DNA of 64,000 nt from Chlamydiales bacterium (GTDB lineage Bacteria > Chlamydiota > Chlamydiia > Chlamydiales > JACKPQ01). A program made the translations under genes and the position numbers. Shown here piece after piece: positions 1-64,000 of this stretch (the first letter of the stretch is position 1; every line of letters begins with the position of its first letter). The stretch is taken from positions 98,825 through 162,824 of the forward strand of contig JACKPP010000002.1 in assembly GCA_024233455.1 (NCBI GenBank), written 5' to 3'. Below the pieces are notes generated by a model that did not search any database, was not told where the DNA came from, and saw only the letters and a program-made list of their open reading frames with translations.

Positions 1-577
1 GTAACCCGGTGTCGTAGCGAAGCAGTATGTCAATAGTATAGGGTGAATGCTGCTCGATGGCATATAGAAGTGGATTCATGTATGCCGGTCTTAAATCGCC
101 ATTAGAACGATTGATGTACATTTTTCCTGGATGGATATTGCTTTTACTCCTGCCGTAGACCACATGCATTAGGCAAGTTTCGGCACTACTGCGCTGTTTC
201 TCTGTCATCTGATTGGCTGTTATGGCATCGATGAGTGTGATGATAAGAGAGGGGCTCTTTTTAGATCCCGGCTCATTAACTAATCTTGAAAAATAGGTTG
301 AGCTTATAAAAAAGCTGCCAAATGGTTTTTTCTTCGAAATTCTCTCCCTAAATAAAACAACGCTGCACTTATCGAAATCCTTAGTTTCGATTGTTTTAAA
401 AACATTTATTCGAAGTTCCTCAAGATACGAATCAGCTTGATATTTCCTATAAACATAGGCAGCAGTGCTAGTTCCAACTAAAGCCAAAGCACCTAATGCT
501 ACGCAAGTGATTAAGACTTTATGTCGTTTCGCCAACCCAAATGTTGCGCTTGTAAATCCATGAACTGCAGACACCAT
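1..577 (-). CDS. hypothetical membrane-anchored protein, possibly ankyrin-repeat containing (N-terminus in window, C-terminus runs off the left edge)
   Basis: Not in the ORF track because it is edge-truncated. Reverse-strand translation from ATG at 577-575 gives MVSAVHGFTSATFGLAKRHKVLITCVALGALALVGTSTAAYVYRKYQ... and stays open to position 1. A GGAGGAGA Shine-Dalgarno (complement of 584-591) lies 6 nt upstream. There is one hydrophobic anchor. The distal part, NPLLYAIEQHSPYTIDILLRYDTG, looks like an ANK repeat. Confidence 0.5.
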   Translation of the reverse strand, partial: MVSAVHGFTSATFGLAKRHKVLITCVALGALALVGTSTAAYVYRKYQADSYLEELRINVFKTIETKDFDKCSVVLFRERISKKKPFGSFFISSTYFSRLVNEPGSKKSPSLIITLIDAITANQMTEKQRSSAETCLMHVVYGRSKSNIHPGKMYINRSNGDLRPAYMNPLLYAIEQHSPYTIDILLRYDTGL

Positions 578-715
578 GATAAATCTCCTCCAACTTGCAT
601 AAATTATATTAAAAGTGGAGATTCTTAGCAATATAATATTTTATTAGGGTATGTGGATTTTGATTGTTGCGATTAAAGAAATTTTTTTACGCTAACTGAT
701 GTGATGCTTGGACGA

Positions 716-789
716 TAGCGGTAGTCGGATTCGAACCAACGACCTTCGGATTATGATTCCGCTGCTCTAACCAACTGAGCTATACCGCC
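716..789 (-). tRNA. tRNA-Met (anticodon CAT; elongator Met, or Ile2 if lysidinylated)
   Basis: Reverse complement is GGCGGTATAGCTCAGTTGGTTAGAGCAGCGGAATCATAATCCGAAGGTCGTTGGTTCGAATCCGACTACCGCTA. It folds as a cloverleaf: acceptor GGCGGTA/TACCGCT, D arm GCTC..GAGC, anticodon loop ATCATAA, T arm GTTGG-TTCGAAT-CCGAC. No CCA is encoded. Confidence 0.85.
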
Positions 790-802
790 CCGAAATGAAA
801 AA

Positions 803-875
803 TAGCGGGGGAAGGACTCGAACCTCCGGCCTTCGGGTTATGAGCCCGACGAGCTAACCACTGCTCCACCCCGCG
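803..875 (-). tRNA. initiator tRNA-fMet (anticodon CAT)
   Basis: Reverse complement is CGCGGGGTGGAGCAGTGGTTAGCTCGTCGGGCTCATAACCCGAAGGCCGGAGGTTCGAGTCCTTCCCCCGCTA. It has the bacterial initiator hallmarks: an unpaired 1:72 position (C1 opposite T72) and three consecutive G:C pairs (GGG/CCC) closing the anticodon stem. Confidence 0.85.
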
Positions 876-886
876 ATAAGTTAAGT

Positions 887-2056
887 TCACAGTCTACCAC
901 CCTCTGCATTTATTGGCAAGAGACCTGCCTCTATTAGCTGATGAATAGTTTTTTGGGCCACCCCGCGAAGCATCTGATCCAGCGCCTTAGCGTTTTGGCA
1001 CAGGTTGGCGTGGTAATTAGAATCCTTGAGATGTGCTTCAACTTCGTTGGAAAGCTCCGAGATTTGGAGTTGTCTGCCTGCGTTGGCCTTTGTGACCAGA
1101 TCGACTAGCTCTTGTTGCGCATGCATCTGGGGACCAAATAGAACCGGAACTCCCAGCTGGACAGGCTCTAGTATGTTGTGCCCTCCAATGTTTCCTTTAA
1201 AACTACCACAGCAGATAGCAAGTTTGGATTTGGCATAGCAGTCGGTTAACGCGCCCATTTGGGTGATTGCAGTGGCAGCTCGGGTTTGCACCAGTTTTTT
1301 TACGTATTCAAAACGCTCTGGGTGGCGGGGGACAACGAGTAGCTTAAGTTGGGGATAGCGCAAGGTCAGCGGCTCTAGAACATCTAAAATGAGCGCTTCT
1401 TCGCCGGCATGCGTTGATCCTATGGTGATGACAAAGTCTTCGGGCGTCGGCTTTTTAGCTGGCAGGTCAAATTTGAGGTTACCTGTGACATGGGATGAAA
1501 TGCCAAGTGCAGCAAAACGCGCTTGGTAGGTTGCGTTTTGGACTAGAATGAGACTGACTGGCGCAAATAGTTTTTGGGCAAAGGCCGGAAAACGTTTGTG
1601 CCGGTTGAAAGAGCGCTCAGAAAGGATGCCGCTAATAATTGCAACCGGGCAGTTGGCTTCATGGATAAAGTTCAGCCAGTAGTCAGATTCTGTTAACAAG
1701 AGAAGGATTGGTTTAACTTGGGCAAAAAGTTTGCGCTGCATCCAACGAAAGTCAAAGGGAAGGAAAATATGTTGGGCATCTGGAAAACGTTTTTTAGCTG
1801 TTTGGTGCCCAGTTTCAGTGGTGCTAGAGATGATGAGGTCGTAGTTTTTTAGGTAGGGCAAAAGAGCTGTGGCGGCATTAGTCTCCCCTACCGAGCAAGC
1901 ATGCATCCAAATGAGCGGTTTGTTTGTTGATGTGAGCTTAGGAATTTTAAATCGCTCCAAAAGCCCGCGTTTACCATAGCGTTTTTTTTGGTAGAGAACT
2001 TTTGGCAGATAAACCAGCGCTAGGAGAAAGAGGGCAATTTCGTAAAGCAGTCTCAT
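887..2056 (-). CDS. waaA: 3-deoxy-D-manno-octulosonic acid (Kdo) transferase
   Basis: 389 aa with an N-terminal membrane anchor, MRLLYEIALFLLALVYLPK. It carries the family motif WMHACSVGE near the N-terminus and a GT-B C-terminal half. Its ATG overlaps the leuS stop as ATGA (2053-2056). Confidence 0.88.
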   Translation of the reverse strand: MRLLYEIALFLLALVYLPKVLYQKKRYGKRGLLERFKIPKLTSTNKPLIWMHACSVGETNAATALLPYLKNYDLIISSTTETGHQTAKKRFPDAQHIFLPFDFRWMQRKLFAQVKPILLLLTESDYWLNFIHEANCPVAIISGILSERSFNRHKRFPAFAQKLFAPVSLILVQNATYQARFAALGISSHVTGNLKFDLPAKKPTPEDFVITIGSTHAGEEALILDVLEPLTLRYPQLKLLVVPRHPERFEYVKKLVQTRAATAITQMGALTDCYAKSKLAICCGSFKGNIGGHNILEPVQLGVPVLFGPQMHAQQELVDLVTKANAGRQLQISELSNEVEAHLKDSNYHANLCQNAKALDQMLRGVAQKTIHQLIEAGLLPINAEGGRL

Positions 2057-4611
2057 TTTACAACTAGATTGAGCAGTTTATCCGGTACGTAGATGACTTT
2101 GACAATGGTTCCGTCCAGATAACGCTCAGCTAGAGGTTGTTGTTTGACAAATTCAAGGAGTTGTTCTTGAGTTTGGCCTTTGGGTAGGTCAAATCGACCA
2201 CGCATTTTTCCATTGATCTGCACAATGTAGGTGGCCACATCTTCTATGAGGTACTGAGGGTTAGCCTGAGGAAACGGCTTGCGCGCTAGCAGTTCGGTGT
2301 GGCCAAGGCGCTCCCAGCATTCTTCGGCAAGGTGCGGGGCAAAGGGGTAAAGGCATTGAACGGCCATGCTCAGGGCTACTTTGGAATAGGTATTTAGGCG
2401 AGTCATACCGTTTACAAATTCCATCATCTTGGAGATGGCAGTGTTATAGAGCATGTGTTCGATGTCTTTTTCCACGCCAATGGCGAGTTTGTGAGCTAGT
2501 TTCAGTGCGTCGATATTTTCGAGGTCTGATACTTGCTCGGATGTAACCAGCTCCCAAAATCTATTTAAAAAACGTTGGCAGCCAGAAACAGCCTCGGAGT
2601 CCCACAGTTTTTCTTTGTCGAATGGTCCCATAAACATCTCGTAAAGACGCAAGGTATCGGCGCCTTGTGCCGAGACAATTTCATCAGGCGTGACTCCATT
2701 GAGTTTAGATTTAGACATTTTTTCAACGATAGGCATAACTTGTTTGCCCGATGGAATGTGAAAGCACTCCCCTTCCCTTTTTTCAACCTCATGGGGATCG
2801 GCATAGCCCCCTTCGGGAAATTTGTAGGCAATAGAGGTAACAAGGCCTTGGTTGCGCAGAGCTTTAAAGGGCTCTTTAGTTGAAAGATAGCCCAGATCAT
2901 AGAGCACTTTGTGCCAAAACCTGGCGTAGAGCAAGTGTAAAACGGCGTGTTCGATACCACCTATGTACATATCAACTGGTAGCCAATAGTTCTCAGCTTG
3001 TTTCGACCAAGCCTCTTTGTCGTTTTGGGGATCGCAGTAACGGATGTAGTACCAGCAAGAGCCGGCCCATTGGGGCATGGTGTTGGTTTCGCGCAGAGCT
3101 TTTTTGCCAGTCTTTGGATCGATAATTTCCACCCATTCTGAGACTTTTGCCAGAGGGCTATTGCCATCTTCTGCCGGTTTGTAGTCGGAAAGCTCTGGAG
3201 GTGTAAGCGGCAGCTCATCGAGCTCTAAGGCACGTTTGGTTCCATCTTCGAAATGGAGAATAGGAATTGGCTCTCCCCAATAACGCTGACGTGAAAAGAT
3301 CCAGTCGCGCAATTTGTAGCTGGTGGTACGCTTCCCGCATTTGTTAGTTTCCAACCAATCAGCGATTTTTTCTTTAGCTTCAAAAACAGCAAGCCCATCG
3401 AACGGGCCGCTATTGATCAGTAGACCCTGACCTGCAACGCACCTTTTGCCCGCAAGCACCTCTAATCGCACATCTTCAAAGGTCAGGTCAGCTGGCATAT
3501 CTTCAGGGGGCTCTTGTAAATCGTAAACGGGTTTAACGGTCAGCTGGTACTTGCGCGCGAACTCAAAATCCCGATCATCGTGGGCCGGCACTCCCATCAC
3601 GGCACCTGTCCCGTATCCCATAAGCACGTAGTCGGCCACCCAGATGGGGATTAAATCGCCTGTAGCTGGATGTTGGGCGTACGCGCCGGTAAAGACGCCT
3701 GATTTGTCTTTATTGAGGTCAGTGCGCTCTAAATCGCTTTTTGCAGCTGTCTGTTTTTTGTAGGCCTCAACTTGGGGTTTTTGTTCACTCGTAGTAATGG
3801 TAGCAAGAAGTGGATGCTCAGGTGATAGAACTAAAAATGACACGCCAAAAAAGGTATCCTGCCGTGTCGTGTAAACATCTATGGGCTGATTTGTGGCATT
3901 TTCCAAGAATGTGATTTGAGCGCCTTGGCTTTTGCCGATCCAGGCGCGTTGGATGCGCTTTAGGTGTTCTGGCCAGTCTAGATCATCCAAATCGGCAAGC
4001 AGCTGTTCAGCGTATTCTGTGATTTTAAGAATCCATTGGCGCAGCGGGCGGCGCTCTACCGGGTGACCTCCTTCAATGGACTGACCATTTTCGACTTCTT
4101 CATTGGCCAGTACACAGCGCATAGCTGGGCAGTAGTTAACCAAGATTTCAGCTTCATAGGCTAGGCCCCTTTCAAAGAGCTTGGTAAAGATCCATTGCGT
4201 CCATTTGTAGTATTCGGGCGAGCTGGTGGTGACCTCACGGTCCCAATCGTAGGAAAAACCAAGAGATTTAAGCTGCCGTCTATAGGTGTTGATATTCTCA
4301 ACGGTGGTTTGAGCTGGATGTGTACCCGTGCGCATAGCATACTGCTCAGCTGGCAAGCCAAAGCTATCCCAGCCCATTGGGTGTAGAACATTAAAGCCTT
4401 TTTGCCATTTGTATCTAGCAATGATATCTGCTGCGGTATAGCCGGTAACGTGGCCAACATGGAGGCCGGCACCTGAAGGATAGGGCAGCATGCTTAAGAT
4501 ATAGTATTTAGGGAGCTTGGGATCGAGCTTAGCATTGTATACTTTCTGGTCTTCCCAGAATTTTTGCCATTTAGCGTCAATCGCTTTGTGGTTGTATTTT
4601 GGTTGAGTCAT
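2053..4611 (-). CDS. leuS: leucine--tRNA ligase
   Basis: Class-I synthetase signatures are present: PYPSGAGLHVGHV (HIGH) and KMSKSK (KMSKS). Length and overall pattern are those of bacterial LeuS. The start was trimmed to ATG 4611 (MTQPKYNHKAIDAKWQKFWE), which matches LeuS N-termini; the track's 4677 start adds 22 unlikely residues. Confidence 0.95.
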   Translation of the reverse strand: MTQPKYNHKAIDAKWQKFWEDQKVYNAKLDPKLPKYYILSMLPYPSGAGLHVGHVTGYTAADIIARYKWQKGFNVLHPMGWDSFGLPAEQYAMRTGTHPAQTTVENINTYRRQLKSLGFSYDWDREVTTSSPEYYKWTQWIFTKLFERGLAYEAEILVNYCPAMRCVLANEEVENGQSIEGGHPVERRPLRQWILKITEYAEQLLADLDDLDWPEHLKRIQRAWIGKSQGAQITFLENATNQPIDVYTTRQDTFFGVSFLVLSPEHPLLATITTSEQKPQVEAYKKQTAAKSDLERTDLNKDKSGVFTGAYAQHPATGDLIPIWVADYVLMGYGTGAVMGVPAHDDRDFEFARKYQLTVKPVYDLQEPPEDMPADLTFEDVRLEVLAGKRCVAGQGLLINSGPFDGLAVFEAKEKIADWLETNKCGKRTTSYKLRDWIFSRQRYWGEPIPILHFEDGTKRALELDELPLTPPELSDYKPAEDGNSPLAKVSEWVEIIDPKTGKKALRETNTMPQWAGSCWYYIRYCDPQNDKEAWSKQAENYWLPVDMYIGGIEHAVLHLLYARFWHKVLYDLGYLSTKEPFKALRNQGLVTSIAYKFPEGGYADPHEVEKREGECFHIPSGKQVMPIVEKMSKSKLNGVTPDEIVSAQGADTLRLYEMFMGPFDKEKLWDSEAVSGCQRFLNRFWELVTSEQVSDLENIDALKLAHKLAIGVEKDIEHMLYNTAISKMMEFVNGMTRLNTYSKVALSMAVQCLYPFAPHLAEECWERLGHTELLARKPFPQANPQYLIEDVATYIVQINGKMRGRFDLPKGQTQEQLLEFVKQQPLAERYLDGTIVKVIYVPDKLLNLVVK

Positions 4612-4707
4612 CCCTGCAGGATAGCATCTAAAACAAATTTTGGGCCATCGTAAAATATTTTTTATTTGTAGTTGCATCTATTGTACGAAGTGTTTAGACT
4701 GGAAGTT

Positions 4708-6138
4708 ATGAGCGATACCATGTTTACAAAAAACAAAGTTGATCTTGCTGACTACGACTACGGCGAAGACATTACAAGACGCCTGGTTCTATCAGACCTT
4801 GATCAGCTAGAATACGAAGTTTTAGAAGAAATCCTCTTTAGCCCGATCAAGTTTCCAGTTGAGCGCCTGCTTAAGAATTTGGATTTAAACCAGGCTGAGA
4901 TCGATCCGATCTTAACGAAGCTTGGCCAATCGAATCTCCTTACGATTGAAGAAGGTGAAATCACGGTCAATAAAGAGATGCGCAAGACCTACGAGGCCGA
5001 TTTACATAAATTTGAAGAGATACCAGGAATAGAATCGTTGCGATCCATGCTCAAGCGTGTCCCAATCCACGTCTTGCCCAATTGGTATGCCATCCCCCGT
5101 TGCGCAGACAATATCTTTGATTCGATAGTAGATAAGTTTTTGAGCACTCCTCAAAAATTTCAACGCTATATGCTCGAGCTCAATTTTAGCGATCCAAATA
5201 TTTCTTATATCATTCAAGATGTGATGCGTTCCCCCGATTACAAGCTTCCTTCCAAAAACATCATCGATAAATACGATCTGGGCAAGGAGCAATTTGAAGA
5301 AATTATGCTCTACCTAGAGTACAATTTTGTGTGTTGCCTTGCTTATGAGCGCCAAGGTGACACCTGGCATGAAGTTGTTACCTTCTTCAAGGAGTGGCGC
5401 GATTATTTGCTCTTTATTAAAAAGGGCGTGCCCAGATCCATTCGAGACCTAAGTAAAATTAGATTCACTCGCCCTTCTGACTTTGCTTTTGTGGAAGATA
5501 TGGGGACGCTGCTGAATTTAGCTTCAAAAGAGAATATGGAAGTCAATCCTGGCTTTGACTACTATTTTGAAGACGCAATTTTGGACAAAATTGCCAAACG
5601 ATGCGGTGGCTTTAACCTAGCCTCTCCTGAAGACAAAAAAAGGTTTAAAAATTACGTGCATAAAGTCGTAGACAAGCTTGTGACTTTGGATCTGGCTAAA
5701 ATTGAAGATGGAAAATTAACTCCTTTAGAAGATGGATACGAGTGGCAAGGCATGTCTCATGACAAACGAGCCCTCGAACTACACCGCCATCCCCTCAACC
5801 GACTCTCATGCGATGGAATTGCAGAAGAGTTGAGAAACGAAAAAAATATACGTGCTGCTGAAAGGTGCATTACCTCAGTTGTTGACGCTGGATGGGTGTT
5901 TCTAGATGAATTTTTGCAAGGGATGATTATTCCCCTAACTGATGAAGCCCAAATTTCACTGGAGCAAAGAGGGCGTCATTGGAAATACACTCTGCCAACC
6001 TATTCGGAAGATGAATACGCATTTGTAAGCGCTGTCATCATGGAATGGCTTTTTGAAACTGCTATTGTTGCCACAGGAAAAATCGATGGCCGTCCATGCT
6101 TTTGTGTGACACCCTTTGGCCAAACCTTCTATGACTAA
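4708..6138 (+). CDS. conserved hypothetical protein (476 aa, soluble, helical/winged-helix-like modules)
   Basis: A long ORF with normal coding appearance, divergent from leuS. The track start at 4672 is TTG; the first ATG is 4708 (MSDTMFTKNK), and 4720 is an alternative. I recognise no catalytic motif. The 3' end overlaps the smpB ATG by 8 nt (ATGACTAA). Confidence 0.6.
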   Translation: MSDTMFTKNKVDLADYDYGEDITRRLVLSDLDQLEYEVLEEILFSPIKFPVERLLKNLDLNQAEIDPILTKLGQSNLLTIEEGEITVNKEMRKTYEADLHKFEEIPGIESLRSMLKRVPIHVLPNWYAIPRCADNIFDSIVDKFLSTPQKFQRYMLELNFSDPNISYIIQDVMRSPDYKLPSKNIIDKYDLGKEQFEEIMLYLEYNFVCCLAYERQGDTWHEVVTFFKEWRDYLLFIKKGVPRSIRDLSKIRFTRPSDFAFVEDMGTLLNLASKENMEVNPGFDYYFEDAILDKIAKRCGGFNLASPEDKKRFKNYVHKVVDKLVTLDLAKIEDGKLTPLEDGYEWQGMSHDKRALELHRHPLNRLSCDGIAEELRNEKNIRAAERCITSVVDAGWVFLDEFLQGMIIPLTDEAQISLEQRGRHWKYTLPTYSEDEYAFVSAVIMEWLFETAIVATGKIDGRPCFCVTPFGQTFYD

Positions 6139-6574
6139 CCTTTGTGAAAATCGCAAAGCGCGGTTTGACTACGAAATAATCGAAACATTCGAAGCTGGCA
6201 TCTCCCTCCTTGGAACTGAAATTAAGTCGCTTCGTGCTAATGGCGGTAGTATTGCTGAGAGCTATATTTCTATCGTCAGAGGTGAGGCTTACTTAAAAAA
6301 CGCAACGATCGCTCCTTATGCATTTGGTGGTGTGGCTTTTAACCACGAGGAAAAAAGAGAGCGCAAATTGTTATTGCACAAACGAGAAATAGGAACTCTC
6401 CACAAGGCTATCCAGGAAAAAGGCTTAACGGTGATTCCCCTTTCTATCTATCTCAAAAAAGGGCGAGCCAAACTCAAAATCGCCATTGGCAGAGGTAAAA
6501 AAGCCCATGATAAGCGCTCTTCCATCAAAAAACGGGAACACGAGCGCGAAATTTCCAGAGCTATGAAAAGTTAA
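6131..6574 (+). CDS. smpB: SsrA-binding protein (trans-translation)
   Basis: NRKARFDYEIIETFEAGISLLGTEIKSLR plus the basic C-terminal tail GRGKKAHDKRSSIKKRE are typical of SmpB. The track start at 6116 is TTG; the ATG at 6131 is preferred. Confidence 0.9.
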   Translation: MTNLCENRKARFDYEIIETFEAGISLLGTEIKSLRANGGSIAESYISIVRGEAYLKNATIAPYAFGGVAFNHEEKRERKLLLHKREIGTLHKAIQEKGLTVIPLSIYLKKGRAKLKIAIGRGKKAHDKRSSIKKREHEREISRAMKS

Positions 6575-7212
6575 GAAGCGTTGGTTTTGAGCTCAATTGT
6601 TTGATCGGAGTGCTGATTTTTTAAGGTGATCGTAAAATTTCTTCGGAAATCGTGTTTGTCGACAAAAATAATACAATTCATAAACGAATGAGGCTCAATA
6701 ACCATGACGTGCCCACCCTTTAATTCATACCCCTTGTCAATCTTAGGGTTAGCGCTCATGGTTTCAGGGATCCGCATCAGCGGGATTTTAATTTTACTTC
6801 CAGGTACAGGTAGAGCGTCAGGAATAGCTACTGAAAGGGTTGAGCCTACTCCGAAAATAGGATAGGTCAATACTTCTCTAATCAATGATAATCCCAACGC
6901 CGATGTTTGCATTTCATAGTCTACTTTTTGCTGTGAAGCAAGAGGCAAATTCACGCTTGCTGGCTCGAAGATGTAGGCGTTAGTAGTATTATTTTCTATG
7001 TGAATTTGTACCGGCTGTATACCAGCTTTGATCAGGTTTTTTCCCAAATAGGATTTAGAATCTAAAGCTGAAAATGCCTTAGTGGTGATTGCCAAGCGGT
7101 TATTTTCAGCTGAAGTATTAAGCCCGCAAAGAATGGGAGTTTTGTGACTTGTACATGCAGTGATTACCACTGCAAAAGCCGATGCTACGATTACAATCAC
7201 TAGGTTTTTCAA
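6571..7212 (-). CDS. hypothetical lipoprotein
   Basis: Signal peptide with lipobox: MKNLVIVIVASAFAVVITAC. The start is TTG, preceded by GGAGG with a 6-nt spacer on the reverse strand. I recognise no family. Confidence 0.6.
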   Translation of the reverse strand: MKNLVIVIVASAFAVVITACTSHKTPILCGLNTSAENNRLAITTKAFSALDSKSYLGKNLIKAGIQPVQIHIENNTTNAYIFEPASVNLPLASQQKVDYEMQTSALGLSLIREVLTYPIFGVGSTLSVAIPDALPVPGSKIKIPLMRIPETMSANPKIDKGYELKGGHVMVIEPHSFMNCIIFVDKHDFRRNFTITLKNQHSDQTIELKTNAS

Positions 7213-7278
7213 AAGCCACCTCCAAACTAAGCCATTTCTACAGGATTTGATTTATTTCGGCAACAACCACTGCACATA

Positions 7279-7587
7279 TCATGATTGTTTCATTTGGCTA
7301 ATATCGGAGAGGACCTGATTGCTGTGGTCTTTAGTTGGATCTTGGATATAGGTATTTAAATCTTTGGCCAGTTTATCCTTATAGCTTTTAAGTTGCTCAT
7401 TTGCCAGAGCGCTTGCTGACTTACCCATCGCATCAAGTGATTCGTTCATTGCTTTTTTATACATGTCTTTTTGCGCTTGGAAAGTCGATTTTTCATAATT
7501 TTTGAAGCTCTCCTCGAAAATATTGACTCCTTGCTGAAATTCCTGGTGATAAGAAGGGGGCTCATGAGAGATGGGGTTTGTATCCAT
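7279..7587 (-). CDS. small hypothetical helical protein (102 aa)
   Basis: ATG-initiated ORF with K/E/Q-rich, predicted helical sequence and no signal peptide. The function is unknown, so whether it is coding at all is only moderately supported. Confidence 0.45.
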   Translation of the reverse strand: MDTNPISHEPPSYHQEFQQGVNIFEESFKNYEKSTFQAQKDMYKKAMNESLDAMGKSASALANEQLKSYKDKLAKDLNTYIQDPTKDHSNQVLSDISQMKQS

Positions 7588-7646
7588 ATATATTGTCCTA
7601 AAATTGTGGTTTACCTTACTATTCGTCTATAACTGCGTGGGGGTTT

Positions 7647-8663
7647 ATGTTGCAAAAATTTTTTGTTGGAATAGTTACTCTTGGAACTGCTCTCTTTGCT
7701 CAGGAGCCTCCGGCTACTAGAATGCAAATTGAACAAGAATTGCAACAGGCTCAAAGAGATTTCCAAACCGCACAACAGATGTTTATCCCCTACTACACAG
7801 GTCCTCTTATCACTGGATCTGCTGAAAACGTGCCCAAAGGAAAAATCAATATTCAGCCCTACCTTTACGGAACGATTAACTACGCCGAATTTAACAACAG
7901 TCGCCACTCCAAGGGAATGTCCAATATCTACGTTTTTAATCCCGTTTTTGTATTTCAAACCGGTATCACCGAATGGCTCGATTTTACCATTATTCCAGAA
8001 GCGATCTGCAGCTGGCGTAAAGGTCAATCATCTCAGCTTTTTGGAGATTTGCCCATTCAATTTGGGATTCAACTTCGGAATATGAGTGAAAATGCACCGG
8101 CTATCCGCTTTCTCGTGGGCGAGAATTTCCCATCTGGCAAGTACAATAAACTCACGCCAGCAAGGGCCGATATTTTAACTTCAGGAGCTGGCGTTTACGC
8201 CACAACGCTTGGCCTTAACCTCAGTCAGCTTTTCTGGTGGCAGGCGCTTCACCCAATCCGTTTGCGCCTGGCAACTCTTTACACAATTCCCAATCATAAT
8301 GCCTATGTTCAGGGGGTGAACGCTTACGGTGGGGGCCAAGGAACTAGTGGCCAGGTAGATGTAGGTCAGAGTTTTGATGCTGACTTTGGTTTTGAGATGA
8401 GCCTTACTGAGAAGTGGGTTTTTGCCGCCGATTTGGCCTACAGCTTTCAAGCCAAAAGTAAATTTTCTGGAAAACCTGGTACGGTAAATGGTTTGCCTGC
8501 CCCAAACGGCGCGCCTTCATCTGATAACCTATCTATCGCTCCAGCAATCGAGTACAATCCCAACGATACCGGTGGATTTATCGGCGGCATTTGGCTTCCT
8601 ATCACCGGCCGTAACAGCACCAACTTTATCTCGCTTGTGCTCTCTTACACCCAGCTCTTTTGA
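7647..8663 (+). CDS. porin-like outer-membrane beta-barrel protein (family member 1 of 3 in window)
   Basis: It has a signal peptide (MLQKFFVGIVTLGTALFAQE), alternating beta-strand pattern and a C-terminal aromatic residue (..SYTQLF). It shares blocks with 18085-19017 and 19030-19968: PKGKINIQPYLY, FPSGKYNKLTP, SGAGVYATTLGLN, LSIAPAIEYN..GGIWLPITGRNS. Confidence 0.7.
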   Translation: MLQKFFVGIVTLGTALFAQEPPATRMQIEQELQQAQRDFQTAQQMFIPYYTGPLITGSAENVPKGKINIQPYLYGTINYAEFNNSRHSKGMSNIYVFNPVFVFQTGITEWLDFTIIPEAICSWRKGQSSQLFGDLPIQFGIQLRNMSENAPAIRFLVGENFPSGKYNKLTPARADILTSGAGVYATTLGLNLSQLFWWQALHPIRLRLATLYTIPNHNAYVQGVNAYGGGQGTSGQVDVGQSFDADFGFEMSLTEKWVFAADLAYSFQAKSKFSGKPGTVNGLPAPNGAPSSDNLSIAPAIEYNPNDTGGFIGGIWLPITGRNSTNFISLVLSYTQLF

Positions 8664-8692
8664 ATTGACACGAGAAAATCCACGCGGTATTG
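8664..8692 (+). promoter_or_regulatory. candidate sigma70-type promoter of dnaN
   Basis: TTGACA (8664-8669), a 17-nt spacer, then TATTGT (8687-8692). An AAGGAG Shine-Dalgarno (8702-8707) and the dnaN ATG at 8718 follow. Confidence 0.5.
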
Positions 8693-8717
8693 TAGAGTAA
8701 AAAAGGAGTCGTTTGTC

Positions 8718-9830
8718 ATGAAATTTGTTATGTCTAGAGCAGAGCTTGTCAAGCTCATGGGCCGCATCCAAAGCGTTGTATCATCCAAGCCGGCAATTCC
8801 TATTTTGTCTAATATTTTAATCGAGGCGTATGCCGATCAAATTATTCTAAGTGCAACTGATTTGACTGTGAGTATGCGGACCTATACCGATGCCAAAGTA
8901 TTACAAGAAGGCGCCATTACTCTACCTGCCAAGCATTTCTTTTCTCTGATCCGCGAGTTGACTGCTCCGCAAGTAGAAATCAGCGCCGATGCTGATGAAA
9001 TTGTGCGTGTTGTTGCTGGCAACTCCAATTTCAAGATCAACGGGATGGGTAAAGCGGAATTTCCCACACTTCCAGATTTTATGGGCGCCCCTAGTTTTGA
9101 AATCAATGGCGAAAAATTTAAAACCTTGCTCTCTAAAACGGCATTTGCAGCGGCCAAAGATGACAGCAGACAAATGCTCAATGGTATTTTGATGCAGCTG
9201 CAAGGGAACAATTTGGGCTTTGTTGCCACCGATGGAAAGCGCCTGGCTAAAGTGCGTGCGCAAATTGAAATGCAAGCCCCGCTTGAAGGCCAGCATATTA
9301 TTCCGCTTAAGGCCGTTGAAGAAGTCATTAAAACGCTTGATGGCGAGCAAACAGCTAAGGTCTTAATTGGCGAAGATAAAATCGCTATCGAGTCGGGCTC
9401 TACCTGTTTTATGACCAAGCTGCTCAGTGGTGATTATCCCGATATTGAGCGGGTCATTCCCACCAACTGCTCATCCAATTTACACCTGCACCGGGATGAA
9501 CTCATTAGCATTTTGCGACAGGTTTCTCTCTTCACTACCGACCGCAGCCAATCAGTGCGTTTTTGTTTTTCGCAAGGTGAGCTAAAGCTATTAGCAGCTA
9601 GCAGCGAGATTGGAGAAGGTGCAGTCAGCATGCCGGTCGACTACTCCGGGGAATACATGGAAATTGCCTTTAATCCCAATTTTTTTCTCGACATCTTACG
9701 TCACACCAAAGACGAAACCGTCGCATTTGGCATGAGCGATCCCTACAATCCAGGCCTTATCACCGATAAATCAGCCGCTCAATTTGTGATCATGCCTATG
9801 CGTATTGAACAGCCTGCACATGTGGCTTAA
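8718..9830 (+). CDS. dnaN: DNA polymerase III beta sliding clamp
   Basis: 370 aa. MKFVMSRAELVKLMGRIQSVVSSKPAIPILSNILIEA is typical of a DnaN N-terminus. The three-domain length fits, and a strong SD lies upstream. Confidence 0.95.
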   Translation: MKFVMSRAELVKLMGRIQSVVSSKPAIPILSNILIEAYADQIILSATDLTVSMRTYTDAKVLQEGAITLPAKHFFSLIRELTAPQVEISADADEIVRVVAGNSNFKINGMGKAEFPTLPDFMGAPSFEINGEKFKTLLSKTAFAAAKDDSRQMLNGILMQLQGNNLGFVATDGKRLAKVRAQIEMQAPLEGQHIIPLKAVEEVIKTLDGEQTAKVLIGEDKIAIESGSTCFMTKLLSGDYPDIERVIPTNCSSNLHLHRDELISILRQVSLFTTDRSQSVRFCFSQGELKLLAASSEIGEGAVSMPVDYSGEYMEIAFNPNFFLDILRHTKDETVAFGMSDPYNPGLITDKSAAQFVIMPMRIEQPAHVA

Positions 9831-10866
9831 ACGGCTTTATCTTCATAATTTTCGCAGCTATAAAAAATCGCAGGTAATGTTTGCTCCTGGTATCAACGTG
9901 ATACAAGGAGCAAATGGACAAGGGAAAACCAACCTTCTAGAAGCTATTTATCTGCTAAGTACAGGCCGTTCATTTAGGACGGCTTTTTTAAACGATTTGA
10001 TCCGACACGACACGCCGGGATTTTTTATCGAAGCCGAATTCGAACGCGATGGCATTGAACAGATTTTGCGCATCAGTTTTGATGGGCAAACGCGCAAAGT
10101 GCAACACAATGCCACCAACTACTCTAACTTTGCTAATTTGCTTGGCCTGCTTCCTTCCGTTCTCTTTGCTCCGCACGATGTGAATCTCATTAGCGGCGCT
10201 CCTGCTGATCGCCGTCGCTTTATTAACCTCCATATCGCGCAAAGCGACCCGCTCTACGTCCACCATTTGCTGCGCTTTGGTAAAGCCCTTAAACAGCGCA
10301 ACTGCCTGCTTAAAGCAGGGTCTAAACAAGGAATCGACATTTGGGAAGCAGAAATGGCCCTGTCTGCACTCGTTTTAGTCCAAAAAAGAAAACATGCCGT
10401 AGAGAGTCTACACAGCAAACTGACTCCCCTGGCCAAAGCGCTCAGCTTAGATGCCGATAGTTTTGAGCTGAACTATCATCCGTCGATCGCCACTGACTTT
10501 GTCAATCAGTGGGCCTCCCACCGAGGCAAAGAGCTTATTTTAGGTGCAACGCAACGGGGCCCTCACCGGGATGATCTCAACATCATCTTGTCTGGCAAAA
10601 ACGCCAAAAGCTATTCCTCTGAAGGACAAAAGCACTCCTGTCTGGCGGCTTTGCGTTTTGCTGAATGGGAAGCTTTACAAGAGCGCTTTGATGACAAACC
10701 GCTTCTGGGTATTGATGATTTTGGCGTGCACTTAGATGCAGGAAGATTTGCAACTCTAACCGATCGCCTTGGCTCTTTTGGACAAGTTTTCCTCACCACG
10801 CCCCAAGGTGCAAATATTCAAAGCGACTGCGCGATCACAATTAAAGAGGGTGCTTGTCTTCAGTGA
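9820..10866 (+). CDS. recF: DNA replication and repair protein RecF
   Basis: MWLKRLYLHNFRSY, Walker A GANGQGKTNLLEAI, and an SMC-like signature region. The track start at 9805 is TTG; the ATG at 9820 matches RecF N-termini and overlaps the dnaN stop by 11 nt. Confidence 0.9.
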   Translation: MWLKRLYLHNFRSYKKSQVMFAPGINVIQGANGQGKTNLLEAIYLLSTGRSFRTAFLNDLIRHDTPGFFIEAEFERDGIEQILRISFDGQTRKVQHNATNYSNFANLLGLLPSVLFAPHDVNLISGAPADRRRFINLHIAQSDPLYVHHLLRFGKALKQRNCLLKAGSKQGIDIWEAEMALSALVLVQKRKHAVESLHSKLTPLAKALSLDADSFELNYHPSIATDFVNQWASHRGKELILGATQRGPHRDDLNIILSGKNAKSYSSEGQKHSCLAALRFAEWEALQERFDDKPLLGIDDFGVHLDAGRFATLTDRLGSFGQVFLTTPQGANIQSDCAITIKEGACLQ

Positions 10867-10951
10867 TAAGCGAGCAAGGTCAAGTTAAATAGTATTGTGT
10901 AAATTCTCTTATTTCAAATAGGTTGTCTGTGTTTAATAACTAATTCGCGAG

Positions 10952-10994
10952 CGCCGTTTATCCCGGCCATAAATGGCCAGGTTTTCGGCGTTTT
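10952..10994 (+). terminator. possible intrinsic terminator between convergent recF and pgi
   Basis: A bipartite hairpin: CGCCG(10952-56)...GGCCAT(10965-70) AA ATGGCC(10973-78)...CGGCG(10986-90), followed by TTTT. The 7x7 internal loop makes it weak. Confidence 0.3.
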
Positions 10995-11136
10995 AGTGAT
11001 AAAGCAGCAGAAATGGCAGCAAAGCAAGCATTAAAAGGTCCCAGCAATAGGGCTCAAGCTTCTTTTGTGTCTGAGCTTGATCAATCAGCAGATCATACTC
11101 TTTGGGGCTTAAGTGACTTAATAAACGCTTTGCGCG

Positions 11137-12720
11137 CTATAGCGAATCAAAATGGTTGATATAGCTAGAGGCCTCGGGAAAAGAGCGAGGATCTCCTTCT
11201 TCTTTTTTGTGGCGGCTAGCGTAAATAGAAATCACCTTATTGGCTAAAACTTTGCCTAGCTGCACTCCCTCTTGGTCAAATGAATTGATATTCCAGATAA
11301 AACCTTCAAATGCGGTGACATGCTCGTAATAGGAGAGGATGAGTCCCATGGTGTAGGCGTCGCATTTTTTAGCTGCAAGAATGCGGGTAGGACGATTGCC
11401 TTTAAAAACTTTGTTGGGGTTCTCATCTTCTTTACCAGTTGCCAGACCGATGGCTTGAGCGATGAGGTTGGATACCAGTTTTTCCTGCGAATTAGAGGCT
11501 TCCACTTCGATGTCTTGCCCAAATTGGGACTGTTTAAAGCCGATAAATTCGATCGGCACAACGGTCATTCCCTGGTGAATGAGCTGATAAAATGAATGCT
11601 GCCCATTTGTTCCTGGCTCACCCCAGATGATAGGACCGGTTTCAAAGTCAATAAATTGACCTAAACGATCGATTTGCTTGCCGTTGGACTCCATCGACAG
11701 CTGTTGCAAGTGCGCTGAAAAGCGGGAGAGAGCTCGCGAATAAGGAATAATAGCTTTGGTGTGGTGTTTAAGGAAATTGCGATTCCAAATAGATAGTAAA
11801 GCTCCAACCAGCGGCAAATTTTGCGAAAAGTCGGGATTCAGTGCCGCTTTATCCATAGCGCTCATGCCGCGTAAAAAATCTAGAAATTTATCCATGCCAA
11901 GGGCAAAAGCAATCGCTACACCGCCCACCATAGAGCTTGCTGAATACCTTCCTCCGACATAATCCCACATGTAGAAGCTGGCTCGGTATTTTGAAGGATC
12001 ATCCATAGGACTATTTTCACCGGTCACAGCGATCATATGTTCTTTAGGACTTAGGCCTTTTTCTAGCAGTTTCTGGCGAATGAATTCTTCGTTGGTTCTG
12101 GTCTCAAGAGTAGTGCCAGATTTAGACACAACGACTACGAGCGTTTTGGCCAGATCGACTTTGCGCAAAATGGCCGTGGCATCGTCAGGGTCCACATTGG
12201 ATAAAAAATGGACAGTACGCCCCTCTTTTTTAAATGCTTCTAGCGCTAAATAAATAGCCTTGGGACCAAGTTCCGATCCGCCTATGCCCACCTGGATTAT
12301 ATCGGTAAAAACGCCTTGATTGTTAACACCTTCTAAAAAACGCTTAAGCTTTTCAAGTTCTTGAAAAGCTGCGGCTGCTGCATCATGGGCTTTGGCCTCA
12401 GTGCGTTGATTTTCAAAAAAATCGCGCATAGCAGTATGCAAAACAGATCTATTTTCGCTCTCGTGCCCTTCAATGCGGTTGATGATTTCCCCAGATTGCA
12501 TTGCCTCCATTTGTTCGATCACATTGCGCTCTTTGGCCAGCTCAAAAAGCCCCTGCATCACCTCATCATTGACCCTCTCTGTTGCAAATAAAAGCTTTAA
12601 TCCAAGCGATGAGCACACCATTTCCTCAATCCGTTTACAGGTTAAGCTCTTTTTTTCATTTAGATTGATCGGGTTTTGAGCAAGTTCGCTAAGCTTCTTT
12701 GCTGCTGGTAAATCGTACAT
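11137..12720 (-). CDS. pgi: glucose-6-phosphate isomerase
   Basis: Typical PGI blocks are present: GIGGSELGPKA, VSKSGTTLET, GEPGTNGQHSFYQLIHQG. The start was trimmed to ATG 12720 (MYDLPAAKKL), which is preceded by AGAGGGGA. Confidence 0.95.
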   Translation of the reverse strand: MYDLPAAKKLSELAQNPINLNEKKSLTCKRIEEMVCSSLGLKLLFATERVNDEVMQGLFELAKERNVIEQMEAMQSGEIINRIEGHESENRSVLHTAMRDFFENQRTEAKAHDAAAAAFQELEKLKRFLEGVNNQGVFTDIIQVGIGGSELGPKAIYLALEAFKKEGRTVHFLSNVDPDDATAILRKVDLAKTLVVVVSKSGTTLETRTNEEFIRQKLLEKGLSPKEHMIAVTGENSPMDDPSKYRASFYMWDYVGGRYSASSMVGGVAIAFALGMDKFLDFLRGMSAMDKAALNPDFSQNLPLVGALLSIWNRNFLKHHTKAIIPYSRALSRFSAHLQQLSMESNGKQIDRLGQFIDFETGPIIWGEPGTNGQHSFYQLIHQGMTVVPIEFIGFKQSQFGQDIEVEASNSQEKLVSNLIAQAIGLATGKEDENPNKVFKGNRPTRILAAKKCDAYTMGLILSYYEHVTAFEGFIWNINSFDQEGVQLGKVLANKVISIYASRHKKEEGDPRSFPEASSYINHFDSL

Positions 12721-12768
12721 ACGTCCCCTCTTTTTCTTCACCATTGCAAAAAGAGCTCTTTTTTTCAA

Positions 12769-12798
12769 TTGATCTGAAAAATCATTTTCAGTTATAGT
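12769..12798 (+). promoter_or_regulatory. candidate promoter of tRNA-Pro
   Basis: TTGATC (12769-74), an 18-nt spacer, then TATAGT (12793-98), 10 nt before the mature tRNA 5' end. The spacer contains the inverted repeat TGAAAA-ATCA-TTTTCA. Confidence 0.4.
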
Positions 12799-12808
12799 GC
12801 TGTACTTT

Positions 12809-12883
12809 CGGGGTATAGCGCAGCTTGGCTAGCGCGTCTGCTTTGGGAGCAGAAAGTCGGGGGTTCGAATCCCTCTACCCCGA
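12809..12883 (+). tRNA. tRNA-Pro (anticodon TGG)
   Basis: CGGGGTATAGCGCAGCTTGGCTAGCGCGTCTGCTTTGGGAGCAGAAAGTCGGGGGTTCGAATCCCTCTACCCCGA. Acceptor is CGGGGTA/TACCCCG, anticodon stem TCTGC/GCAGA with loop TTTGGGA, and a GTTCGAATC T-loop. Confidence 0.9.
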
Positions 12884-13483
12884 AATCCTTTTTCCACCAG
12901 CTGCCAGGAATCCACAAATTTTTCTCTCCCCCATAGGACTTAGCAGTTTATCAATCACAATGACCTCATCCAGACCGTTCCAGCTCTCAGTAAAGTTGTA
13001 CTCATAAACAATCCGATAAGGACTGTGCAAACTTGCCATAACACTATCTAGTGCAGCCAAATTTTCCTTTGTACAGAGTGCTTCGAGTGGAAATAGCAGG
13101 CCTAATGAAGCGTCCTGATTGGGGCGGTTTTCCACCTCTATCCATGGATATCGCTCAGTTGAAATCAACCTTGCAGCATCTGCTTTAGAGGGGATGCTAT
13201 TTAAATCAAAATGCGCAGTTGCCACCACCTCATCAGGCAGCAAGGCAACCAGTGCATCCAAATAATCGGGCAAATCCTCAGATGGTGGACCTTGGTAGAG
13301 ACGGACGCTGTTAATCAATGTCGTATCGACTGTATCAAGAAAATGTTTAAGAGCTGACTCAGCAGAGGCTATAGTGGCGATATTAAGGGGGCCAAAATCC
13401 AAGTGCCACTTTCCGGGTTGGGTCATTGCAGATAGGTCCCATAAAAGGTCATCGATTGGCCGGCAATTTAGACGATATTCCAT
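12875..13483 (-). CDS. hypothetical protein (202 aa)
   Basis: ATG-initiated ORF of normal composition with no recognisable motif. Its 3' end overlaps the tRNA-Pro 3' end by 9 nt on the opposite strand. Confidence 0.5.
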   Translation of the reverse strand: MEYRLNCRPIDDLLWDLSAMTQPGKWHLDFGPLNIATIASAESALKHFLDTVDTTLINSVRLYQGPPSEDLPDYLDALVALLPDEVVATAHFDLNSIPSKADAARLISTERYPWIEVENRPNQDASLGLLFPLEALCTKENLAALDSVMASLHSPYRIVYEYNFTESWNGLDEVIVIDKLLSPMGERKICGFLAAGGKRISG

Positions 13484-13560
13484 CCTAAGTAGTTTACTTC
13501 AAACGTTTTTTCTTGTATATACACTACCCTGTTTCATACCCTATTGTATAAAGAGGTAAG

Positions 13561-13986
13561 ATGATGGCCACGATTAAGGTAACAATTTTCTTTGAAAAGC
13601 GCTTATGGGTTGGAACTTTTGAACGAACTGACAAAGAGGGTTACGCCGTAGCAAGACATATTTTTGGTAAGGAGCCTTCTGATCCTGAAATTCATGAGTT
13701 CGTTCTAAATAACTATCACGAGTTAAAGTTTGGAGCGGCCAAAAACATCAATATTCAAATACAGAGGAAGAATCCAAAAAGAGTTCAGCGGGAAATACAC
13801 CGTGAAATGGAAAAAATTAAAGAAACAGCTCGACCCTCAACTTTAGCTCAAGACTATATGAGAGAAGAACTTGAGAAGAAAAAGAAAGAGAAAAAAAGTG
13901 TTTCTAGTGCCCAAATGCACGCACGCAAGGTTGAGCAATTCGCCATTAAACAGCAAAAGAAAAAGAAAAAAAAACAAGGGAGATAG
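13561..13986 (+). CDS. YjdF/DUF2992-like small protein with poly-lysine tail
   Basis: MMATIKVTIFFEKRLWVGTFERTDKEGYAVARHIFGKEPSDPEI resembles the N-terminal block I remember for the Bacillus YjdF (DUF2992) family. AGAGGT SD lies before the ATG. The C-terminus is K-rich (KKKKEKK...QQKKKKKKQGR). Confidence 0.6.
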   Translation: MMATIKVTIFFEKRLWVGTFERTDKEGYAVARHIFGKEPSDPEIHEFVLNNYHELKFGAAKNINIQIQRKNPKRVQREIHREMEKIKETARPSTLAQDYMREELEKKKKEKKSVSSAQMHARKVEQFAIKQQKKKKKKQGR

Positions 13987-14010
13987 ACTTATTTTTTGCT
14001 TAACGATCTC

Positions 14011-14676
14011 TTAGTTGACCGCAAGTTCAGTGAAAATTTGGTTGATTTGTTTTCCTTTGGAAAGCCAAAGGCGTTCAAAATAGCTGCTACCGCTGCGACC
14101 CTCTAATACAGTATGTACAGGCTGCCCCCACTGGGGATGAACGTGCATGACCGATTGCATTTGAGCGGCATATGTTGAGTCATCCGTTACAAAACAAGCT
14201 GTAGCCCCCGGCAAGGCACATCTGGCAAGCTCTGAGGCAAAAGGCTGTTGAATAATGCGGTGTTTGGCATGGCGCTTTTTAGGCCATGGGTCGGGAAAGT
14301 TCACGTAGTAAGCTTGGAAACACGGCTGTTTAATATATTTTTGAGTAAAGGTAAGTGCTTCACCGCAGATGATAAAGAGATTTTTCACTCCCATATTCTG
14401 AGACTTGGACCAAATTTTCCGAACTCTTGGAAATTGCATTTCAACTGATATCCAATTGATATGAGGATTTTCTAGGGCCTGATTGATGATCCATTCGCCA
14501 TTCCCACTACAGTATTCGATATGAATGGGGTGGTTATTTTCAAATATTTGCTGCCAACTAGGAAGGACAAAGCCATCATGAGCGCTATAATAGTCAGGCA
14601 CGAATAGGACGTTATCAACGATGAGCGGTGTCCGCTCATCCCATCTAAAAGGACTTTTAAGATCTTTGGGTCTCAT
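14011..14676 (-). CDS. trmB: tRNA (guanine46-N7)-methyltransferase
   Basis: Typical TrmB blocks IEYCSGNGEWI (SAM-binding) and FPDPWPKKRHAKHR. The length, 221 aa, also fits. Confidence 0.88.
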   Translation of the reverse strand: MRPKDLKSPFRWDERTPLIVDNVLFVPDYYSAHDGFVLPSWQQIFENNHPIHIEYCSGNGEWIINQALENPHINWISVEMQFPRVRKIWSKSQNMGVKNLFIICGEALTFTQKYIKQPCFQAYYVNFPDPWPKKRHAKHRIIQQPFASELARCALPGATACFVTDDSTYAAQMQSVMHVHPQWGQPVHTVLEGRSGSSYFERLWLSKGKQINQIFTELAVN

Positions 14677-14685
14677 AAGAAAATT

Positions 14686-14767
<82 letters not shown>

Positions 14768-14915
14768 ATTCAGAATTAGTCATTCTAATGGCGTTGAGCA
14801 ATTTTCGTCAATTTAAATTCACTTCGAAATTTTCTTTGGTTTGGTTAGAGTATCTGTCGACATAAATACAAGAATTTGCTTATAGTGACGGCCTTTAACA
14901 ATGGAGGTCATGACC

Positions 14916-15509
14916 ATGGAGTGGAAAAAATTCACACTTGTATGCATCTTATCATTCACCTGCTTGGGCGCTTTTGCCGATGAGGCTGAAAGTTCCAATG
15001 AAGAGCCAGTTCAAGAGCAGGTCTATGTCCCGAAAATTTACGAAGAGAACTTGGATCAATATATTCAAAATAACAATGTGCATATGTCTCGATATATTCG
15101 TTGGAATAGCACTGAAATCATGCTTCTAAGTGACGATTCGGTGTGGATGGTCAATCCCCTAGAGGTACGCGTTGCTGGTTGGTGGGACCGTTTGCGTGGT
15201 AGAGAAATTACCCAGCCAGAAGACCGGTTTTTAGCAAAGCCCATCGAATGGAAAGAAGATTCTGACCTGAAGGTTTACCGCTATAACTGGAAAGATTCGG
15301 GTCTGGCTAAAATTTACGAATTTGACGCAACACGTTTGATTTACTGCACACATATTCTCCAAAATGTGGCCACAGGCCAAATGGTATTTGCACGCCAGCT
15401 TAAAAATTGCCACGTAGTACAACTATTTAACAGCTGGGTACAGGACGTGCGAAGCAAAGGCTTTGTTGAAGGGTATGAAAAAGGGTACAACGACGCGAAG
15501 AAGATTTAA
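14916..15509 (+). CDS. secreted protein, stand-alone paralogue of the N-terminal domain of the downstream FtsH-like protein
   Basis: Signal peptide MEWKKFTLVCILSFTCLGAFADEA. GGAGG (14903-07) lies 8 nt before ATG 14916. The domain aligns by eye with residues ~45-140 of ORF 15513: DDSVWMV/NDTAWIV, GWWDRL/NWWDFL, CTHILQN..GQMVFARQL/STHLIFN..QQMAFARRL. Confidence 0.6.
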   Translation: MEWKKFTLVCILSFTCLGAFADEAESSNEEPVQEQVYVPKIYEENLDQYIQNNNVHMSRYIRWNSTEIMLLSDDSVWMVNPLEVRVAGWWDRLRGREITQPEDRFLAKPIEWKEDSDLKVYRYNWKDSGLAKIYEFDATRLIYCTHILQNVATGQMVFARQLKNCHVVQLFNSWVQDVRSKGFVEGYEKGYNDAKKI

Positions 15510-15512
15510 CTT

Positions 15513-18107
15513 ATGCGCCTACTACTAACGCTTGTTTTCTGCGGATCTCTTTTGGCAAAAAGTCAGATGAATTGTCCTGAAGTTTTGCCAAATCGGTATA
15601 GTGAAGGAGTTATTCAGAGCGCCTATGGCTCATCTTTCGACAATAACTCCTATGTGGTGCTCGATAATGACACCGCATGGATCGTGTACCGTCTGTATGG
15701 GAATGCGGAGAATTGGTGGGATTTTTTATCGGATATTAAAGAGGTTGATAAGAAACTTCTCTGCAATCCCACCAGCTGGAAAATTGGCAATGATGTACGT
15801 ATTTACTCTTTGCCTTTCAAAGATTCTTTGGCCCAAAAGTTACTTCAAAATCCTGATCCAGATTTGAGTTGTTCGACGCATTTAATCTTCAATAGGGATA
15901 GGCAGCAAATGGCCTTTGCCAGACGCCTTTCCAGTAAAGAAATGAAAGAATTAAAGTTACAAATCAAACCGATCAAAGTTATTCCCAATAAGGGGTTGAA
16001 AACTCGATTACAAGATGTAGTGGGATACGACGGTATAAGAAAAGAAATCCAACAAATAGCTAGCAGGCTAAAAAATCCTAAACCCTATTTAAAACTCGGC
16101 GCGCAATTGCCCCAAAGCTTACTAATTGCAGGACCATCTGGGTGTGGTAAGACGCTACTTGCAAAGGCTCTAGCTAAGGAGTCGAATCGCCCACTCATTC
16201 AAATTTCGGCCAGCCAGCTCTGGGATGATTTTTTCTTAAAAGATCTTGATGACATAGCTCCTCTTTTTGAGACAGCTAGAAAAAATGCGCCCTGCATCAT
16301 CCTGATTGACGGCTTTGATACATTTGATTTTCTGGGCAACTTAACCGGTTACGATTTTTTAATCGCACGGTTGAATCGTAAAATTGAACTTATGACACTT
16401 GAGACCGATGCATTCTTAGTGATTACAGCAAGAGATGCTAAGAAGATAGGCGCGCAGCTTTTCACATCGAATCACCAATGCCAAATATTAGAGGTTTCAA
16501 CTCCATCTAAAAAAGATCGTATCCAACTATTGCAAGTGCATGCACAAGAATTTGCCGTTGATTCTGCATGTGATCTCGAGCATTTAGGCTATCAAACGCT
16601 TTGTTTTACCCCTGCTGACTTAAAAAGCATTTTTCATCTTGGGGCGCGAATAGCAGCAGCCAAAAAATCGGATGTGATTTCTCAAGAAGATTTAGAAGGG
16701 GCCATAAGGAAGATTGGGCGGCTAAAAGCAGAACATTCTAATGGAGAGAACAATCCAGCCAAGCTCTCAGATCCATTTGTTAAGCCCCTGAAGTTTGATG
16801 CTATTGGGGGCTGTAAAGAGGCCAAAGAAGAGCTCCAAGAGCTAGTGGCATTTTTAAAAAATCCCGGTCAATTTGCTCACTTAGGGGCCAAAGCACCTAA
16901 AGGCACTTTATGCATCGGACCTCCTGGATGTGGAAAAACGATGCTTGCCAAAGCGGTAGCTGGTGAAGCCGGGTGTAATTTCTTTCACTGCTCAGGTGCA
17001 GACATTAACAGCGTCTGGGTTGGCTCAGGTGTCAGCCGAATCAAAGAAGTCTTTAAAGTAGCCAGAGCAAACACCCCAGCAATCCTATTTATCGACGAAA
17101 TTGATGCTGTAGGCGGCAAGCGAATGAATGACCCACAAGCTGCAGCGCGCGATTTTAATAATACTCTCAATCAACTCCTCGTTGAGATGGATGGTTTCGA
17201 TGGCTCTGAAGGTCTAGCTGTGATCGCTGCTACGAACCTGCCTGATTTGCTCGATGATGCACTTATCCGTTCAGGCCGCTTTGATCGACAAGTTGTAATA
17301 GACCTACCTAGTTATGCGGAGCGATTAGAAATTCTATCTATCCATTGTAAGTCACTGCCCCTTGAAGAAAGCGTAGATCTATCTCATACTGCTAGAATGA
17401 CCATTGGAATGTCAGGGGCGGACCTTGTAAATATTTTAAACGAAGCAGCGCTTATTGCCGGTCGCACTAATAAAAAAACAATCAATGAAAGTGATATCCG
17501 CGAGGCGCACGATAAAGTGCAATTGGGTAAAGAGCGGCATAGTCTGAGCTTCTCCGATGAAGAAAAACGTCACACTGCCTATCATGAAGCTGGGCATACA
17601 ATTGTAGGCCTGATTGTGGATTCGGGGACGCATGTCGATAAGGTGACGATCGTGCCAAGAGGTAGAGCACTAGGTCTGACACATTTTATTCCGCAAGGCG
17701 AAAATCTGACCTTGTGGAGAAAGCAAGCAGAAAATAGACTCGCTGAATGCTTAGGAGGAATGGCAGCTGAGCGGATCTGTCTTGGCGATACATCCGCAGG
17801 AGTCTCTAGCGATTTAAAAAATGCCACACAGCTTGCCCGGCAAATGGTAGCTGAATACGGGATGAATGATACGCTGGGATACGCTGCTTTTGGACATGAC
17901 TTATCCTCTGATACCAAGCGACAGATCGATATTGAAGTACGCAAACTTCTAGATAAAGCCTATAAACAAGCCGCAGCTATTATTGAGGAATACCGCCTGC
18001 AAGTCGATCAGATTGTGGCTGGCTTATTAGAAAAAGAAACGCTGTATAGAGCAGATTTAGAAGCCATTTTGAAAGGTCCATCAAGTGAGGATTCCCCTGC
18101 TGCGTAA
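15513..18107 (+). CDS. atypical FtsH-family ATP-dependent zinc metalloprotease with tandem AAA modules (degenerate D1 plus canonical D2) and M41 domain
   Basis: - D1: GPSGCGKT, with Walker B IILIDGFD (no DE).
- D2: GPPGCGKTMLAKAVAGEAG, ILFIDEIDAVGGKR, and second region of homology ATNLPDLLDDALIRSGRFDR.
- Protease: HEAGHTIVG and a PRGRALG block.
- N-terminus: a signal-like MRLLLTLVFCGSLLAKS, with no second hydrophobic span before the ATPase. Confidence 0.85.
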   Translation: MRLLLTLVFCGSLLAKSQMNCPEVLPNRYSEGVIQSAYGSSFDNNSYVVLDNDTAWIVYRLYGNAENWWDFLSDIKEVDKKLLCNPTSWKIGNDVRIYSLPFKDSLAQKLLQNPDPDLSCSTHLIFNRDRQQMAFARRLSSKEMKELKLQIKPIKVIPNKGLKTRLQDVVGYDGIRKEIQQIASRLKNPKPYLKLGAQLPQSLLIAGPSGCGKTLLAKALAKESNRPLIQISASQLWDDFFLKDLDDIAPLFETARKNAPCIILIDGFDTFDFLGNLTGYDFLIARLNRKIELMTLETDAFLVITARDAKKIGAQLFTSNHQCQILEVSTPSKKDRIQLLQVHAQEFAVDSACDLEHLGYQTLCFTPADLKSIFHLGARIAAAKKSDVISQEDLEGAIRKIGRLKAEHSNGENNPAKLSDPFVKPLKFDAIGGCKEAKEELQELVAFLKNPGQFAHLGAKAPKGTLCIGPPGCGKTMLAKAVAGEAGCNFFHCSGADINSVWVGSGVSRIKEVFKVARANTPAILFIDEIDAVGGKRMNDPQAAARDFNNTLNQLLVEMDGFDGSEGLAVIAATNLPDLLDDALIRSGRFDRQVVIDLPSYAERLEILSIHCKSLPLEESVDLSHTARMTIGMSGADLVNILNEAALIAGRTNKKTINESDIREAHDKVQLGKERHSLSFSDEEKRHTAYHEAGHTIVGLIVDSGTHVDKVTIVPRGRALGLTHFIPQGENLTLWRKQAENRLAECLGGMAAERICLGDTSAGVSSDLKNATQLARQMVAEYGMNDTLGYAAFGHDLSSDTKRQIDIEVRKLLDKAYKQAAAIIEEYRLQVDQIVAGLLEKETLYRADLEAILKGPSSEDSPAA

Positions 18108-19017
18108 ATACATCATTGCATGTGGACTGGCAACATCAGCGTGTTTTGGACAAACGCATTGGTTCACTGGGCCTATTGTGGTCTTATCTGGAGAGGTCAT
18201 TCCTAAAGGCCACATCAATGTAGAACCGTTCTTGTTCCAATTTTGGAACAGCGGCTGGTACAATGAAGACTGGAAGCGCATATCCACCCCCACAGTCCGC
18301 TCAACTAATCCCCAGCTTTGTATTTCGCGTGGATTTGCCCAAAATTTTGACGTCGAAATTATACCTCAAATGTTTTTTAATCAAAGTGGAAGTGCGCAAA
18401 GCTGGCGAATGGGAGACTTTCCTTTTATCCTAGGCTTTCAAGCCTTATGGCAAAAGCCTGGCACTTGGATCCCTTCCTTACGCATCACCTTGCAAGAGAC
18501 TTTCCCAAGTGGTCAGTATAATAAATTCACCCCGTCTAAACAACTTACCCAATCATCAGGTGCAGGTTCATATCAAACCTCTCTGGGTTTAAATTTCCAA
18601 AAGCTCATTTCTTTTGATCCTATCCATGCCTTGCAGCTGTATTGGAGCTTAACCTACACCGTTCCTTCTCCTACCCATGTGAATGGCTTAAATTTTTACG
18701 GAGGTGATCCCAAAACCAATGGGACTGTATACCCAGGCAAGCTATTACAGGCGATTGTTTCATTTGAGTACAATTTCACCAAGCACTGGGCTGTGGCTTG
18801 CGATGTGGTAAACCTCTGGCGTGAGGCTGACCGTTTTTCTGGGAAAACGACGGTTAAATCGCGCCGCGGCTCTGGTTACAATTTAAGTCTTGCACCAGGC
18901 ATTGAATATAATGTGAACGGTAATTTAGGGTTTATTTTTGGAAGCTGGCTTTCTGCTGCAGGACGCAACTCCTTTGCTTTTACCAGTGCTGTATTTGCCG
19001 TCAATTACTATCACTGA
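18085..19017 (+). CDS. porin-like outer-membrane beta-barrel protein (family member 2)
   Basis: GTG start overlaps the FtsH-like gene by 23 nt. It has the signal peptide RIPLLRKYIIACGLATSACFG. Blocks PKGHINVEPFLF, FPSGQYNKFTP, SGAGSYQTSLGLNF and LSLAPGIEYN..GSWLSAAGRNS are shared with 7647 and 19030. Confidence 0.7.
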   Translation: MRIPLLRKYIIACGLATSACFGQTHWFTGPIVVLSGEVIPKGHINVEPFLFQFWNSGWYNEDWKRISTPTVRSTNPQLCISRGFAQNFDVEIIPQMFFNQSGSAQSWRMGDFPFILGFQALWQKPGTWIPSLRITLQETFPSGQYNKFTPSKQLTQSSGAGSYQTSLGLNFQKLISFDPIHALQLYWSLTYTVPSPTHVNGLNFYGGDPKTNGTVYPGKLLQAIVSFEYNFTKHWAVACDVVNLWREADRFSGKTTVKSRRGSGYNLSLAPGIEYNVNGNLGFIFGSWLSAAGRNSFAFTSAVFAVNYYH

Positions 19018-19029
19018 TAGGATAGTCTT

Positions 19030-19968
19030 ATGAGAGTGTTTTTTGCCTTATGTTGCTGTACTTCTTTAATAGCTGCTGATTTTACTCCTTGGTTTACCGG
19101 TTCACTGCTCTCACTTCCCGGCCACGTTGTTGGAAACAAAAAAACCAACTACCAGCCCTACCTCTACTACACCAAGGATTACGGATTTTACGATAACAAA
19201 TGGCGCAAGCAATCCACACCATCAACCAGTGTTTGGAATCCTCAGCTGTTAATTACCCGTGGTTTTGGCAATTGGTTTGATTTTAAGATCGAACCGCAAA
19301 TGTTTATCAAATCAGAAAAAGGCCAAACTGCCACGCGATTCGGAGATTTCCCGGTTGTTTTGGGATTCCAGGCGCTCAATCAAACCCGGGGAAGTTGGAT
19401 CCCCGATTTGCGCATTACTTTGCGCGAAAGCTTTCCAAGTGGCCATCACGATCGGCTAAATCCGGCAAAACTTGGCACTGGTGGGAGCGGCTCTGGCTCG
19501 TACGAGACAAGTCTTGGATTCAACTTTCAGCGGCTAGAGCATCTTTTCGGTATCCATTACTTTAGATGGCGCCTCAACCTTGTCTACACCATTCCTTCCC
19601 CTACCCATGTAGATGGTTTTAACGTCTATGGTGGTGGTTTTAGCACCAATGGCACCATTTATCCCGGGAACCATTGTTTTGCCATCTTTGCCTTTGAATA
19701 TAATTTTAATCAGAATTGGGTCTTAGCTTGCGATTTCATGCAAACCTATGGCAATCGCACCAGATTTTCGGGCAAGCCAGGGCGTGACCAACTGGGTAAT
19801 CCTGCTAGGATTGGCTCCCCCTCATCAGATACACTGAGCATAGCTCCTGCTCTTGAATACAATTTTTCCAAAGCACTCGGCATCATAGGCGGCGTTTGGT
19901 TTTCGGCAAGAGGCCGCAACTCTGAAGACTTTATTAGCTACGTCCTTTCAGTTAACTACTTCATGTAA
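19030..19968 (+). CDS. porin-like outer-membrane beta-barrel protein (family member 3, tandem paralogue)
   Basis: Signal peptide MRVFFALCCCTSLIAA. It has the same blocks: NYQPYLYY, FPSGHHDRLNP, SGSGSYETSLGFNF, LSIAPALEYN..GGVWFSARGRNS. It lies 12 nt after the previous paralogue. Confidence 0.7.
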   Translation: MRVFFALCCCTSLIAADFTPWFTGSLLSLPGHVVGNKKTNYQPYLYYTKDYGFYDNKWRKQSTPSTSVWNPQLLITRGFGNWFDFKIEPQMFIKSEKGQTATRFGDFPVVLGFQALNQTRGSWIPDLRITLRESFPSGHHDRLNPAKLGTGGSGSGSYETSLGFNFQRLEHLFGIHYFRWRLNLVYTIPSPTHVDGFNVYGGGFSTNGTIYPGNHCFAIFAFEYNFNQNWVLACDFMQTYGNRTRFSGKPGRDQLGNPARIGSPSSDTLSIAPALEYNFSKALGIIGGVWFSARGRNSEDFISYVLSVNYFM

Positions 19969-20014
19969 AGACAGAGTGGGGATTTGTGGTGCTTACATAA
20001 TCAACTGGCATGCT

Positions 20015-20986
20015 CTAATGGCTATTAAAGATGAGGGTAAGGAGAAAGTGATCGAGCCAGCGTACACCGCCTTCACTTCCTGGAACCCCTAGGTAACCGA
20101 GGTGTCCACCACGAGCAGTCTTGTAGATCGAAATATTACTCGGAAGGGTCACATTATCAAGTACCGAGGAGTCAATGATGGGATCGTCTTCGGCAAAGAG
20201 AATTTGGCACGGTATCGCTATGTTGTGCACCACTTTTAAAGCCTGATCGTTGCGGTAGTAGTCAAAAACATTGGAAAATCCAAAAAGGGGCGCCATGTAG
20301 ATGCTGTCAAAATCGAGCACTTTAAGCTCACGTGAGAGGTGGATTTCAGGCAGCTCGGGAAAGTGTTTGTGCCTATATAGAACATCCTCAATCATGAGTT
20401 TCATGAAATAACGCTCATAGATGCGGTTCTTGGGATTTTCAATGCGGTGAATGCCCGAGACTAGATCGACTGGAGGGCTAACCGCAATGACCCGCTGGAG
20501 ATATTCAGGGCCCCGTTCGGCCAGTTCACCACAAAGCTTGAGCACGACGTTACCTCCAAGCGAAAATCCCATTAAAATGATCGGAGAGTTGGGAGTTTCC
20601 TGTTTGAGTTGGTTGATCACACAAAGCGCATCATCGCTACAGCCCGCCCGGTAAACACGACGGGCAAGCCCCTTACCGCTGCCACATCCACGCATGTTGA
20701 CTCGGACAACTCTCAACCCTTTGGCTGCCAGCTTCCGGGCCATTCTAATCATGTATGGCGATTTGTGTGAACCGCAGAGACCATGGATCATAACGACTGT
20801 TTGATCGGTAGCTTCCCAGGTAGGTGGTGTGGTTATTTCCACTGCAAGCCAATCATGATCAGGTAGATGGATATACCTGGTCTTGGAAAAAGGTGCCCTG
20901 CAAAAGTTAATAAAGGAGGAAAGAATGGTCTGCTTATGGCAGCCAGTTAGGAATGGCAAGGGTGTGAAATCAGGCAAGTTATTCAT
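20015..20986 (-). CDS. alpha/beta-fold hydrolase (YheT/ABHD-type)
   Basis: VVMIHGLCGSHKSPY...RGCGSG...GFSLGGN (nucleophile elbow GxSxG), with a C-terminal ..DD...GGH catalytic pattern. Length 323 aa. Confidence 0.8.
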   Translation of the reverse strand: MNNLPDFTPLPFLTGCHKQTILSSFINFCRAPFSKTRYIHLPDHDWLAVEITTPPTWEATDQTVVMIHGLCGSHKSPYMIRMARKLAAKGLRVVRVNMRGCGSGKGLARRVYRAGCSDDALCVINQLKQETPNSPIILMGFSLGGNVVLKLCGELAERGPEYLQRVIAVSPPVDLVSGIHRIENPKNRIYERYFMKLMIEDVLYRHKHFPELPEIHLSRELKVLDFDSIYMAPLFGFSNVFDYYRNDQALKVVHNIAIPCQILFAEDDPIIDSSVLDNVTLPSNISIYKTARGGHLGYLGVPGSEGGVRWLDHFLLTLIFNSH

Positions 20987-21041
20987 AGTAATTATGACAG
21001 GGTTCTAATTATTTATATAACGTAATTATCTATAAAATCAA

Positions 21042-21521
21042 CTATAAAATGAAATTAAGCGGGACTCCAAATAGAAAAACTAAATTATTAACCCCAGGAT
21101 TAGGATGCGCTGTGCCGAAATTGGTCAGATATGAGTATTGAAGACCAAGTCTGATGCGATTTGAGTAGACCCGCGTAAGTTCAATTGCAGGGCGAAACTG
21201 GATGAAACTCCCCAGATTTTGGCCATTGCCTCTGGAGTAGCCTCCTACTGCAGCGCTAGGTGTGAGCTTGTACTTTTCACCAAGTCCAATGTCATAGGCC
21301 AAACCCAAATAGCCCAAAAAAGCTTCGTTGGTCGTAAAGGTGACCCCTGCCATGGTGTGGATGTGATAGAAGGCATGACCGCCGCGATATTCAAGTTGGG
21401 CTGAGCCTTGCGTTTTTCCTCCAATGTCAAATAAGCCAACACCGCCCATTAGAAGCGGTGGATTATCAGCTGCAAAACAGCTTGCAAAAGCCAATGCTAG
21501 GAACAAAACGCAATTTTTCAT
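21042..21521 (-). CDS. small 8-stranded outer-membrane beta-barrel, PagL/acyloxyacyl-hydrolase-like
   Basis: The start was trimmed to ATG 21521 (MKNCVLFLALAFASCFA, a signal peptide). About 140 mature residues show alternating beta pattern. The C-terminal block LQYSYLTNFGTAHPNPGVNNLVF resembles the PagL-family H-x-S-N...NPG block, but with Y and T at the His and Ser positions. Confidence 0.45.
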   Translation of the reverse strand: MKNCVLFLALAFASCFAADNPPLLMGGVGLFDIGGKTQGSAQLEYRGGHAFYHIHTMAGVTFTTNEAFLGYLGLAYDIGLGEKYKLTPSAAVGGYSRGNGQNLGSFIQFRPAIELTRVYSNRIRLGLQYSYLTNFGTAHPNPGVNNLVFLFGVPLNFIL

Positions 21522-21681
21522 TTCGTGGATGATATACGAGACAATCCCACTATTCAAGAAACATTCCGCCCCCATTGATCTTTGTTTAACCCAATTGAAA
21601 TTGAAAGAACTTGATCATTCTAAAGTTGTAAAAATAAATGAAAAATTGATAGCATGTCTTAGATTTTAACGAAGATTGACT

Positions 21682-22239
21682 ATGAAAACATGTGGTAGCT
21701 TGATTGCTCTGATTTGGGTGGCAACTTTGTTTGCTAGGTTTGATAGTCACCAGCTCCAGCGTATAGCCCCTGCTGGTAAACGAATCGAAATTGAAGATCA
21801 CTCAATTTGGTACATTGCACCTCATTCAAGGAGTAGGATACAGGATTGGAAAAAGGGAGATACTTTGCAAATTTATCCCAATCTCGATTCTTTCTCCAAC
21901 TCCTCTTTTCCCTACTATATTAAAAATAAGAGAAAGCCTTTAACGCCTGTTGCCTCGAATTTGCAACTTGGACCAGAGAAAGCATCCACCAATGCGATTT
22001 GGATTAATCAAGTACATGTTGCCAATCAGCAAATTACTTTGCAAAATGGTCAGGATAAGATAACGCATTGGCAAGTTGAACCTAAAGATAAAGAATTTCT
22101 AAAAACTTGGAAACCCACTCAAGGCATTGTAATAGGCAATAATAAGGGACTGCTTTCATGGTGGTATTCTTCTTGCGAGTATATTTTGATCAATGTTAAC
22201 CGAGGCGAATGGATAAGAGTACAACCTTTGCAAAACTAG
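21682..22239 (+). CDS. secreted hypothetical protein with two copies of a small beta-rich module
   Basis: The track start at 21676 is TTG; ATG 21682 gives MKTCGSLIALIWVATLFA, a signal peptide. There are two modules: IEIEDHSIWYIAP..IQDWKKGDTLQIYPN..YYIKN and ITLQNG..THWQVEP..LKTWKPTQGIVIG..YILINVNRGEWIRVQ. Confidence 0.5.
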   Translation: MKTCGSLIALIWVATLFARFDSHQLQRIAPAGKRIEIEDHSIWYIAPHSRSRIQDWKKGDTLQIYPNLDSFSNSSFPYYIKNKRKPLTPVASNLQLGPEKASTNAIWINQVHVANQQITLQNGQDKITHWQVEPKDKEFLKTWKPTQGIVIGNNKGLLSWWYSSCEYILINVNRGEWIRVQPLQN

Positions 22240-22246
22240 GAAGTCT

Positions 22247-24250
22247 ATGCATCCCATTTTAAAAACCGCACCTTCGAAACAAGCTTTTTGTTCAATAAAG
22301 CATCAGTCAATTATCTTTTCTATTTGTGCAATTGCATTTACAGTTTTTTACGTTTTAATTGTAGTTAGCTTGGCAAGAAGATTAATATTTAGAGTTAACC
22401 AAAAACATGGTGCGAAAAGCGGCTCTTGTGACCCGACAATCATTAGGCAGTCGGTATGGCATAGCTCTAAGATAACCATGGAACAGGTTATAGCCGCCTT
22501 AAATAACGATACCGACGAGGTAGCTTGTACCCTTATTCAGCAGTTTAAACAGCCGCTCACAGAGGAAGTTTTGGAACTTGCGGTTGAGCAAGGTAAGTTA
22601 AAATCAGCGGTTTTAGCTGTTACAAATGGAGCACCACTAAGTAAGAGCACCGTAGAAAAGGTTATTAAGCATCGCCATTTACGTATACTTGAAACCTTTG
22701 CTCATACAGGAAAGGTAAAAGAGATTATTCCGGTATTTGCCGCTGTGATCAAGGCCAGATGGAAGGCCGGAGCTGAAAAGTTATTCCCAAACATCAAAAA
22801 AGATCTTCCAGCGGATATTGTAGTGATGGTAATGGAAAATGGCTGGAAAATATGGGCCGAGAAGATGATTGATGAAGGCCAGCCTATTGATGCAGCCTGT
22901 TTTTTAAAAGCTACTTATATGGGTTGGTTATCGACTTTAGAAAAACTCTGTTCCAGAAAGCCCAACGATATGCAAGAAGGGCTGGATCGGGCACTTAACC
23001 AAGATGCTGTGTGGTCTGATAAGTATCAGGAGGAGGTGTGTCTTTTTCTTATTAAAAAAGGCGCTAAACCAAACAATATGCAAACCGCAATACAAAATGC
23101 GCGCAAACATAATTGGACCCATGTTGTAAAATACTTTGACCTATCCCATTCCCTCCAACAACTTTTAGATGAAATACACGCAGTAGATGATTCCTCTATC
23201 AGTGGGGTTTTAGCTACTAAAGCATTCGATCCTAGCATAGATATTTATTCCATTAGCGGAAAGCATTTTTTTGACGAAGCTATGCGAAGTGGAAATTTAT
23301 CTTACGTTAGTGGATTGTTAGCTATCGAGAATACCCATTATCTTGCAAGTAAAGCAGCTGACCGGTTTGTTTCAGCTGTAAATATAGTAAGGTGCGCAGT
23401 AACGAGGCATAGATTAGCCATTGATCAGCATTTGCTTTCAGATATGGCATCAGCGATTTTAAAAAGTGAAGCTGTTGATGCATCCGCAAAGAGTAGCGCT
23501 AAATATATTTTAGAAGTGGTCAATAACAGGCATTCAGACCGACATATGATCGACAGTGAATTCGGTAGACGCTGTTTAATTCCTGGGGTTAATAGTCTTG
23601 AAGAAAAGGCCAAAATAGCGCAAAAGTTTTCTAAAACATTGATCAATCACAGGGATAAATATGAACGCTCGTTGTTACGACAACTTTTGGCAGGTCCGTC
23701 TCAGCCAAAAGATGAAGCAGTGAATTTTTTGATCAACAATGGTGCTCGCATATTTCTGGGCGATTTAAGACTCGCCTTGGATTTTAGTGATCAAAAAATT
23801 GCGCTGAGTTTATTAAAAGAATTGTTCTCGCATCTAGAGGATTTGCTCTGTGATGTAGTCTCTGCTGACTTTTTTAACAAGCCTTATGTATTAGACTGTG
23901 GACATACGCTTGATGAGTCTACATGCAATGGACTTAAACAGCCTCGATCTGACTTTTGCGAATATGAACGAATTGGCGCCTTCAGTTTGGGATCGCCATA
24001 CGTCTTACCCGCCAAGCAATGTCCACATTGCTTAAAGATCTACGAGGAAAAAGTTTTGTCAACATTCACCCAAAGACTTGTAAAGCTGATCACTCATCAG
24101 GATGATACAACCCCTGAGGCCTTTGTGGAGCTGATTGATGAAGCTATACAAGCCAATGCGTCAAATACCAATCCCATTTTGCTCAAAGAAGTGCTCCGGC
24201 AAAATGTTTTGGATAGCGTGACTCACGAGGGGTGGGTTAAGCTTGTTTAA
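22247..24250 (+). CDS. membrane-anchored repeat protein with C-terminal U-box-like domain (candidate E3-ligase-type effector)
   Basis: It has an N-terminal TM (IIFSICAIAFTVFYVLIVVSLA) and ANK/HEAT-like helical repeats. Residues ~532-616, DLLCDVVSADFFNKPYVLDCGHTLDESTCNGL...QCPHCLKIYEEKVLSTFTQRLVKLI, match the U-box pattern D.LC..I....M..P.....GhTyd...I...L...CP......L.pN..L..lI with a ~28-aa loop insertion. The gene is AT-richer than its neighbours. Confidence 0.55.
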   Translation: MHPILKTAPSKQAFCSIKHQSIIFSICAIAFTVFYVLIVVSLARRLIFRVNQKHGAKSGSCDPTIIRQSVWHSSKITMEQVIAALNNDTDEVACTLIQQFKQPLTEEVLELAVEQGKLKSAVLAVTNGAPLSKSTVEKVIKHRHLRILETFAHTGKVKEIIPVFAAVIKARWKAGAEKLFPNIKKDLPADIVVMVMENGWKIWAEKMIDEGQPIDAACFLKATYMGWLSTLEKLCSRKPNDMQEGLDRALNQDAVWSDKYQEEVCLFLIKKGAKPNNMQTAIQNARKHNWTHVVKYFDLSHSLQQLLDEIHAVDDSSISGVLATKAFDPSIDIYSISGKHFFDEAMRSGNLSYVSGLLAIENTHYLASKAADRFVSAVNIVRCAVTRHRLAIDQHLLSDMASAILKSEAVDASAKSSAKYILEVVNNRHSDRHMIDSEFGRRCLIPGVNSLEEKAKIAQKFSKTLINHRDKYERSLLRQLLAGPSQPKDEAVNFLINNGARIFLGDLRLALDFSDQKIALSLLKELFSHLEDLLCDVVSADFFNKPYVLDCGHTLDESTCNGLKQPRSDFCEYERIGAFSLGSPYVLPAKQCPHCLKIYEEKVLSTFTQRLVKLITHQDDTTPEAFVELIDEAIQANASNTNPILLKEVLRQNVLDSVTHEGWVKLV

Positions 24251-26219
24251 AGTGTTGGGTTTCGTACTCATCGAGAAGGATTGGCCGATAAATGCGCTGC
24301 CTATAAAGGCGTTTAAAGAAGGTTTCGTAGCAGTGAACATCACCCAAGAGCTCTTTTACCAGTTCCGGATATTGACCGGCGATGTTGTTTTTTTCATGCG
24401 GGTCGGAAGCTAGATCGTAGAGGGCGATTTCTTTGGTCCCTCTGGTGTAGATCAGCTTGTAGTTATCATAACGACAGCCGAAATAGCCGTGCACATAGGG
24501 ATTGTGGAAGAAGATTTTTTTACCTCGCTTTTTTCGCAAAAGAGAGCTGCCGACGGTATGGTTAAGCCCTTTTAGATTTAGCAGGTCCATCACAGTTGGG
24601 AAGAGATCGATTTGACTTCCTAACTGGTCAATCATTTTTGGTGTTTGGATGCGTCCAGGAGCATGGATCAGACATGGCACATGGATGTTTTCCTCAAATA
24701 ATCCAAATTGGTTGACGATGCTCTGATCGTGCTCTCCCATCGGCTGGCCATGATCTCCTATAATGAATAGAATGGTGTTTTCGGCAAGTCCTTTTTCTTG
24801 GAGGGCTTTGGTTAGCCTACCCAGACACATGTCGCTGTAGTGGAAGGTACGCAGATAGCGGCCATAGTGGGGATTGTCAAACGCTGGTAGTGGTAGCCTG
24901 CGATGTGGCCCCGGCGGATCGATCCATGGATGATGGTTTGAGATGGTAAATAGGGTGCAAAATTGGGGGGTTTGGCGGTTTTTATCAAGGTGGTCGATAG
25001 TGTAATCCATTAGATATTGATCATGAACACCCCAACTAGTGCCGTGAGCTCCCGGAATGGCTTTGATGATTTCTTCAGTACCAGCTAGGTTATCGTAACC
25101 GTGAGAAGAGAGGCATTCTAACTGATTTTCAAAACTCAAATGATTACCGATAAAGTAGTTACACATGTAGCCACTCCGTTTTAAAACATGGGCAATGCTA
25201 ATGAGGGGAAAGCGAGGAACTGATGATGCATCGAAGGTTTCAACATCGGATGGAATACCAAATTGTGAGGCTGTGACCGCACGGCTTGTTTTTACTGAGT
25301 TGGAGTAAAAGTTTTTAAAGCAGATGCCCTCATGGGCTAATCGGTCAAAATTGGGCGTAATGGAATAAGCGCCGCCTAGAATGCCAATATCAGAGGCACG
25401 CCAAGATTCCATAAAAAGAAAGATCACATGGGGCTGTTCAGCAGCTTCGATACGGATATGGCAAGTTTTAACTCCAGTAAAACCGTGAGTATATTTAAGA
25501 ATGGGGTACTCTGGTGTTAGCAGCGTAAAATCTTCTTCATCATTAAAAAAGAGCTGCTTATTAGGCATGAGAAAGTCTTTGGAAAATCGCAATGTCGAAA
25601 ATAAGACGCTAAACCCCTTACAAAGGAGCCATATTTGCTGCATAAGTAGAGTATTAGATGTAGAGTAGGCAATACGTCTGGGCAAAAAAGCATGAGCACC
25701 AACTGAGACAACTGCAAGGGCTAAACCCGTCCACAAAAAAGGACTTGAGAGGATGAATACTGCCATATGGTTTTGTAGGTAGGCAATGGTGGTAAGGTTG
25801 ATGACCAACATTGCAGCGCCAATAATCAAAAATATCCACACTCCTCTGGCTTTAGCTGAATCCCAAAAAGATCTGATATCGCTTAGAAAAGCAAAAAACG
25901 AGACATCAAAGCGCATGGCTGTTTTGTAGAACAAAAAAGCATCAAATATCAAATCGATTTGGACCAGAAAATAGCCAAGGCCTAAGGCCCAAAAAAGAAA
26001 TGGAAAAGCAAATGGAGCATAGGTATTGAGTAGCATAACCAAAAATATGGCCTGCCACGCTAAAAAAGAGTCTTGGATAATGCCTAATCCTGTGATTATT
26101 CTTTTCATTAATAATGACTTACAAATGAGTTTGCGATGAAAAATTGCCAGGCGCACTACAAGTGCGGGAGCAAGTAGTAATAAAAAGAAGTAAACTTTGG
26201 GATACATAAATGGGCTCAT
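24237..26219 (-). CDS. sulfatase-family membrane protein (LtaS/OpgB-type phosphoglycerol or phosphoethanolamine transferase)
   Basis: A multi-TM N-terminal half plus an alkaline-phosphatase-superfamily domain: VIFLFMESWRASD, NFYSNSVKTSRA, IIGDHGQPMGEHD. Its 3' end overlaps the convergent 22247 gene by 14 nt. Confidence 0.8.
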   Translation of the reverse strand: MSPFMYPKVYFFLLLLAPALVVRLAIFHRKLICKSLLMKRIITGLGIIQDSFLAWQAIFLVMLLNTYAPFAFPFLFWALGLGYFLVQIDLIFDAFLFYKTAMRFDVSFFAFLSDIRSFWDSAKARGVWIFLIIGAAMLVINLTTIAYLQNHMAVFILSSPFLWTGLALAVVSVGAHAFLPRRIAYSTSNTLLMQQIWLLCKGFSVLFSTLRFSKDFLMPNKQLFFNDEEDFTLLTPEYPILKYTHGFTGVKTCHIRIEAAEQPHVIFLFMESWRASDIGILGGAYSITPNFDRLAHEGICFKNFYSNSVKTSRAVTASQFGIPSDVETFDASSVPRFPLISIAHVLKRSGYMCNYFIGNHLSFENQLECLSSHGYDNLAGTEEIIKAIPGAHGTSWGVHDQYLMDYTIDHLDKNRQTPQFCTLFTISNHHPWIDPPGPHRRLPLPAFDNPHYGRYLRTFHYSDMCLGRLTKALQEKGLAENTILFIIGDHGQPMGEHDQSIVNQFGLFEENIHVPCLIHAPGRIQTPKMIDQLGSQIDLFPTVMDLLNLKGLNHTVGSSLLRKKRGKKIFFHNPYVHGYFGCRYDNYKLIYTRGTKEIALYDLASDPHEKNNIAGQYPELVKELLGDVHCYETFFKRLYRQRIYRPILLDEYETQHFKQA

Positions 26220-26236
26220 AATTGCTTAATAACAAA

Positions 26237-27583
26237 TTACGAGAAAATACCCAATAAAATAATAATAATAGAAATTGGAGCTATGTATTTTATGCTGTAT
26301 TTTAAATAATCCATAAATACAGAATAGCGACTAGTAAAATCTTCAGCTCCCAAACGTATGTGCGCGTAGGCTTTTTTATAGCCCCAGCGCCAACCGACTA
26401 AAAGCACAGCCGCAAGCCCCCCAACAGGAATTAATACATTAACAGCAAGCGAGGAAATGAGCTCGAAGAGATTTAGGCCAAAAAATTTAATTGTAGACCA
26501 CTGCCCAAAAGCTAGCGCGCTAGGAATCCCAAGTAAAAAAGCTGAAATAGCCGTGGCTAGCACAGCTTTATGGCGCTTCCATTTAAAGCGATCACCCAGA
26601 TAAGCGATCATGGGTTCCATAGCGGAGATTTGCGAAGTAATCGCTGCCATAAAAACTAAAGCAAAAAAACTGACAGCCAATAAGTACCCTCCAGTCACTT
26701 GCGAAAAGACCAGCGGCAGGGTTTCATACATCAAGCTAGGACCTGAATCCGCCTTTAGCCCCACGGAAAAAACGGTCGAAAAGATAGCCATGCCCGCAAG
26801 TAGCGAGATAAAGAGACCAAAAGTGGCAATTGGCAAGCAGGTGCTAGGAACGTTTTCTTTGTCTGAGACGTAGGATCCATATGTTACCATTGTTCCCTGA
26901 CCCAGGCTCAAGGCAAAAAATGCTTGCCCCAAAGCTAACAGGATGGCACTGGGCGAAAGAGCGCTCCATTTTGGGGAGAATAAAAATTGGAGCCCTTCAT
27001 AGGCCCCGCTCATGGTGAGCCCTTTGGCCACAAGGCCCAACAATATTAGAAATAAGAGCGGCATAAGGACTTTGTTCCATGCCTCAATTCCTCGTTGTAC
27101 TCCAGCATACAAAATACCGGCCGATGCGGCCATGAAAAGCAAGTGATAGCCTATGCACCAAAAGCTGGAGCTCGTCAGCTGCAAAAAATGGTTTTCAGCA
27201 CTGGCCACAGTAGAAAAATGAGTGAGTTTTCCTTGTAGTGCTTGAATCAGGTAGCCCAAAGTCCAACCAGAAACAACGCTATAGAAGGAAGCTACAATGA
27301 GACCGGTAAAAATCGTCATGGCCCCCACTTTCTTCCATTTGGAGCTACGTCCTAATTGGTGGAAGGCTCCAGCTGGACTCAAGGCTGTTTTACGACCAAT
27401 GATAATTTCGGATAAAAGGACTGGCAAGCCCACTAAAAACAGACACAAAACATAGACGAGTACAAAGGCTGCTCCCCCGCCCTCGCCTACGATGTAGGGA
27501 AAACGCCAGATATTACCCAATCCTACGGCAGAGCCTACCGCCGCAGCAATAAAACCCAGTCGTGACTTCCACTCAGCGCGCAT
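26237..27583 (-). CDS. sodium-dependent transporter, neurotransmitter:sodium symporter (NSS/SNF) family
   Basis: WKSRLGFIAAAVGSAVGLGNIWRFPYIVGEGGGAAFVLVY is the NSS signature, and the protein has about 11-12 TMs. The start was trimmed to ATG 27583 (MRAEWKSR), which gives an 11-nt overlap with the rlmN stop. Confidence 0.9.
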   Translation of the reverse strand: MRAEWKSRLGFIAAAVGSAVGLGNIWRFPYIVGEGGGAAFVLVYVLCLFLVGLPVLLSEIIIGRKTALSPAGAFHQLGRSSKWKKVGAMTIFTGLIVASFYSVVSGWTLGYLIQALQGKLTHFSTVASAENHFLQLTSSSFWCIGYHLLFMAASAGILYAGVQRGIEAWNKVLMPLLFLILLGLVAKGLTMSGAYEGLQFLFSPKWSALSPSAILLALGQAFFALSLGQGTMVTYGSYVSDKENVPSTCLPIATFGLFISLLAGMAIFSTVFSVGLKADSGPSLMYETLPLVFSQVTGGYLLAVSFFALVFMAAITSQISAMEPMIAYLGDRFKWKRHKAVLATAISAFLLGIPSALAFGQWSTIKFFGLNLFELISSLAVNVLIPVGGLAAVLLVGWRWGYKKAYAHIRLGAEDFTSRYSVFMDYLKYSIKYIAPISIIIILLGIFS

Positions 27584-28697
27584 CTTTCCGGCGCTCTTTA
27601 TGTAGTGTTCTTGGATCCATGTTGAGCTCCCCTTCCCTTTTAGCTGCCAGCTGGCCACATCCAGCGCTGATGTCCTGGCCGCGGCTATAGCGCACCGGTG
27701 CTGGGATCGATCTATGGGTTAGGTAGTTTTGAAAATCGGTGATATGCGCAGTATCAGAAGGTTGCATTTCAACCCCTGGGAAGTGATTGATCGGGATAAG
27801 GTTCACTTTAGCTTTGATGCCATGTAGAAATTTAACGAGCTTTTTAGCATCTTGGATGGAGTCGTTCTCCCCTTTGATCAGCACGTACTCGAAGGTGATG
27901 CCGTATCTTGCCGGTGCCGGATAGCGCATCAAAACCTCTTTCATCTGATCTAGAGGGTATTTTCGCCCGATGGGCATCATTTGACTCCGTTTTTCTTGGT
28001 CAGCAGAGTGGAGTGAGATAGCCAGGCGGACCGGCACATCTTGACCGAGACGCTCAATTTCAGGCAAAAGCCCCGAGGTCGACACAGTGACCTTGGTTTT
28101 TGACAAACCAAAAGCTGCCGGATCAATCATCCGCCGGCACGCCTTTACGACTGCATCGTAATTATCGAGCGGCTCACCCATCCCCATGTAGACCACATTG
28201 CTTACTCGGCGCTCTTTTTTAGCGCTCAAATGGTTTGCCAGCACTAGCTGGTACAAAATCTCACCAGAGCTCAAATTGCGTTTGAGTCCCATTTTGCCTG
28301 TCTGACAAAATGTACAGCCCATTTTACATCCTACCTGGCAACTTAAGCATAGGGTTACGCGGTTTTCGTAGGGCATCAGCACCATTTCAACCAGGAGGTT
28401 ATCCGGGGTTTTAAGCAAGACTTTTTCAGTGCCATCTTTGGAGATCAAGTGGCAGTCGATTTCCATCGGCTCCCAAGTAAAATTTTCTTTTAATACTACC
28501 CGCTTGTCTTTGGATAAATTGGAAAACAGCTCCGGATTTACCACTCCCTTTTGAAAAATCCATTCAAAAATTTGCTTAGCAACAAAACCAGAATAGCCTT
28601 TTTGGGTGCACCAGGTTTTCCACTGATCTATATCAAAGTCCAGCGCTAATGGCTTATTTGTAGTCAAAATATTTAGCATCCACCCATTGTATCCCAT
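27573..28697 (-). CDS. rlmN: 23S rRNA/tRNA adenine-C2 methyltransferase, radical SAM
   Basis: Radical-SAM cluster motif CQVGCKMGCTFCQTG, plus GMGEPLDNY and a C-terminal ISAGCGQL. ATG 28679 is an alternative start. Confidence 0.9.
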   Translation of the reverse strand: MGYNGWMLNILTTNKPLALDFDIDQWKTWCTQKGYSGFVAKQIFEWIFQKGVVNPELFSNLSKDKRVVLKENFTWEPMEIDCHLISKDGTEKVLLKTPDNLLVEMVLMPYENRVTLCLSCQVGCKMGCTFCQTGKMGLKRNLSSGEILYQLVLANHLSAKKERRVSNVVYMGMGEPLDNYDAVVKACRRMIDPAAFGLSKTKVTVSTSGLLPEIERLGQDVPVRLAISLHSADQEKRSQMMPIGRKYPLDQMKEVLMRYPAPARYGITFEYVLIKGENDSIQDAKKLVKFLHGIKAKVNLIPINHFPGVEMQPSDTAHITDFQNYLTHRSIPAPVRYSRGQDISAGCGQLAAKREGELNMDPRTLHKERRKDAR

Positions 28698-28751
28698 TCA
28701 AGGAATTTATCCCAATTGGCAAATACATTTATTTGGAGTATGACTTAAACT

Positions 28752-29141
28752 ATGATGAAATTACCCGTATATCTAACTCGGGTCAGAGCTGGCTTCCCAA
28801 CGCCTAATGAGGGAGAAATCGAAGAAAAGCTCGACCTTAACGAGTATCTCATTCAGCATCCTGCAGCCACATTTTTTGTACGTGTAGAAGGCTCTTCTAT
28901 GATCGATGCAGGTATTACTGAGGGGGATTTACTGATCGTCGACAGGGCTAAACACCCTCAAGATGGCGATGTGATTCTAGCTGTTTTAGACGGCGAATTC
29001 ACGGTTAAGCGTCTATCTAAGCAAGGTAAGCTTTTTTTAGAGCCTGCCAACCAAGATTTTGCTCCCATTGAGATCACTGAAGAAATGGACTTTCAGGTAT
29101 GGGGCGTTGTAACCTATACGGTGCGCAAATGTTCGCGTTAA
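28752..29141 (+). CDS. umuD: translesion polymerase V accessory subunit UmuD (S24 LexA-like self-cleaving peptidase)
   Basis: It aligns by eye along its length with E. coli UmuD as I remember it: [12 protein letters not shown] (cleavage-site region, A-G), [32 protein letters not shown] (Ser nucleophile), GEFTVKRL (Lys). Confidence 0.85.
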
Positions 29142-30295
29142 TCGACTGTAACAGTTTTTTTGCATCCTGTGAGATAGTCTTTCAGCCCAGGCTACAGGGG
29201 AAACCTGTGGTGGTGCTGTCCAATAATGATGGCTGCGTGATTGCAAGGTCCAAAGAAGCCAAAGCTCTCGGCATTCCCATGGGGGCTGCCGCCTTTGAAT
29301 ATGAGCGTTTTTTTGCCCTTCATAAAGTTGAAGTCTTTTCCTCTAATTTTGTGCTCTACGCCGACATGTCCAGACGGGTGATGGAGTCAATTGCCTCTCT
29401 CGGTTACATTCTCGAGCCCTACTCTATTGACGAGACCTTCATTCAGGGCCCAGAAATTGACGCCCACGCTATTAAACAGCGTATCGAGCAGTGGACTGGC
29501 ATCCCCGTTTCAGTGGGCATAGGAGCATCCAAAACCCAAGCTAAAACAGCCAATTACATAGCCAAAAAAAATGGCGGTATCTGGAGATTTAAACCAGAGG
29601 ATTTGGAACATCTTCCAGTCGAAGATATCTGGGGTGTTGGGCGTAAATACGCCCTAAAGCTCAAAAGTTATGGGGTCTATACCGCAGGTAACCTAATTGC
29701 TAAAAATGATCATTGGATTAAAAAACATCTGACTGTCATTGGCCTGCGTATGGTATGGGAGCTACGCGGCACCCCTTGCATTCAAGATTTGCCCAGCCCC
29801 AAAAAAGGCATCGTTGTTTCTCGCTCCTTTGCTAAAGGCGTCACATCTCAAGAAATGCTAGCTGAGGCAATCATGACCTTTGCGGCCAAAGCTGCCCGCA
29901 AGCTGCGCAAAGAAAACTCCCAAACCAAATTTTTACAAGTTTTTACCAACCTGTCGAGCGCCTCCTGCACTTTGCCCCTTGCAACCGATCACAATCCCCT
30001 GCTGATGGCCCACGCCAGACGGCTGCTCAACCAAATCTTTCGACAAGGGGAAATCTATAAACGTGCTGGTGTGCTGCTTTCTGATATCACTGCCGATTCC
30101 CAACTCGATTTGCTGACAGAGTCCAAAGCGTCCTCTCCCCTCATGCCCTTGCTAGATAAAGTGAACCGCAAGCATGGTAAAGAAATGCTCTTCTACGCGG
30201 GGCAAGGCACCACGCAGCGCTGGCAAAAAACACCCCGGCACAGGTCACCCAGATACACCACCGATTGGAACGACATTCCCCGTATCAAAAAATAA
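29129..30295 (+). CDS. umuC: translesion DNA polymerase V catalytic subunit UmuC (Y-family)
   Basis: [52 protein letters not shown] is a near-canonical UmuC N-terminus. The start was trimmed to ATG 29129, giving a 13-nt overlap with umuD. Confidence 0.9.
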
Positions 30296-30362
30296 CTGAC
30301 CTTGGCTATGCATATTTCTTATGCCAGAGCTACCCAAAGTCGAAACGGTTATTCAGCATCTG
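30282..30362. repeat. direct repeat, left copy (umuC 3' end, spacer and first ~13 codons of mutM)
   Basis: 81 nt, gtatcaaaaaataactgaccttggctatgcatatttcttatgccagagctacccaaagtcgaaacggttattcagcatctg. Against 32958-33037 I count 78 identical positions, 2 substitutions and 1 one-base indel (hand alignment). Confidence 0.85.
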
Positions 30363-30410
30363 CGTACGCCACACTCAAAATGCTACAAAGCAAAAGAATG
30401 TAATATGTGA
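30321..30410 (+). pseudogene. mutM 5' ghost (29 codons: MPELPKVETVIQHL then unrelated sequence and stop)
   Basis: It lies within and just beyond the left repeat copy. The first 14 codons match the real mutM start at 32996 (MPELPKVETIIQQL), then homology ends and TGA follows at 30408-30410. Confidence 0.6.
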
Positions 30411-30531
30411 TTTTTATATCGGCCTTTTGTAGAAACTCAGTATTGCCAAATCATAACACATATCTGGATTTGCTTATTTTTAACCATTGATATATGGTCG
30501 CTTGTAAATTTTTTAGCTGAGAGATACTAAG

Positions 30532-32907
30532 ATGCAAGCTGTGATTTTAGGAATAGGCGCAATGTTGGTTATGGCCCATGGTGTAGCAAGAGATCCACAG
30601 ACGTGTCTTTGGTATCCAAGATCCGCAGATGCGTGGGAAGAAGCTTTGCCAGTTGGAAATGGTCGATTAGGGGCTATGGTTCACGGCGGTGTCCAAAGAG
30701 AATTGATTCAACTGAATGAAGATTCGATGTGGTCAGGCAAACCCCATGATTGGAATAACCCCGATTTTTACGATGGATTACAAGAAGTTAAATGTTTGCT
30801 TGCTGCCGGCGATTATGTAAAAGCGCACAAGGTGGCCGAAGAGAAACTGATTTGCAAAGGCGGGGGATCGCATTATTGCAAAACAGCTCAATGTGATTAT
30901 GGCTCATATCAGACATTGGGAGATTTAACTTTAACTTTTCAACATAAGGGAGAAGTCACAGAGTATTCTCGGGAGTTGGATTTAAAAACAGCGATTGCAT
31001 CCGTTGATTATACAGTAGACGGAGTTAGGTTTCACAGAAAGATATTTTCTAGCTTTCCCGATCAAGCCATTGTTGTGCGCTTAACAGCGAGCCAAAATGA
31101 TGCGATCAATTTCGATGTTGCAATCAATCGGTCCGAAAATGGCCTGACAGCAGCCTCTAGTGAGGCGCTACTGGAGATGACCGGTAATCTTTATAAAGAG
31201 GGTATTGATTATGCAGCAGCAGTTCAGGTTGTGTATTGCGATGGATCTGTTAAGACATCTGATAATGCTATTTCAGTTAGAGATGCCACTGATGTTACAA
31301 TTGTAGTTGTAGCGAGCACCACTTTTCGTGAAAAGCAGCCTCAAAAGCACAATCTACAGGGCTTAAAACGGCTGAAAAAAAGGACTTTCGAGCAATTATT
31401 AGACAGACATGTTGAAGATTACCAAAAATTGTTTGATCGCTGCATCTTAAATCTAGACACAAGTGCTATCTCTATGCAGCCGACTTCAGGAAGGCTTTGG
31501 TCATTAAGAGAGGGGGGCTATGATCCTAGCATTTTTGCGCTGTATTTTAACTATGGAAGGTATTTGCTGCTCGCTTCTTCACGTAGAGAATCGCTGCCCG
31601 CCAATTTGCAGGGTATTTGGTCTGATAAAATTTTAACGCCTTGGTGTGGAGATTTTCATCTCAATATTAATTTACAGATGAACTATTGGCCGGCAGAACT
31701 GACAAATCTTTCAGAATGCTCTGAACCTTTAGATCGGTATATTTTTGACCTTGAAAAGACTGGCACTGCGACAGCAAAAGAGATGTATAACGCTAGAGGT
31801 TGGGTTGCTCATCATATCTCCAATATTTGGGGTTTTTCAGCGCCAGCTGAGCATCCTAGCTGGGGTTTGTTTCCCGGTGGGGCTGCTTGGCTTTGTAGAC
31901 ATTTCTGGGATAAGTATCTTTTTAATCAAGATATAGCATATTTAAAAAAGGTTTATCCGACGCTAAAAAATGCAGCGCTCTTTTATTTAGATACTTTGTA
32001 CAAAGACGAAAAAACTCAGTATCTTCTGCCAGTTCCGTCGAATTCCCCGGAAAATGTTTACGTTTTAAATCAAGATAAACAAGGCTATTTGAGTAGAGCT
32101 GCTACTGTTCAGCTCTGTTTAATTAGAGATATCTTTACGATTGTAAAACAGGCGTCAAGCATTTTGTGTCTAGATCATGACGATGTCGTTCAGTTTACTA
32201 AAGCTTTGTCGCAACTTTACCCATATGGCGTGGATAAAAATGGACTTTTGAAGGAGTACATGGAAGATGTTGAAAGGCCTTTTGAAGGACACAGGCATAT
32301 GTCCCACTTAATTGGACTATTTCCAGGTTGCGATCCAAAAATCATGAAGGATCCTGAGCTTTTCAACGCTGCTAAGCAATCGGTTATCGCGCGTTGGAAG
32401 AAGGGAGTAGGCCAAACAGGCTGGAATTTAGGTTGGACGATTAATCTTTTTGCAAGACTTAAAGAAACAAAAAGAGCTTACCAAGCTTTGCAGACGATGC
32501 TGGGTTGTTCAACGCTTCCAAACTTTTTTGACAACCATCCACCTTTTCAAATTGATGGGAATTTTGGAGGAACAGCAGGTATTGCTGAAATGCTGCTTCA
32601 AAGCCATACAGATGAAATTTTATTGCTTCCAGCTTTGCCCAAATCTTGGAAAAATGGTTCGGTTAGGGGCTTAAGAGCACGAGGTGGGCTGGAAGTTTCT
32701 ATTACTTGGAAAGATTCCCATATTGAATTTATTGACTTACTTGCTCATGCGGATAATCATTTTAACGTGCGCTTGCCTAGTGATCATCATGTCGCCCAAC
32801 TCACTCTGAATGAGGAAAATATTGATTTGAATGATGCTTTAAGACTTGAGCTCGACCTCAAGAAAGGTGATCATATCCTAGCTGTATTTGAGCCATCTAG
32901 AACTTAG
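30532..32907 (+). CDS. glycoside hydrolase family 95-like protein (alpha-L-fucosidase type), secreted
   Basis: Signal peptide MQAVILGIGAMLVMAHG. The N-terminal block LWYPRSADAWEEALPVGNGRLGAMVHGGVQRELIQLNEDSMWSG is the characteristic GH95 N-domain pattern. Further blocks: LQGIWSD...PWCGDFHLNINLQMNYWPAE, PSNSPEN, FFDNHPPFQIDGNFGGTAGIAEMLLQS. Length 791 aa. Confidence 0.82.
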   Translation: MQAVILGIGAMLVMAHGVARDPQTCLWYPRSADAWEEALPVGNGRLGAMVHGGVQRELIQLNEDSMWSGKPHDWNNPDFYDGLQEVKCLLAAGDYVKAHKVAEEKLICKGGGSHYCKTAQCDYGSYQTLGDLTLTFQHKGEVTEYSRELDLKTAIASVDYTVDGVRFHRKIFSSFPDQAIVVRLTASQNDAINFDVAINRSENGLTAASSEALLEMTGNLYKEGIDYAAAVQVVYCDGSVKTSDNAISVRDATDVTIVVVASTTFREKQPQKHNLQGLKRLKKRTFEQLLDRHVEDYQKLFDRCILNLDTSAISMQPTSGRLWSLREGGYDPSIFALYFNYGRYLLLASSRRESLPANLQGIWSDKILTPWCGDFHLNINLQMNYWPAELTNLSECSEPLDRYIFDLEKTGTATAKEMYNARGWVAHHISNIWGFSAPAEHPSWGLFPGGAAWLCRHFWDKYLFNQDIAYLKKVYPTLKNAALFYLDTLYKDEKTQYLLPVPSNSPENVYVLNQDKQGYLSRAATVQLCLIRDIFTIVKQASSILCLDHDDVVQFTKALSQLYPYGVDKNGLLKEYMEDVERPFEGHRHMSHLIGLFPGCDPKIMKDPELFNAAKQSVIARWKKGVGQTGWNLGWTINLFARLKETKRAYQALQTMLGCSTLPNFFDNHPPFQIDGNFGGTAGIAEMLLQSHTDEILLLPALPKSWKNGSVRGLRARGGLEVSITWKDSHIEFIDLLAHADNHFNVRLPSDHHVAQLTLNEENIDLNDALRLELDLKKGDHILAVFEPSRT

Positions 32908-32957
32908 ATAATTAGCAAATAGGCACAGCGCTTCAGTTAGAGCCTTTGCTATTTTCT

Positions 32958-33037
32958 GTATCAAAAAATAACTGACCTTGGCTATGCTATTTCTTATGCC
33001 AGAGCTACCCAAAGTCGAAACGATTATTCAGCAGCTG
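32958..33037. repeat. direct repeat, right copy (orphan umuC tail, spacer and real mutM start)
   Basis: 80 nt, gtatcaaaaaataactgaccttggctatgctatttcttatgccagagctacccaaagtcgaaacgattattcagcagctg. It lies 2,676 bp downstream of the left copy. Confidence 0.85.
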
Positions 33038-33772
33038 AAACGCTCCGATATTCTGGACCATAAGGTCCAATCGATCGAGGTTTTTTGGCCTAAATCATTT
33101 GTCGGTCAGCACCAGAAATTGGTAAATGTTGCCATTACTTCTCTTGAGCGACATGGAAAATATTTCCTCTTCGGCCTTTCCAATGGTCAAACGCTAGCCG
33201 TGCATTTGGGAATGAGCGGCTGTTTTAGATTCGAGCCTACCGATCACACCCGTATTTCTATCACTTTTATCAATGGAATAGAGCTTTATTATTCTGACCC
33301 GCGTAAATTTGGTCGATTTACTCTGGTAGACTGCTCCAGCGAAATAACTAAACGTCTGGGACCTGATGCCTTGGAAATTTCGCAAGAAGAGCTGCAAAAG
33401 TGTCTGCAGTCCAATAACCGCCTCAAGCCTCTGCTGCTAGATCAAGCCTGTATTGCAGGTCTTGGAAATATCTATGTCGATGAGGCCCTATGGGAAGCTG
33501 AGATTCATCCCACCTGCAGTGCCAAGCAGCTGAGCACAAAACAAGTGCAAGCTTTGCATGCGGCGATAAAGAAAACATTGCAAGACGGGATTAAGCATGG
33601 CCTCACTAATATTGAAAAAGACGATGCGCTTTACGGTAAACCGGAAAAATTCCGTCACCTTTATCGCGTTTATGGACGGGCAGGCAAACCCTGCCCTCGC
33701 TGCCACGCTCCCCTTCAACGGTTGCTGCTTGTGGGACGCACGACCGTCATCTGCCCTAACTGCCAAGCTTAA
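32996..33772 (+). CDS. mutM: formamidopyrimidine-DNA glycosylase
   Basis: MPELPKVET has the catalytic Pro2 and Glu3. The H2TH region is LLDQACIAGLGNIYVDEALW. The C-terminal zinc finger is CPRCHAPL...VICPNCQ. The track start at 32978 is TTG; ATG 32996 is the family-typical start. Confidence 0.9.
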   Translation: MPELPKVETIIQQLKRSDILDHKVQSIEVFWPKSFVGQHQKLVNVAITSLERHGKYFLFGLSNGQTLAVHLGMSGCFRFEPTDHTRISITFINGIELYYSDPRKFGRFTLVDCSSEITKRLGPDALEISQEELQKCLQSNNRLKPLLLDQACIAGLGNIYVDEALWEAEIHPTCSAKQLSTKQVQALHAAIKKTLQDGIKHGLTNIEKDDALYGKPEKFRHLYRVYGRAGKPCPRCHAPLQRLLLVGRTTVICPNCQA

Positions 33773-33780
33773 ACATAATT

Positions 33781-33883
33781 TGGCCGTATTTCGTAATTTT
33801 GGCCGTATTATGCGCTAAAATTAGGAAAAAGGGGGGATTTTGGCCGTATTTATGGATCAAAAAAAACAAAAAATGGCCGTATT
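33781..33883 (+). repeat. four direct copies of TGGCCGTATT in 103 bp (candidate regulator-binding iterons)
   Basis: Exact 10-mers sit at 33781-90, 33800-09, 33841-50 and 33874-83, with extended consensus (A/T)TTTGGCCGTATT(T/A). They lie in the 258-bp spacer between mutM and the amino-acid permease gene. Confidence 0.8.
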
Positions 33884-34030
33884 TCAGATTCAGCATTTGT
33901 AAGCCGAACCGTGCAAGTAACGTGCCCTCTTCAAAGAAAACATCCGGAAAAAGAGGACATGTCCTAAAGACAATCTCACTTCTATATGAAGCTTGGATCA
34001 AAATAGCCCGGTAGTGTATAGTTGCTTGCT

Positions 34031-35425
34031 ATGGTGAAATCTAAACGTACGATCAATATTTTTACGCTGTCAATGATCAACGTTGCAGCTATTTGCAGCA
34101 TTAAAAACTGGCCTTTAACTGCCGAATACGGCTTTTCATCCCTGTTTTTTTTCACGATCGCTGCTCTATTATTTTTTATTCCCGTATCACTAGTGTCGGC
34201 AGAACTGGCTACTGGCTGGCCGGAGCGGGGAGGTATTTTTGTCTGGGTCAAAGAAGCGCTGGGGCATAAGTTTGGTTTTTTAGCCGTATGGCTCCTATGG
34301 ATCGAAAATGTGGTCTGGTACCCTACGATTTTATCGTTTATTGGCGCTACGATTGCCTACAGCTTTATGCCCAGCCTTGCGGCAAGCAAGGTATATATGG
34401 TCATTGTGATTTTAGCTGCTTTTTGGGGCGCTACAATTGTGAATTTAAGAGGCATGAAAACGTCTGGTTTGATCAGCTCTGTAGGAGTGATTTTCGGTAC
34501 AATAGTTCCAGGTGTTGTGATCATCGTTCTGGGTCTTAGCTGGTGGCTGATGGGTAAACCCATTGAAATCACTATGAGCTGGGATGCGTTGATTCCCAAT
34601 CTAACTTCAGGCTCGCAGCTATCGCTCATGGCAGGCGTTTTGCTGGGTTTTGCTGGGATGGAAATGTCGGCAGTACACGCAAGGGATGTGATCAATCCCC
34701 AAAAGAACTACCCCAAAGCGATTTTTTTGTCGGCAGTGATTATTTTGGTCCTATCCGTACTTGGAACCCTGGCCATTGCTTTTGTGATTCCTCAAGATAA
34801 AATCAGCTTGGTAGCTGGTGGCATGGAAGCGATTTCCCACTTCATGAATGCCTATAATTTAGGCTGGGCCGTGCCGATATTTTCTATATTGATAGCTCTT
34901 GGTGCGCTAGGCGGTATGAGCACTTGGACTGCAGGTCCAAGTAAAGGTCTTTTAGCTGCAGCTCAAAGCGGCGAGTTCCCCCCTATTTTGCACCGCGTCA
35001 ATAAAAACGATATGCCTGTAGCCCTACTTGTGATGCAAGGGACGATTGTTTCTTTGCTTTCTTTAGTATTTTTACTGATGCCCGATGTAAGTAGCTCTTT
35101 TTGGATGCTGCTGGTGCTCTCTTCCCAACTTTATATCGTGATGTATTTGCTGATGTTTATTTCGGCCATTGTACTACGTTATAAAAAGCCCAATGTAAAA
35201 AGAGAGTACAAGATTCCAGGTGGTAATTTTGGCATGTGGATCGTTGCTGGAATTGGGCTAGCCGCATCTTTAGCTTCAATGATTGTAGGCTTTTTTCCGC
35301 CCGAGCAGCTCAACACCGGCAGCGTGCTTTTCTACGAAGCTTTTTTGGTAGGAGGCATTATCGTAATGTCTGCCATTCCTTTTATTATTCTGCAATTTAA
35401 AAAGCCCAGCTGGGATATTCCTTAA
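34031..35425 (+). CDS. APC-superfamily amino-acid permease (GadC/glutamate:GABA-antiporter-like)
   Basis: About 12 TMs. The N-terminal pattern KRTINIFTLSMINVAAICSIKNWPLTAEYGFSSLFFF..FIPVSLVSAELATGWPERGGIFVWV resembles GadC-type antiporters. The track start at 34022 is TTG; the ATG is at 34031. Confidence 0.8.
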   Translation: MVKSKRTINIFTLSMINVAAICSIKNWPLTAEYGFSSLFFFTIAALLFFIPVSLVSAELATGWPERGGIFVWVKEALGHKFGFLAVWLLWIENVVWYPTILSFIGATIAYSFMPSLAASKVYMVIVILAAFWGATIVNLRGMKTSGLISSVGVIFGTIVPGVVIIVLGLSWWLMGKPIEITMSWDALIPNLTSGSQLSLMAGVLLGFAGMEMSAVHARDVINPQKNYPKAIFLSAVIILVLSVLGTLAIAFVIPQDKISLVAGGMEAISHFMNAYNLGWAVPIFSILIALGALGGMSTWTAGPSKGLLAAAQSGEFPPILHRVNKNDMPVALLVMQGTIVSLLSLVFLLMPDVSSSFWMLLVLSSQLYIVMYLLMFISAIVLRYKKPNVKREYKIPGGNFGMWIVAGIGLAASLASMIVGFFPPEQLNTGSVLFYEAFLVGGIIVMSAIPFIILQFKKPSWDIP

Positions 35426-35605
35426 CCTTAACCTGAGTTATGGGTTTATATCATTCATCTTCAGGCATCTTAGGCGCCATCTTGCACCCTTTTTGTGCTC
35501 ATCTATAGCTTTTTGGCTATGGAATCGCAAAAAATGTCACAATCTGTCACCTAATCTACTCTGAATCTAAACAATCAAAACCCATAACTCAGGTTAACCT
35601 TAAGG
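35420..35605. repeat. 186-bp element bounded by 28-nt terminal inverted repeats (MITE-like or long-stem RNA)
   Basis: IR-L 35420-35447 is CCTTAACCTTAACCTGAGTTATGGGTTT. The reverse complement of IR-R 35578-35605 is CCTTAAGGTTAACCTGAGTTATGGGTTT. That is 26/28 matches, with the inner 20 nt perfect. The 130-nt interior holds CATCTT three times (35456, 35466, 35478) and TGTCAC twice. The arms include the stop codons of both convergent genes. Confidence 0.6.
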
Positions 35606-37891
35606 ACACGTGCCAGCATCGACAAACGTCACGTTGCCAGTTGTGGTGATACCACCTGGGAAAATGTTGCTTTGCGTGATAGCTTCAGAAGATGGCGCTG
35701 TGCTTGATTCCATTTGCAAACTAGAGGTGCCTCCAGTTGCTGATAGGTCAAGCGCTCCATTAGTCACATTTCCGGCGACTTTAGCGCACGTCATTGCCGA
35801 TGCAGTAACAGTAAATTTCAGCGCTTCAGTGTTTTGAGTTTGCATAACATTGTTCAGCACTTCAGCAAGCATTAAAGCGGTATTGGAGTTATTTAAACTA
35901 TTTGGATTCACCGACAAACATTTGTTGTTGTATAGATTTATCCTACTCATTCCACCCGTAGGACTCAATTGATCAAAGTTAAACGCAGCAACCGTTTGAC
36001 TCATAATCAAATTAGAATCGGCGATCAATGTATTATCATAGGTAACAGCGCCTGCACCTGGATTTAGATCTAGCGTAGCGAAACTGGCTCGACTAAACAT
36101 CACATTTTTACGAAATGTTAGTTGCATTTCAGCAGCTCCAGATGGAAATAACTCAATACATCCGCTCCCTAGAGTGTTCACCATGTGATTGTTCTCAAAT
36201 AGCCCGCGCATATCGGAAGCAGTTACTATATAGAACACTGGGCTAGATTGAGAAAACGTATTAGCTATAAACTGAACGCTAAGATGCGTATTAGCACTTT
36301 GCGCAATATTAAGGGCTGATTCAGTAAAACCAGAACTATTGGGTTGTGATAGGTTGTTATGCCCATAAACGCTCATGGCAGACGTGCCAGCAACGGTCAA
36401 AAAAAGCGTGGGCTTATCAGTATTGTCGATAAGTGTGTTGCCGGCCATTGCAGCACCAAGTTGCGCAGCATTGGTCGTATGGAATTCTAAACTAGCGCCA
36501 CCAGAGGTGTTACGCACACTATTGTCATTGACCACAGCTTGGTAGGTGTTGGCAGTTGACTCAACATTGATACCAATCCCAGTTAGATTATAGAGGGTAT
36601 TATTTATCAGAATACTTTGTCCGTCAATGGCATTCACTAAATTAATACCCACACCGGTGCTGCTAATCACGTTATCGGCGATAATGTAAGAGCCGCCTGA
36701 AACGCCAGTGTTATCGATGCCGTTATCTGTTGAGGTCGAAACGATATTCAAACCAGCAACCGTGTTGCTAGTTGACAGATTGACAGTGGGTCCTCCTGTA
36801 TTGCTAATTAAAGGTCGATTAGAAGAGAGGGCTGGCACCACAAAACCACCTAAGTCCATGGATGCACCTTCGCCATGAAAGCGTTGCTTGGCTTGAAGGG
36901 TTATTCCTGCATTCATACCGGTAGACGTACCGTCACCATTAAAGACGTAGATCACATCGCCGGGAGCTGAATTTGCCTGCGCCAATGCTAAGGTAGGATA
37001 AGGGCTTTCAAAAGTGCCGTTAGAGCTAGATGTATTCCTAACAAAGACAATGTTGAATGGAGGGATTTCGCGCACATTTTTAGATTGGACCGGAATGATT
37101 TCTTGCCGGTAGGGCAGTTGGTTACGTGCAAGGCACAAAGAATTAGCCGTGTCTTTGCGTTTGCGAAATGGAAAATTCACCGCAAAAGCGCCTTGCACTG
37201 TCCACTTGAAGATTTTATCATAGGTGGCAAGAGCGGTCATTTTATAGCTGTCAACAAGATTGAGCTCAACTCTTCCTTGACCACCAGCCGCTTTTCCTAG
37301 TTCTGCGCCATTCACGGTTTTTTTAAATAGGTAGTAAGGACCAAGGGCGCCATAGAGATCCCAATTGCCACAGCGTTTTCCAATAGGCATTGGAAAGCCA
37401 AGTTCCCCTTCAATCATGGGAAGCGCAGCTTTTAGGCGTCGATTAAAGATCGCACTATGGCCAGAAAATTTAACGAATTGGGGTGTGTTTTCATACTGAG
37501 TGTTGGCAATAGGACCGTAACCATTGATACGTGCATCTAAGTACTTCCAGAGAAACTCTAGTCCAGCGCCAAGTTGATGGGGATTGAGGTTATTGGCTTC
37601 TCGAAAGTCGTAGTAGAAGTTACCCCCAAGGGTAAAGTCAGACCAGTTATAGCGCAGACCGAGGCCGGCATTTGTAGCAAACTTGCCATTGTCGAAGACA
37701 TGCCCACGCAAATCTAAAAAAGGCAAAAGGTTGTTTTTCCACTTGGGCGCTAAAAAAAGTTCAGCTGTGGTGTAACCGGTGTTGTAGCCAATTCCATTAT
37801 GCTCGCGGTGCTTAAGAACAGCTTGTGAGCTGCTGGGATCTGCAGCAAGAGTCAGTGTGCCCAGCGTTAGGGCGGCAAGTGTTTTCTTCAT
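35600..37891 (-). CDS. inverse autotransporter (intimin/invasin-type N-terminal beta-barrel) with parallel beta-helix passenger
   Basis: Signal peptide MKKTLAALTLGTLTLAA. The barrel block NAGLGLRYNW..LGGNFYYDFRE...QLGAGLEFLWKYLDARINGYGPI fits the IAT beta-domain pattern N.GlG.R...lG.N.fYD....G.G.E....l..NgY.P. The C-terminal ~480 aa are N/T/G-rich ~22-25-aa repeats (..VAGLNIVSTSTDNGIDNTG..IADNVISSTGVGINLVN..LINNTLYNLTGIGINVES..). The track start is GTG 37897; the ATG is at 37891. Confidence 0.72.
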   Translation of the reverse strand: MKKTLAALTLGTLTLAADPSSSQAVLKHREHNGIGYNTGYTTAELFLAPKWKNNLLPFLDLRGHVFDNGKFATNAGLGLRYNWSDFTLGGNFYYDFREANNLNPHQLGAGLEFLWKYLDARINGYGPIANTQYENTPQFVKFSGHSAIFNRRLKAALPMIEGELGFPMPIGKRCGNWDLYGALGPYYLFKKTVNGAELGKAAGGQGRVELNLVDSYKMTALATYDKIFKWTVQGAFAVNFPFRKRKDTANSLCLARNQLPYRQEIIPVQSKNVREIPPFNIVFVRNTSSSNGTFESPYPTLALAQANSAPGDVIYVFNGDGTSTGMNAGITLQAKQRFHGEGASMDLGGFVVPALSSNRPLISNTGGPTVNLSTSNTVAGLNIVSTSTDNGIDNTGVSGGSYIIADNVISSTGVGINLVNAIDGQSILINNTLYNLTGIGINVESTANTYQAVVNDNSVRNTSGGASLEFHTTNAAQLGAAMAGNTLIDNTDKPTLFLTVAGTSAMSVYGHNNLSQPNSSGFTESALNIAQSANTHLSVQFIANTFSQSSPVFYIVTASDMRGLFENNHMVNTLGSGCIELFPSGAAEMQLTFRKNVMFSRASFATLDLNPGAGAVTYDNTLIADSNLIMSQTVAAFNFDQLSPTGGMSRINLYNNKCLSVNPNSLNNSNTALMLAEVLNNVMQTQNTEALKFTVTASAMTCAKVAGNVTNGALDLSATGGTSSLQMESSTAPSSEAITQSNIFPGGITTTGNVTFVDAGTCP

Positions 37892-37918
37892 ATTCACTTA
37901 TATAAAAACAGCTGGAAA

Positions 37919-38902
37919 TTAAAGCAACCACCAAGTCGCTAGACTAAGGTAAATAGCCGTTGTGAAAACATCGGCAAACATTAAAACAACAGGACCTGCG
38001 GCTACCTTGGGATCCCAACTGCGTGCGTGCAAGATGACTGGAACTGCAGCCCCAATTGTTGCAGTTAAAATCACCGATAGAAAAATACCAGAGCCAATGG
38101 TAATTGCCGGTCCATAACCCCCAGACCAAAAGGTGGAGATTATCCCAACCACAAGGGCGCAAGTAAACGAAATAAGGACCAGAGCTCGACTCTCGTAAAT
38201 GATCCGACGCATAAAAAATTTCCAGTCGAAATGCGTATGGCGCCTGAGTATTTGTAAACTTTGAGTCATTGATTGCATAGAGATCGATTCGGAAAGAGTT
38301 AAAATAAGCGGAATAAACATAGCTAGGATGATAACTTGAGCTAAAACTGCTTCGTAATATCTAGAGATGACCGCGCAAGCAATACCACCAAACATATTGC
38401 AAAAAATCCAAGGCATGCGCGTGCGGTAGCTTTGCCAAGGGGTCATCTTGCGCCCCTCTTCTAGGTACACCCCGAGCATCTGAAAGATATCACCTCGTCT
38501 TTGGGAATGGGCGATATCTAAATTTTCTTCAAAGTAGAGCTGCACATCGACAATGCCTAGAAATTTTCCAGCTTCATCGACCACTGGGAAAGCAAGCAAA
38601 TGGTGTTTTCCAAAATGCTCCATGGCCTCTTGCAGCGACTGGGTGTCTTTTAGTGCCACAAAATCTGTATCCATCGCTTTTGAAATCTGCAAGTCAGACG
38701 GCTTTAGAAGCAAAGTCCGAGAAGAAATAACCCCTTTAAGTACGCCGGCGTCATCTACAACATAAAAGTAGACGATTTTGTCATGGATATCTTTTTGACG
38801 CAAAATATCTAGCGCTTCATCAATCGTGTGATCGGGATGCACCGTTGTATGGACATCCGTAATAAAGTTCTTAATCGGCTGAGATAGATCACGGTGCGAC
38901 AT
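37919..38902 (-). CDS. MgtE-like divalent-cation transporter lacking the N-terminal MgtE_N domain (CBS pair plus 5-TM domain)
   Basis: CBS-pair sequence (..VYFYVVDDAGVLKGVISSRTLL.., ..LLAFPVVDEAGKFLGIVDV..) is followed by an MgtE-type TM domain (..LAMFIPLILTLSESISMQS.., ..DPKVAAGPVVLMFADVFT..). At 327 aa it is about 120 aa shorter than canonical MgtE. Confidence 0.78.
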   Translation of the reverse strand: MSHRDLSQPIKNFITDVHTTVHPDHTIDEALDILRQKDIHDKIVYFYVVDDAGVLKGVISSRTLLLKPSDLQISKAMDTDFVALKDTQSLQEAMEHFGKHHLLAFPVVDEAGKFLGIVDVQLYFEENLDIAHSQRRGDIFQMLGVYLEEGRKMTPWQSYRTRMPWIFCNMFGGIACAVISRYYEAVLAQVIILAMFIPLILTLSESISMQSMTQSLQILRRHTHFDWKFFMRRIIYESRALVLISFTCALVVGIISTFWSGGYGPAITIGSGIFLSVILTATIGAAVPVILHARSWDPKVAAGPVVLMFADVFTTAIYLSLATWWLL

Positions 38903-40460
38903 GAGTGGCCCGTCCTTTTCCTAGTTCTACAATTTGTGGGTCAACGCTATTATTTTTCCAGTCATACACAAGCTGAGTATTGGTTTCAATAGATGCAATG
39001 TCAAATGTATTTCCAAATACCACAAGCTGAGCCCGCGGCGCATCAGTGTTTAGCTTGAGTGAAAAATTTTCCAAGGTATTTTGAGAAAGACGCACATCGC
39101 AGGAAGCCTGGTCAAAACATTCAAAACAAGCAGATCCTTTGGCTCGGCAATGGATCATTTGGGCTGTCATCGTGGCCTCATCGTGAATCTTTAGGTCCAA
39201 ACCGCTATTGAAAACACTATTTTGAGCGGTAAAAGACACATCGGCCTGCGCATCTGTAACGACTACATTTTCAATTTCACTAAATGCTAAAACGACATTT
39301 TTACCTTTGAAGGTGACATTTTTGATATTAAAGCCGGCAGCTTGGGTATTGTCTGCGAAAATAACGCTCTCGATGTGAGGGAATTGATTCGGTGAAGAAG
39401 CCAAAAATCCGCTGCCACCAGAAATAAACGGCAATGCGCTGCTATGTAGTATTTGTTTGGGCTTGAGCGTAAGAGTTCCGCTGTAAAGATCGCCGTCATT
39501 ATAATCCACGTAGAGGATATCGCCTTCCTTAGATTCTACTTCTGCTCTTTTTAGATCTTGGACTTTATTAACGATGACAAAATGAGCCGGTTTACCCGTG
39601 AGCGGGTTCAAAAGCGGCATGTTGCGCTCCGGATCTTGAATAGGAATAATCTCGTGGCGCACAATGGGCTGGGTAATAAGTGAGCAAAGGACATCATTGG
39701 CACCTTGACGCCCTAAATTACGTGGACCAAGCGGCATCCGTAAAGCAAGCATACCTTGAACGGTAGTTTGAAAAATTTTATCGTAGGTGACCGCGCATTC
39801 TACTTGTAAAATTTTGGACAGAGTGGCAGATAGCCTCGCCTCCCCTCCCCACGAACCGCCAAGCGAAAATCCGTGCGTCCTTCGCTGAAAAAGATAATAG
39901 GGGCCTGCTGCCGCGTAAAGAAAAAAGGCATTGCACCTCTCAAAAAAAGGCACGCCCAACTCCCCATTGACCACTGGAAGCGCTGCTGATGCTTCTTCCT
40001 TATAAGAGGCAGTTTGACCGTGGATGTACGCTGGGTAGCGTTTAAAAAATGTATCATCACTAAAAGGCACATAACCGTTTAAGCGTATATCAAATAAATC
40101 GGTTAAAGCTTCAAAACCGACGCCTATTTGGCTAGGACTCAGATCATCAGCACTGCGGTAATCGTAAAATCCATTTAAGCCGAAGATGCAGCTATCGGTC
40201 ATGGGGCATCGCAAGCCCAGGCCACCGTTAAAGGCAAATCTGCCATCGTTCATCACATGAAAACGGAGATTAGCAAAAGGGAGAAAATCATGGCGCCAAA
40301 TAGGGGCTAAAAATAGATCGCCGCTGGAATAGCCTTTTTCATAGCCAATCCCTTTTTGCTCTCTATGCTTGATCGAAAGCCTAGACATAGTCGACTGTTC
40401 TTTTAAACTACCGGCAGTGAGTGCAAAGGTAAAAAAAACTGCCATAAAATATTTTAACAT
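38889..40460 (-). CDS. inverse autotransporter paralogue (N-terminal beta-barrel plus shorter beta-rich passenger)
   Basis: Signal peptide MLKYFMAVFFTFALTAG. The barrel aligns with 35600-37891: HREQKGIGYEKGYSSGDLFLAP/HREHNGIGYNTGYTTAELFLAP, NGGLGLRCP..GLNGFYDYRS..IGVGFEAL..DIRLNGYVPF, AVTYDKIFQTTVQGM/LATYDKIFKWTVQGA. The 3' end overlaps the mgtE-like start by 14 nt. Confidence 0.7.
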   Translation of the reverse strand: MLKYFMAVFFTFALTAGSLKEQSTMSRLSIKHREQKGIGYEKGYSSGDLFLAPIWRHDFLPFANLRFHVMNDGRFAFNGGLGLRCPMTDSCIFGLNGFYDYRSADDLSPSQIGVGFEALTDLFDIRLNGYVPFSDDTFFKRYPAYIHGQTASYKEEASAALPVVNGELGVPFFERCNAFFLYAAAGPYYLFQRRTHGFSLGGSWGGEARLSATLSKILQVECAVTYDKIFQTTVQGMLALRMPLGPRNLGRQGANDVLCSLITQPIVRHEIIPIQDPERNMPLLNPLTGKPAHFVIVNKVQDLKRAEVESKEGDILYVDYNDGDLYSGTLTLKPKQILHSSALPFISGGSGFLASSPNQFPHIESVIFADNTQAAGFNIKNVTFKGKNVVLAFSEIENVVVTDAQADVSFTAQNSVFNSGLDLKIHDEATMTAQMIHCRAKGSACFECFDQASCDVRLSQNTLENFSLKLNTDAPRAQLVVFGNTFDIASIETNTQLVYDWKNNSVDPQIVELGKGRATHVAP

Positions 40461-40515
40461 AGACCAGAGGTTAGTCGATGGTGACCTTTAATTTCAAGGA
40501 TGTTAGACTAGCATT

Positions 40516-41223
40516 ATGGCTAAAACATCATGGGAAGACGCGGCAAAGTGGTACGATAAAATCACCAATGAAAAAGGGCATTATTATCACCAAGCGGTGA
40601 TCATGCCCAAGCTCAAAAAGATGCTTAAAAAAAGCGTATTGGACTTAGCGTGTGGCAATGGGGCACTAGCTGGCAATGTCAAATGCGACTACGTTGGTCT
40701 CGACGCCTCCAAAACCCTTATCAGAGCAGCGCAGGCCAATCACCCCAAGTCCAAATTCTACACCAAAGATGTCACTCAACCTTTAGACCTAAAGCAAGCG
40801 TTTCATTTTGTAACCTGCATTCTGGCATTGCAAAACATCGCCGAGCCCCTCGCACTTCTAAAAAATGCCCATGCGCATTTGGAAGCCGATGGGCAACTGA
40901 TTTTAGTGCTTAACCACCCCTGCTTTCGCATTCCTCGTCAATCCCATTGGGGCGTAGATTCTGAGAAAAAGCTGCAGTATCGACGCATTGAACGCTATAT
41001 GAGTGAAATGGAAATACCCATTCAAGTAGGCAGGGCCAAACTGCTCACATTTCATCACCCGCTATCGTTTTATTTTGATCTTCTTAAACAAAGCGGATTT
41101 CAAACGCTTGATGTACAAGAGTGGTGCTCTGACAAAAAGTCGACTGGAGCTGCCGCTAAAATGGAAAACCGAGCACGGGAAGAGTTTCCCCTGTTTTTGA
41201 CAATCATCGCCAAAAAGTGTTAA
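40516..41223 (+). CDS. class I SAM-dependent methyltransferase
   Basis: Motif I VLDLACGNGALAG, plus post-I/II spacing typical of Methyltransf_11/25-type enzymes. The substrate is unknown. Confidence 0.78.
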   Translation: MAKTSWEDAAKWYDKITNEKGHYYHQAVIMPKLKKMLKKSVLDLACGNGALAGNVKCDYVGLDASKTLIRAAQANHPKSKFYTKDVTQPLDLKQAFHFVTCILALQNIAEPLALLKNAHAHLEADGQLILVLNHPCFRIPRQSHWGVDSEKKLQYRRIERYMSEMEIPIQVGRAKLLTFHHPLSFYFDLLKQSGFQTLDVQEWCSDKKSTGAAAKMENRAREEFPLFLTIIAKKC

Positions 41224-41233
41224 ATCAGTTCAT

Positions 41234-43057
41234 ATGTGTGGAATATTTGGTTATATCGGATCATCGAAAGATGCCAAGCGGGCGTCGCAAGTCTGCTTAG
41301 AAGGACTAAAAAAACTCGAATACCGGGGCTATGACTCAGCTGGCATCGCCGGCATCCTAGAAGGCCAGATTCAGTCGAGCAAACAAGTTGGAAAAGTTGC
41401 ACTCTTAGAAGAGCTTTTGGCATCCTCTAAGGTTCCAACTGGAGCTACTGTCGCTCACACCAGGTGGGCCACACATGGCATCCCCTCAACGCAAAATGCG
41501 CATCCGCATTTTGATCCTGGAAGATCGCTTGCTATCGTCCATAACGGCATCATCGAAAACTTTCAAGAACTCAAACTTAAGTGTAGCGGTGGAAAGTTTG
41601 AAACCGACACCGACAGCGAAGTGGTGGCTCATCTTATCAGCCAAGCCTACGATGGGGACTTGTTACAAGCGGTAAGCTCGGTTACCGAAAAACTTGAAGG
41701 TTCCTACGCTTTAGCAGTGGTACATAAAATGCATCCGGATGAAATTGTTGTCACTGCGTTTGAAAGCCCGCTTGCTATCGGCATCGGCGAAGACGAATGC
41801 TTTATCGCCTCTGATGCGCACGCCTTTCAGGGATCTAACGTGCAAGTTGCTTTTTTGAGCCACGGTGAAATCGCCAGATGCCAAAAAGACAAGGTTGAAG
41901 TTTTTGATCGGCTAGGCCGTCCGATTCAAAAGTCCTTTATCAGCCTGAATCTGGCCAGCGAAACTCTGTCCAAAAACGGTTTTGATCACTACATGCTCAA
42001 AGAAATTCACGAGCAGCCCCAAACACTTCAGCACGCCTTAGATGGACGCTATAGCGACGAATTTGGCACGGCGCAATTTGAAGAACTTAAATTTTCCGCA
42101 CAGAAAGTACAGCGTATCCTCATTTTAGGCTGTGGCACTTCCTGGCATGCCGGGTTGCTTGGAGCATCGCTCATTGAAAGCCTAGCTCGCATCTCGTGTC
42201 AGGCCGAAATAGCTTCTGAATTTCGCTATACCAATCCCATCATCGACGAGCATACACTCGTAGTGGCCATCAGCCAATCAGGAGAGACAGCCGACACCCT
42301 CGCTGCTGTGCGCGAGGCTAAAGCAAAAGGGGCCAAAGTCATCGGCCTTTGCAATGTCCCCCATTCCACCCTCACGCGAGAGGCCAACCACGTCATCTTT
42401 TTGTGCGCCGGCCAAGAAGTTTCGGTCTGCTCTACCAAAGCTTTTACCAGCCAGCTCATCACCTTGGCCCTCTTTGCCCTTCACTTAGCACGTCAACGGC
42501 ATATGAGCAAAGAAGATGGTATCGCCTTTTTAAATCAGCTTAAAAACCTACCATTGAAAGTAAGGCAAGTCATCGCACACGCCAAAGCCATTGAAAAAGT
42601 CGCGGTCAAATACAGCTCTTTTGAAGACTTTTTCTTTTTGGGACGCAGGTACATGTACCCAACCTGTCTAGAAGCTGCACTTAAACTCAAAGAAATTAGC
42701 TACCTCAATGCCATTGGGTATCCTGCAGGTGAGATGAAACACGGACCCATAGCGCTTGTGGGCCCAGCGCTTGCAGTGGTCTCGCTTTGTGGCAATCGAC
42801 AAACCAAAGACAAGATTCTCTCCAATTTAATGGAAATCAAAGCCAGGTCAAGTCCAATCCTAGTTTTTGCACCGGAAGGAGAGACACTCTACGACTCCGT
42901 TGCAACTGACACGGTCTACCTGCCACCGATTTGCGATGAGCTAGCCTCCATCCCCTACTCAGTGGCCCTCCAACTATTTGCTTACTTTGTGGCCCGAGAA
43001 AAAGGGACCGATATTGATCAACCACGTAACCTGGCCAAATCCGTTACTGTCGAATGA
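41234..43057 (+). CDS. glmS: glutamine--fructose-6-phosphate aminotransferase (isomerizing)
   Basis: MCGIFGYIG has the Ntn Cys2. There are two SIS domains (..GCGTSWHAG.., ..ISQSGETADT..) and the canonical C-terminus ..PRNLAKSVTVE. Length 607 aa. Confidence 0.95.
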   Translation: MCGIFGYIGSSKDAKRASQVCLEGLKKLEYRGYDSAGIAGILEGQIQSSKQVGKVALLEELLASSKVPTGATVAHTRWATHGIPSTQNAHPHFDPGRSLAIVHNGIIENFQELKLKCSGGKFETDTDSEVVAHLISQAYDGDLLQAVSSVTEKLEGSYALAVVHKMHPDEIVVTAFESPLAIGIGEDECFIASDAHAFQGSNVQVAFLSHGEIARCQKDKVEVFDRLGRPIQKSFISLNLASETLSKNGFDHYMLKEIHEQPQTLQHALDGRYSDEFGTAQFEELKFSAQKVQRILILGCGTSWHAGLLGASLIESLARISCQAEIASEFRYTNPIIDEHTLVVAISQSGETADTLAAVREAKAKGAKVIGLCNVPHSTLTREANHVIFLCAGQEVSVCSTKAFTSQLITLALFALHLARQRHMSKEDGIAFLNQLKNLPLKVRQVIAHAKAIEKVAVKYSSFEDFFFLGRRYMYPTCLEAALKLKEISYLNAIGYPAGEMKHGPIALVGPALAVVSLCGNRQTKDKILSNLMEIKARSSPILVFAPEGETLYDSVATDTVYLPPICDELASIPYSVALQLFAYFVAREKGTDIDQPRNLAKSVTVE

Positions 43058-43605
43058 AAAAAAGCAAAGCCCATCTTTACGCCCAAAAACAAACCACAAC
43101 ACCCACGCACATAACTACTGCTTACCAAGGACACCACATCGATGTTCAGGTCGAAACGGTAGACCTTCCAGAAGGCCCAAAAACCTACGATCTTGTGTGC
43201 CATCCGGGGGCTGTAGCCATCCTTCCTATTACCGATGATGGCCGCATCATTCTCATTGAACAATGGCGACGTGCCATCAAACAAATTTTGCTTGAAATTC
43301 CAGCTGGCACTTTAGAGCCCGGTGAAGACCCTGAGCTTTGTGCTATACGTGAGCTGCAAGAAGAAATAGGCTACAAACCCACCAAACTCACTCTAATGGC
43401 TACATTTTTTTCTGCCCCGGGTTTTTGTAACGAAAAAATCCATCTCTACCTAGCCACAGGACTCATTCCATCTAAGCTGACTGGTGATGATACAGACTGT
43501 ATCGATACCGTCTACTACACGCTAGATGAGCTCAACGACCTCATTCAAAAAGGGCTTATCCACGATGCTAAAACCTTAATTGCACTCAAACTCTATGGAA
43601 AATAA
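43054..43605 (+). CDS. NUDIX hydrolase (ADP-ribose pyrophosphatase-like)
   Basis: Nudix box GTLEPGEDPELCAIRELQEEIGY. The ATG overlaps the glmS stop (ATGA). Confidence 0.85.
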   Translation: MKKSKAHLYAQKQTTTPTHITTAYQGHHIDVQVETVDLPEGPKTYDLVCHPGAVAILPITDDGRIILIEQWRRAIKQILLEIPAGTLEPGEDPELCAIRELQEEIGYKPTKLTLMATFFSAPGFCNEKIHLYLATGLIPSKLTGDDTDCIDTVYYTLDELNDLIQKGLIHDAKTLIALKLYGK

Positions 43606-46600
43606 AAGCCGGCTTGGATGGTGGATTGGTCTTGTCTTCCTCAGCCTATTTACCCTCATTGCACTTATTCCCACCGTAGCTTCGACGCAGTGGGGTATCG
43701 AGCAACTCTCCCGCTTTGTACCCGGGAAAATCACCGTTAAAAACGCCCACTTAAGCTGGTTTAGAGGACAAACCATTGAAGGATTTCACTACAAAGGACC
43801 ACAAGCCACCTTTACCTTCGAGCATTTCTCCACCGACAGCTCACTTGTCACCTTGCTCCTCACCCAACGAGCGGCAGACACCAAACTCATCTCACCGAAA
43901 CTCACTCTAGAAACCTCTCAAATTGCCAAGCGAGAAAAAAAACATAGCGCATTCTTCCTCCCTTTTAAAGGAGGCGTAGACATCCAAAACGGTTACCTCG
44001 CAATCAAAAGCAACCAGACAACAGCTGCCGAATTTCAAGCGATCGAAGTGCATCTCAATATCGACGAAAACGCTCTACCTATTACTCTAACTGCCAGTGG
44101 AAAAACTAGCTCTGGACCCACCGTTGGAAACTTCAACATCACTGGCCAAATCGCTAGCGGTAAAACCAACTCCGAACTTTCAAAATGGATCACAGGAAAA
44201 CTCGGCCTGCCAAAATCTACACCGTTAAACTACACCCTCGATGTGAACCTGCGAAACTTCCCTCTTACTGGCACCCTAAACGCTGCCATAGGACCCACTC
44301 TCACCCTTCAAACTGAACTTCATGCCGGCGACGCCGAGGACACCTTATCTCTGAGCGCCCACAGCCAGCAGCTCAATGCCAACATCAACGCAAAAGCGCC
44401 TGCCAGCAGCTTACTTATCGCCAGCGGCTCAACGGCAAACTGGCAAATCACACCCCCATTCTGGCAAATATTTGGCACCAATCTAAGGCTTTTGCAGCCT
44501 GTCCAAGGCAACTTTAGAGCAGAATCCATCGAAATTCCCATCGGCATGTGGAACCAAGCTACCGGTCAAGTCACAGCTACTTTCACCGATGGAGTCATTA
44601 CCCCTTCTGCCAAAGATGCTCCCGTCACAATTAGCCATACGACCATTCAACTTAGCACTCAAAATCTGCAGCAAGCCCTGGACATTGCCATCTCATCGGC
44701 CCTAAATAACGGTCTACTCACAGCAAATTTCACCTATCCCCAGCCGCTAGAGGGTGCGCCGACTCTCTACGCACTACTCACCAAACTCAAAGCCAAAGCA
44801 ACCAACTTTCCTACGGCTTTATTTGGCCTTTCCGACTACTTAGGAGAAGCTCTCAATTTCGCTATCGAATCTGATAATAACATCTTAGACATCAGCGCCT
44901 CATCTAATCTGCTCAACGCGCGCATGCTAGAATTTAAAATCACCCCTCAGGCACTTCAGCTCAGAAGACCTGCTGACATACGCTACACCCTCAAATCTAT
45001 GTACCTAACATCCGAGACGCCCATTAGCATCTCCCTATCCGAACTCTATCTACCCAGCCTCTGGCAGCAAATGCGCTTCCAAGGCCAGCTATCAGCCTCG
45101 CAAGCAACCCTAAAACCCCTAGGAAGCTATGGACAAATACAACTGATCGATTCCAATCTTTCCATCAATGCCAAAACTCTTCACGATGCCAGCTTCACCT
45201 TCCTATCGCGCATGGGCTTTATCGGTCAAACGGGCCTTTTCAAAGAACTTCTAGGGCCAGCACTTAGACTAAGCGGGCAAGGTAAAGCCGATCTCACCGA
45301 ACGTTCTATACCCACACTCAAACTAACTGCGACTGGCAAAACATCGGAGCTCCAGATCGATGCAGCACTCGATGACCAAACTCTGATCCTAAAAAAACCG
45401 ATAAAACTCCAAACAATCCTAACCAAAAAAGCCTTCAATCTTCTTAAACCCGAAGCCCTTTCCAACCTGAGCCTGGTGCAAGACGCTCCTATCTCCTTCG
45501 CGCTTGACCCATTCAAACTTAAACTGCCAGAATTCACCTGGCAAAGCGCTCTAACTGCCAACTTCAAAGCGCCTACTCTTCAGCTCAAATCAAACCAGCC
45601 CTTTACCATTACAAATCTTGATACCAGCATTAGTCTATCGACTGAAACCACTGCTATTGAAACGCGTGGCCATATCCAAGATGGAGCGTTTGACCTCAGC
45701 CTAAACCTCAATAACCCCGATAGCACCATCCAAAAAGCTGATGTCGCTTTTACCTCCTTTTCCACTGCCGTCCTAGACAGTTTACTTGCCCCTGAACAAT
45801 CCTTATCAAACACCTTGGGCTCTACTTTCGATCTCAACTTAGACATCGACCCCAAACGCTACCAAATCCATCTCACAAGTCCCAATCTCTCCATCGCTGG
45901 CGCTTTTAAAATCGACACCCATAACTACATCAACTCAACCAACACCCCCCTAACCATCACATACCTACTTACTCCCGAGGCCTACCGAAACTATCAAAAA
46001 ACGGCCCAATTCACCTTGGCAAGTCCGGCAAAAATTCAACTCAACATACAACAGCTAAAAGCGCCTCTAAAATCCAAACCCACACTAAAAACACCCATTC
46101 CATCCATCAACTGGGACCTTAGCCAAATCCTCATCAACCTTAAAGCGCGCAGTGAAGAGCTAACCTTTACGCAAAATAAAATCCAAGCATCGCTCCATAA
46201 CCTGGACCTGCACCTCAAAAAAACGACCCTGTCTGATCCGGTACAATTTAACCTTGATGCAGGCGTTAGCACCCAAAAAAATGCCAAAGCAAAGCAACAA
46301 TCTGGCAGCATTCAGCTAGCTGGCAGCCTCACCGACTACTACGACCAAAACGGCCACTTTTCCACCCAAAACCTCTCCACAGATCTTTCGGGACAAATCA
46401 AACAAATGCCTACCCTACTGCTCGATGCTCTCGCGCCCGATTCGGCAGCGCTATTTGGAGACTACCTAAACGCTACCCTGGCAGCCCAAATCCACAACAT
46501 GAACGGAACTCTCACTTGCGCTGTCACAAGCCCGCACACCACCTTCAAACTCGACTCTTACCTTGCCAATGGCATCTTGCATCTACGCGCTCCCCTAAAC

Positions 46601-47263
46601 GCAGCCTTCACCCTCACACCGGCTCTAAGCAGCCTTTTTCTCAAGGATGCCAAGCTCGTTGCCCTATCGGCCGAAAAACCCATACGCCTCTACATCGATT
46701 CTCAAAATGTGGCCATACCCATTCGCAACTTCAACTGGCAAAACGTGCGTATGGGCACAGCGCGACTAGACTTTGGTAAAATCATCGTCGCCTCGCAAGG
46801 CTCAGCTGCCGATCTCATTGAAATCTTTAAAATACGCCGTCCCAACCAAATCACGCTTTGGTTTGCGCCCATGGACTTTTCCATCAAAAGCGGAAAAATG
46901 GACATCCAGCGCACTGAAATCCTCTACGATGCGGCCTATCAAATCGCCATCTGGGGACGCATCAACTTTCCTCGTCGCTATGTAGATATGACCCTTGGTC
47001 TTACCGCTCAAAGCCTTCAGCGTGCCCTAAACTTACAGCTTCCTCCCTCCTACGTTCTCACCGTGGGTATTGAAGGCCCCTTTGGCAACGTCCATATCGA
47101 CAAAGGAGACGCTATTGCTAAAATTGCTCTCATCATTGCCGACCAAAGTGGCCTTGCTCCTCGGCAAGGCATTGCCGGCGGCGTCTTCGGCCTCATCCAG
47201 GGCCTGGCCCAGGATCAATCAAACGTGCCTCCTCCTCGCCCACCCTTCCCTTGGTCTAATTGA
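43595..47263 (+). CDS. large AsmA/TamB-like envelope protein (signal anchor plus ~1,150-aa beta-rich region)
   Basis: N-terminal anchor RLGWWIGLVFLSLFTLIALIP is followed by GKITVKNAHLSWFRGQTIEGFHYKG, typical of AsmA/TamB N-termini. The body is long, low-complexity and S/T/L/N-rich. The call rests on architecture, not strong motifs. The track start at 43580 is TTG; ATG 43595 overlaps the Nudix stop by 11 nt. Confidence 0.55.
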   Translation: MENKSRLGWWIGLVFLSLFTLIALIPTVASTQWGIEQLSRFVPGKITVKNAHLSWFRGQTIEGFHYKGPQATFTFEHFSTDSSLVTLLLTQRAADTKLISPKLTLETSQIAKREKKHSAFFLPFKGGVDIQNGYLAIKSNQTTAAEFQAIEVHLNIDENALPITLTASGKTSSGPTVGNFNITGQIASGKTNSELSKWITGKLGLPKSTPLNYTLDVNLRNFPLTGTLNAAIGPTLTLQTELHAGDAEDTLSLSAHSQQLNANINAKAPASSLLIASGSTANWQITPPFWQIFGTNLRLLQPVQGNFRAESIEIPIGMWNQATGQVTATFTDGVITPSAKDAPVTISHTTIQLSTQNLQQALDIAISSALNNGLLTANFTYPQPLEGAPTLYALLTKLKAKATNFPTALFGLSDYLGEALNFAIESDNNILDISASSNLLNARMLEFKITPQALQLRRPADIRYTLKSMYLTSETPISISLSELYLPSLWQQMRFQGQLSASQATLKPLGSYGQIQLIDSNLSINAKTLHDASFTFLSRMGFIGQTGLFKELLGPALRLSGQGKADLTERSIPTLKLTATGKTSELQIDAALDDQTLILKKPIKLQTILTKKAFNLLKPEALSNLSLVQDAPISFALDPFKLKLPEFTWQSALTANFKAPTLQLKSNQPFTITNLDTSISLSTETTAIETRGHIQDGAFDLSLNLNNPDSTIQKADVAFTSFSTAVLDSLLAPEQSLSNTLGSTFDLNLDIDPKRYQIHLTSPNLSIAGAFKIDTHNYINSTNTPLTITYLLTPEAYRNYQKTAQFTLASPAKIQLNIQQLKAPLKSKPTLKTPIPSINWDLSQILINLKARSEELTFTQNKIQASLHNLDLHLKKTTLSDPVQFNLDAGVSTQKNAKAKQQSGSIQLAGSLTDYYDQNGHFSTQNLSTDLSGQIKQMPTLLLDALAPDSAALFGDYLNATLAAQIHNMNGTLTCAVTSPHTTFKLDSYLANGILHLRAPLNAAFTLTPALSSLFLKDAKLVALSAEKPIRLYIDSQNVAIPIRNFNWQNVRMGTARLDFGKIIVASQGSAADLIEIFKIRRPNQITLWFAPMDFSIKSGKMDIQRTEILYDAAYQIAIWGRINFPRRYVDMTLGLTAQSLQRALNLQLPPSYVLTVGIEGPFGNVHIDKGDAIAKIALIIADQSGLAPRQGIAGGVFGLIQGLAQDQSNVPPPRPPFPWSN

Positions 47264-47437
47264 TTAGCAATCAATAAGCAATTTTCTTTAATAACCAACT
47301 CCTGTATGTTCAAGAGACGTTTATATTTGTAAACAACTAGTATGAAGGAGTTTATTTGTTAAAATAATTATTATGATTTAATTTTAATAATTAATACATT
47401 ATAATTTTTGTAAATTAATATCAAAAAAGACTAAAGT

Positions 47438-48904
47438 ATGCTCAAGGTTACAAATTCTACAATAAAAACTTTTTTTCCATCGATGGAAGCTCTAACCACT
47501 CATAAAATCGTGGCTATAGTGAAACGTCATCCATGGGCTACAGCCTTTACTGTGGGAGTGGTTGCTTTGACAGCAGTTGCAGGATTAGGCCTCTATGCCT
47601 TTAGACAGCACAAGCCGAAACCCGCGACTATTTTAGAAGCTGTCATGCAAGGAAATGCTAAAGCCCTAAAAGATCTTATAACAAAAGCCAATATAAACTG
47701 TCCCCTTCATGGTGGGTTGACACCCTTACATCTTGCTGCTGAAAGAGGGCACACTAAACTAGTTAAAATTCTACTAGACGCTGAAGCCGATATCAACGCC
47801 ATCGCTCCTAAAGGAGAAACTCCTCTACACATCGCAGCTGAACGAGGGTTCGTGAAAGTAGTTAAAATCCTACTAGACGCTAAAGCTGATATCAACGCCA
47901 TCAATCACGATGGAAAAACTCCTTTACATATTGCTATTATGTATGGCTGTGATGAAGTGGTTCAAGCTTTACTAGACTCCAAAGCTAATATTAATATAAA
48001 CGCTGGCGATCAAGACGGATTTACTCCCTTACACTTTGCTGCAGCGCATGAATGTGCTCATCTAGCTATGGCTTTGATTAAAAACGGAGCAGATATTAAA
48101 GCTGTGTCTCAAAATAAAGTAACTCCCTTACATGTTGCTGCAGGTTGTGGCAGTGCTGATTTAGCTGTAACTTTAATTAATAAAGGAGCAGATGTGAATA
48201 TTAAGAATGAGGATGGATTAACGCCCTTACATTTTGCCGCAAAATATGGACACGCTAACTTAGTTCAGATCTTAATCAAGCTAAAGTCAGATCAAACCAT
48301 AAAAACCACTAAAGGCAGAACTGCGCTTGATCTTGCACAAAAAGCAAACGACAAAGACACAGTAAATAAATTGGATATAAACCTGACGATGAATAACGGA
48401 TCGACAGCCCTGCATCTTGCACTGCAACATGGCCATCCTAATATCGCTGAAATTTTGCTAGAAAATGGAGCAGCTATAAAAGCTAAAACCAAAAATGGAC
48501 TTACTCCACTACATTGGGCTGCTTATTTCGGATATGCCAAAATAGTTCAAACCCTCATCGACAAGGGAGCCGATGTGAACGTTACCTCAAAACGTGGAGC
48601 TATCCCCTTACATTTGGCTGCAAGGTGTGGACATGCTAGCGTCGTTTCAATGCTAATCAGCAATGGAGCGAAAACGGATTTGATTACACAATATGGAACC
48701 ATTCCCTTACATCTTGCTACAAATCAGGGACATGTTGAAGTGGTTCAACTTCTACTCAAAAAACCCGCTGATAAAAAAATACAAACACCGGATGGAAAAA
48801 CGGCCCTTGATATCGCAAAAGAGGAAAAAGAAAAGGCTGCAGTAGAGCAGCAACAACGCTTTGAGCAAATAATAGAGCTGCTGACAAATGCATCTGATGC
48901 ATAA
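47438..48904 (+). CDS. ankyrin-repeat protein with N-terminal transmembrane anchor (12-13 ANK repeats)
   Basis: It contains repeated 33-aa units G.TPLH.AA..GH..(V/I)V..LL..(G/K)AD(I/V)N.., e.g. GLTPLHLAAERGHTKLVKILLDAEADINA and GETPLHIAAERGFVKVVKILLDAKADINA. The TM is ATAFTVGVVALTAVAGLGLYAF. A 174-bp very AT-rich leader precedes it. Confidence 0.9.
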   Translation: MLKVTNSTIKTFFPSMEALTTHKIVAIVKRHPWATAFTVGVVALTAVAGLGLYAFRQHKPKPATILEAVMQGNAKALKDLITKANINCPLHGGLTPLHLAAERGHTKLVKILLDAEADINAIAPKGETPLHIAAERGFVKVVKILLDAKADINAINHDGKTPLHIAIMYGCDEVVQALLDSKANININAGDQDGFTPLHFAAAHECAHLAMALIKNGADIKAVSQNKVTPLHVAAGCGSADLAVTLINKGADVNIKNEDGLTPLHFAAKYGHANLVQILIKLKSDQTIKTTKGRTALDLAQKANDKDTVNKLDINLTMNNGSTALHLALQHGHPNIAEILLENGAAIKAKTKNGLTPLHWAAYFGYAKIVQTLIDKGADVNVTSKRGAIPLHLAARCGHASVVSMLISNGAKTDLITQYGTIPLHLATNQGHVEVVQLLLKKPADKKIQTPDGKTALDIAKEEKEKAAVEQQQRFEQIIELLTNASDA

Positions 48905-48946
48905 GCGCGAATTAGTGTTAGGGGTTTGTAGAGTATTGCTTGCTAC

Positions 48947-50014
48947 TTAGATTTTCATGACTGTGATCACACGGCCTTTGAACGGATTAATCACCACTTC
49001 TATATTACTAGTCAAATCTAATACACTCACGGTATTGCTTTCCGATTTTCTGATCACTCCATTGCGAATAGCGGATAGAACGTCCTTTAAGTTAAGTTCT
49101 CGCTCTCTCATCCGCTCCATAGCGTGCTGAGTTAGGCAAGAGAAACCATTAAACTTTCTTAATTGAGTTTTGGTAAGTCGATCCTGAAAACTGTGACCTT
49201 CTACTGAATAATTCGGATAAAATTGACTACTCTTTCCCGGAGGAGTTTTATACGTTCCAACAATCTCTAATTTACCCAGCTTGTTCTTCAAGGTGGTATA
49301 GGTTCTATGGCAGATAAGATTGGGATGTGCTACCATATCTACAAGGCTTATGGAATTTAAGATGGCCTCTTCAAATTGATCAATGTACTTTTGGTTGATA
49401 AGGTGAAATCTTGTGCCTGTAATTTCAAGACTTCTAAGGCTATTTGCCGAACGCATAGCTGTTGAAACCCTAGCAAGACCATCATTCGTCCAATGTTTAA
49501 CGTTTAGTCCGAACAACTCTATTATAGAGGATTCAAGAAGTTTTGTAGCCTCAAGACAGATCTTTGGATCAATTAAGTTTGTTTTCAAGGCAAACTCAGA
49601 GAGGCGTTTTGTATTTAAACAGCCCAGTAGCTGCACTAAAGTTTGTTTGCTACCTTTTTCTACACACAGCGAAATCTTGCTTAAATTTTCGAAAGTCTGA
49701 CATACAATGTCTGTCATTTTTGGTTGTAGATTCAAAAACTTTAAATCAGCGCTTTTTAAATGACTTAGCTTAGAAAAAAATAGCTCAACTCTGGTTGATT
49801 CACTACCTTTGAGTCTTTGGATGGTAAGAGAAATATGTTCAATAGCGCTTGAAGAGGCTATTTTAGACAGCCTATCCCAATCCTCACAGCGTAGCAGAGC
49901 ACCTCTAAGGCACAAATCAGTAACTTGGTTTGAGCTAAAGCCATCTAAGGCCCCTATAAGCTCGGCTCTTCTGATAAAACCACTTTCCTGATTGATGCTT
50001 ACAAAACTGCTCAT
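48947..50014 (-). CDS. RNI-type leucine-rich-repeat protein with C-terminal DUF4258-type toxin-like module
   Basis: LRR-like ~28-aa units are present (..LSKISLCVEKGSKQTLVQLLGCL.., ..IIELFGLNVKHWTNDGLARVSTAMRSANSLRSLEITG..). The last 62 aa, LTQHAMERMRERELNLKDVLSAIRNGVIRKSE...IEVVINPFKGRVITVMKI, match the H-A-x-E-R-M-x-x-R...G..I....(V)ITV pattern I associate with DUF4258. The track start is TTG 50020; the ATG is at 50014. Confidence 0.55.
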   Translation of the reverse strand: MSSFVSINQESGFIRRAELIGALDGFSSNQVTDLCLRGALLRCEDWDRLSKIASSSAIEHISLTIQRLKGSESTRVELFFSKLSHLKSADLKFLNLQPKMTDIVCQTFENLSKISLCVEKGSKQTLVQLLGCLNTKRLSEFALKTNLIDPKICLEATKLLESSIIELFGLNVKHWTNDGLARVSTAMRSANSLRSLEITGTRFHLINQKYIDQFEEAILNSISLVDMVAHPNLICHRTYTTLKNKLGKLEIVGTYKTPPGKSSQFYPNYSVEGHSFQDRLTKTQLRKFNGFSCLTQHAMERMRERELNLKDVLSAIRNGVIRKSESNTVSVLDLTSNIEVVINPFKGRVITVMKI

Positions 50015-50221
50015 AATCAAAGAGAATCTTATGTACCTATCTTCTTTTTTTCAAGGATTAGGTAAACAAAATACTGTTGGAAGGTTGTTTTATGGAATGG
50101 ATCATTGCTGTGTCTAGCTATGTTCTCTTCTTTTCCTGACCTATAGCATGGTAGCTTAAGGTATTGCTAAACAAAAAAATATCCCGTCCCATCTTTGTGA
50201 TATTATTGTTTGGGATCGGTA

Positions 50222-51277
50222 TTAGGCTAAGTCAATCTCTTTGCAAAGGTAGACGTCTTGGATGGCATTTAGAAGCTGAACCCCCTCTGACATGGGCTTC
50301 TGGAAAGCTTTGCGGCCAGAGATTAGACCAGTACCGCCAGCGCGCTTATTAATTACCGCAGTAGCAACCGCATCTTGTAAATCGTTATCGCCAGAGGCTC
50401 CACCTGAATTGATAAGGCCCATGCGCCCCATGTAACAATTGGCAACTTGGTACCGCGTTAGGTCAATTGGATGGTCAGAGCAAAGATCAGTATACATGCC
50501 CTCTTTGGTTTTTCCAAATTTGAGAGCCTTAAATCCCCCGTTGCATTCGGGCAGTTTTTGCTTGATGATATCAGCACCGATGGTGACACCGAGGTGATTT
50601 GCCTGTCCAGTTAGATCAGCAGCAGTGTGATAGTCGTGTTCTTTGGTTTTAAAGTCTGCATTGCGCAGATAGCACCACAAAATAGTTGCCATCCCTAATT
50701 CGTGAGCCACAGCAAAAGCCTCGGACACTTCTTGGATTTGGCGGCGACTTTCAGGAGATCCAAAGTAGATTGTGGCACCTACAGCTTTGCAACCCATTTC
50801 GTAGGCCTGTTCGATGTTGGCAAAGAGCGTTTGATCATAGATATTAGGATAGGTTAAGAGTTCATTGTGATTGAATTTTAGGATGAAAGGAATTTTATGC
50901 GCGTACTTGCGAGAGACAGCACCAAGAACACCAAGAGTAGAGGCCACAGCGTTGCAGCCACCTTCGATGGCCAGTTTGATGATGTTTTCAGGATCAAAAT
51001 AGTCGGGATTAGGTGCAAAAGAGGCGCCAGCTGTGTGCTCGATACCTTGATCAACGGGTAGAATCGATAGGTAACCAGTATGGGCTAATCTTCCATGTCC
51101 AAAAATCGACTGAAGGCTGTCAAGAACGCGGTTATTGCGGTCAGATTGAGCGTAAATACGGTCAATAAAATCAGGGCCTGGAACGTGAAGGCGTTTTTTG
51201 GAAATGGTTTTACAGGTATGTCCAAGTAAGTTTTCTGCTTGTTCTTTTAGGATCGATTCAACGTTTTGTTTGCTCAT
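50222..51277 (-). CDS. fbaB: class I fructose-bisphosphate aldolase (FbaB/DhnA type)
   Basis: It aligns by eye with E. coli FbaB as I remember it: [80 protein letters not shown]. The start ATG 51277 overlaps the stop of the upstream transporter as ATGA. Confidence 0.9.
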
Positions 51278-52599
51278 GCTTTTTTTCCTTTTTTCCAAAA
51301 ACCTTCAATTTCTTCTAGCGTTTTGCCTTTTGTTTCAGGAACACGCTTCCAGACAAAGAAAAGCGCATACGCACAGATAATAGCATAAAGCAAGAATGCT
51401 CCGCTAGAGGTTAACCATTCCACTAGAGTTAAAAACGATAGTGAAACTAAGTAGTTGGCACCCCAGTTAGAAAAAATGGCTAAGCTCATGGCTCTACCAC
51501 GAATGCTGTGGGGATAAATTTCGGAAATAATCAGCCAGGCAACCGGCCCCAAACCAATGGCAAAGGAGGCGATATATACCATAAGGCTAATGACTGACAG
51601 GTAACTTTCTGCAGGTATTTCGAGCCAAAATGTTAAGCTAAGAGCCAGCAAGCCCACTGTCATGCCCAGCAGGCCAAAAATAAGCAAAGGTCTACGCCCT
51701 GCTCGGTCGAGCAACCAGACCGAAATAACAGTTGTGATCACGTTGACGATTCCAAGTCCTAAGCTGGCCCAAATCGCTGCTTTGGCAGTTCCAAAGCCGG
51801 CTAGACCAAAAATTTGATTGGCATAATAGATCACCGTGTTAATACCCGTGATTTGCTGCAAGATAGAAAGACCAAGACCTACGATAAGGGCTGGCACCAT
51901 AGCCCTTTGGAACAAAGAAGAAAGTGCAGCTTTTTTTTCTTTTACTTTTAACTTAGAGATGATCCTTTCTGTATTCTCTCTGGCCCGTATTTTTTTGAAA
52001 AGTTTTTTAGCGGCTTCTATTTTTCCATTCATCGCCAGATAAACAGGAGATTCAGGCAAGAATACCATACCGATTAGCTGGACAACTGCAGGGAGTAGCG
52101 CATAGCCAAACATCGCTTTCCAGTTTCCAGCATCTGCTTCAAACAGCCCAACAAGATAAGCCAGTAAAATGCCAACCGTAATAGCTAACTGGTTAAGCGT
52201 CACCAACGCTCCACGTTTTTTTGGAGGAGAAAGCTCAGAAATATAAAGGGGCACGGTCAACGACGAGATGCCAACACCGATTCCAGTGATAAACCTCCCC
52301 AATAAAAGCATCAAGAAGTGATTAGCAGAAATAAGGCTAATCCCACCCACGATAAAGAAAACATCGCTTATTAATATCACCGGTTTTCTACCGAAACGAT
52401 CTGATAAACTGCCGGCAAATCCTGCACCAATGAGCGCGCCAATCAATATAATACTGACGAGGAATTCTTGCTGCAAAGTGGTAAGCAAAAACGTGTTTTT
52501 CAAAAATAAAAGAGCACTTGATATCACAGCTGTATTGTAGCCAAATAAAAGACCACCAAGAGGCGCGATAAATCCAACACTATAGAGTAATTTACGCAT
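51274..52599 (-). CDS. MFS sugar porter (sugar:H+ symporter family)
   Basis: [48 protein letters not shown]; 12 TMs. ATG 52599 (MRKLLYSV) is preferred over ATG 52647, because 52647 would leave only 7 bp to divergent oppB. Confidence 0.85.
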
Positions 52600-52654
52600 A
52601 TTTGAAGGTGTAACATATTTGACAAAAGAAAGAAAAGTCTTTATCATTCTCGCA

Positions 52655-53587
52655 ATGCAGACGCGTTATTTTATTAAGAAACTGGCGATTTTGGTAGGCT
52701 CGCTTTATTTAATTGTCACAATGACGTTTGTCCTAATGAAAGTGATCCCCGGAGATCCTTTTATGCAAGAGCAAGCCATCCCCCAAGAAATTATTGAATC
52801 TCTCCATAGACATTACGGATTAGATCAACCGCTTCTTACCCAGTATGGTCGCTACCTTAAAGGGATAGTCACTTGTGATTTGGGCCCCTCATTTAAATAC
52901 GAAGGCCGAACTGTAGGAGAAATCATTTACGAGGGTTTTCCTGTCTCTTGTTGTTTGGGTCTAGAAGCCATTTTTTTGGCTTTTTCAGGTGGAGTGCTGC
53001 TAGGCTCGATTGCCGCTGCCAAGCGTGGTAAGTACCCCGATCAACTAGCGATGCTAATAGCCGTTATCGGCATCTCCGTTCCAAACTTTATCTTAGCATC
53101 ATTTTTGCAGTATATCTTTGCCATGAAACTCAATCTTTTGCCCGTTGCCAGATGGGGTAGCTTTGCCCAGACGATACTACCAGCTATTGCTTTGGCAGCC
53201 ATTCCTATGGCTTTTGTGGCAAGATTAACCAGAACTAACATGGTTGAAGTGCTAGAGCAAGACTACATTTTAACCGCTAGAAGCAAAGGCCTTTCTATGT
53301 TTCAAGTGATCAGACGTCACGTGTTTAGAAACAGCATTTTACCAGTCATTACCTACCTGGGCCCACTATCTGCAAACGTCCTAACTGGCAGCTTTGTGAT
53401 CGAAAAAATTTTCGGCATTCCAGGCCTTGGCAACTGGTTTGTGCTCAGCATCACCAATCGAGATTACACCGTAATCATAGGCATCACCATTTTTTATAGT
53501 GCGTTGCTATTAATTGCCGTCTTTATAGTAGATATTTTATCTGCTATTTTAGACACGCGCATTCAATACCGAGATAAAACTGCATGA
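52655..53587 (+). CDS. oppB: oligopeptide/dipeptide ABC transporter permease
   Basis: MQTRYFIKKLAILVGSLYLIVTMTFVLMKVIPGDPF is a typical OppB/DppB N-terminus, and an EAA-loop region ..ARSKGLS.. is present. The track start is TTG 52619; the ATG is at 52655. Confidence 0.85.
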   Translation: MQTRYFIKKLAILVGSLYLIVTMTFVLMKVIPGDPFMQEQAIPQEIIESLHRHYGLDQPLLTQYGRYLKGIVTCDLGPSFKYEGRTVGEIIYEGFPVSCCLGLEAIFLAFSGGVLLGSIAAAKRGKYPDQLAMLIAVIGISVPNFILASFLQYIFAMKLNLLPVARWGSFAQTILPAIALAAIPMAFVARLTRTNMVEVLEQDYILTARSKGLSMFQVIRRHVFRNSILPVITYLGPLSANVLTGSFVIEKIFGIPGLGNWFVLSITNRDYTVIIGITIFYSALLLIAVFIVDILSAILDTRIQYRDKTA

Positions 53588-54489
53588 GCACTCTTTTTGA
53601 GCCATTAAAAAAACAAAGCCATAGCAAGCGTGTGGGTTTAAAGCCCAATCTTTCATTTTGGCAAGATGTGTGGCGTAGACTTAAAAAAAACCGGATGGCC
53701 CTTGTTGGTCTCAGCATCTTAACCTTTATGGTCATCATGGCAATAGTTGGGCCCTATTTAAGCCGCTATGCATACTATGAAATACACTTGCCGTCTAAAA
53801 ATACACCTCCTTGCCGCACGTTTTGGTTTGGAACCGACGATTTAGGGCGTGACATGTTCACGCGGATCTGGTGGGGCGCGCGCATTTCGCTACTTGTGGG
53901 AGTGACTGCTGCACTTATCGATATGATCATTGGAGTTATATACGGGTCTTGTGCCGCTTATTTTGGTGGTCGCGTTGACGAAATTATGATGCGTATTTCC
54001 GATGTTCTTTATGCTGTGCCAAGTCTTTTGATCACTATTTTACTCATTGTAGTGATGGGGCCTGGACTCGCTACAATTATCATCGCCATGACCGTTGCAG
54101 GCTGGATCACAATGGCCCGAATTGTACGCACCCAAATCCACCAGATCAAACAAATGGACTACGTTTTGGCTGCTAAAACCATGGGAGCGAGTCCTAGACG
54201 GATTATTTGGCGGTATCTCATTCCTAACACCATGGGATCTATTGTCACAACTGTAACCCTGACGATCCCGGCAGCTATCTTTACCGAAGCCTTTCTTAGT
54301 TTTCTGGGCTTAGGCATTCAGGCACCTATTGCCAGTTGGGGAACAATGGCCAGCGATGGCTTATCGGCGATGCGCTACTATCCCTGGAGGCTATTTTTTC
54401 CTGCAGGCTTCATCAGTGTCTCCATGCTGGCATTCAACATGCTAGGAGATGGTCTTAGAGATGCTTTAGACCCCAGGCTTAGAAAATGA
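53584..54489 (+). CDS. oppC: oligopeptide/dipeptide ABC transporter permease
   Basis: OppC/DppC pattern: FWFGTDDLGRDMFTRIWWGARISL, AAKTMGAS..RIIWRYLIPN. It overlaps oppB by 4 nt. Confidence 0.85.
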   Translation: MSTLFEPLKKQSHSKRVGLKPNLSFWQDVWRRLKKNRMALVGLSILTFMVIMAIVGPYLSRYAYYEIHLPSKNTPPCRTFWFGTDDLGRDMFTRIWWGARISLLVGVTAALIDMIIGVIYGSCAAYFGGRVDEIMMRISDVLYAVPSLLITILLIVVMGPGLATIIIAMTVAGWITMARIVRTQIHQIKQMDYVLAAKTMGASPRRIIWRYLIPNTMGSIVTTVTLTIPAAIFTEAFLSFLGLGIQAPIASWGTMASDGLSAMRYYPWRLFFPAGFISVSMLAFNMLGDGLRDALDPRLRK

Positions 54490-55511
54490 CCCTTTTACAA
54501 GTGCGTAATCTACACGTGTCCTATAAAACCTATGCTAAAACCATCTACGCTACAAGAGGAGTTAGCTTTGATCTAAACCAGGGAGAGGTGCTGGGAATCG
54601 TAGGTGAATCAGGTTGTGGCAAAAGCGCTATGGCCAAAGCTCTCATGCGTCTGCTTCCTCTTGAAAATGCCTCTATTGATGAGGGCGAAGTTATTTTTGA
54701 AAAACAAGATCTATTAAAACTCTCCGAAAAACAGATGCGCAAGATTCGCGGCAATGATATCGGTATAATATTCCAAGATCCCCTCTCGTCCTTAAATCCA
54801 ACTATGCGCATCGGCGATCAAATTGCCGAATCGTTAAAACTGCACCGGCCAAAATGTAGCCGAGCAGAACTAAAAAGGCACATCATCGACCTATTAGAGC
54901 GCATTGGCATTACCGATGCGGCAATGCGTCTGCGGCAATATCCCCATGAGCTAAGTGGAGGGCAGCGCCAACGCGTCATGATCGCAATTGCTCTTGCCTG
55001 CAATCCAAAACTACTTATTGCCGATGAGCCTACTACCGCGCTTGATGTAACTATCCAAGCCCAAATCCTAGAGCAACTCAAAGCCTTAAGAGAACAAACA
55101 AGCATTATTTTGATCACTCACGACTTATCTATTGTCGCCGGATTTTGCGATCGCGTTTTGGTGATGTACGCTGGAGAAATTGTAGAAGAAGCTACCTGTG
55201 AGGAACTCTTTAAGCATCCTAAGCACCCTTATACGCGCAGGCTACTTCAATCCATTCCAAGACCGGATCTAAAACTAGAGCATCGATTAAAAGCTATTCC
55301 AGGACATCCACCTAGTCTTACAAAAATTAAAAACCGCTGCAATTTCTGCCCAAGGTGCAAAAAAGCCATGAATATCTGTGCTCTTATGCAACCGCCCGTA
55401 TTTGAAATCGCCGATAATCACTTTGCAGCTTGTTGGCTGTACGATGAGAGGAACACCCATGCCCCTGTTAAAGATCAACCAGCTGAAAAAGTACTTTCAG
55501 CTCAAAAATAA
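54486..55511 (+). CDS. oppD: oligopeptide/dipeptide ABC transporter ATP-binding protein
   Basis: Walker A GESGCGKS, signature LSGGQRQR, Walker [13 protein letters not shown], and a C-terminal oligo_HPY region ([16 protein letters not shown]). It overlaps oppC by 4 nt. Confidence 0.9.
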
Positions 55512-56391
55512 GACGCTTAAAGCCGTTGATGATGTGACGTTTTCCATTGCCGAAGGTGAAACCTTAGGCCTTGTCGGGGAATCGGGTTGTGGAAAATCCA
55601 CGCTCGGTAGGGCTATCATGCGCATTGTAGAGCCAACAGCTGGAGACATCGAATTTCAAGATGAGCCCATCTGCTCGGCCAAACCGCGCGAAATCCAAAT
55701 GATATTTCAAGACCCCTATGCCTCACTCAACCCTCGGATGACCGCTGGGGAAATTATCGAAGAACCCCTGATCTTGCAAACGTCAGACTCTAAAGCCAAA
55801 CGACAAAAACGCATCTTTGAGCTGCTCGATATCGTGGGGCTCGATCCCGAACACGCCATGCGTTTTCCACATGAATTTTCAGGTGGCCAGCGCCAGCGTA
55901 TCGGTATTGCCCGGGCCCTTGCTCTCAATCCTAAATTCATCGTCTGCGATGAACCCATCGCGGCGTTAGACGTTTCCATACAAGCCCAAATTGTCAACCT
56001 ACTTAAAAAACTGCAGCAGCAACTTCATCTGACCTATCTATTTATTTCCCACGATCTATCCATGGTCCGCTACCTTTGCGACCGCGTTGCCGTCATGTAC
56101 CTGGGCCGACTAGCAGAGCTTGCTCCTGCTGAAGAGCTCTTTAATCACCCCTTGCACCCTTATACTCAAGCTCTACTTTCAGCCATTCCCATCCCTGATC
56201 CTACGATCGAAAAAAACCGTCATCGCATCGTACTACCGGGAGAAGTCCCATCGCTAACCGAGCAGCTTCCCGGATGTCCCTTCGCAAGCCGCTGTCCCAA
56301 GGCCATGGCTCACTGTCACACCATCCGCCCCAGGTGGCATGAAATTAAACCCCACCACTTCATCGCCTGCCACTTATTTGAAACAATTTGA
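55459..56391 (+). CDS. oppF: oligopeptide/dipeptide ABC transporter ATP-binding protein
   Basis: Walker [48 protein letters not shown]. The preferred start is ATG 55459 ([13 protein letters not shown]), preceded by GAGAGGAA; it overlaps the oppD 3' end. Confidence 0.9.
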
Positions 56392-56423
56392 CTATTTCAT
56401 TCCATCAGGCTAACGTGTCTTGT

Positions 56424-56993
56424 ATGTATAGTAACTTGGCACTTACTGCGATAATGCGTAATATGCAATCTACACAGAGTTCAGTAGCCCCAATTCAAAG
56501 CTCATCAGCGCACATCTCGATGGATCATAAAAAAGATGCACTGCCCGGTGAAAAGCTTTACAGGTTAGTGGAAGAATCGGCAATGAGCCTAGATCTTAAC
56601 CAACAGCATAACCTCAATAAGCAAATAATGGAGATGCTAGACTCCCATACAAACGTCTTTTGGCAGGATGAGTGTGAAATGACTGCCTTACACATTGCGA
56701 TCAGTTGGGAGTGCCTAGATTTGGTAAAAATATTAATGCCCTACTACAAAGAAAATATCGACATAGAAGCTGAAGGTCATACACCACTATATTTTGCAAT
56801 CAGCGATTATCATTCCAATCCAGAAATATATTTCCAAATCATTGAACTGTTGCTTCAAAATGGCGCCGACCCTTATTACCAAAGCCGTTCATGGGTGGAA
56901 ATGCCCATCACACTTGCTCAATCCTACCCTAAGCTTATTAAACTCATCTCATCAAGTGCTGGATGCATAAAAAAAATCAATGACTACGTTTAA
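56424..56993 (+). CDS. small ankyrin-repeat protein
   Basis: MTALHIAISWECLDLVKILMPYY and GHTPLYFAIS....IIELLLQNGADP are ANK-like units. The track start at 56388 is TTG overlapping the oppF stop. The first ATG is 56424; later ATGs at 56454 and 56463 are possible. Confidence 0.6.
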   Translation: MYSNLALTAIMRNMQSTQSSVAPIQSSSAHISMDHKKDALPGEKLYRLVEESAMSLDLNQQHNLNKQIMEMLDSHTNVFWQDECEMTALHIAISWECLDLVKILMPYYKENIDIEAEGHTPLYFAISDYHSNPEIYFQIIELLLQNGADPYYQSRSWVEMPITLAQSYPKLIKLISSSAGCIKKINDYV

Positions 56994-57507
56994 AACTAAG
57001 CGCCTCCTTCTACGATCTTGGACGCCAGAAGATCTTAAACCCTTTGCTGCACTCAACGCTGATCCCAGAGTCATGGAATTCTTTCCCAAAACCTTAACGC
57101 GCTCTGAAAGTGACGACCTAGCCCGCAAAATCCAAATTGAAATCGATGAAAAAGGTTTTGGTTTATGGGCCGTCCAAATTTCCAATATTTGCCCATTTAT
57201 TGGTTTTGTAGGCCTACATTCCGTTGACTTTATGCCGGGAATAGAAATCGGCTGGAGACTCTCGTATGAACATTGGGGCAAGGGCTACGCCTTTGAAGCC
57301 GCAACAGAGGTTGTCAGATTTGCCTTTGAAGATTTGCAACTACCCGAACTCATTTCCTTCACCTACAAAGGCAACTATCGATCAAGAGGCCTCATGGAAA
57401 AACTTGGAATGACTCGCAATCCCCAAGATGACTTTTTGAACCCCAAACTACCGGTGAACCATTTTTTACGACCACATGTCCTCTACAGACTCAGCTCCGA
57501 TCCTTAG
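56980..57507 (+). CDS. GNAT-family N-acetyltransferase (RimJ/RimL-like, Acetyltransf_3 type)
   Basis: KRLLLRSWTPEDLKPFAALNADPRVMEFFP and the acetyl-CoA-binding region WGKGYAFEA. It overlaps the previous gene by 14 nt. Confidence 0.82.
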   Translation: MTTFKTKRLLLRSWTPEDLKPFAALNADPRVMEFFPKTLTRSESDDLARKIQIEIDEKGFGLWAVQISNICPFIGFVGLHSVDFMPGIEIGWRLSYEHWGKGYAFEAATEVVRFAFEDLQLPELISFTYKGNYRSRGLMEKLGMTRNPQDDFLNPKLPVNHFLRPHVLYRLSSDP

Positions 57508-58462
57508 TATTTCTTTGATAGTGTTGGATTACACGTTGGACCCATAGTTCAAGCTCATCGCGATACACTGCATCTTCTCTATTTAAGGTGAGCTCCTGCA
57601 TTTCACTCATCAAGCTTTCAATTTCTTTCCACCCAAGTAAAATAGCCATATTTTCCGTATCTTTTCTTCTAACCGATGTCCTCAGCTCCGACTCTTTTTC
57701 AAACAGCTCATCGACTAAATCGTAAAAAATAAATGCGTCGTCACTAGCCAAGTTTAGCGGGGCTTGTAAATTGGCAAAAAGTAAAGTGCCGGATCCTACT
57801 AACACAGCAAGTGAGGTCATCCCCATTACCTTGCCCATGATCTTGCTCCAGACAGATGATTTAAGGATAGGATACAAACTATAGCCCAAAACAAGCCCAG
57901 AAAAAAGCCCTCCAAGATGTGCTGCATTATCCACACCTGGCTCAAAGCCAAAAATAATGTTGTAGCCCACAAAGGTCAGCGCTACTCTCAAAAGTGGGCC
58001 ACGTTGGCCAAGAGGTATCAGACGCGTTGTTAATATCGCAATATAGACCCCATAAAGGCCAAAGATAGCTCCCGAAGCACCTGCCGATACGATATCCTCA
58101 TGTCTGTACCACCATAGGCTAGCTAAACTGGCACAGGTGCCAGTCAACAGATAGGCCATGGCAAATTGACCCCGACCTAAGTATTTTTCTAAAATGATGC
58201 CAATATTGTAGAGAATGAACATGTTCATTGCCAGGTGCATCAGTCCAAAATGCACAAACTGGCTGGAAATCATCCGCCACCACTGCCCCTCTAATAGGTG
58301 TAGGGCATAGCTGCCTCCCCAACGCAAAACATCTTCTGACCCTGGCTCTAAAGGATCACTTCCCTGCCACAACATCCCCCCATGAACTAGAAGGTTGATA
58401 ACGATCAATATCACTGTCATCAAGCCTGGGCGATAATAAGCGGCAATAGTTCTGATTGTCAT
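57491..58462 (-). CDS. rhomboid-family intramembrane serine protease with C-terminal extension
   Basis: WWRMISSQFVHFGLMHLAMNMFILY (HxxxN), GASGAIFGLYG (GxSG catalytic Ser), AHLGGLFSGL (catalytic His). Its 3' end overlaps the GNAT gene by 17 nt (convergent). Confidence 0.85.
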   Translation of the reverse strand: MTIRTIAAYYRPGLMTVILIVINLLVHGGMLWQGSDPLEPGSEDVLRWGGSYALHLLEGQWWRMISSQFVHFGLMHLAMNMFILYNIGIILEKYLGRGQFAMAYLLTGTCASLASLWWYRHEDIVSAGASGAIFGLYGVYIAILTTRLIPLGQRGPLLRVALTFVGYNIIFGFEPGVDNAAHLGGLFSGLVLGYSLYPILKSSVWSKIMGKVMGMTSLAVLVGSGTLLFANLQAPLNLASDDAFIFYDLVDELFEKESELRTSVRRKDTENMAILLGWKEIESLMSEMQELTLNREDAVYRDELELWVQRVIQHYQRNTKDRS

Positions 58463-58625
58463 ATTGAAGTTATAGGGTATTTGTTAAATTTAGGCTATTA
58501 GCGGAATAGAAATAATTGCAGTTTATTGATTATTAATTACTTGCATCTGTAATATATGATATAAATTGACTATAATTTAATTATAGTATATTGTTTATTT
58601 TAAATAATTAATAAATTGCAATATT

Positions 58626-59942
58626 ATGGCAATAAATCAAAAATATTACGATAAGTGGGCTCTGGCTGGAGCAAGTCAGAATTGGATGGTTGAGGATCCC
58701 TATGGGGCAAAAGCCCTCATAGATTCACGCCTAATCTATTCAATTATGGGATTTGATGCCAATGGACAAAGCTGTGGTTTGCAGTTTGATCGCAAAACCA
58801 AAAGCATTCAAGTGAAAAAAGAGGGGGTGTTTGTCAATGCCAGAGATCTACAAATGCACTGGTCTTCTGACTTTGATCAACCGATTGATGCTAAGAATAG
58901 GCCCTGGCTTTACCTTCCTGAAGGCGGTCTGCGACCGATTAATCGCATGGATAATTCGGATCTAATACCGGTAATGAAAATTCATCCATCTATGAAAGAG
59001 GGTATCTTGGCGCTTTCTTGCAAGGTGGAAAAGCAAGCTGACTGTGTACTACAAATCGTGTCACATCCAAGAGAAGTCTTACCAGAACACACCCATTGGC
59101 TATTGGCCAATTTCCGTCGCCACATTCCCATAGATCAACACGTTACCATACGCATTATAGACAAAGAAGGCCAGGTCTATTCGACAGGATTTGATTACAC
59201 CTATTTGGAAGAAAAAAACAATAAAAATGGCCAGATATTGTGTAGCGTAAATGGTAAGCCCAGCACTCTAGATTTTGAAGAATTCCGCCAACACCAAGGC
59301 CGCATCACCACAAGTTATGGCATTTCTGATGAACAATGCCAAACAATTCTCGATGATCTACAAAATTATCGTAAAAAGGGTGTGCGCTACAATGTCTTAA
59401 AACAAAACTGCAATACAATCCCGGTAAGTTTTTTAAATAGATTAGGTATTCAGGATGAAAACCACAAAATCGATATTTCCACAGATCTAAAAGGAGCTAT
59501 ATTTGATTCCCTCCCTACAATCCCCCTTATAAGCAAGCCTACAAGAAGCCTGGTCGGCCAAATTAAGCTCATTTTTAACGCATCTCCCAAATGCATCCAA
59601 GTTATCATAAGGATTGCCAAAGAGGTCTTGTTATTTTTCCCCAATATCATCCTCAACGTCATTATTAACTTATGTCTATTACTTCTGGGTTCCTGCCGAG
59701 GATCTCCGTTGGAAGACTCACTCATTAGTGAAGATGAGCAGCTAGAGTTTTTTGAAACTTTGGGATTTAGCCTGCTCAGTAATCGCAACTTTACATTTGA
59801 TAGCCCCTGTAAATTTGTAGAGTTCCAATTAAGACAAAAGCATACGATAGTTGAAAAATACGACTCCCCTATTTTTGGCCTTGCTCCCCGCGATAATGCC
59901 GAGCTTCACCAACGCCTGCAAGACATCTATCTAGGCGCTTAA
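58626..59942 (+). CDS. hypothetical protein with PPPDE/DeSI-like (permuted papain, His-Cys) core and C-terminal hydrophobic anchor
   Basis: Residues ~172-275, HVTIRIIDKEGQVYSTGFDY...TSYGISDEQCQTILDDLQNYRKKGVRYNVLKQNCNTIPVSFLNRLGI, resemble the PPPDE pattern H..I.v.g.EysfG ... T.....i..i...l.....Y.l...NCNhF...l...L. The hydrophobic segment is VLLFFPNIILNVIINLCLLLLG. A 163-bp very AT-rich leader contains TTGACT(58566)-N17-TATTGT. Confidence 0.45.
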   Translation: MAINQKYYDKWALAGASQNWMVEDPYGAKALIDSRLIYSIMGFDANGQSCGLQFDRKTKSIQVKKEGVFVNARDLQMHWSSDFDQPIDAKNRPWLYLPEGGLRPINRMDNSDLIPVMKIHPSMKEGILALSCKVEKQADCVLQIVSHPREVLPEHTHWLLANFRRHIPIDQHVTIRIIDKEGQVYSTGFDYTYLEEKNNKNGQILCSVNGKPSTLDFEEFRQHQGRITTSYGISDEQCQTILDDLQNYRKKGVRYNVLKQNCNTIPVSFLNRLGIQDENHKIDISTDLKGAIFDSLPTIPLISKPTRSLVGQIKLIFNASPKCIQVIIRIAKEVLLFFPNIILNVIINLCLLLLGSCRGSPLEDSLISEDEQLEFFETLGFSLLSNRNFTFDSPCKFVEFQLRQKHTIVEKYDSPIFGLAPRDNAELHQRLQDIYLGA

Positions 59943-59972
59943 AATACTAACCAACCGCTGCTAAACAGACAC

Positions 59973-60722
59973 TTATAGAGATGTGTTTAAGTCCTGTATT
60001 TTTTTCTCGATGAAAGGTATTTTAGAAGGGTCGATTTTAGCTACATATGACAGCATCCTTGTATAGAAATGCCGGGCTTTAGCATGCTGTCCTTGCAAGG
60101 TATATATTTCTGCCAGATCCAGGGTACACTCTAAAGCTATTGGGGTTATGATGCCGGTTGTCCGGTGAAGAGTTTTAAGACCTCTATTCCTCGATTCTTC
60201 TATGAATTTAAGTCCGATATCATCTGCTAATTTGATACACCTTTGACCTATTTGACATTCTAGCTCAGCAATTTTCCCTGCAAAATCTTCTCCTTTCTCT
60301 CTGTAATAGTCAATGACTATGGTCTGTACATTGATACCTTTAGGGCACTGAGCATATCTTTCATAGGTTTTTCCGAGCAGTAGTAATCGGTCCATCACTT
60401 CAGACATCGTCCCCGTCTCTAGTGCTTCGTCGATTTTTTCAATGTTACTTTGGAGATCATCGGAATACGCTTGAACGGTATAGTCAGCAATGGGCTCACC
60501 CTCCGATGCACACATACTAAAGAGCCAACTGGCAAGTTTGTCAAGTAAACCAGGTGGTAGCGGCGCTCCATTTTGCTCTGCATCATATTGATCTATGAAA
60601 CAGCGAAGCGGGTTTAAAAAAGACGCCTGCTGCTGGGACGGAGTCAGATTGTTGATTTTCAAAAAATAAAGCGGACATGAATCCATGCCCGCTGGATATG
60701 TTACCGGTGCTGTAAGTGCCAT
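59973..60722 (-). CDS. hypothetical protein with TPR-like C-terminal helices
   Basis: ATG-initiated. Its start shares one base with the stop of the upstream lipoprotein gene (TAATG). The C-terminal ..LDLAEIYTLQGQHAKARHFYTRMLSYV.. is TPR-like. There is no signal peptide. Confidence 0.5.
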   Translation of the reverse strand: MALTAPVTYPAGMDSCPLYFLKINNLTPSQQQASFLNPLRCFIDQYDAEQNGAPLPPGLLDKLASWLFSMCASEGEPIADYTVQAYSDDLQSNIEKIDEALETGTMSEVMDRLLLLGKTYERYAQCPKGINVQTIVIDYYREKGEDFAGKIAELECQIGQRCIKLADDIGLKFIEESRNRGLKTLHRTTGIITPIALECTLDLAEIYTLQGQHAKARHFYTRMLSYVAKIDPSKIPFIEKKIQDLNTSL

Positions 60723-61846
60723 TAAAGCCCGATTGGTATTGTCAGCAAGGGCGGCGGTGCTTTATCCAAATCGCCACTCTGTAGGTTGTAGAGCTGCATC
60801 AAAAGCGAAAAAGTACGCTTAGAATTAATATCGTAGTTGCTGATGTAATACCAGTAGTTGTTATAGCGTACTGCAACAAAAGCATTGCTTGGATACTTAG
60901 TGCTTGAATAAATACGGAATAGATCGCCAATGACGCACTTCCAATCGAAAAGTGAGCCATCCTTATTGAGAGTTTTGATTACCGCATTGCATTTATAATC
61001 TTCTTCGGGAATATCTATTCCAAGACTTAGGTAGTGCATGCAACCCAAAATGGACCTGGGCAAAATGCCGATTTCTTGCTCTTTAGTAAAGCCCACTGGT
61101 AGATTGATGTAATAGTTATCACGCTGAGTTTTGGTGCCCTCTAAAAGCGTTGCTAGGCGGTCAGCCTCAGCCGTCCCTGTCGGAAATGTCATCTGTACCG
61201 ATTGGCAACAAACAGAGGTAGAATCGTCTCCGCTCTTCCCATTGGCCTCATGCACACCAATTAACAGCTGCCCTTTACGCTGGAAATCGCTAAGCAATTT
61301 AGCCACTTCATCAAACCGCTCGTATTCTGGAGCAAGTTCTGGAGCAGGTCCAGAAGTTCCTCTAGCATTGGGGATACTATCAATATTCTGCACCGCAACT
61401 CTGAACACTCGGCCGATATTCCAACCGGAATAAATGATACGCTGAAGCATCCGTAAATTGAGCGGCTGCATCAACTGCTTAGCATAAGAGGAACCTTGAA
61501 TAGGCGAATATTGAATAGTTGGTTGGTTTTGCCATTCATAGTCTGTTCCAAGTTTGAAGGGATTTTTTTCATCAAAGCCCGGAATAGTCCATAAAGGAGC
61601 AATTTTTCCTTTTTGGCTAAATTGGGTAGTTACCCCAGAAACGTCGAGCACAAAAGGTGTATCACAGTAACGCAGGCGCACTAAATTTAAAAGCATCTGC
61701 TCGTTGCTAGTTTGTTGGATGATATTGTTGTAAGAGGTGCGTCCACCAGCTCCGCGCATCGCGTATCTGGCTGGGACGTGGCAACTTGTCATGGATAAAG
61801 CAATAAGCGTACAGCTGATGCTGGTAAAGAGCGTGCTTCCTTTCAT
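60722..61846 (-). CDS. hypothetical lipoprotein (374 aa)
   Basis: Signal peptide with lipobox, MKGSTLFTSISCTLIALSMTSC. The body is soluble. The conserved-looking C-terminal block AVRYNNYWYYISNYDINSKRTFSLLMQLYNLQ is not assignable by me. Confidence 0.6.
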   Translation of the reverse strand: MKGSTLFTSISCTLIALSMTSCHVPARYAMRGAGGRTSYNNIIQQTSNEQMLLNLVRLRYCDTPFVLDVSGVTTQFSQKGKIAPLWTIPGFDEKNPFKLGTDYEWQNQPTIQYSPIQGSSYAKQLMQPLNLRMLQRIIYSGWNIGRVFRVAVQNIDSIPNARGTSGPAPELAPEYERFDEVAKLLSDFQRKGQLLIGVHEANGKSGDDSTSVCCQSVQMTFPTGTAEADRLATLLEGTKTQRDNYYINLPVGFTKEQEIGILPRSILGCMHYLSLGIDIPEEDYKCNAVIKTLNKDGSLFDWKCVIGDLFRIYSSTKYPSNAFVAVRYNNYWYYISNYDINSKRTFSLLMQLYNLQSGDLDKAPPPLLTIPIGL

Positions 61847-61903
61847 TTCGGGTCCTATGGTTAACTGTGAAAGGAACCAGAGTAGAAAAGATTTAGATTG
61901 TTG

Positions 61904-62332
61904 TCAAGGTTTAGAAAATAAACCGATCAGTTCTGCCTTAGCTAAAATATGCCCTTCCATCGCATCGAGGAGCTTTTGCTTATTAGCATCTTCAATATCG
62001 AGGTGAGTATCCAAGGCAAAAAGTTTAAAAAAATAGCGGTGCACACCAGAGGGCGGGCAAGGACCGCCAAAATTTTTTCTTTCAAAATCGTTCATTCCCT
62101 GATCGCCTGGTATCGAATTTCTCTCAATTTTTCGACTGACCGGAATGTTGTAGACCACCCAATGCACCCAGGTTTTGCCTGGAGCGTCGGGATCATCGAC
62201 GATAAGAGCAAGAGATTGTGTGCCTGGGGGAATTTCTTCAATGACCAATTCAGGATTGATATCCTCTCCATGGCAGGTGAATTTTTTGGGAATTTCTTCC
62301 CCTGCTTTAAAATCGGGACTTGATAAGCGCAT
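61904..62332 (-). CDS. YbhB/YbcL-family phosphatidylethanolamine-binding (Raf kinase inhibitor-like) protein
   Basis: LALIVDDPDAP...WVHWVVYNIP...GGPCPPSGVHRYFFKLFALD is the PEBP signature. The start was trimmed to ATG 62332 (MRLSSPDF), sharing one base with the upstream stop (TAATG). Confidence 0.85.
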   Translation of the reverse strand: MRLSSPDFKAGEEIPKKFTCHGEDINPELVIEEIPPGTQSLALIVDDPDAPGKTWVHWVVYNIPVSRKIERNSIPGDQGMNDFERKNFGGPCPPSGVHRYFFKLFALDTHLDIEDANKQKLLDAMEGHILAKAELIGLFSKP

Positions 62333-62679
62333 TAGTATCTCTCCCAGATAAATCGGTTGGTAAGAATGCCTGTAACCCAAATAATGCCACCACCCATCAG
62401 AGCTCCCCAAATCGATGTGATGTGGATGCCGTACGCAATCTCACTTGCCAGCCAAAATGTAAAGGCATTGATCACCAGCGAAAACAATCCCAAGGTGATG
62501 ATATTGATTGGAAGCGTGAGAAAAACGAGTACCGGTCGGATAATCGAGTTTACCAGGCCTAAAATTAATCCAAAAAATAGCGTGTCCGAGAGGTCTTTAA
62601 CCTCTAGCCCTGGAATGATATGGGCACAAGCTACAATCACTCCCGTGGTAATGACAAGACGCGCTACAAAAAGCCACAT
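62332..62679 (-). CDS. small 4-TM membrane protein, DUF360/phage-holin-4-like (YvlD type)
   Basis: GLILGLVNSIIRPVLVFLTLPINIITLGLFSLVINAFTFWLAS matches the PF04020-type block as I remember it. The track start is GTG 62688; ATG 62679 lies 1 nt after the aconitase stop. Confidence 0.7.
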   Translation of the reverse strand: MWLFVARLVITTGVIVACAHIIPGLEVKDLSDTLFFGLILGLVNSIIRPVLVFLTLPINIITLGLFSLVINAFTFWLASEIAYGIHITSIWGALMGGGIIWVTGILTNRFIWERY

Positions 62680-62680
62680 A

Positions 62681-64000
62681 TTAACCACCGTGCCTAGCTA
62701 AAATAACGTTGATCAAACTACCAGCCAAAATCCATTCCTTTTCTCTCTCTGATAGAGCGTGCCTAACCTTAAAGGTGGTATTTTTAGTGATATTTTTGAC
62801 TTCAAAAGGTTGATCGCTACTTAAAGCTTGATGAGTATCAGGAATTTCTAAAACATCTTCCTGATCAATGCCGTCGTAATCTTTAGGATTGTCAAAAACA
62901 AGTGGCAATACACCAAAGTTGCAAAGATTTTGGCGATGGATACGCGCGTAGGATTTGGCAATGACTGCGCGCAAACCTAGATAGCGCGGAGCAATAACTG
63001 CGTGCTCACGCGACGAGCCTTGGCCGTAGTTTTTACCACCCACGATCATACTTCCCTTTTCCTGGTATTTCATTGCCCGGTCGTAGTAGGTTTCGTCCAC
63101 TTGAGAGTAGGTAAATTTGGCAATCTCGGGGATATTGCTGCGGAAAGGTAGCACCTTTGAGCCTGCAGGACAGATTTCATCGGTAGAAATGTTGTCACCT
63201 ACTTTAAGTAAAACTGGTCCTTTCATATGCTTTTCCAGCGGATAAAATTTGGGCAATGGCTTGATATTAGGTCCCATAATCAGTTCACGAGGCGCGCCAT
63301 CTTTAGGCGGCGGAGTGAGAGCATCGATAATCTCTTGAGCTTCGGGCTCTTTAAATTCTGGGTATTTAACGCCATTTTCTTTGGCCCAGTCCCTGGGATC
63401 GGTGATGACACCGGTTAGGGCTGATGCCGCAGCAACTTCTGGGCTGCAGAGATAAACTTGGTCTTCCTTGGTGCCAGAGCGGCCAGGAAAGTTGCGCGGG
63501 ACGGTACGAAGTGAAATCTTGCCAGTCGCTGGCGCCTGACCCATACCAATGCAACCATTGCAGCCCGCTTGGTGGATCCTAGCTCCTGCGCGAATAAGGG
63601 AGGATAGATAGCCATCAGTGGTCAAATTTTCGAGCATTTGACGTGAGGCAGGATTGATATCGAAAGACACCTGAGGCTGAGTTTGTCTACCCTCAACCAT
63701 GAAAGCTGGAATGGCAAAATCTTTAAGTCCAGGATTGGCAGAAGAGCCGATCATACATTGGAATACAGGGCGGCCGGCAACTTCCCTTACCTTCACCACG
63801 TTACCAGGACTTGTGGGACAGGCAATTAAGGGTTCAAGCGTCGATAAGTCAATATCATCATGCTCATCGTAGGTTGCATCGGGATCTGCCACAAGCTCCA
63901 CAAAATCTTTCTCTCTGCCTTGCTGAGCCATAAACTTACGCACATTTTCATCTGCTGGAAAAACAGTTGCTGTAGCGCCAAGCTCTGCGCCCATGTTAGC
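62681..64000 (-). CDS. acn: aconitate hydratase, C-terminal ~439 aa (N-terminus beyond right edge)
   Basis: The sequence ..(AN)MGAELGATATVFPAD.. continues open to position 64000. The swivel-domain block is GGKNYGQGSSREHAVIAPRYLGLRAVIAKSYARIHRQNLCNFGVLPL. The M at 63994 is internal, not the start. Confidence 0.9.
   Translation of the reverse strand, partial: ANMGAELGATATVFPADENVRKFMAQQGREKDFVELVADPDATYDEHDDIDLSTLEPLIACPTSPGNVVKVREVAGRPVFQCMIGSSANPGLKDFAIPAFMVEGRQTQPQVSFDINPASRQMLENLTTDGYLSSLIRAGARIHQAGCNGCIGMGQAPATGKISLRTVPRNFPGRSGTKEDQVYLCSPEVAAASALTGVITDPRDWAKENGVKYPEFKEPEAQEIIDALTPPPKDGAPRELIMGPNIKPLPKFYPLEKHMKGPVLLKVGDNISTDEICPAGSKVLPFRSNIPEIAKFTYSQVDETYYDRAMKYQEKGSMIVGGKNYGQGSSREHAVIAPRYLGLRAVIAKSYARIHRQNLCNFGVLPLVFDNPKDYDGIDQEDVLEIPDTHQALSSDQPFEVKNITKNTTFKVRHALSEREKEWILAGSLINVILARHGG

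Follow-up and report, generated by a model that had tools for sequence, protein, structure and literature searches.

To our knowledge, the catalytic domains of all characterised FtsH proteases face an ATP-rich compartment, and no known bacterial AAA+ (ATP-dependent) protease works in the periplasm or elsewhere outside the cytoplasm. The mitochondrial i-AAA protease Yme1/YME1L is an FtsH-family hexamer whose AAA and M41 domains are exposed to the intermembrane space, the topological equivalent of the periplasm, where ATP enters through outer-membrane porins. Chlamydiae take up host ATP via inner-membrane nucleotide transporters (ATP/ADP translocases). Here, we describe an 864-aa protein encoded in a 64,000-nt stretch of chlamydial DNA (the window). 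Like canonical bacterial FtsH (E. coli FtsH/HflB; TIGR01241, MEROPS M41), it has an AAA module in which Walker A and B, an aromatic pore loop, sensor-1 and a second region of homology are all present, and, C-terminal to this, an HEXXH-bearing M41 domain. It differs from canonical FtsH in that the TM1–FtsH_ext–TM2 anchor is missing, the N-terminus consists of a signal-peptide-like segment and an unrelated β-rich domain, and an additional AAA module, degenerate in its motifs, has been inserted. The protein is best explained as an accessory FtsH-family AAA+ zinc metalloprotease, restricted to uncultured environmental Chlamydiae of one small clade.

Domain architecture of the FtsH-like protein

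The FtsH-like open reading frame spans 15513–18107 (forward strand, as for all features below unless stated). A Pfam search recovered two stretches of AAA (PF00004), two of AAA_lid_3, and Peptidase_M41 at residues 680–852, and the NCBIfam FtsH model TIGR01241 matched residues 422–848 with 674 bits (cut-off 600). The first AAA module (D1; 16005..16748), placed by profile match and motif alignment, has its own lid and an intact Walker A motif (GPSGCGKT, residues 207–214) that is kept in the orthologues. Its remaining motifs are degenerate: Walker B reads IILIDGFD (residues 262–269), a DE to DG substitution that is conserved as DG or DN among orthologues, the pore loop is FFLKD in place of FVG, the sensor-1 Asn is lost (VITARD), and the Arg-finger segment is TSNHQCQ where RxGRFDR would be expected. 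A linker motif conserved in the alignment, NPAKLSDPF (16752..16778), connects D1 to the second module; its residues P398, A399, K400, L401 and P404 are invariant in all five of the two-AAA members. The second module with its lid (D2; 16785..17537), assigned by profile match and motifs, is canonical, with GPPGCGKT (469–476), the pore loop VWVG, ILFIDEIDAV (524–533), ATNLPD and LIRSGRFDR (584–592). The M41 domain (17550..18068; PF01434, E = 1.1e-53) contains HEAGH at residues 691–695 (17583–17597) and conserved acidic residues downstream, and both candidate positions for the third zinc ligand are present (AAERI, SSDL). These profiles and motifs bear out the first-pass annotation, which had described a first AAA module with a DG Walker B and lost Arg fingers, a canonical D2 and an M41 domain with HEAGH, and had expected two PF00004 stretches.

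About ten orthologues (39–72% identity), all from metagenome-assembled genomes of uncultured Chlamydiae, keep the odd N-terminus and the absence of TM2. The family architecture is one or two degenerate AAA modules followed by a fully equipped AAA–M41 unit. We considered the possibility that translation really begins after the hydrophobic segment, or that the gene is a functionless fusion or pseudogene remnant. The window protein does have an alternative in-frame start, M19. In the window, where only TAA-CTT lies between the two genes, and in locus L002, the FtsH-like gene also shares its frame with the gene upstream. However, a Met near residue 19 is missing from most orthologues, and read-through is not conserved, the overlapping genes of L001 and L003 being in different frames. 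Intact reading frames of the same architecture, each with a hydrophobic N-terminus, occur in at least ten orthologues, down to 39% identity, and the catalytic motifs of D2 and M41 are invariant among them. An artefact or a decaying gene is thus highly improbable.

The N-terminus and the N-domain family

The N-terminus of the FtsH-like protein, MRLLLTLVFCGSLLAKS (15513..15563), appears signal-peptide-like on inspection of hydrophobicity and charge, with a two-residue n-region, an uncharged run of 13 residues and A-K-S preceding Q18. Residues 3–15 are the sole hydrophobic segment on the Kyte–Doolittle scale; outside them, no 19-residue window reaches 1.6, and there is consequently no TM2, including at residues 140–190, in agreement with the single span noted earlier. 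A short signal-peptide-type N-terminus was present, and a second TM absent from the hydrophobicity profiles, in all ten chlamydial family members examined. Their n-regions comprise 0–9 residues (2–4 in eight of the ten), their N-terminal net charge is +1 to +3 (+2 or +3 in nine of the ten), and their uncharged runs are 13–19 residues long. The stand-alone N-domain proteins and the barrels described below have similar N-termini, whereas TM1 of canonical FtsH has a net charge of +6 to +8 and uncharged runs of 17–25 residues or more. The N-terminus of one protein, P0164, is a poor signal peptide, and its start may have been mis-called. N-terminal hydrophobicity is kept among orthologues of 39–72% identity while the sequence itself has diverged, which argues that the segment is translated and under selection. 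The charge, positive before the hydrophobic run and neutral to acidic after it, predicts an N-in/C-out orientation.

The domain that follows (N-domain; 15564..15953, alignment A1) comprises ≈130 residues, is β-rich and belongs to a family restricted to Chlamydiae. It matched no Pfam model, and its AlphaFold2 model (pLDDT 89.7) had no fold match in the PDB (best E = 0.33). A search of 1.84 billion proteins yielded 123 representative clusters of the family, only four of which are FtsH fusions. Among 18 non-FtsH matches that were fetched, 17 had a signal-peptide-type N-terminus, the exception being a Cys-rich repeat protein (P0359, E = 1.7e-4). Most of the other N-domain proteins are either single-domain proteins of 160–230 aa or have two matched stretches in ≈280–420 aa; the few named carriers are Parachlamydiales and Anoxychlamydiales. 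C-terminal GYxxGY tails, resembling glycine zippers and giving weak Yae1_N matches, are common in the family and suggest association with the bacterial envelope rather than host targeting.

One such protein, of 197 aa, is encoded 3 nt upstream of the FtsH-like gene (14916..15509; A1 profile E = 1.5e-48). It consists of a putative signal peptide, MEWKKFTLVCILSFTCLGAFA, an acidic linker, the N-domain and a C-terminal GYEKGY tail, and is 29% identical to the N-domain of the FtsH-like protein over 108 aa (E = 3e-14, far below chance), confirming the stand-alone paralogue reported in the first pass. Its reading frame opens at 14901/14916; the ATG at 14916 is preceded, at a distance of 7 nt, by GGAGG and is therefore the likely start, as had been proposed. 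Orthologues of this gene are found directly 5' of the protease gene in L001–L004 and L007–L010.

The comparison shows that the TM1–periplasmic domain–TM2 anchor of FtsH has been replaced by a putative Sec-type, signal-peptide-like segment and the β-rich domain. The topological paradox raised by the first-pass annotation is therefore real and conserved, the signal-type N-terminus and the shared domain without TM2 being found in ten of ten members. With an export signal and a secreted-type domain in place of the anchor, the protease may work outside the cytoplasm, and we infer export of the ATPase from these sequence features.

A serious rival, although itself somewhat unlikely, is that the segment does not function in export and is instead an uncleaved reverse anchor, an in-plane membrane helix or a buried element, with the N-domain, both AAA modules and M41 all cytoplasmic. 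The protein would then be a soluble or peripherally tethered accessory FtsH paralogue, acting in quality control or regulated proteolysis, with the N-domain as a substrate or adaptor module like other AAA+ N-domains. The intact D2 depends on ATP, the catalytic domain of every characterised FtsH is on the ATP side, and a degenerate D1 scaffold would suit a soluble cytoplasmic enzyme equally well. If the genome has no other ftsH, the 864-aa protein would need to do the cytoplasmic job. The longest uncharged runs in the family could just span a membrane; however, the charge distribution predicts the opposite orientation, and no hydrophobic segment is able to bring the chain back to the cytoplasm. 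Furthermore, the N-domain is nearly always found behind a classical signal peptide in the ≈120 other clusters, and the immediate neighbours are all predicted to be exported.

Neighbouring genes and the downstream barrels

The locus begins downstream of a tRNA-Leu gene (14685–14768, minus strand). The 147-nt gap between the tRNA and the first gene contains a promoter-like site, TCGACA-18 nt-TATAGT (14857..14886; 10 of 12 consensus matches), which is only a weak hint, since such sites are as frequent in the region as expected from shuffling. No terminator-like sites were found between the four genes. The third gene (18085..19017) has a GTG start, overlaps the stop of the FtsH-like gene by 23 nt, and encodes a 310-aa protein ending in NYYH; the fourth (19030..19968) follows after 12 nt and encodes 312 aa ending in NYFM. 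Both products are predicted to be all-β with a signal peptide and are 46% identical (E = 8e-90, far below chance), so that the paired paralogues, the overlap and the gap of the earlier description were reproduced.

Sequence searches gave no significant match of the barrel proteins to any Pfam family or PDB chain; one family member had a weak PF13557 match. The low-confidence model of the second barrel (pLDDT 42) is all-β with ≈14 strands, and its top fold matches are all outer-membrane barrels, 12-stranded ones among them. Both proteins are thus predicted to be outer-membrane β-barrels of a widespread family. With 51 invariant columns across 13 sequences, it is more strongly conserved than is usual for a porin. 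The nearest known systems are PomS and PomT of Protochlamydia (PMC3561449) and the COG4313/Phenol_MetA_deg channels (PDB 4rl8), which the barrels resemble in size (≈34 kDa), signal peptides, predicted all-β character and several copies per genome, a likeness of features only.

Gene order and the overlapping or near-abutting junctions are kept in six of eight other distinct family loci (L001, L002, L003 with one barrel, L004, L005/L006 without the upstream gene, and L009), and in most clade members the barrel genes are, by sequence, translationally coupled to the protease gene. In L011, which is cut, a barrel directly follows the protease, and in one sub-lineage (L007 and L010) protease and barrels are separated by a copper-resistance cassette (≈5 kb, minus strand). 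The four-gene operon proposed in the first pass therefore stands as a conserved order, but it is not obligate (L003, L005, L007, L010). Likewise, the barrels are linked to the protease in most clade members, but the family comprises 398 loci in reference genomes, which are usually unlinked to it, and a third copy lies elsewhere in the window.

The adjoining conserved genes all encode proteins predicted to be exported or to act on the envelope: the barrels, PagL, a 187-aa signal-peptide protein and a sulfatase/EptA-like enzyme. Also encoded nearby are numerous host-interaction proteins of the ankyrin-repeat and F-box types. The latter would fit a secreted effector. Once exported by Sec, such a protein would leave the cell, e.g. 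via type II secretion or in vesicles, and would assemble in the lumen of the inclusion or in the cytosol of the host; its targets for unfolding and degradation would be host proteins selected through the N-domain. The signal-peptide-like N-terminus and missing second TM agree with this as well as with a periplasmic enzyme, and ATP is plentiful in the host cytosol. There are also precedents: Sec-dependent secreted chlamydial proteases exist, among them CPAF, which is reported to leave the bacterium, and PTEX HSP101 is a secreted AAA+ unfoldase of the intracellular parasite Plasmodium. We nevertheless regard an effector as doubtful. No secretion motif apart from the signal peptide was recognisable, the genes conserved alongside it belong to the envelope (barrels, PagL) and not to effector islands, and the GYxxGY tails point to the bacterial envelope.

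A possible periplasm-facing protease and its relation to known systems

We tentatively favour, at less than even confidence, a Sec-exported, periplasm-facing AAA protease with an i-AAA-like topology, fuelled by host ATP. The chain would be translocated via Sec and would work at the periplasmic face, where it would be soluble if the signal is cleaved and membrane-tethered if the signal stays on as an anchor. D1 would bind ATP without hydrolysing it and serve as a hexamerisation scaffold that replaces the lost membrane anchor, and D2 would unfold substrates and thread them into the M41 chamber. The role of the N-domain would be to choose substrates in the envelope or to dock the hexamer, and the stand-alone paralogue would bind the partner of the N-domain, as adaptor or competitor. 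The sensor and decoy roles that the first pass gave to the two copies of the domain are likewise putative. The host would be the source of ATP for catalysis; since host ATP is imported at the inner membrane, it must, in the replicating stage, pass through both outer membrane and periplasm. The weakest step is the role of the barrels, which could be docking sites, substrates or entry pores for solutes or ATP. The broken linkage in L007 and L010, and its absence from the great majority of barrel-family loci, count against the periplasmic assignment. If exported, the protease would be active outside the cytoplasm, unlike any known bacterial ATP-dependent protease.

The first-pass annotation knew of no described function for an FtsH with a p97-like D1/D2 arrangement in such a gene setting. 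The arrangement itself is not unusual for FtsH: more than 100 clusters of multi-AAA FtsH, with 2–4 AAA modules before one M41, occur in Dependentiae/Babeliaceae and Actinomycetota (Actinobacteria). They appear as database entries (“FtsH” or “AAA family ATPase”), for which we found no describing paper, and align over ≈80% of the chlamydial query with 35–40% identity. In contrast to the chlamydial family, they keep the canonical TM1–ext–TM2 anchor, often with PF06480. Peaks at both TM positions (Kyte–Doolittle ≥ 1.8) were seen in five of six compared; the sixth, P0139, has an apparent start within TM1 and only the TM2-position peak. Their AAA modules are all intact, recent internal duplicates (D1 and D2 56–70% identical), whereas the chlamydial D1 is catalytically degenerate and only 29–32% identical to any other module.

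The type II AAA+ proteins p97, NSF and Pex1/Pex6 likewise carry tandem AAA modules within a single chain. Inactive rings serve as assembly scaffolds in NSF and Pex1/6, and by analogy with these (NSF D2, Pex1/Pex6 D1) the chlamydial D1, having lost the hydrolysis residues, probably stabilises the hexamer. The double-psi-barrel/CDC48_N N-domain was absent from the chlamydial protein in Pfam and fold searches, and its active ring, unlike that of the type II proteins, is joined to a protease. The topology predicted for the chlamydial protease resembles that of Yme1. The likeness extends to function and topology only: in Yme1 the N-domain lies in the matrix, there is one true TM, and just one AAA module is present.

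Domain organization and N-terminus of the FtsH-like protein

Profile searches of the 864-aa FtsH-like protein (ORF 15513–18107) identified two AAA stretches (PF00004), two AAA lids (PF17862) and one Peptidase_M41 domain (PF01434). These are the modules expected by the first-pass annotation, which had allowed for the possibility that the first AAA-like region would escape recognition by a profile; it was recognized. The FtsH equivalog model TIGR01241 matched with 674 bits, compared to a cut-off of 600, over residues 422–848 only. The M41 domain (E = 1.1e-53) carries HEAGH at residues 691–695, and the HE[AV]GH zinc site is intact in all ten family members, that is, the protein itself and nine chlamydial relatives that share its architecture. 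In the module alignment, the second AAA module, D2 (≈425–675), keeps GPPGCGKT, the pore loop VWVG, ILFIDEIDAV, the sensor-1 ATN and RSGRFDR. The first module, D1 (≈165–412), retains the Walker A motif GPSGCGKT, but the catalytic Glu of Walker B is replaced by Gly (IILIDGFD), the pore loop by FFLKD, the sensor-1 motif by VITARD and the Arg-finger segment by TSNHQCQ; the Walker B change and the loss of the Arg-finger segment had been noted originally. The DG (or DN) substitution is kept across orthologues, and D1 thus appears to be a selected, nucleotide-binding, hydrolysis-dead module and not one in decay; it is predicted to bind nucleotide without hydrolyzing it.

With two AAA modules on one polypeptide, each followed by its own lid, the protein resembles type II (tandem) AAA+ ATPases. 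Pfam searches gave no match to CDC48_N or CDC48_2, the models for the double-psi barrel and β-barrel of a CDC48/NSF-type N-domain. The p97-like D1/D2 arrangement proposed in the first-pass annotation therefore stands as far as the tandem modules are concerned, but the CDC48-type N-domain is absent and tandem FtsH proteins are not rare.

Catalytically the protein qualifies as an FtsH, yet it lacks the membrane anchor that defines the family. Residues 3–15 form the sole hydrophobic run; no other Kyte–Doolittle window reaches 1.6, and a second segment of this hydropathy is missing from 10/10 family members, bearing out the original observation of a lacking second TM. PF06480 (FtsH_ext) gave no match in the FtsH-like protein, and the two-TM anchor is absent from it and from the other members alike.

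We compared the N-termini with the features of a Sec signal peptide, namely a short positive n-region, a hydrophobic core of 7–15 residues, small residues at −3/−1 and no downstream stop-transfer segment. By manual criteria, nine of the ten family members display these features. Their n-regions comprise 0–9 residues (2–4 in 8/10) with a net charge of +1 to +3, followed by an uncharged run of 13–19 residues and then by small residues and, in many cases, acidic ones. The corresponding values for TM1 of canonical multi-AAA FtsH proteins are 10–17 residues, +6 to +8 and 17–25 or more. The N-termini of the stand-alone N-domain proteins and of the β-barrel proteins encoded downstream (see below) are indistinguishable from those of the FtsH-like family. 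By every manual criterion applied, the N-terminal segment is thus a putative Sec signal peptide. It is possible, if somewhat doubtful, that the hydrophobic N-terminus is no export signal and that the enzyme works on the cytoplasmic face of the membrane.

The N-domain family and multi-AAA relatives

The ≈130-aa N-domain that follows the hydrophobic segment is shared with the product of the gene immediately upstream (14901/14916–15509), in which the ATG at 14916 is the likely start because it is preceded at 7 nt by GGAGG. The two sequences are 29% identical over 108 aa (E = 3e-14), in agreement with the first-pass annotation, which had described the upstream product as a stand-alone paralogue. 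An AlphaFold2 model of the N-domain, based on an alignment of 11 sequences, was mostly β with short helices and had a pLDDT of 89.7. Nothing significant was found when this model was searched against the folds in the PDB (best E = 0.33, TM = 0.35), and neither Pfam nor NCBIfam has a model that covers the domain.

The N-domain by itself gave no match in a word-index search, and the family was reached by exhaustively searching 1.84 billion representative proteins with an HMM, which placed the domain in 123 clusters. Only 4 of the 123 are FtsH fusions. Most of the others are either 160–230 aa long with the domain starting around residue 30, or ≈280–420 aa long with two matched stretches. A classical signal peptide was present in 17 of 18 fetched non-fusion matches, the exception being the weak match P0359. 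The few named members are hypothetical proteins of Parachlamydiales and Anoxychlamydiales. Many N-domain proteins (e.g., P0253, P0258, P0265 and P0281) end in GYxxGY repeats, which give rise to weak, glycine-zipper-like matches to Yae1_N. The upstream paralogue has a short version of this tail, EGYEKGY (15468–15506); in place of the tail, the FtsH fusion has its AAA modules. A 187-aa secreted protein encoded nearby (21676–22239) resembles the domain by eye, and was rejected as a relative with a BLAST E of 0.30 and no match to the N-domain profile. The N-domain thus defines a family of secreted domains that had not been classified before and whose confident model matches no known fold. By the sequences of its members, this family appears to be extracytoplasmic, and the FtsH-like protein has no predicted segment downstream of the domain that would return the chain across the membrane.

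Full-length searches yielded full-coverage orthologues P0133 (865 aa, 72% identity), P0134 (863 aa, 62%), P0137 (852 aa, 49%), P0138 (849 aa, 48%) and P0232 (816 aa, 39%), as well as longer chlamydial proteins that carry three AAA modules (P0162, P0164, P0165 and P0166; 1081–1119 aa). The short hydrophobic N-terminus and the ≈130-aa domain accompany the intact zinc site in 10/10 family members. Members of the three-AAA sub-lineage have one or two additional AAA-family genes directly upstream of the small paralogue (L004 4146–7344, L007 3–3668 and L008 101–3673); their products are 462–613 aa long, match PF00004 and have no signal peptide. A word-index search with residues 1–426 yielded overwhelmingly CDC48-type double-AAA proteins and none of the orthologues, and a metagenome scan with an alignment of the N-domain plus D1 picked up generic AAA motifs and recovered only the identical JGI contig. 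No second M41 gene is present within the 64-kb window.

Multi-AAA FtsH proteins are widespread: well over 100 clusters, 816–1493 aa long and covering ≈80% of the query, come from Dependentiae/Babeliaceae and Actinomycetota, and their single M41 domain is preceded by two to four intact AAA modules. Examples are P0135 (1440 aa), P0139 (1141 aa) and P0168/P0183 (about 880 aa). Two strong TM peaks were seen in five of six such proteins compared (the sixth, P0139, seems to begin inside TM1) and PF06480 in many, whereas the chlamydial proteins have neither. In a BLAST matrix of the modules, D1 and D2 are 64–70% identical in Dependentiae and 56% in one actinobacterium, which marks these modules as recent internal duplicates. 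In contrast, the chlamydial D1 is only 29–32% identical to every other AAA module, too little for the matrix to show whether it and the first modules of the other multi-AAA FtsH proteins have a common origin. Because the tandem arrangement arose repeatedly, it is the N-terminus, not the tandem AAA, that is unusual in the FtsH-like protein. Our literature searches found no description of FtsH proteins with multiple AAA modules, with a signal peptide or lacking TM2, and no report of a signal-peptide, tandem-AAA or periplasmic FtsH in Chlamydiae.

Gene neighborhood and the probable β-barrels downstream

The cluster starts after a tRNA-Leu gene on the opposite strand (14685–14768) and comprises the genes for the upstream paralogue, the FtsH-like protein, barrel 1 (18085–19017, 310 aa) and barrel 2 (19030–19968, 312 aa). 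Barrel 1 has a GTG start and overlaps the preceding stop by 23 nt, and a 12-nt gap precedes the start of barrel 2, as in the original placement of the four ORFs. A promoter-like site at 14857–14886 and the lack of terminator-like hairpins between the four genes are both weak evidence, since the scan counts equaled those expected from shuffled sequence. By exact-sequence look-up, matching database proteins come from uncultured Chlamydiales MAGs (e.g., HPE84553.1, “AAA family ATPase [Chlamydiales bacterium]”), and the proteins of the cluster fall in small sequence clusters of 2–4 members each.

The genes for the upstream paralogue and the protease share one frame, separated by TAA-CTT (15507–15515, and 7995–8003 in locus L002). 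We considered the possibility that the arrangement reflects a read-through, a misplaced start codon or a pseudogene. However, the two genes overlap in different frames in L001 and L003, so that read-through is not conserved, and the architecture itself is preserved across ten family members. The read-through and pseudogene idea was rejected on the basis of the frames in L001 and L003, and we regard an artefact of any of these kinds as highly improbable.

The two barrels are 46% identical and both have signal peptides. Their family has 51 invariant columns in 13 sequences, and profile searches against Pfam (E ≤ 10) and PDB sequences gave a single weak match, from one member, to PF13557, the Pfam family of COG4313. 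A model from a six-sequence alignment was all-β with ≈14 strands, and its top fold matches (FapF, the COG4313 channel and autotransporter β-domains) were all outer-membrane barrels with TM ≤ 0.35; these matches are only suggestive, since the alignment is shallow and the pLDDT is 42. The two proteins are probably outer-membrane β-barrels. The porin-like character assigned to them in the first-pass annotation is consistent with the signal peptides, the all-β model and the weak barrel matches. Such porins typically have an aromatic β-signal at the C-terminus; the two linked copies end in YYH and YFM, and a third paralogue in F. Among described chlamydial porins, PomS and PomT of Protochlamydia (pc1489/pc1077; PMC3561449) are possible homologues of the barrels. 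This third paralogue in the window (7647–8663, + strand; 338 aa) is 36–41% identical to the linked copies; it starts with a signal peptide, contains a short coiled segment, ends in Phe and adjoins dnaN/recF, unlinked to the protease.

In the clade of the FtsH-like protein, the gene order is upstream paralogue, protease, barrel 1 and barrel 2, followed on the other strand by an α/β-hydrolase and PagL and then by a secreted protein of ≈185 aa. In the window, these are the α/β-hydrolase (20015–20986, − strand), a PagL-like lipid A deacylase (21042–21575, −) and the 187-aa signal-peptide protein, which is on the + strand and belongs to no known family; a sulfatase/EptA-like enzyme follows (24237–26219, −). 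This envelope-related neighborhood (20015–26219) has the same order in L001–L005 and L009. The full order of the cluster, with overlapping or nearly abutting junctions, was found in L001, L002, L004 and L009. L003 has a single barrel, and at L005 the upstream paralogue is missing. The protease and barrel genes of L007 are separated by a copper-resistance cassette on the minus strand (6761–11653; P-type ATPase, multicopper oxidase and OEP), and in L010 about 5 kb (about 5000–10000) likewise separate the two. The protease and the barrels thus need not be co-transcribed, and their linkage is kept in most members only.

When one genome per species was scanned, 398 loci of the barrel family came to light, in Chlamydiota and in MAGs labeled Coxiellaceae, Legionella, other Gammaproteobacteria and Verrucomicrobia. 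Of the best 80 of these 398, only three (L009–L011), which are the most similar, have the FtsH-like gene. The barrels are thus a general envelope family and not dedicated partners of the protease, and the four-gene operon of the first-pass annotation does not hold as a fixed unit. Its sequence-level observations were otherwise confirmed as a whole; of its interpretation, the topological paradox stands and is conserved, while the tandem AAA proved not to be unusual and the barrel linkage not to be obligatory.

Elsewhere, the window encodes a GH95-type glycoside hydrolase of the α-fucosidase family (30532–32907, +), a protein with a weak inverse-autotransporter β-domain match (35600–37897, −) and a 488-aa ankyrin-repeat protein (47438–48904, +), gene types associated with host interaction and typical of environmental Chlamydiae. 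A 1227-aa ORF without a Pfam match (43580–47263, +) lies in the stretch where the GC skew of the window is most extreme (down to −0.36).

Location of the protease and comparison with known systems

Its N-terminus and its lack of a second TM suggest that the FtsH-like protein may be exported by Sec and act outside the cytoplasm. That it faces the periplasm is the favored, if tentative, reading. The bacterial periplasm is taken to lack ATP, and its proteolysis therefore to be ATP-independent. Chlamydiae, which import host ATP via nucleotide transporters in the inner membrane, may be an exception, since this ATP must cross the periplasm to reach the transporters; its presence there during the intracellular stage would remove the usual objection to a periplasmic ATPase. 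Alternatively, the exported enzyme could be secreted onward to the inclusion lumen or the host cytosol, which we think rather unlikely. In the periplasm-facing protease, D1 would keep the hexamer together, substituting for the lost membrane anchor, and the N-domain would pick substrates or docking partners, with the stand-alone paralogue perhaps sharing the same partner.

Among ATP-driven proteases, a conserved FtsH with an export signal and no returning TM would be the first candidate to act outside the cytoplasm of a bacterium, and would offer a concrete handle on envelope remodeling in the chlamydial developmental cycle. Whatever the location, the secreted N-domain family had gone unclassified, and FtsH proteins with multiple AAA modules arose more than once, across several phyla.

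Inactive AAA rings hold hexamers together in NSF and Pex1/6, which provides an analogy for the proposed stabilizing role of D1. Functionally, the protease as a whole would be closest to the i-AAA protease of mitochondria. The FtsH-type domains of that enzyme are exposed to the intermembrane space and use ATP that arrives through outer-membrane porins; the catalytic domains lie outside the inner membrane there, and are predicted to do so here. We speculate, with considerable reservation, that the FtsH-like protein could be a bacterial counterpart of the i-AAA protease: a periplasmic FtsH hexamer of an energy parasite, fed with host ATP via outer-membrane channels and active only inside the host cell, such that ATP-dependent envelope proteolysis would act as a built-in sensor of the intracellular replicative state. 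An exported FtsH of this kind would parallel the protease of the mitochondrial intermembrane space.

Follow-up and report, generated by a model that had tools for sequence, protein, structure and literature searches.

In the 64,000-nt stretch of DNA analyzed here, which we refer to as the window, a gene for a glycoside hydrolase of family GH95 was located between the DNA-repair genes umuC and mutM and was flanked by two direct copies of the sequence that joins these genes. This raises the questions of where the gene came from and how it was inserted at this site. We consider it likely that the segment 30363-32957 represents a recent, lineage-specific insertion into the tight umuC-mutM junction, most probably of the Campbell type, with a chlamydial GH95 gene as its cargo.

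The insert and the junction repeat

The segment between the repeat copies was 2,595 bp long and contained a single intact gene, for the GH95 protein. The insert and its immediate surroundings consisted of the following features, all on the forward strand.

28752-29141, + strand: umuD (Peptidase_S24; Pfam PF00717, 5e-30), first gene of the umuDC pair in the left flank, upstream of umuC in all relatives
29099-30295, + strand: umuC, Y-family DNA polymerase (Pfam IMS, IMS_C, IMS_HHH and DUF4113), whose native 3' end is retained in the left repeat copy; the start is placed at 29129 by gene callers (388 aa)
30282-30362, + strand: J_L, left copy of the junction repeat, with the umuC tail and stop codon, a 25-nt spacer and mutM codons 1-14 (repeat search, BLASTN)
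30321-30410, + strand: mutM 5' ghost open reading frame of 29 codons (MPELPKVETVIQHL, unrelated sequence thereafter; list of open reading frames)
30363-30531, + strand: leader of the insert, 169 nt, non-coding and foreign, with no matching sequence in the flanks of the relatives' GH95 genes or in the rest of the window
30532-32907, + strand: GH95 glycoside hydrolase gene, 791 aa, predicted exported alpha-L-fucosidase (three Pfam domains, PDB relatives, catalytic residues)
32908-32957, + strand: trailer of the insert, 50 nt, with no called terminator (sequence reading and comparison)
32958-33037, + strand: J_R, right copy of the junction repeat, with an orphan umuC tail and stop codon, a 24-nt spacer and the true mutM start (repeat search, BLASTN)
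32996-33772, + strand: mutM/fpg, 258 aa, intact (Pfam Fapy_DNA_glyco, H2TH and zf-FPG)

A hand alignment in an earlier note on this DNA had given 78 identical positions, 2 substitutions and 1 indel between the two copies. This was reproduced by BLASTN, which aligned J_L with J_R over 81 nt at 96.3% identity, with 2 mismatches and 1 gap (E = 7e-32; cross-match of contig L001, described below, against the window). The repeat search in the window returned two blocks, 30313-30362/32988-33037 (50 nt, 96%, spacing 2675) and 30275-30311/32951-32987 (37 nt, 92%, spacing 2676), which are offset by the extra A at position 30312 that constitutes the 1-nt indel. No third copy of the 81-nt junction was found in the window. 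The left edge of the repeat lies inside a umuC CGT codon (GT ATC AAA AAA TAA), and the umuC stop codon is followed in each copy by the spacer and the 14 first codons of mutM (42 nt). Four of the 7 bases immediately 5' of the repeat were identical (ATTCCCC versus ATTTTCT), probably reflecting a ragged repeat edge. The ghost open reading frame showed no similarity to mutM past codon 14, and the leader and trailer of the insert had no match in any fetched locus.

The same structure was identified in other metagenome contigs. Contig L001 (JGI 3300010349; 7,465 nt) was 99.97% identical to the window and covered both repeat copies with the same differences between them, and contig L032 (JGI 3300009779; 1,956 nt) was 100% identical and covered the right copy. 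A fragment of UmuC and an N-terminal fragment of the GH95 protein also appear to be encoded by one and the same NCBI contig, since a contig of 1,831 bp was listed for both. Because the structure recurs in the two JGI contigs, it is not an assembly artefact.

The GH95 protein and its relatives

As proposed in the earlier note, the inserted gene encodes a bona fide GH95 protein with a hydrophobic N-terminal leader. The three-domain architecture of the family was covered by near full-length Pfam profiles, with a GH65-like N-terminal beta domain (residues 26-267, PF14498 Glyco_hyd_65N_2, 1e-70), an (alpha/alpha)6 catalytic domain (residues 286-688, PF22124 Glyco_hydro_95_cat, 2e-153) and a C-terminal beta domain (residues 690-779, PF21307 Glyco_hydro_95_C, 1.5e-20). 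Full-length similarity was observed to the structures 7KMQ (Xanthomonas), 2RDY (BH0842), 4UFC (BACOVA_03438), 8ZBV and 2EAB (AfcA of Bifidobacterium bifidum), with E-values from 1e-162 to 1e-93.

The inverting catalytic apparatus of AfcA comprises Asn421 and Asn423 on the base side, Glu566 as the acid, and Asp766 (PMC10154630). His419, Asn421 and Asn423 of AfcA aligned with His376, Asn378 and Asn380 of the window protein, which form the catalytic H-x-N-x-N motif. Glu507, in an SPE motif, was invariant across the aligned sequences, and Asp675, in a QIDGN motif, was present in 120 of the 121, the remaining one having a gap; both residues aligned in 7KMQ and 2RDY, and Asp675 also in 4UFC. Their correspondence to Glu566 and Asp766 of AfcA was assigned by coordinate offsets and not from a printed alignment. 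The window protein thus retains the H-x-N-x-N, SPE and QIDGN motifs of the alpha-L-fucosidases and alpha-L-galactosidases in CAZy family GH95; its catalytic apparatus is conserved and the enzyme is apparently active. The position of AfcA His419 is occupied by His in the window protein, AfcA and 8ZBV, and by Thr in 4UFC, 7KMQ and 2RDY. We take His rather than Thr at this position to mark a fucosidase-type enzyme, following the work on BACOVA_03438.

The hydrophobic N-terminal leader was conserved among the relatives, although the basic n-region seen in these was absent from the window protein. Assessed by eye and hydropathy only, the leader is probably a signal peptide; we infer export of the enzyme as well as its substrate. 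As suggested in the earlier note, the enzyme might act on host glycans.

The compositional signal of foreignness in the insert was weak. The suggestion that the insert is AT-rich held modestly, with a GC content of 40.8% versus 44.4% for the window and a GC3 value for the GH95 gene of 0.346 versus a host mean of 0.438 (sd 0.048, z = -1.9), but its synonymous codon choice was not deviant (z about 0).

The gene had been expected to nest among non-chlamydial sequences. Instead, it fell into a clade of 12 sequences with 100/100 bootstrap support that included two proteins from MAGs labelled Rhabdochlamydiaceae, these two being the only members to carry a taxonomic label. Sequence identities were 59% to 96% inside the clade and at most 49% to anything outside it, and the GC3 value of the window gene was within the range of the clade (0.31 to 0.41). 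Five different gene neighbourhoods were observed among the members, one of them on a contig that also encodes a TLC ATP/ADP translocase, and the best match among the PLSDB plasmids was only 42% identical in amino acid sequence, so no close plasmid copy was identified. The window gene thus differs from the known GH95 enzymes in its membership of a distinct clade, which to date consists only of chlamydial or unlabelled metagenomic contigs, and it is solitary, outside any polysaccharide-utilization locus. Because the clade appears confined to chlamydiae, the gene most likely came from another chlamydia and not from a free-living glycan degrader. The literature searched contained no mention of GH95 or fucosidase in chlamydiae.

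The empty site and the umuC 3' flank

An uninterrupted junction was present in contig L036 (Logan SRR23867504), a single short-read contig of 1,491 bp from another sample, in which umuC, ending in ...DIPRIKK*, was followed by a single junction copy and directly by mutM, with nothing between them. This agrees with the proposal that umuC and mutM were once neighbours that were split by an insertion. The flanks of L036 and the window were 98.9% identical for umuC and 94.1% for mutM (96% at the amino acid level), and a near-identical strain appears to keep the empty site. Divergence between the two was mosaic, with 1.1% to the left of about position 33216 and 7.2% to the right (p = 5e-8), which shows that homologous recombination operates at the locus in the population.

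The junction in L036 corresponded to the 5' part of J_L joined to the 3' part of J_R. A de Bruijn path through a shared 33-mer, or a precise excision between J_L and J_R, would also yield this sequence. Relative to the L036 junction, J_L carried 2 derived substitutions, both within its dead mutM part, and the sole difference in J_R was the loss of 1 nt from the spacer. Since L036 agreed with J_L on the indel and with J_R on the two substitutions, the derived changes of each window copy fall in its non-functional part.

Two features of the right-hand side are needed to place the insert among the other occupants of the site.

33777-34021, + strand: ancestral umuC-downstream sequence with four TGGCCGTATT motifs and a decayed fic remnant, upstream of the permease gene (motif search, comparison with L030)
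34022-35425, + strand: amino-acid permease gene, a conserved anchor at the right-hand side of the hotspot (Pfam AA_permease_2, 1e-69)

In relatives with UmuC proteins 65% to 77% identical to that of the window, homology to the window ended at the umuC stop codon. None of them contained GH95 at this locus, and GH95 is therefore not ancestral here. The flank instead contained DUF1016 (L025), Fic (L030), a spacer (L026) or the permease gene directly (L027/L028); in L026 and L030 the latter followed after short spacers or cassettes. Judged from these comparisons, the region immediately 3' of umuC is a variable, multi-state hotspot.

The mutM gene was also missing from this position in the more distant relatives, and its best homologue beyond the species was 43% to 45% identical. 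The sequence 3' of the mutM stop codon matched the sequence 3' of the umuC stop codon in L030, with 72.6% identity between window positions 33777-34021 and L030 positions 1590-1686 (E 3e-12). The TGGCCGTATT motif had four exact copies, found only at 33781-33883, and Fic was encoded by a full gene in L030 and represented by its N-terminus in L036. At this spot, mutM too is an addition specific to the lineage. Neither this nor the hotspot had been recognized in the earlier note. GH95 is the newest layer 3' of umuC, where the occupants elsewhere are nothing, Fic, DUF1016 or, in this lineage, mutM.

Route of insertion

As stated in the earlier note, no integrase or IS element was identified: Pfam searches of open reading frames of at least 150 aa between 11 and 56 kb of the window gave no integrase, transposase or IS domains. 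A repeat scan revealed no inverted repeats pairing the insert ends, and hence no terminal inverted repeat of a transposon. A transposon or IS element is further contradicted by a duplication of 81 nt rather than 2 to 14 bp. The locus resembles an integron array in its serial single-gene units beside a fixed platform, umuC, with GH95 the newest and closest, then mutM and then fic. Unlike in integrons, there is no IntI and there are no attC-like sites or imperfect palindromes, as judged from the inverted-repeat scan of the insert ends only; the cassettes have their own leaders and the only repeats are the target duplication.

Two direct junction copies around the insert and one copy in L036 are the arrangement expected from insertion-duplication. 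In the mechanism that we find most likely from this architecture, a single reciprocal homologous crossover would have occurred between the chromosomal junction and a circular DNA molecule carrying the same segment of roughly 81 nt (Campbell-type insertion-duplication), which would require host recombination functions only and no dedicated integrase. Through the integration, 81 nt of the target were duplicated. On the left, umuC thus keeps its native 3' end, and on the right mutM keeps its native spacer, start codon and N-terminus; the by-products on these sides are the dead 29-codon mutM start and the orphan umuC tail, respectively. As in Campbell integration, a single insert lies between direct repeats of a target segment, both flanking genes are intact, recombinase, inverted repeat and short target-site duplication are lacking, and recombination between the repeats could undo the event, an allele without the insert being in existence. 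In contrast, the homology here is just 81 nt and the circular donor was not observed: no contig contained the trailer-J-leader junction of a circular form, and there was no plasmid match. As a counterpoint, no locus among those fetched carried the junction segment beside the leader and trailer. A circle could have acquired exactly this 81-nt junction only by a previous illegitimate event, and the Campbell model therefore accounts for the spread of the insert better than for its origin.

The architecture thus fits the single crossover originally proposed, but it fits a one-step duplicative illegitimate insertion too, which we regard as possible. Here, foreign linear DNA would have been inserted by two non-homologous or microhomology joins 81 nt apart, either because replication switched templates, leaving the chromosome to copy the foreign DNA and re-entering it 81 nt upstream, or because a staggered break was filled in. 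In this case, the insertion itself would create the duplication; homology in the donor would be unnecessary, and the origin would be explained even if the donor had not carried the junction beforehand. The repeat edges are sharp and at arbitrary points, within a umuC codon and after mutM codon 14, the ragged similarity of the 7 bases outside the repeat, at the right boundary, is as seen at microhomology joins, and neither a recombinase nor an inverted repeat is present. However, the microhomologies are weak and statistically indistinguishable from chance. Such an 81-nt duplicative insertion is not known to have been described for chlamydiae, whereas homologous recombination is evident at this very locus. 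The three differences between J_L and J_R do not discriminate between the Campbell crossover and a one-step insertion; their distribution fits plain drift after duplication equally well.

Site-specific integration, with the repeats as attL and attR of a miniature element that carried a replacement mutM 5' end and was mobilized by an integrase in trans, is very improbable. Integrase-driven islands typically have direct repeats in which the end of a gene is duplicated and the target gene is preserved. Such islands, and prophages with long att sites, share with this locus the duplicated gene terminus, the functional target and the strain-variable presence; moreover, this spot is taken by several different single-gene units in the related genomes. 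However, no tyrosine or serine recombinase was encoded in the insert, which consists of GH95 alone, or in the open reading frames scanned across about 45 kb around it, and there is no tRNA target and a single cargo gene of 2.6 kb. The umuC tail, for which an element would have no use, is also part of the repeat, the 81 nt of identity with arbitrary ends are unlike a defined core site, and the Fic (L030) and DUF1016 (L025) occupants lack comparable flanking repeats.

Vertical inheritance of GH95, with the empty site arising secondarily by precise deletion between J_L and J_R or from a mis-assembled contig, is very improbable. It is consistent with the composite junction of L036 and with the host-like codon usage. 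On the other hand, both gene ends are inside the repeat, so an uninterrupted umuC-mutM junction must have existed earlier, whatever L036 is. The relatives with 65% to 77% UmuC identity lack both GH95 and mutM here, the clade members are in unrelated neighbourhoods, GC3 is low for the host, and de Bruijn assembly normally ends a contig at a repeat with two entries and two exits instead of reading through it. Finally, we give next to no credence to the repeat being an assembly artefact, even if the DNA seems to come from a metagenome-assembled genome, given its 593-kb contig and the MAG labels of cluster members, since the copies differ at three positions and the structure is spanned in whole or in part by the 7.5-kb, 1,956-nt and, apparently, 1,831-bp contigs.

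The GH95 insertion between umuC and mutM is a real, well-resolved gene gain at the strain level. An uncultured chlamydia has gained one GH95 gene between two DNA-repair genes. This recent gain is a clean case but a fairly ordinary one.

A duplicated umuC-mutM junction around a GH95 gene

The gene for a putative glycosidase of family GH95 was located between umuC and mutM, in a segment for which the following genes were assigned with Pfam:

27573-28697, minus strand, RlmN
28752-29141, plus strand, UmuD
29099-30295, plus strand, UmuC
30532-32907, plus strand, GH95 protein of 791 amino acids
32996-33772, plus strand, MutM
34022-35425, plus strand, amino-acid permease

On both sides of the insert, a repeat scan identified the same umuC-mutM junction sequence in the form of 2 blocks:

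30275-30311 and 32951-32987, 37 nt, 92% identity, spacing 2676
30313-30362 and 32988-33037, 50 nt, 96% identity, spacing 2675

The spacings of 2676 and 2675 indicate that the 2 blocks are a single repeat broken by a 1-base indel, an additional A at position 30312. When an independent contig was compared to the window with BLASTN, the left copy (30282-30362) and the right copy (32958-33037) cross-matched over 81 nt with 96.3% identity, 2 mismatches and 1 gap (E = 7e-32), in exact agreement with an earlier hand count of 2 substitutions and 1 indel. A similarity search of the 64-kb window identified no third copy.

The repeat starts within the umuC codon CGT (GT ATC AAA AAA TAA) and ends after codon 14 of mutM, and the umuC-mutM spacer inside it is 25 nt long in the left copy and 24 nt in the right copy. 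On the 5' side of the repeat, 4 of 7 bases match, with three C/T differences, beyond which the similarity is gone, and the 3' edge is abrupt, with no similarity past it. A GGCACAG 7-mer further upstream is common to both sides, but its register differs and the match is no better than chance. The right copy opens an intact Fpg/MutM protein of 258 amino acids, and the left copy opens a 29-codon ORF (30321-30410) that departs from the mutM sequence after codon 14, which substantiates the proposal in the earlier note that a mutM ghost had been left behind. Since each copy of the repeat contains both gene ends, the umuC-mutM junction was formerly uninterrupted, a conclusion that is independent of any empty allele. 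The idea that larger duplicates of umuC and mutM had decayed in situ was rejected, because the repeat does not extend past 81 nt on either side.

No integrase or transposase domains were identified with Pfam in the ORFs of at least 150 amino acids scanned between 11 and 56 kb, the repeat scan revealed no inverted repeats that pair the insert ends, and a promoter and terminator scan of 28.6-34.1 kb gave counts equal to the shuffled expectation. In the membership tests applied, the insert did not show the features of an IS or transposon, of an integrase island or, as judged from the inverted-repeat scan at its ends and the ORFs scanned, of an integron cassette. Its integration signature matches that of a classical insertion-duplication.

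Filled and empty alleles in other assemblies

The filled site was also present in other metagenomes. A 7,465-bp contig of JGI 3300010349 encodes the GH95 protein with an identical gene order and is 99.97% identical to the window over 26477-33941, with both repeat copies present and the same three differences between them. A second contig (1,956 bp, JGI 3300009779) spans the right junction with 100% identity, and an NCBI contig of 1,831 bp appears to carry a UmuC fragment along with a GH95 N-terminal fragment, judging from the listing of these fragments on equal-sized contigs. The presence of the same structure in other metagenome contigs ruled out an assembly artefact. When metagenome contigs were searched for exact matches to the 27-nt repeat core, only the 1,956-bp contig was recovered again, and no more alleles.

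It had been predicted in the earlier note that umuC and mutM would be adjacent in a relative, with a single copy of the junction, and such an arrangement was seen in the Logan contig L036 (1,491 bp, run SRR23867504), which encodes a 96%-identical MutM variant (P0370). The gene order in this contig is the 3' end of umuC, a 25-nt spacer, mutM, an array of the motif TGGCCGTATT and the N-terminus of a Fic protein. The junction in L036 was identical to the left copy at the indel and to the right copy at both substitutions, which implies that the left copy has two derived substitutions, both in its dead portion of mutM, and the right copy one derived deletion, in its spacer. This pattern is expected from drift after the duplication in unconstrained parts, from a crossover with a donor copy that had diverged slightly, and from a precise excision between the 2 copies that gave rise to L036. 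With three ordered differences, half of the random assignments fit a crossover, and the same pattern would be expected under selection; the differences therefore do not discriminate between a diverged donor in a Campbell-type integration and drift.

An assembly path that ran through the 33 nt common to both copies would give the same L036 sequence. However, a true repeat with 2 entries and 2 exits normally breaks a de Bruijn contig, and we therefore consider it very probable that the empty site is real.

The L036 contig and the window differed by 1.1% in the stretch from the 3' end of umuC through the junction to nucleotide ~220 of mutM, and by 7.2% further right, with the change point near position 33216 in the window and about position 621 in L036 (Fisher p = 5e-8 at the best split). 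This change point marks a homologous-recombination breakpoint inside mutM, ~180 nt to the right of the repeat, and the jump in divergence indicates that the locus is a mosaic from homologous exchange between strains. At the insertion point, the filled and empty alleles have a very recent common ancestry, and the 3 differences found between the copies in 81 nt fit such a time scale. With a filled allele, an apparent empty allele and an exact target duplication in hand, the event can be dated to about 1% flank divergence.

The GH95 enzyme and its relatives

The family assignment made in the earlier note held up, in that the protein matched all three GH95 domain models in Pfam nearly end to end (2e-153 for the catalytic domain). 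The protein belongs to GH95 on every sequence criterion tested, and the evidence at this level is decisive. Its relatives in the PDB are characterized GH95 enzymes and their homologs (7KMQ, 2RDY, 4UFC, 8ZBV, 7ZNZ, and 2EAB). The FHLNIN motif aligns to FHMNVN in AfcA, the GH95 enzyme of Bifidobacterium bifidum (2EAB), such that H376, N378, and N380 correspond to H419, N421, and N423, while E507 (SPE) and D675 (QIDGN) fall at E566 and D766 by coordinates. The AfcA residues matched here are those named as catalytic in a review of the family (PMC10154630). Among 121 aligned sequences, N380 and E507 were invariant, D675 was present in 120 with one gap, and position 378 was Asn in 112 and Asp in 9. 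The His at position 376 is common to the fucosidases AfcA and 8ZBV, whereas a Thr is found in the L-galactosidase 4UFC and also in 7KMQ and 2RDY. Work on BACOVA_03438 has reportedly indicated that a His at the equivalent position favors fucose over L-galactose.

The best GH95 homologs were 61% to 72% identical to the protein in the window, and the next tier was at most 49% identical. The close set included two proteins from Rhabdochlamydiaceae MAGs, one of which was encoded on a contig that also carries the gene for a TLC nucleotide translocase. In a neighbor-joining tree of 57 sequences with 100 bootstraps, a clade of 12 members was recovered (100/100), within which the window protein clustered with the protein P0001 (100/100) and the other ten, including both labelled sequences, clustered together (99/100). 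The earlier expectation of a non-chlamydial origin was thus not supported by the tree, which places the gene in a clade with Rhabdochlamydiaceae MAG proteins. All clade members have a hydrophobic N-terminus of ~17-22 residues before a conserved DPQxxLWY start, which as a predicted leader is consistent with Sec export; the window protein is without a basic n-region.

The clade members were located in five unrelated gene neighborhoods. The gene for the closest relative (72% identity, contig L005) is followed by a gene for a GH35 beta-galactosidase (3338-3640) with a hydrophobic N-terminal leader, as judged by eye, which suggests a small glycan-trimming gene pair. On the 97-kb contig L002, the GH95 gene (10001-12343) has a GC content of 41% versus 50% in its 20-kb surroundings, and many of the genes around it are fragmented (RND pump, GatA/B); the GH95 gene looks foreign there too, or else the contig is error-rich. 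The window gene has a GC3 of 0.346, a value inside the clade range (0.31-0.41) that lies 1.9 sd under the mean for the window, and its synonymous codon choice is unremarkable. The clade membership, the scattered neighborhoods and the composition together indicate that the GH95 gene is an accessory gene that moves among chlamydial genomes. No close GH95 copy was identified among the PLSDB plasmids in protein and DNA modes (the best match had ~42% amino acid identity, and none were chlamydial), which gives no indication of a plasmid as the vehicle, and the leader (30363-30531) and trailer (32908-32957) of the insert gave chance-level matches only against the flanks of the relatives' GH95 genes and the rest of the window. 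A literature search retrieved no paper on GH95 or fucosidases in chlamydiae, and in the GH95 review Chlamydiae are named only within the name of the PVC superphylum (PMC10154630).

Other genes in the window were also noted. A 660-amino-acid sulfatase (24237-26219; Pfam Sulfatase 5e-51 and SGSH_C) adjoins the SNF transporter and is conserved in all relatives; together with the GH95 protein, it might be relevant to how sulfated or fucosylated glycans of the host are used. A protein of 488 amino acids (47438-48904) consists nearly entirely of ankyrin repeats (Pfam Ank 2e-91) and its gene has the lowest GC3 in the window (0.299), making the protein a candidate effector of eukaryote-like type and its gene possibly a further acquisition. 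Two large proteins (35600-37897 and 38889-40460) whose sole domain matches are weak ones to the inverse-autotransporter beta domain (IAT_beta, 3e-6 and 4e-12) flank the MgtE gene, a position that is kept in the relatives L026 and L027.

Sequences downstream of umuC and the origin of the insertion

The closest relatives of UmuC were 65% to 77% identical and included proteins labelled Chlamydiales and Chlamydiia bacterium, with Simkania, Simkaniaceae, and Parachlamydiaceae further off; one member of the 90% cluster was labelled "MAG: Chlamydiia bacterium". A UmuC scan of the genome collection returned only loci in Bacteroidota and Saccharibacteria with 36% to 48% identity, and the window species and its relatives were not among them. 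From the chlamydial affiliation, we infer an intracellular lifestyle for the organism. The contigs of the relatives are syntenic with the window for the sulfatase, SNF transporter, umuDC, permease, inverse-autotransporter-like protein, MgtE, methyltransferase, GlmS, and NUDIX genes. In addition to the variation 3' of umuC, a second gene-order difference was noted on the other side of umuDC: in the window and L025, rlmN separates the SNF transporter gene from umuD, but it is missing from that position in L026 and L027. Homology to umuC in the window ends at the stop codon in the relatives, and is followed by different sequences.

Sequences following the umuC stop codon in the relatives, with UmuC identity to the window
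L027 and L028, 65%, permease directly after the stop codon
L026, 70%, 258-bp spacer with GGCCGT motifs
L030, 75%, TGGCCGTATT array and a 438-amino-acid Fic protein
L025, 77%, DUF1016-type ORF

The sequence 3' of the umuC stop codon in L030 corresponds to that 3' of the mutM stop codon in the window and in L036 (72.6% identity, 106 nt, E 3e-12). Moreover, no homolog of MutM outside its own species exceeded 45% identity, in a database where the UmuC relatives reach 65% to 77%. This position and the gap in homologs imply that mutM is itself an addition in this lineage, placed between umuC and the region upstream of fic and probably an earlier single-gene acquisition, and its arrival appears to have changed the C-terminus of UmuC from ...PRI to ...PRIKK, each followed by the stop. 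Later, the GH95 gene entered the umuC-mutM junction, and of fic only a decayed remnant is left in the window. The 3' flank of umuC is in this sense a hotspot built up in layers.

Four exact TGGCCGTATT motifs are located at 33777-33885, with no other exact copies in the 64-kb window. In the relatives, the array (L030 1565-1690, L036 1185-1310, L026 9163-9244) is located upstream of and within the start of a Fic-family gene, and it has been kept across lineages of 70% to 77% UmuC identity; it looks like an operator or iteron array for a wHTH-Fic protein. The probable fic remnant in the window (33849-34021) matches the intact Fic N-terminus of L036 and L030 over the first ~11 codons, followed by a premature stop, and its last ~30 nt match the 3' end of fic in L030 weakly and at chance level (77% over 31 nt, E = 2.7). 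As judged by eye from the spacer sequence, a similar remnant seems to be present in L026 and none in L027.

The features observed at the insertion are a single-gene insert, an 81-nt target duplication, an apparently uninterrupted allele in a sister strain, the lack of a recombinase in the ORFs scanned and of inverted repeats at the insert ends, and active homologous exchange at the locus. How the duplication arose can be reconstructed from these features in more than one way. One reciprocal crossover between the junction and a circle holding the same 81 nt, a Campbell-type integration, would yield exactly the observed product and would require host recombination alone, and this is the route that we tentatively put forward. 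It presupposes a circle that already held the junction, and hence explains the spread between strains better than the first origin. A one-step duplicative illegitimate insertion, by a template switch or a staggered break with fill-in, would explain the origin without a junction-bearing circle. The ragged 4/7 match at the right join gives a hint of such an insertion, which we nevertheless regard as rather unlikely.

It seems quite improbable that, in this chlamydial clade, the base right after the umuC stop codon is a hotspot for gene capture independent of any recombinase, where fic, DUF1016, mutM, and GH95 were stacked serially with the newest adjoining umuC. In such a case the mechanism would be linked to the translesion-polymerase operon through break repair or template switching there, with the 81-nt duplication as its footprint. 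If this were true, accessory genes would be gained by obligate intracellular bacteria without mobile-element machinery, the gene supplied here being a secreted fucosidase acting on host glycans. An integrase acting in trans is the least credible of the three routes considered for the duplication; no direct repeats comparable to those at the insert surround Fic in L030 or DUF1016 in L025, which argues against a common att site.

The gene gain preserved at this locus is real. For chlamydiae, as for other obligate intracellular bacteria, the ways in which genes are gained have been little documented at base-pair resolution, and a filled allele, an apparent empty allele and an exact footprint together make this case unusually well resolved. 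Both the GH95 family and the insertion-duplication architecture are well known, and on neither point is current understanding overturned. From the cargo, a clade of putative GH95 fucosidases with signal-like leaders comes into view that is restricted to chlamydiae and has so far gone undescribed, and the adjoining GH35 gene in one relative hints that some environmental chlamydiae may trim host or environmental fucosylated glycans.
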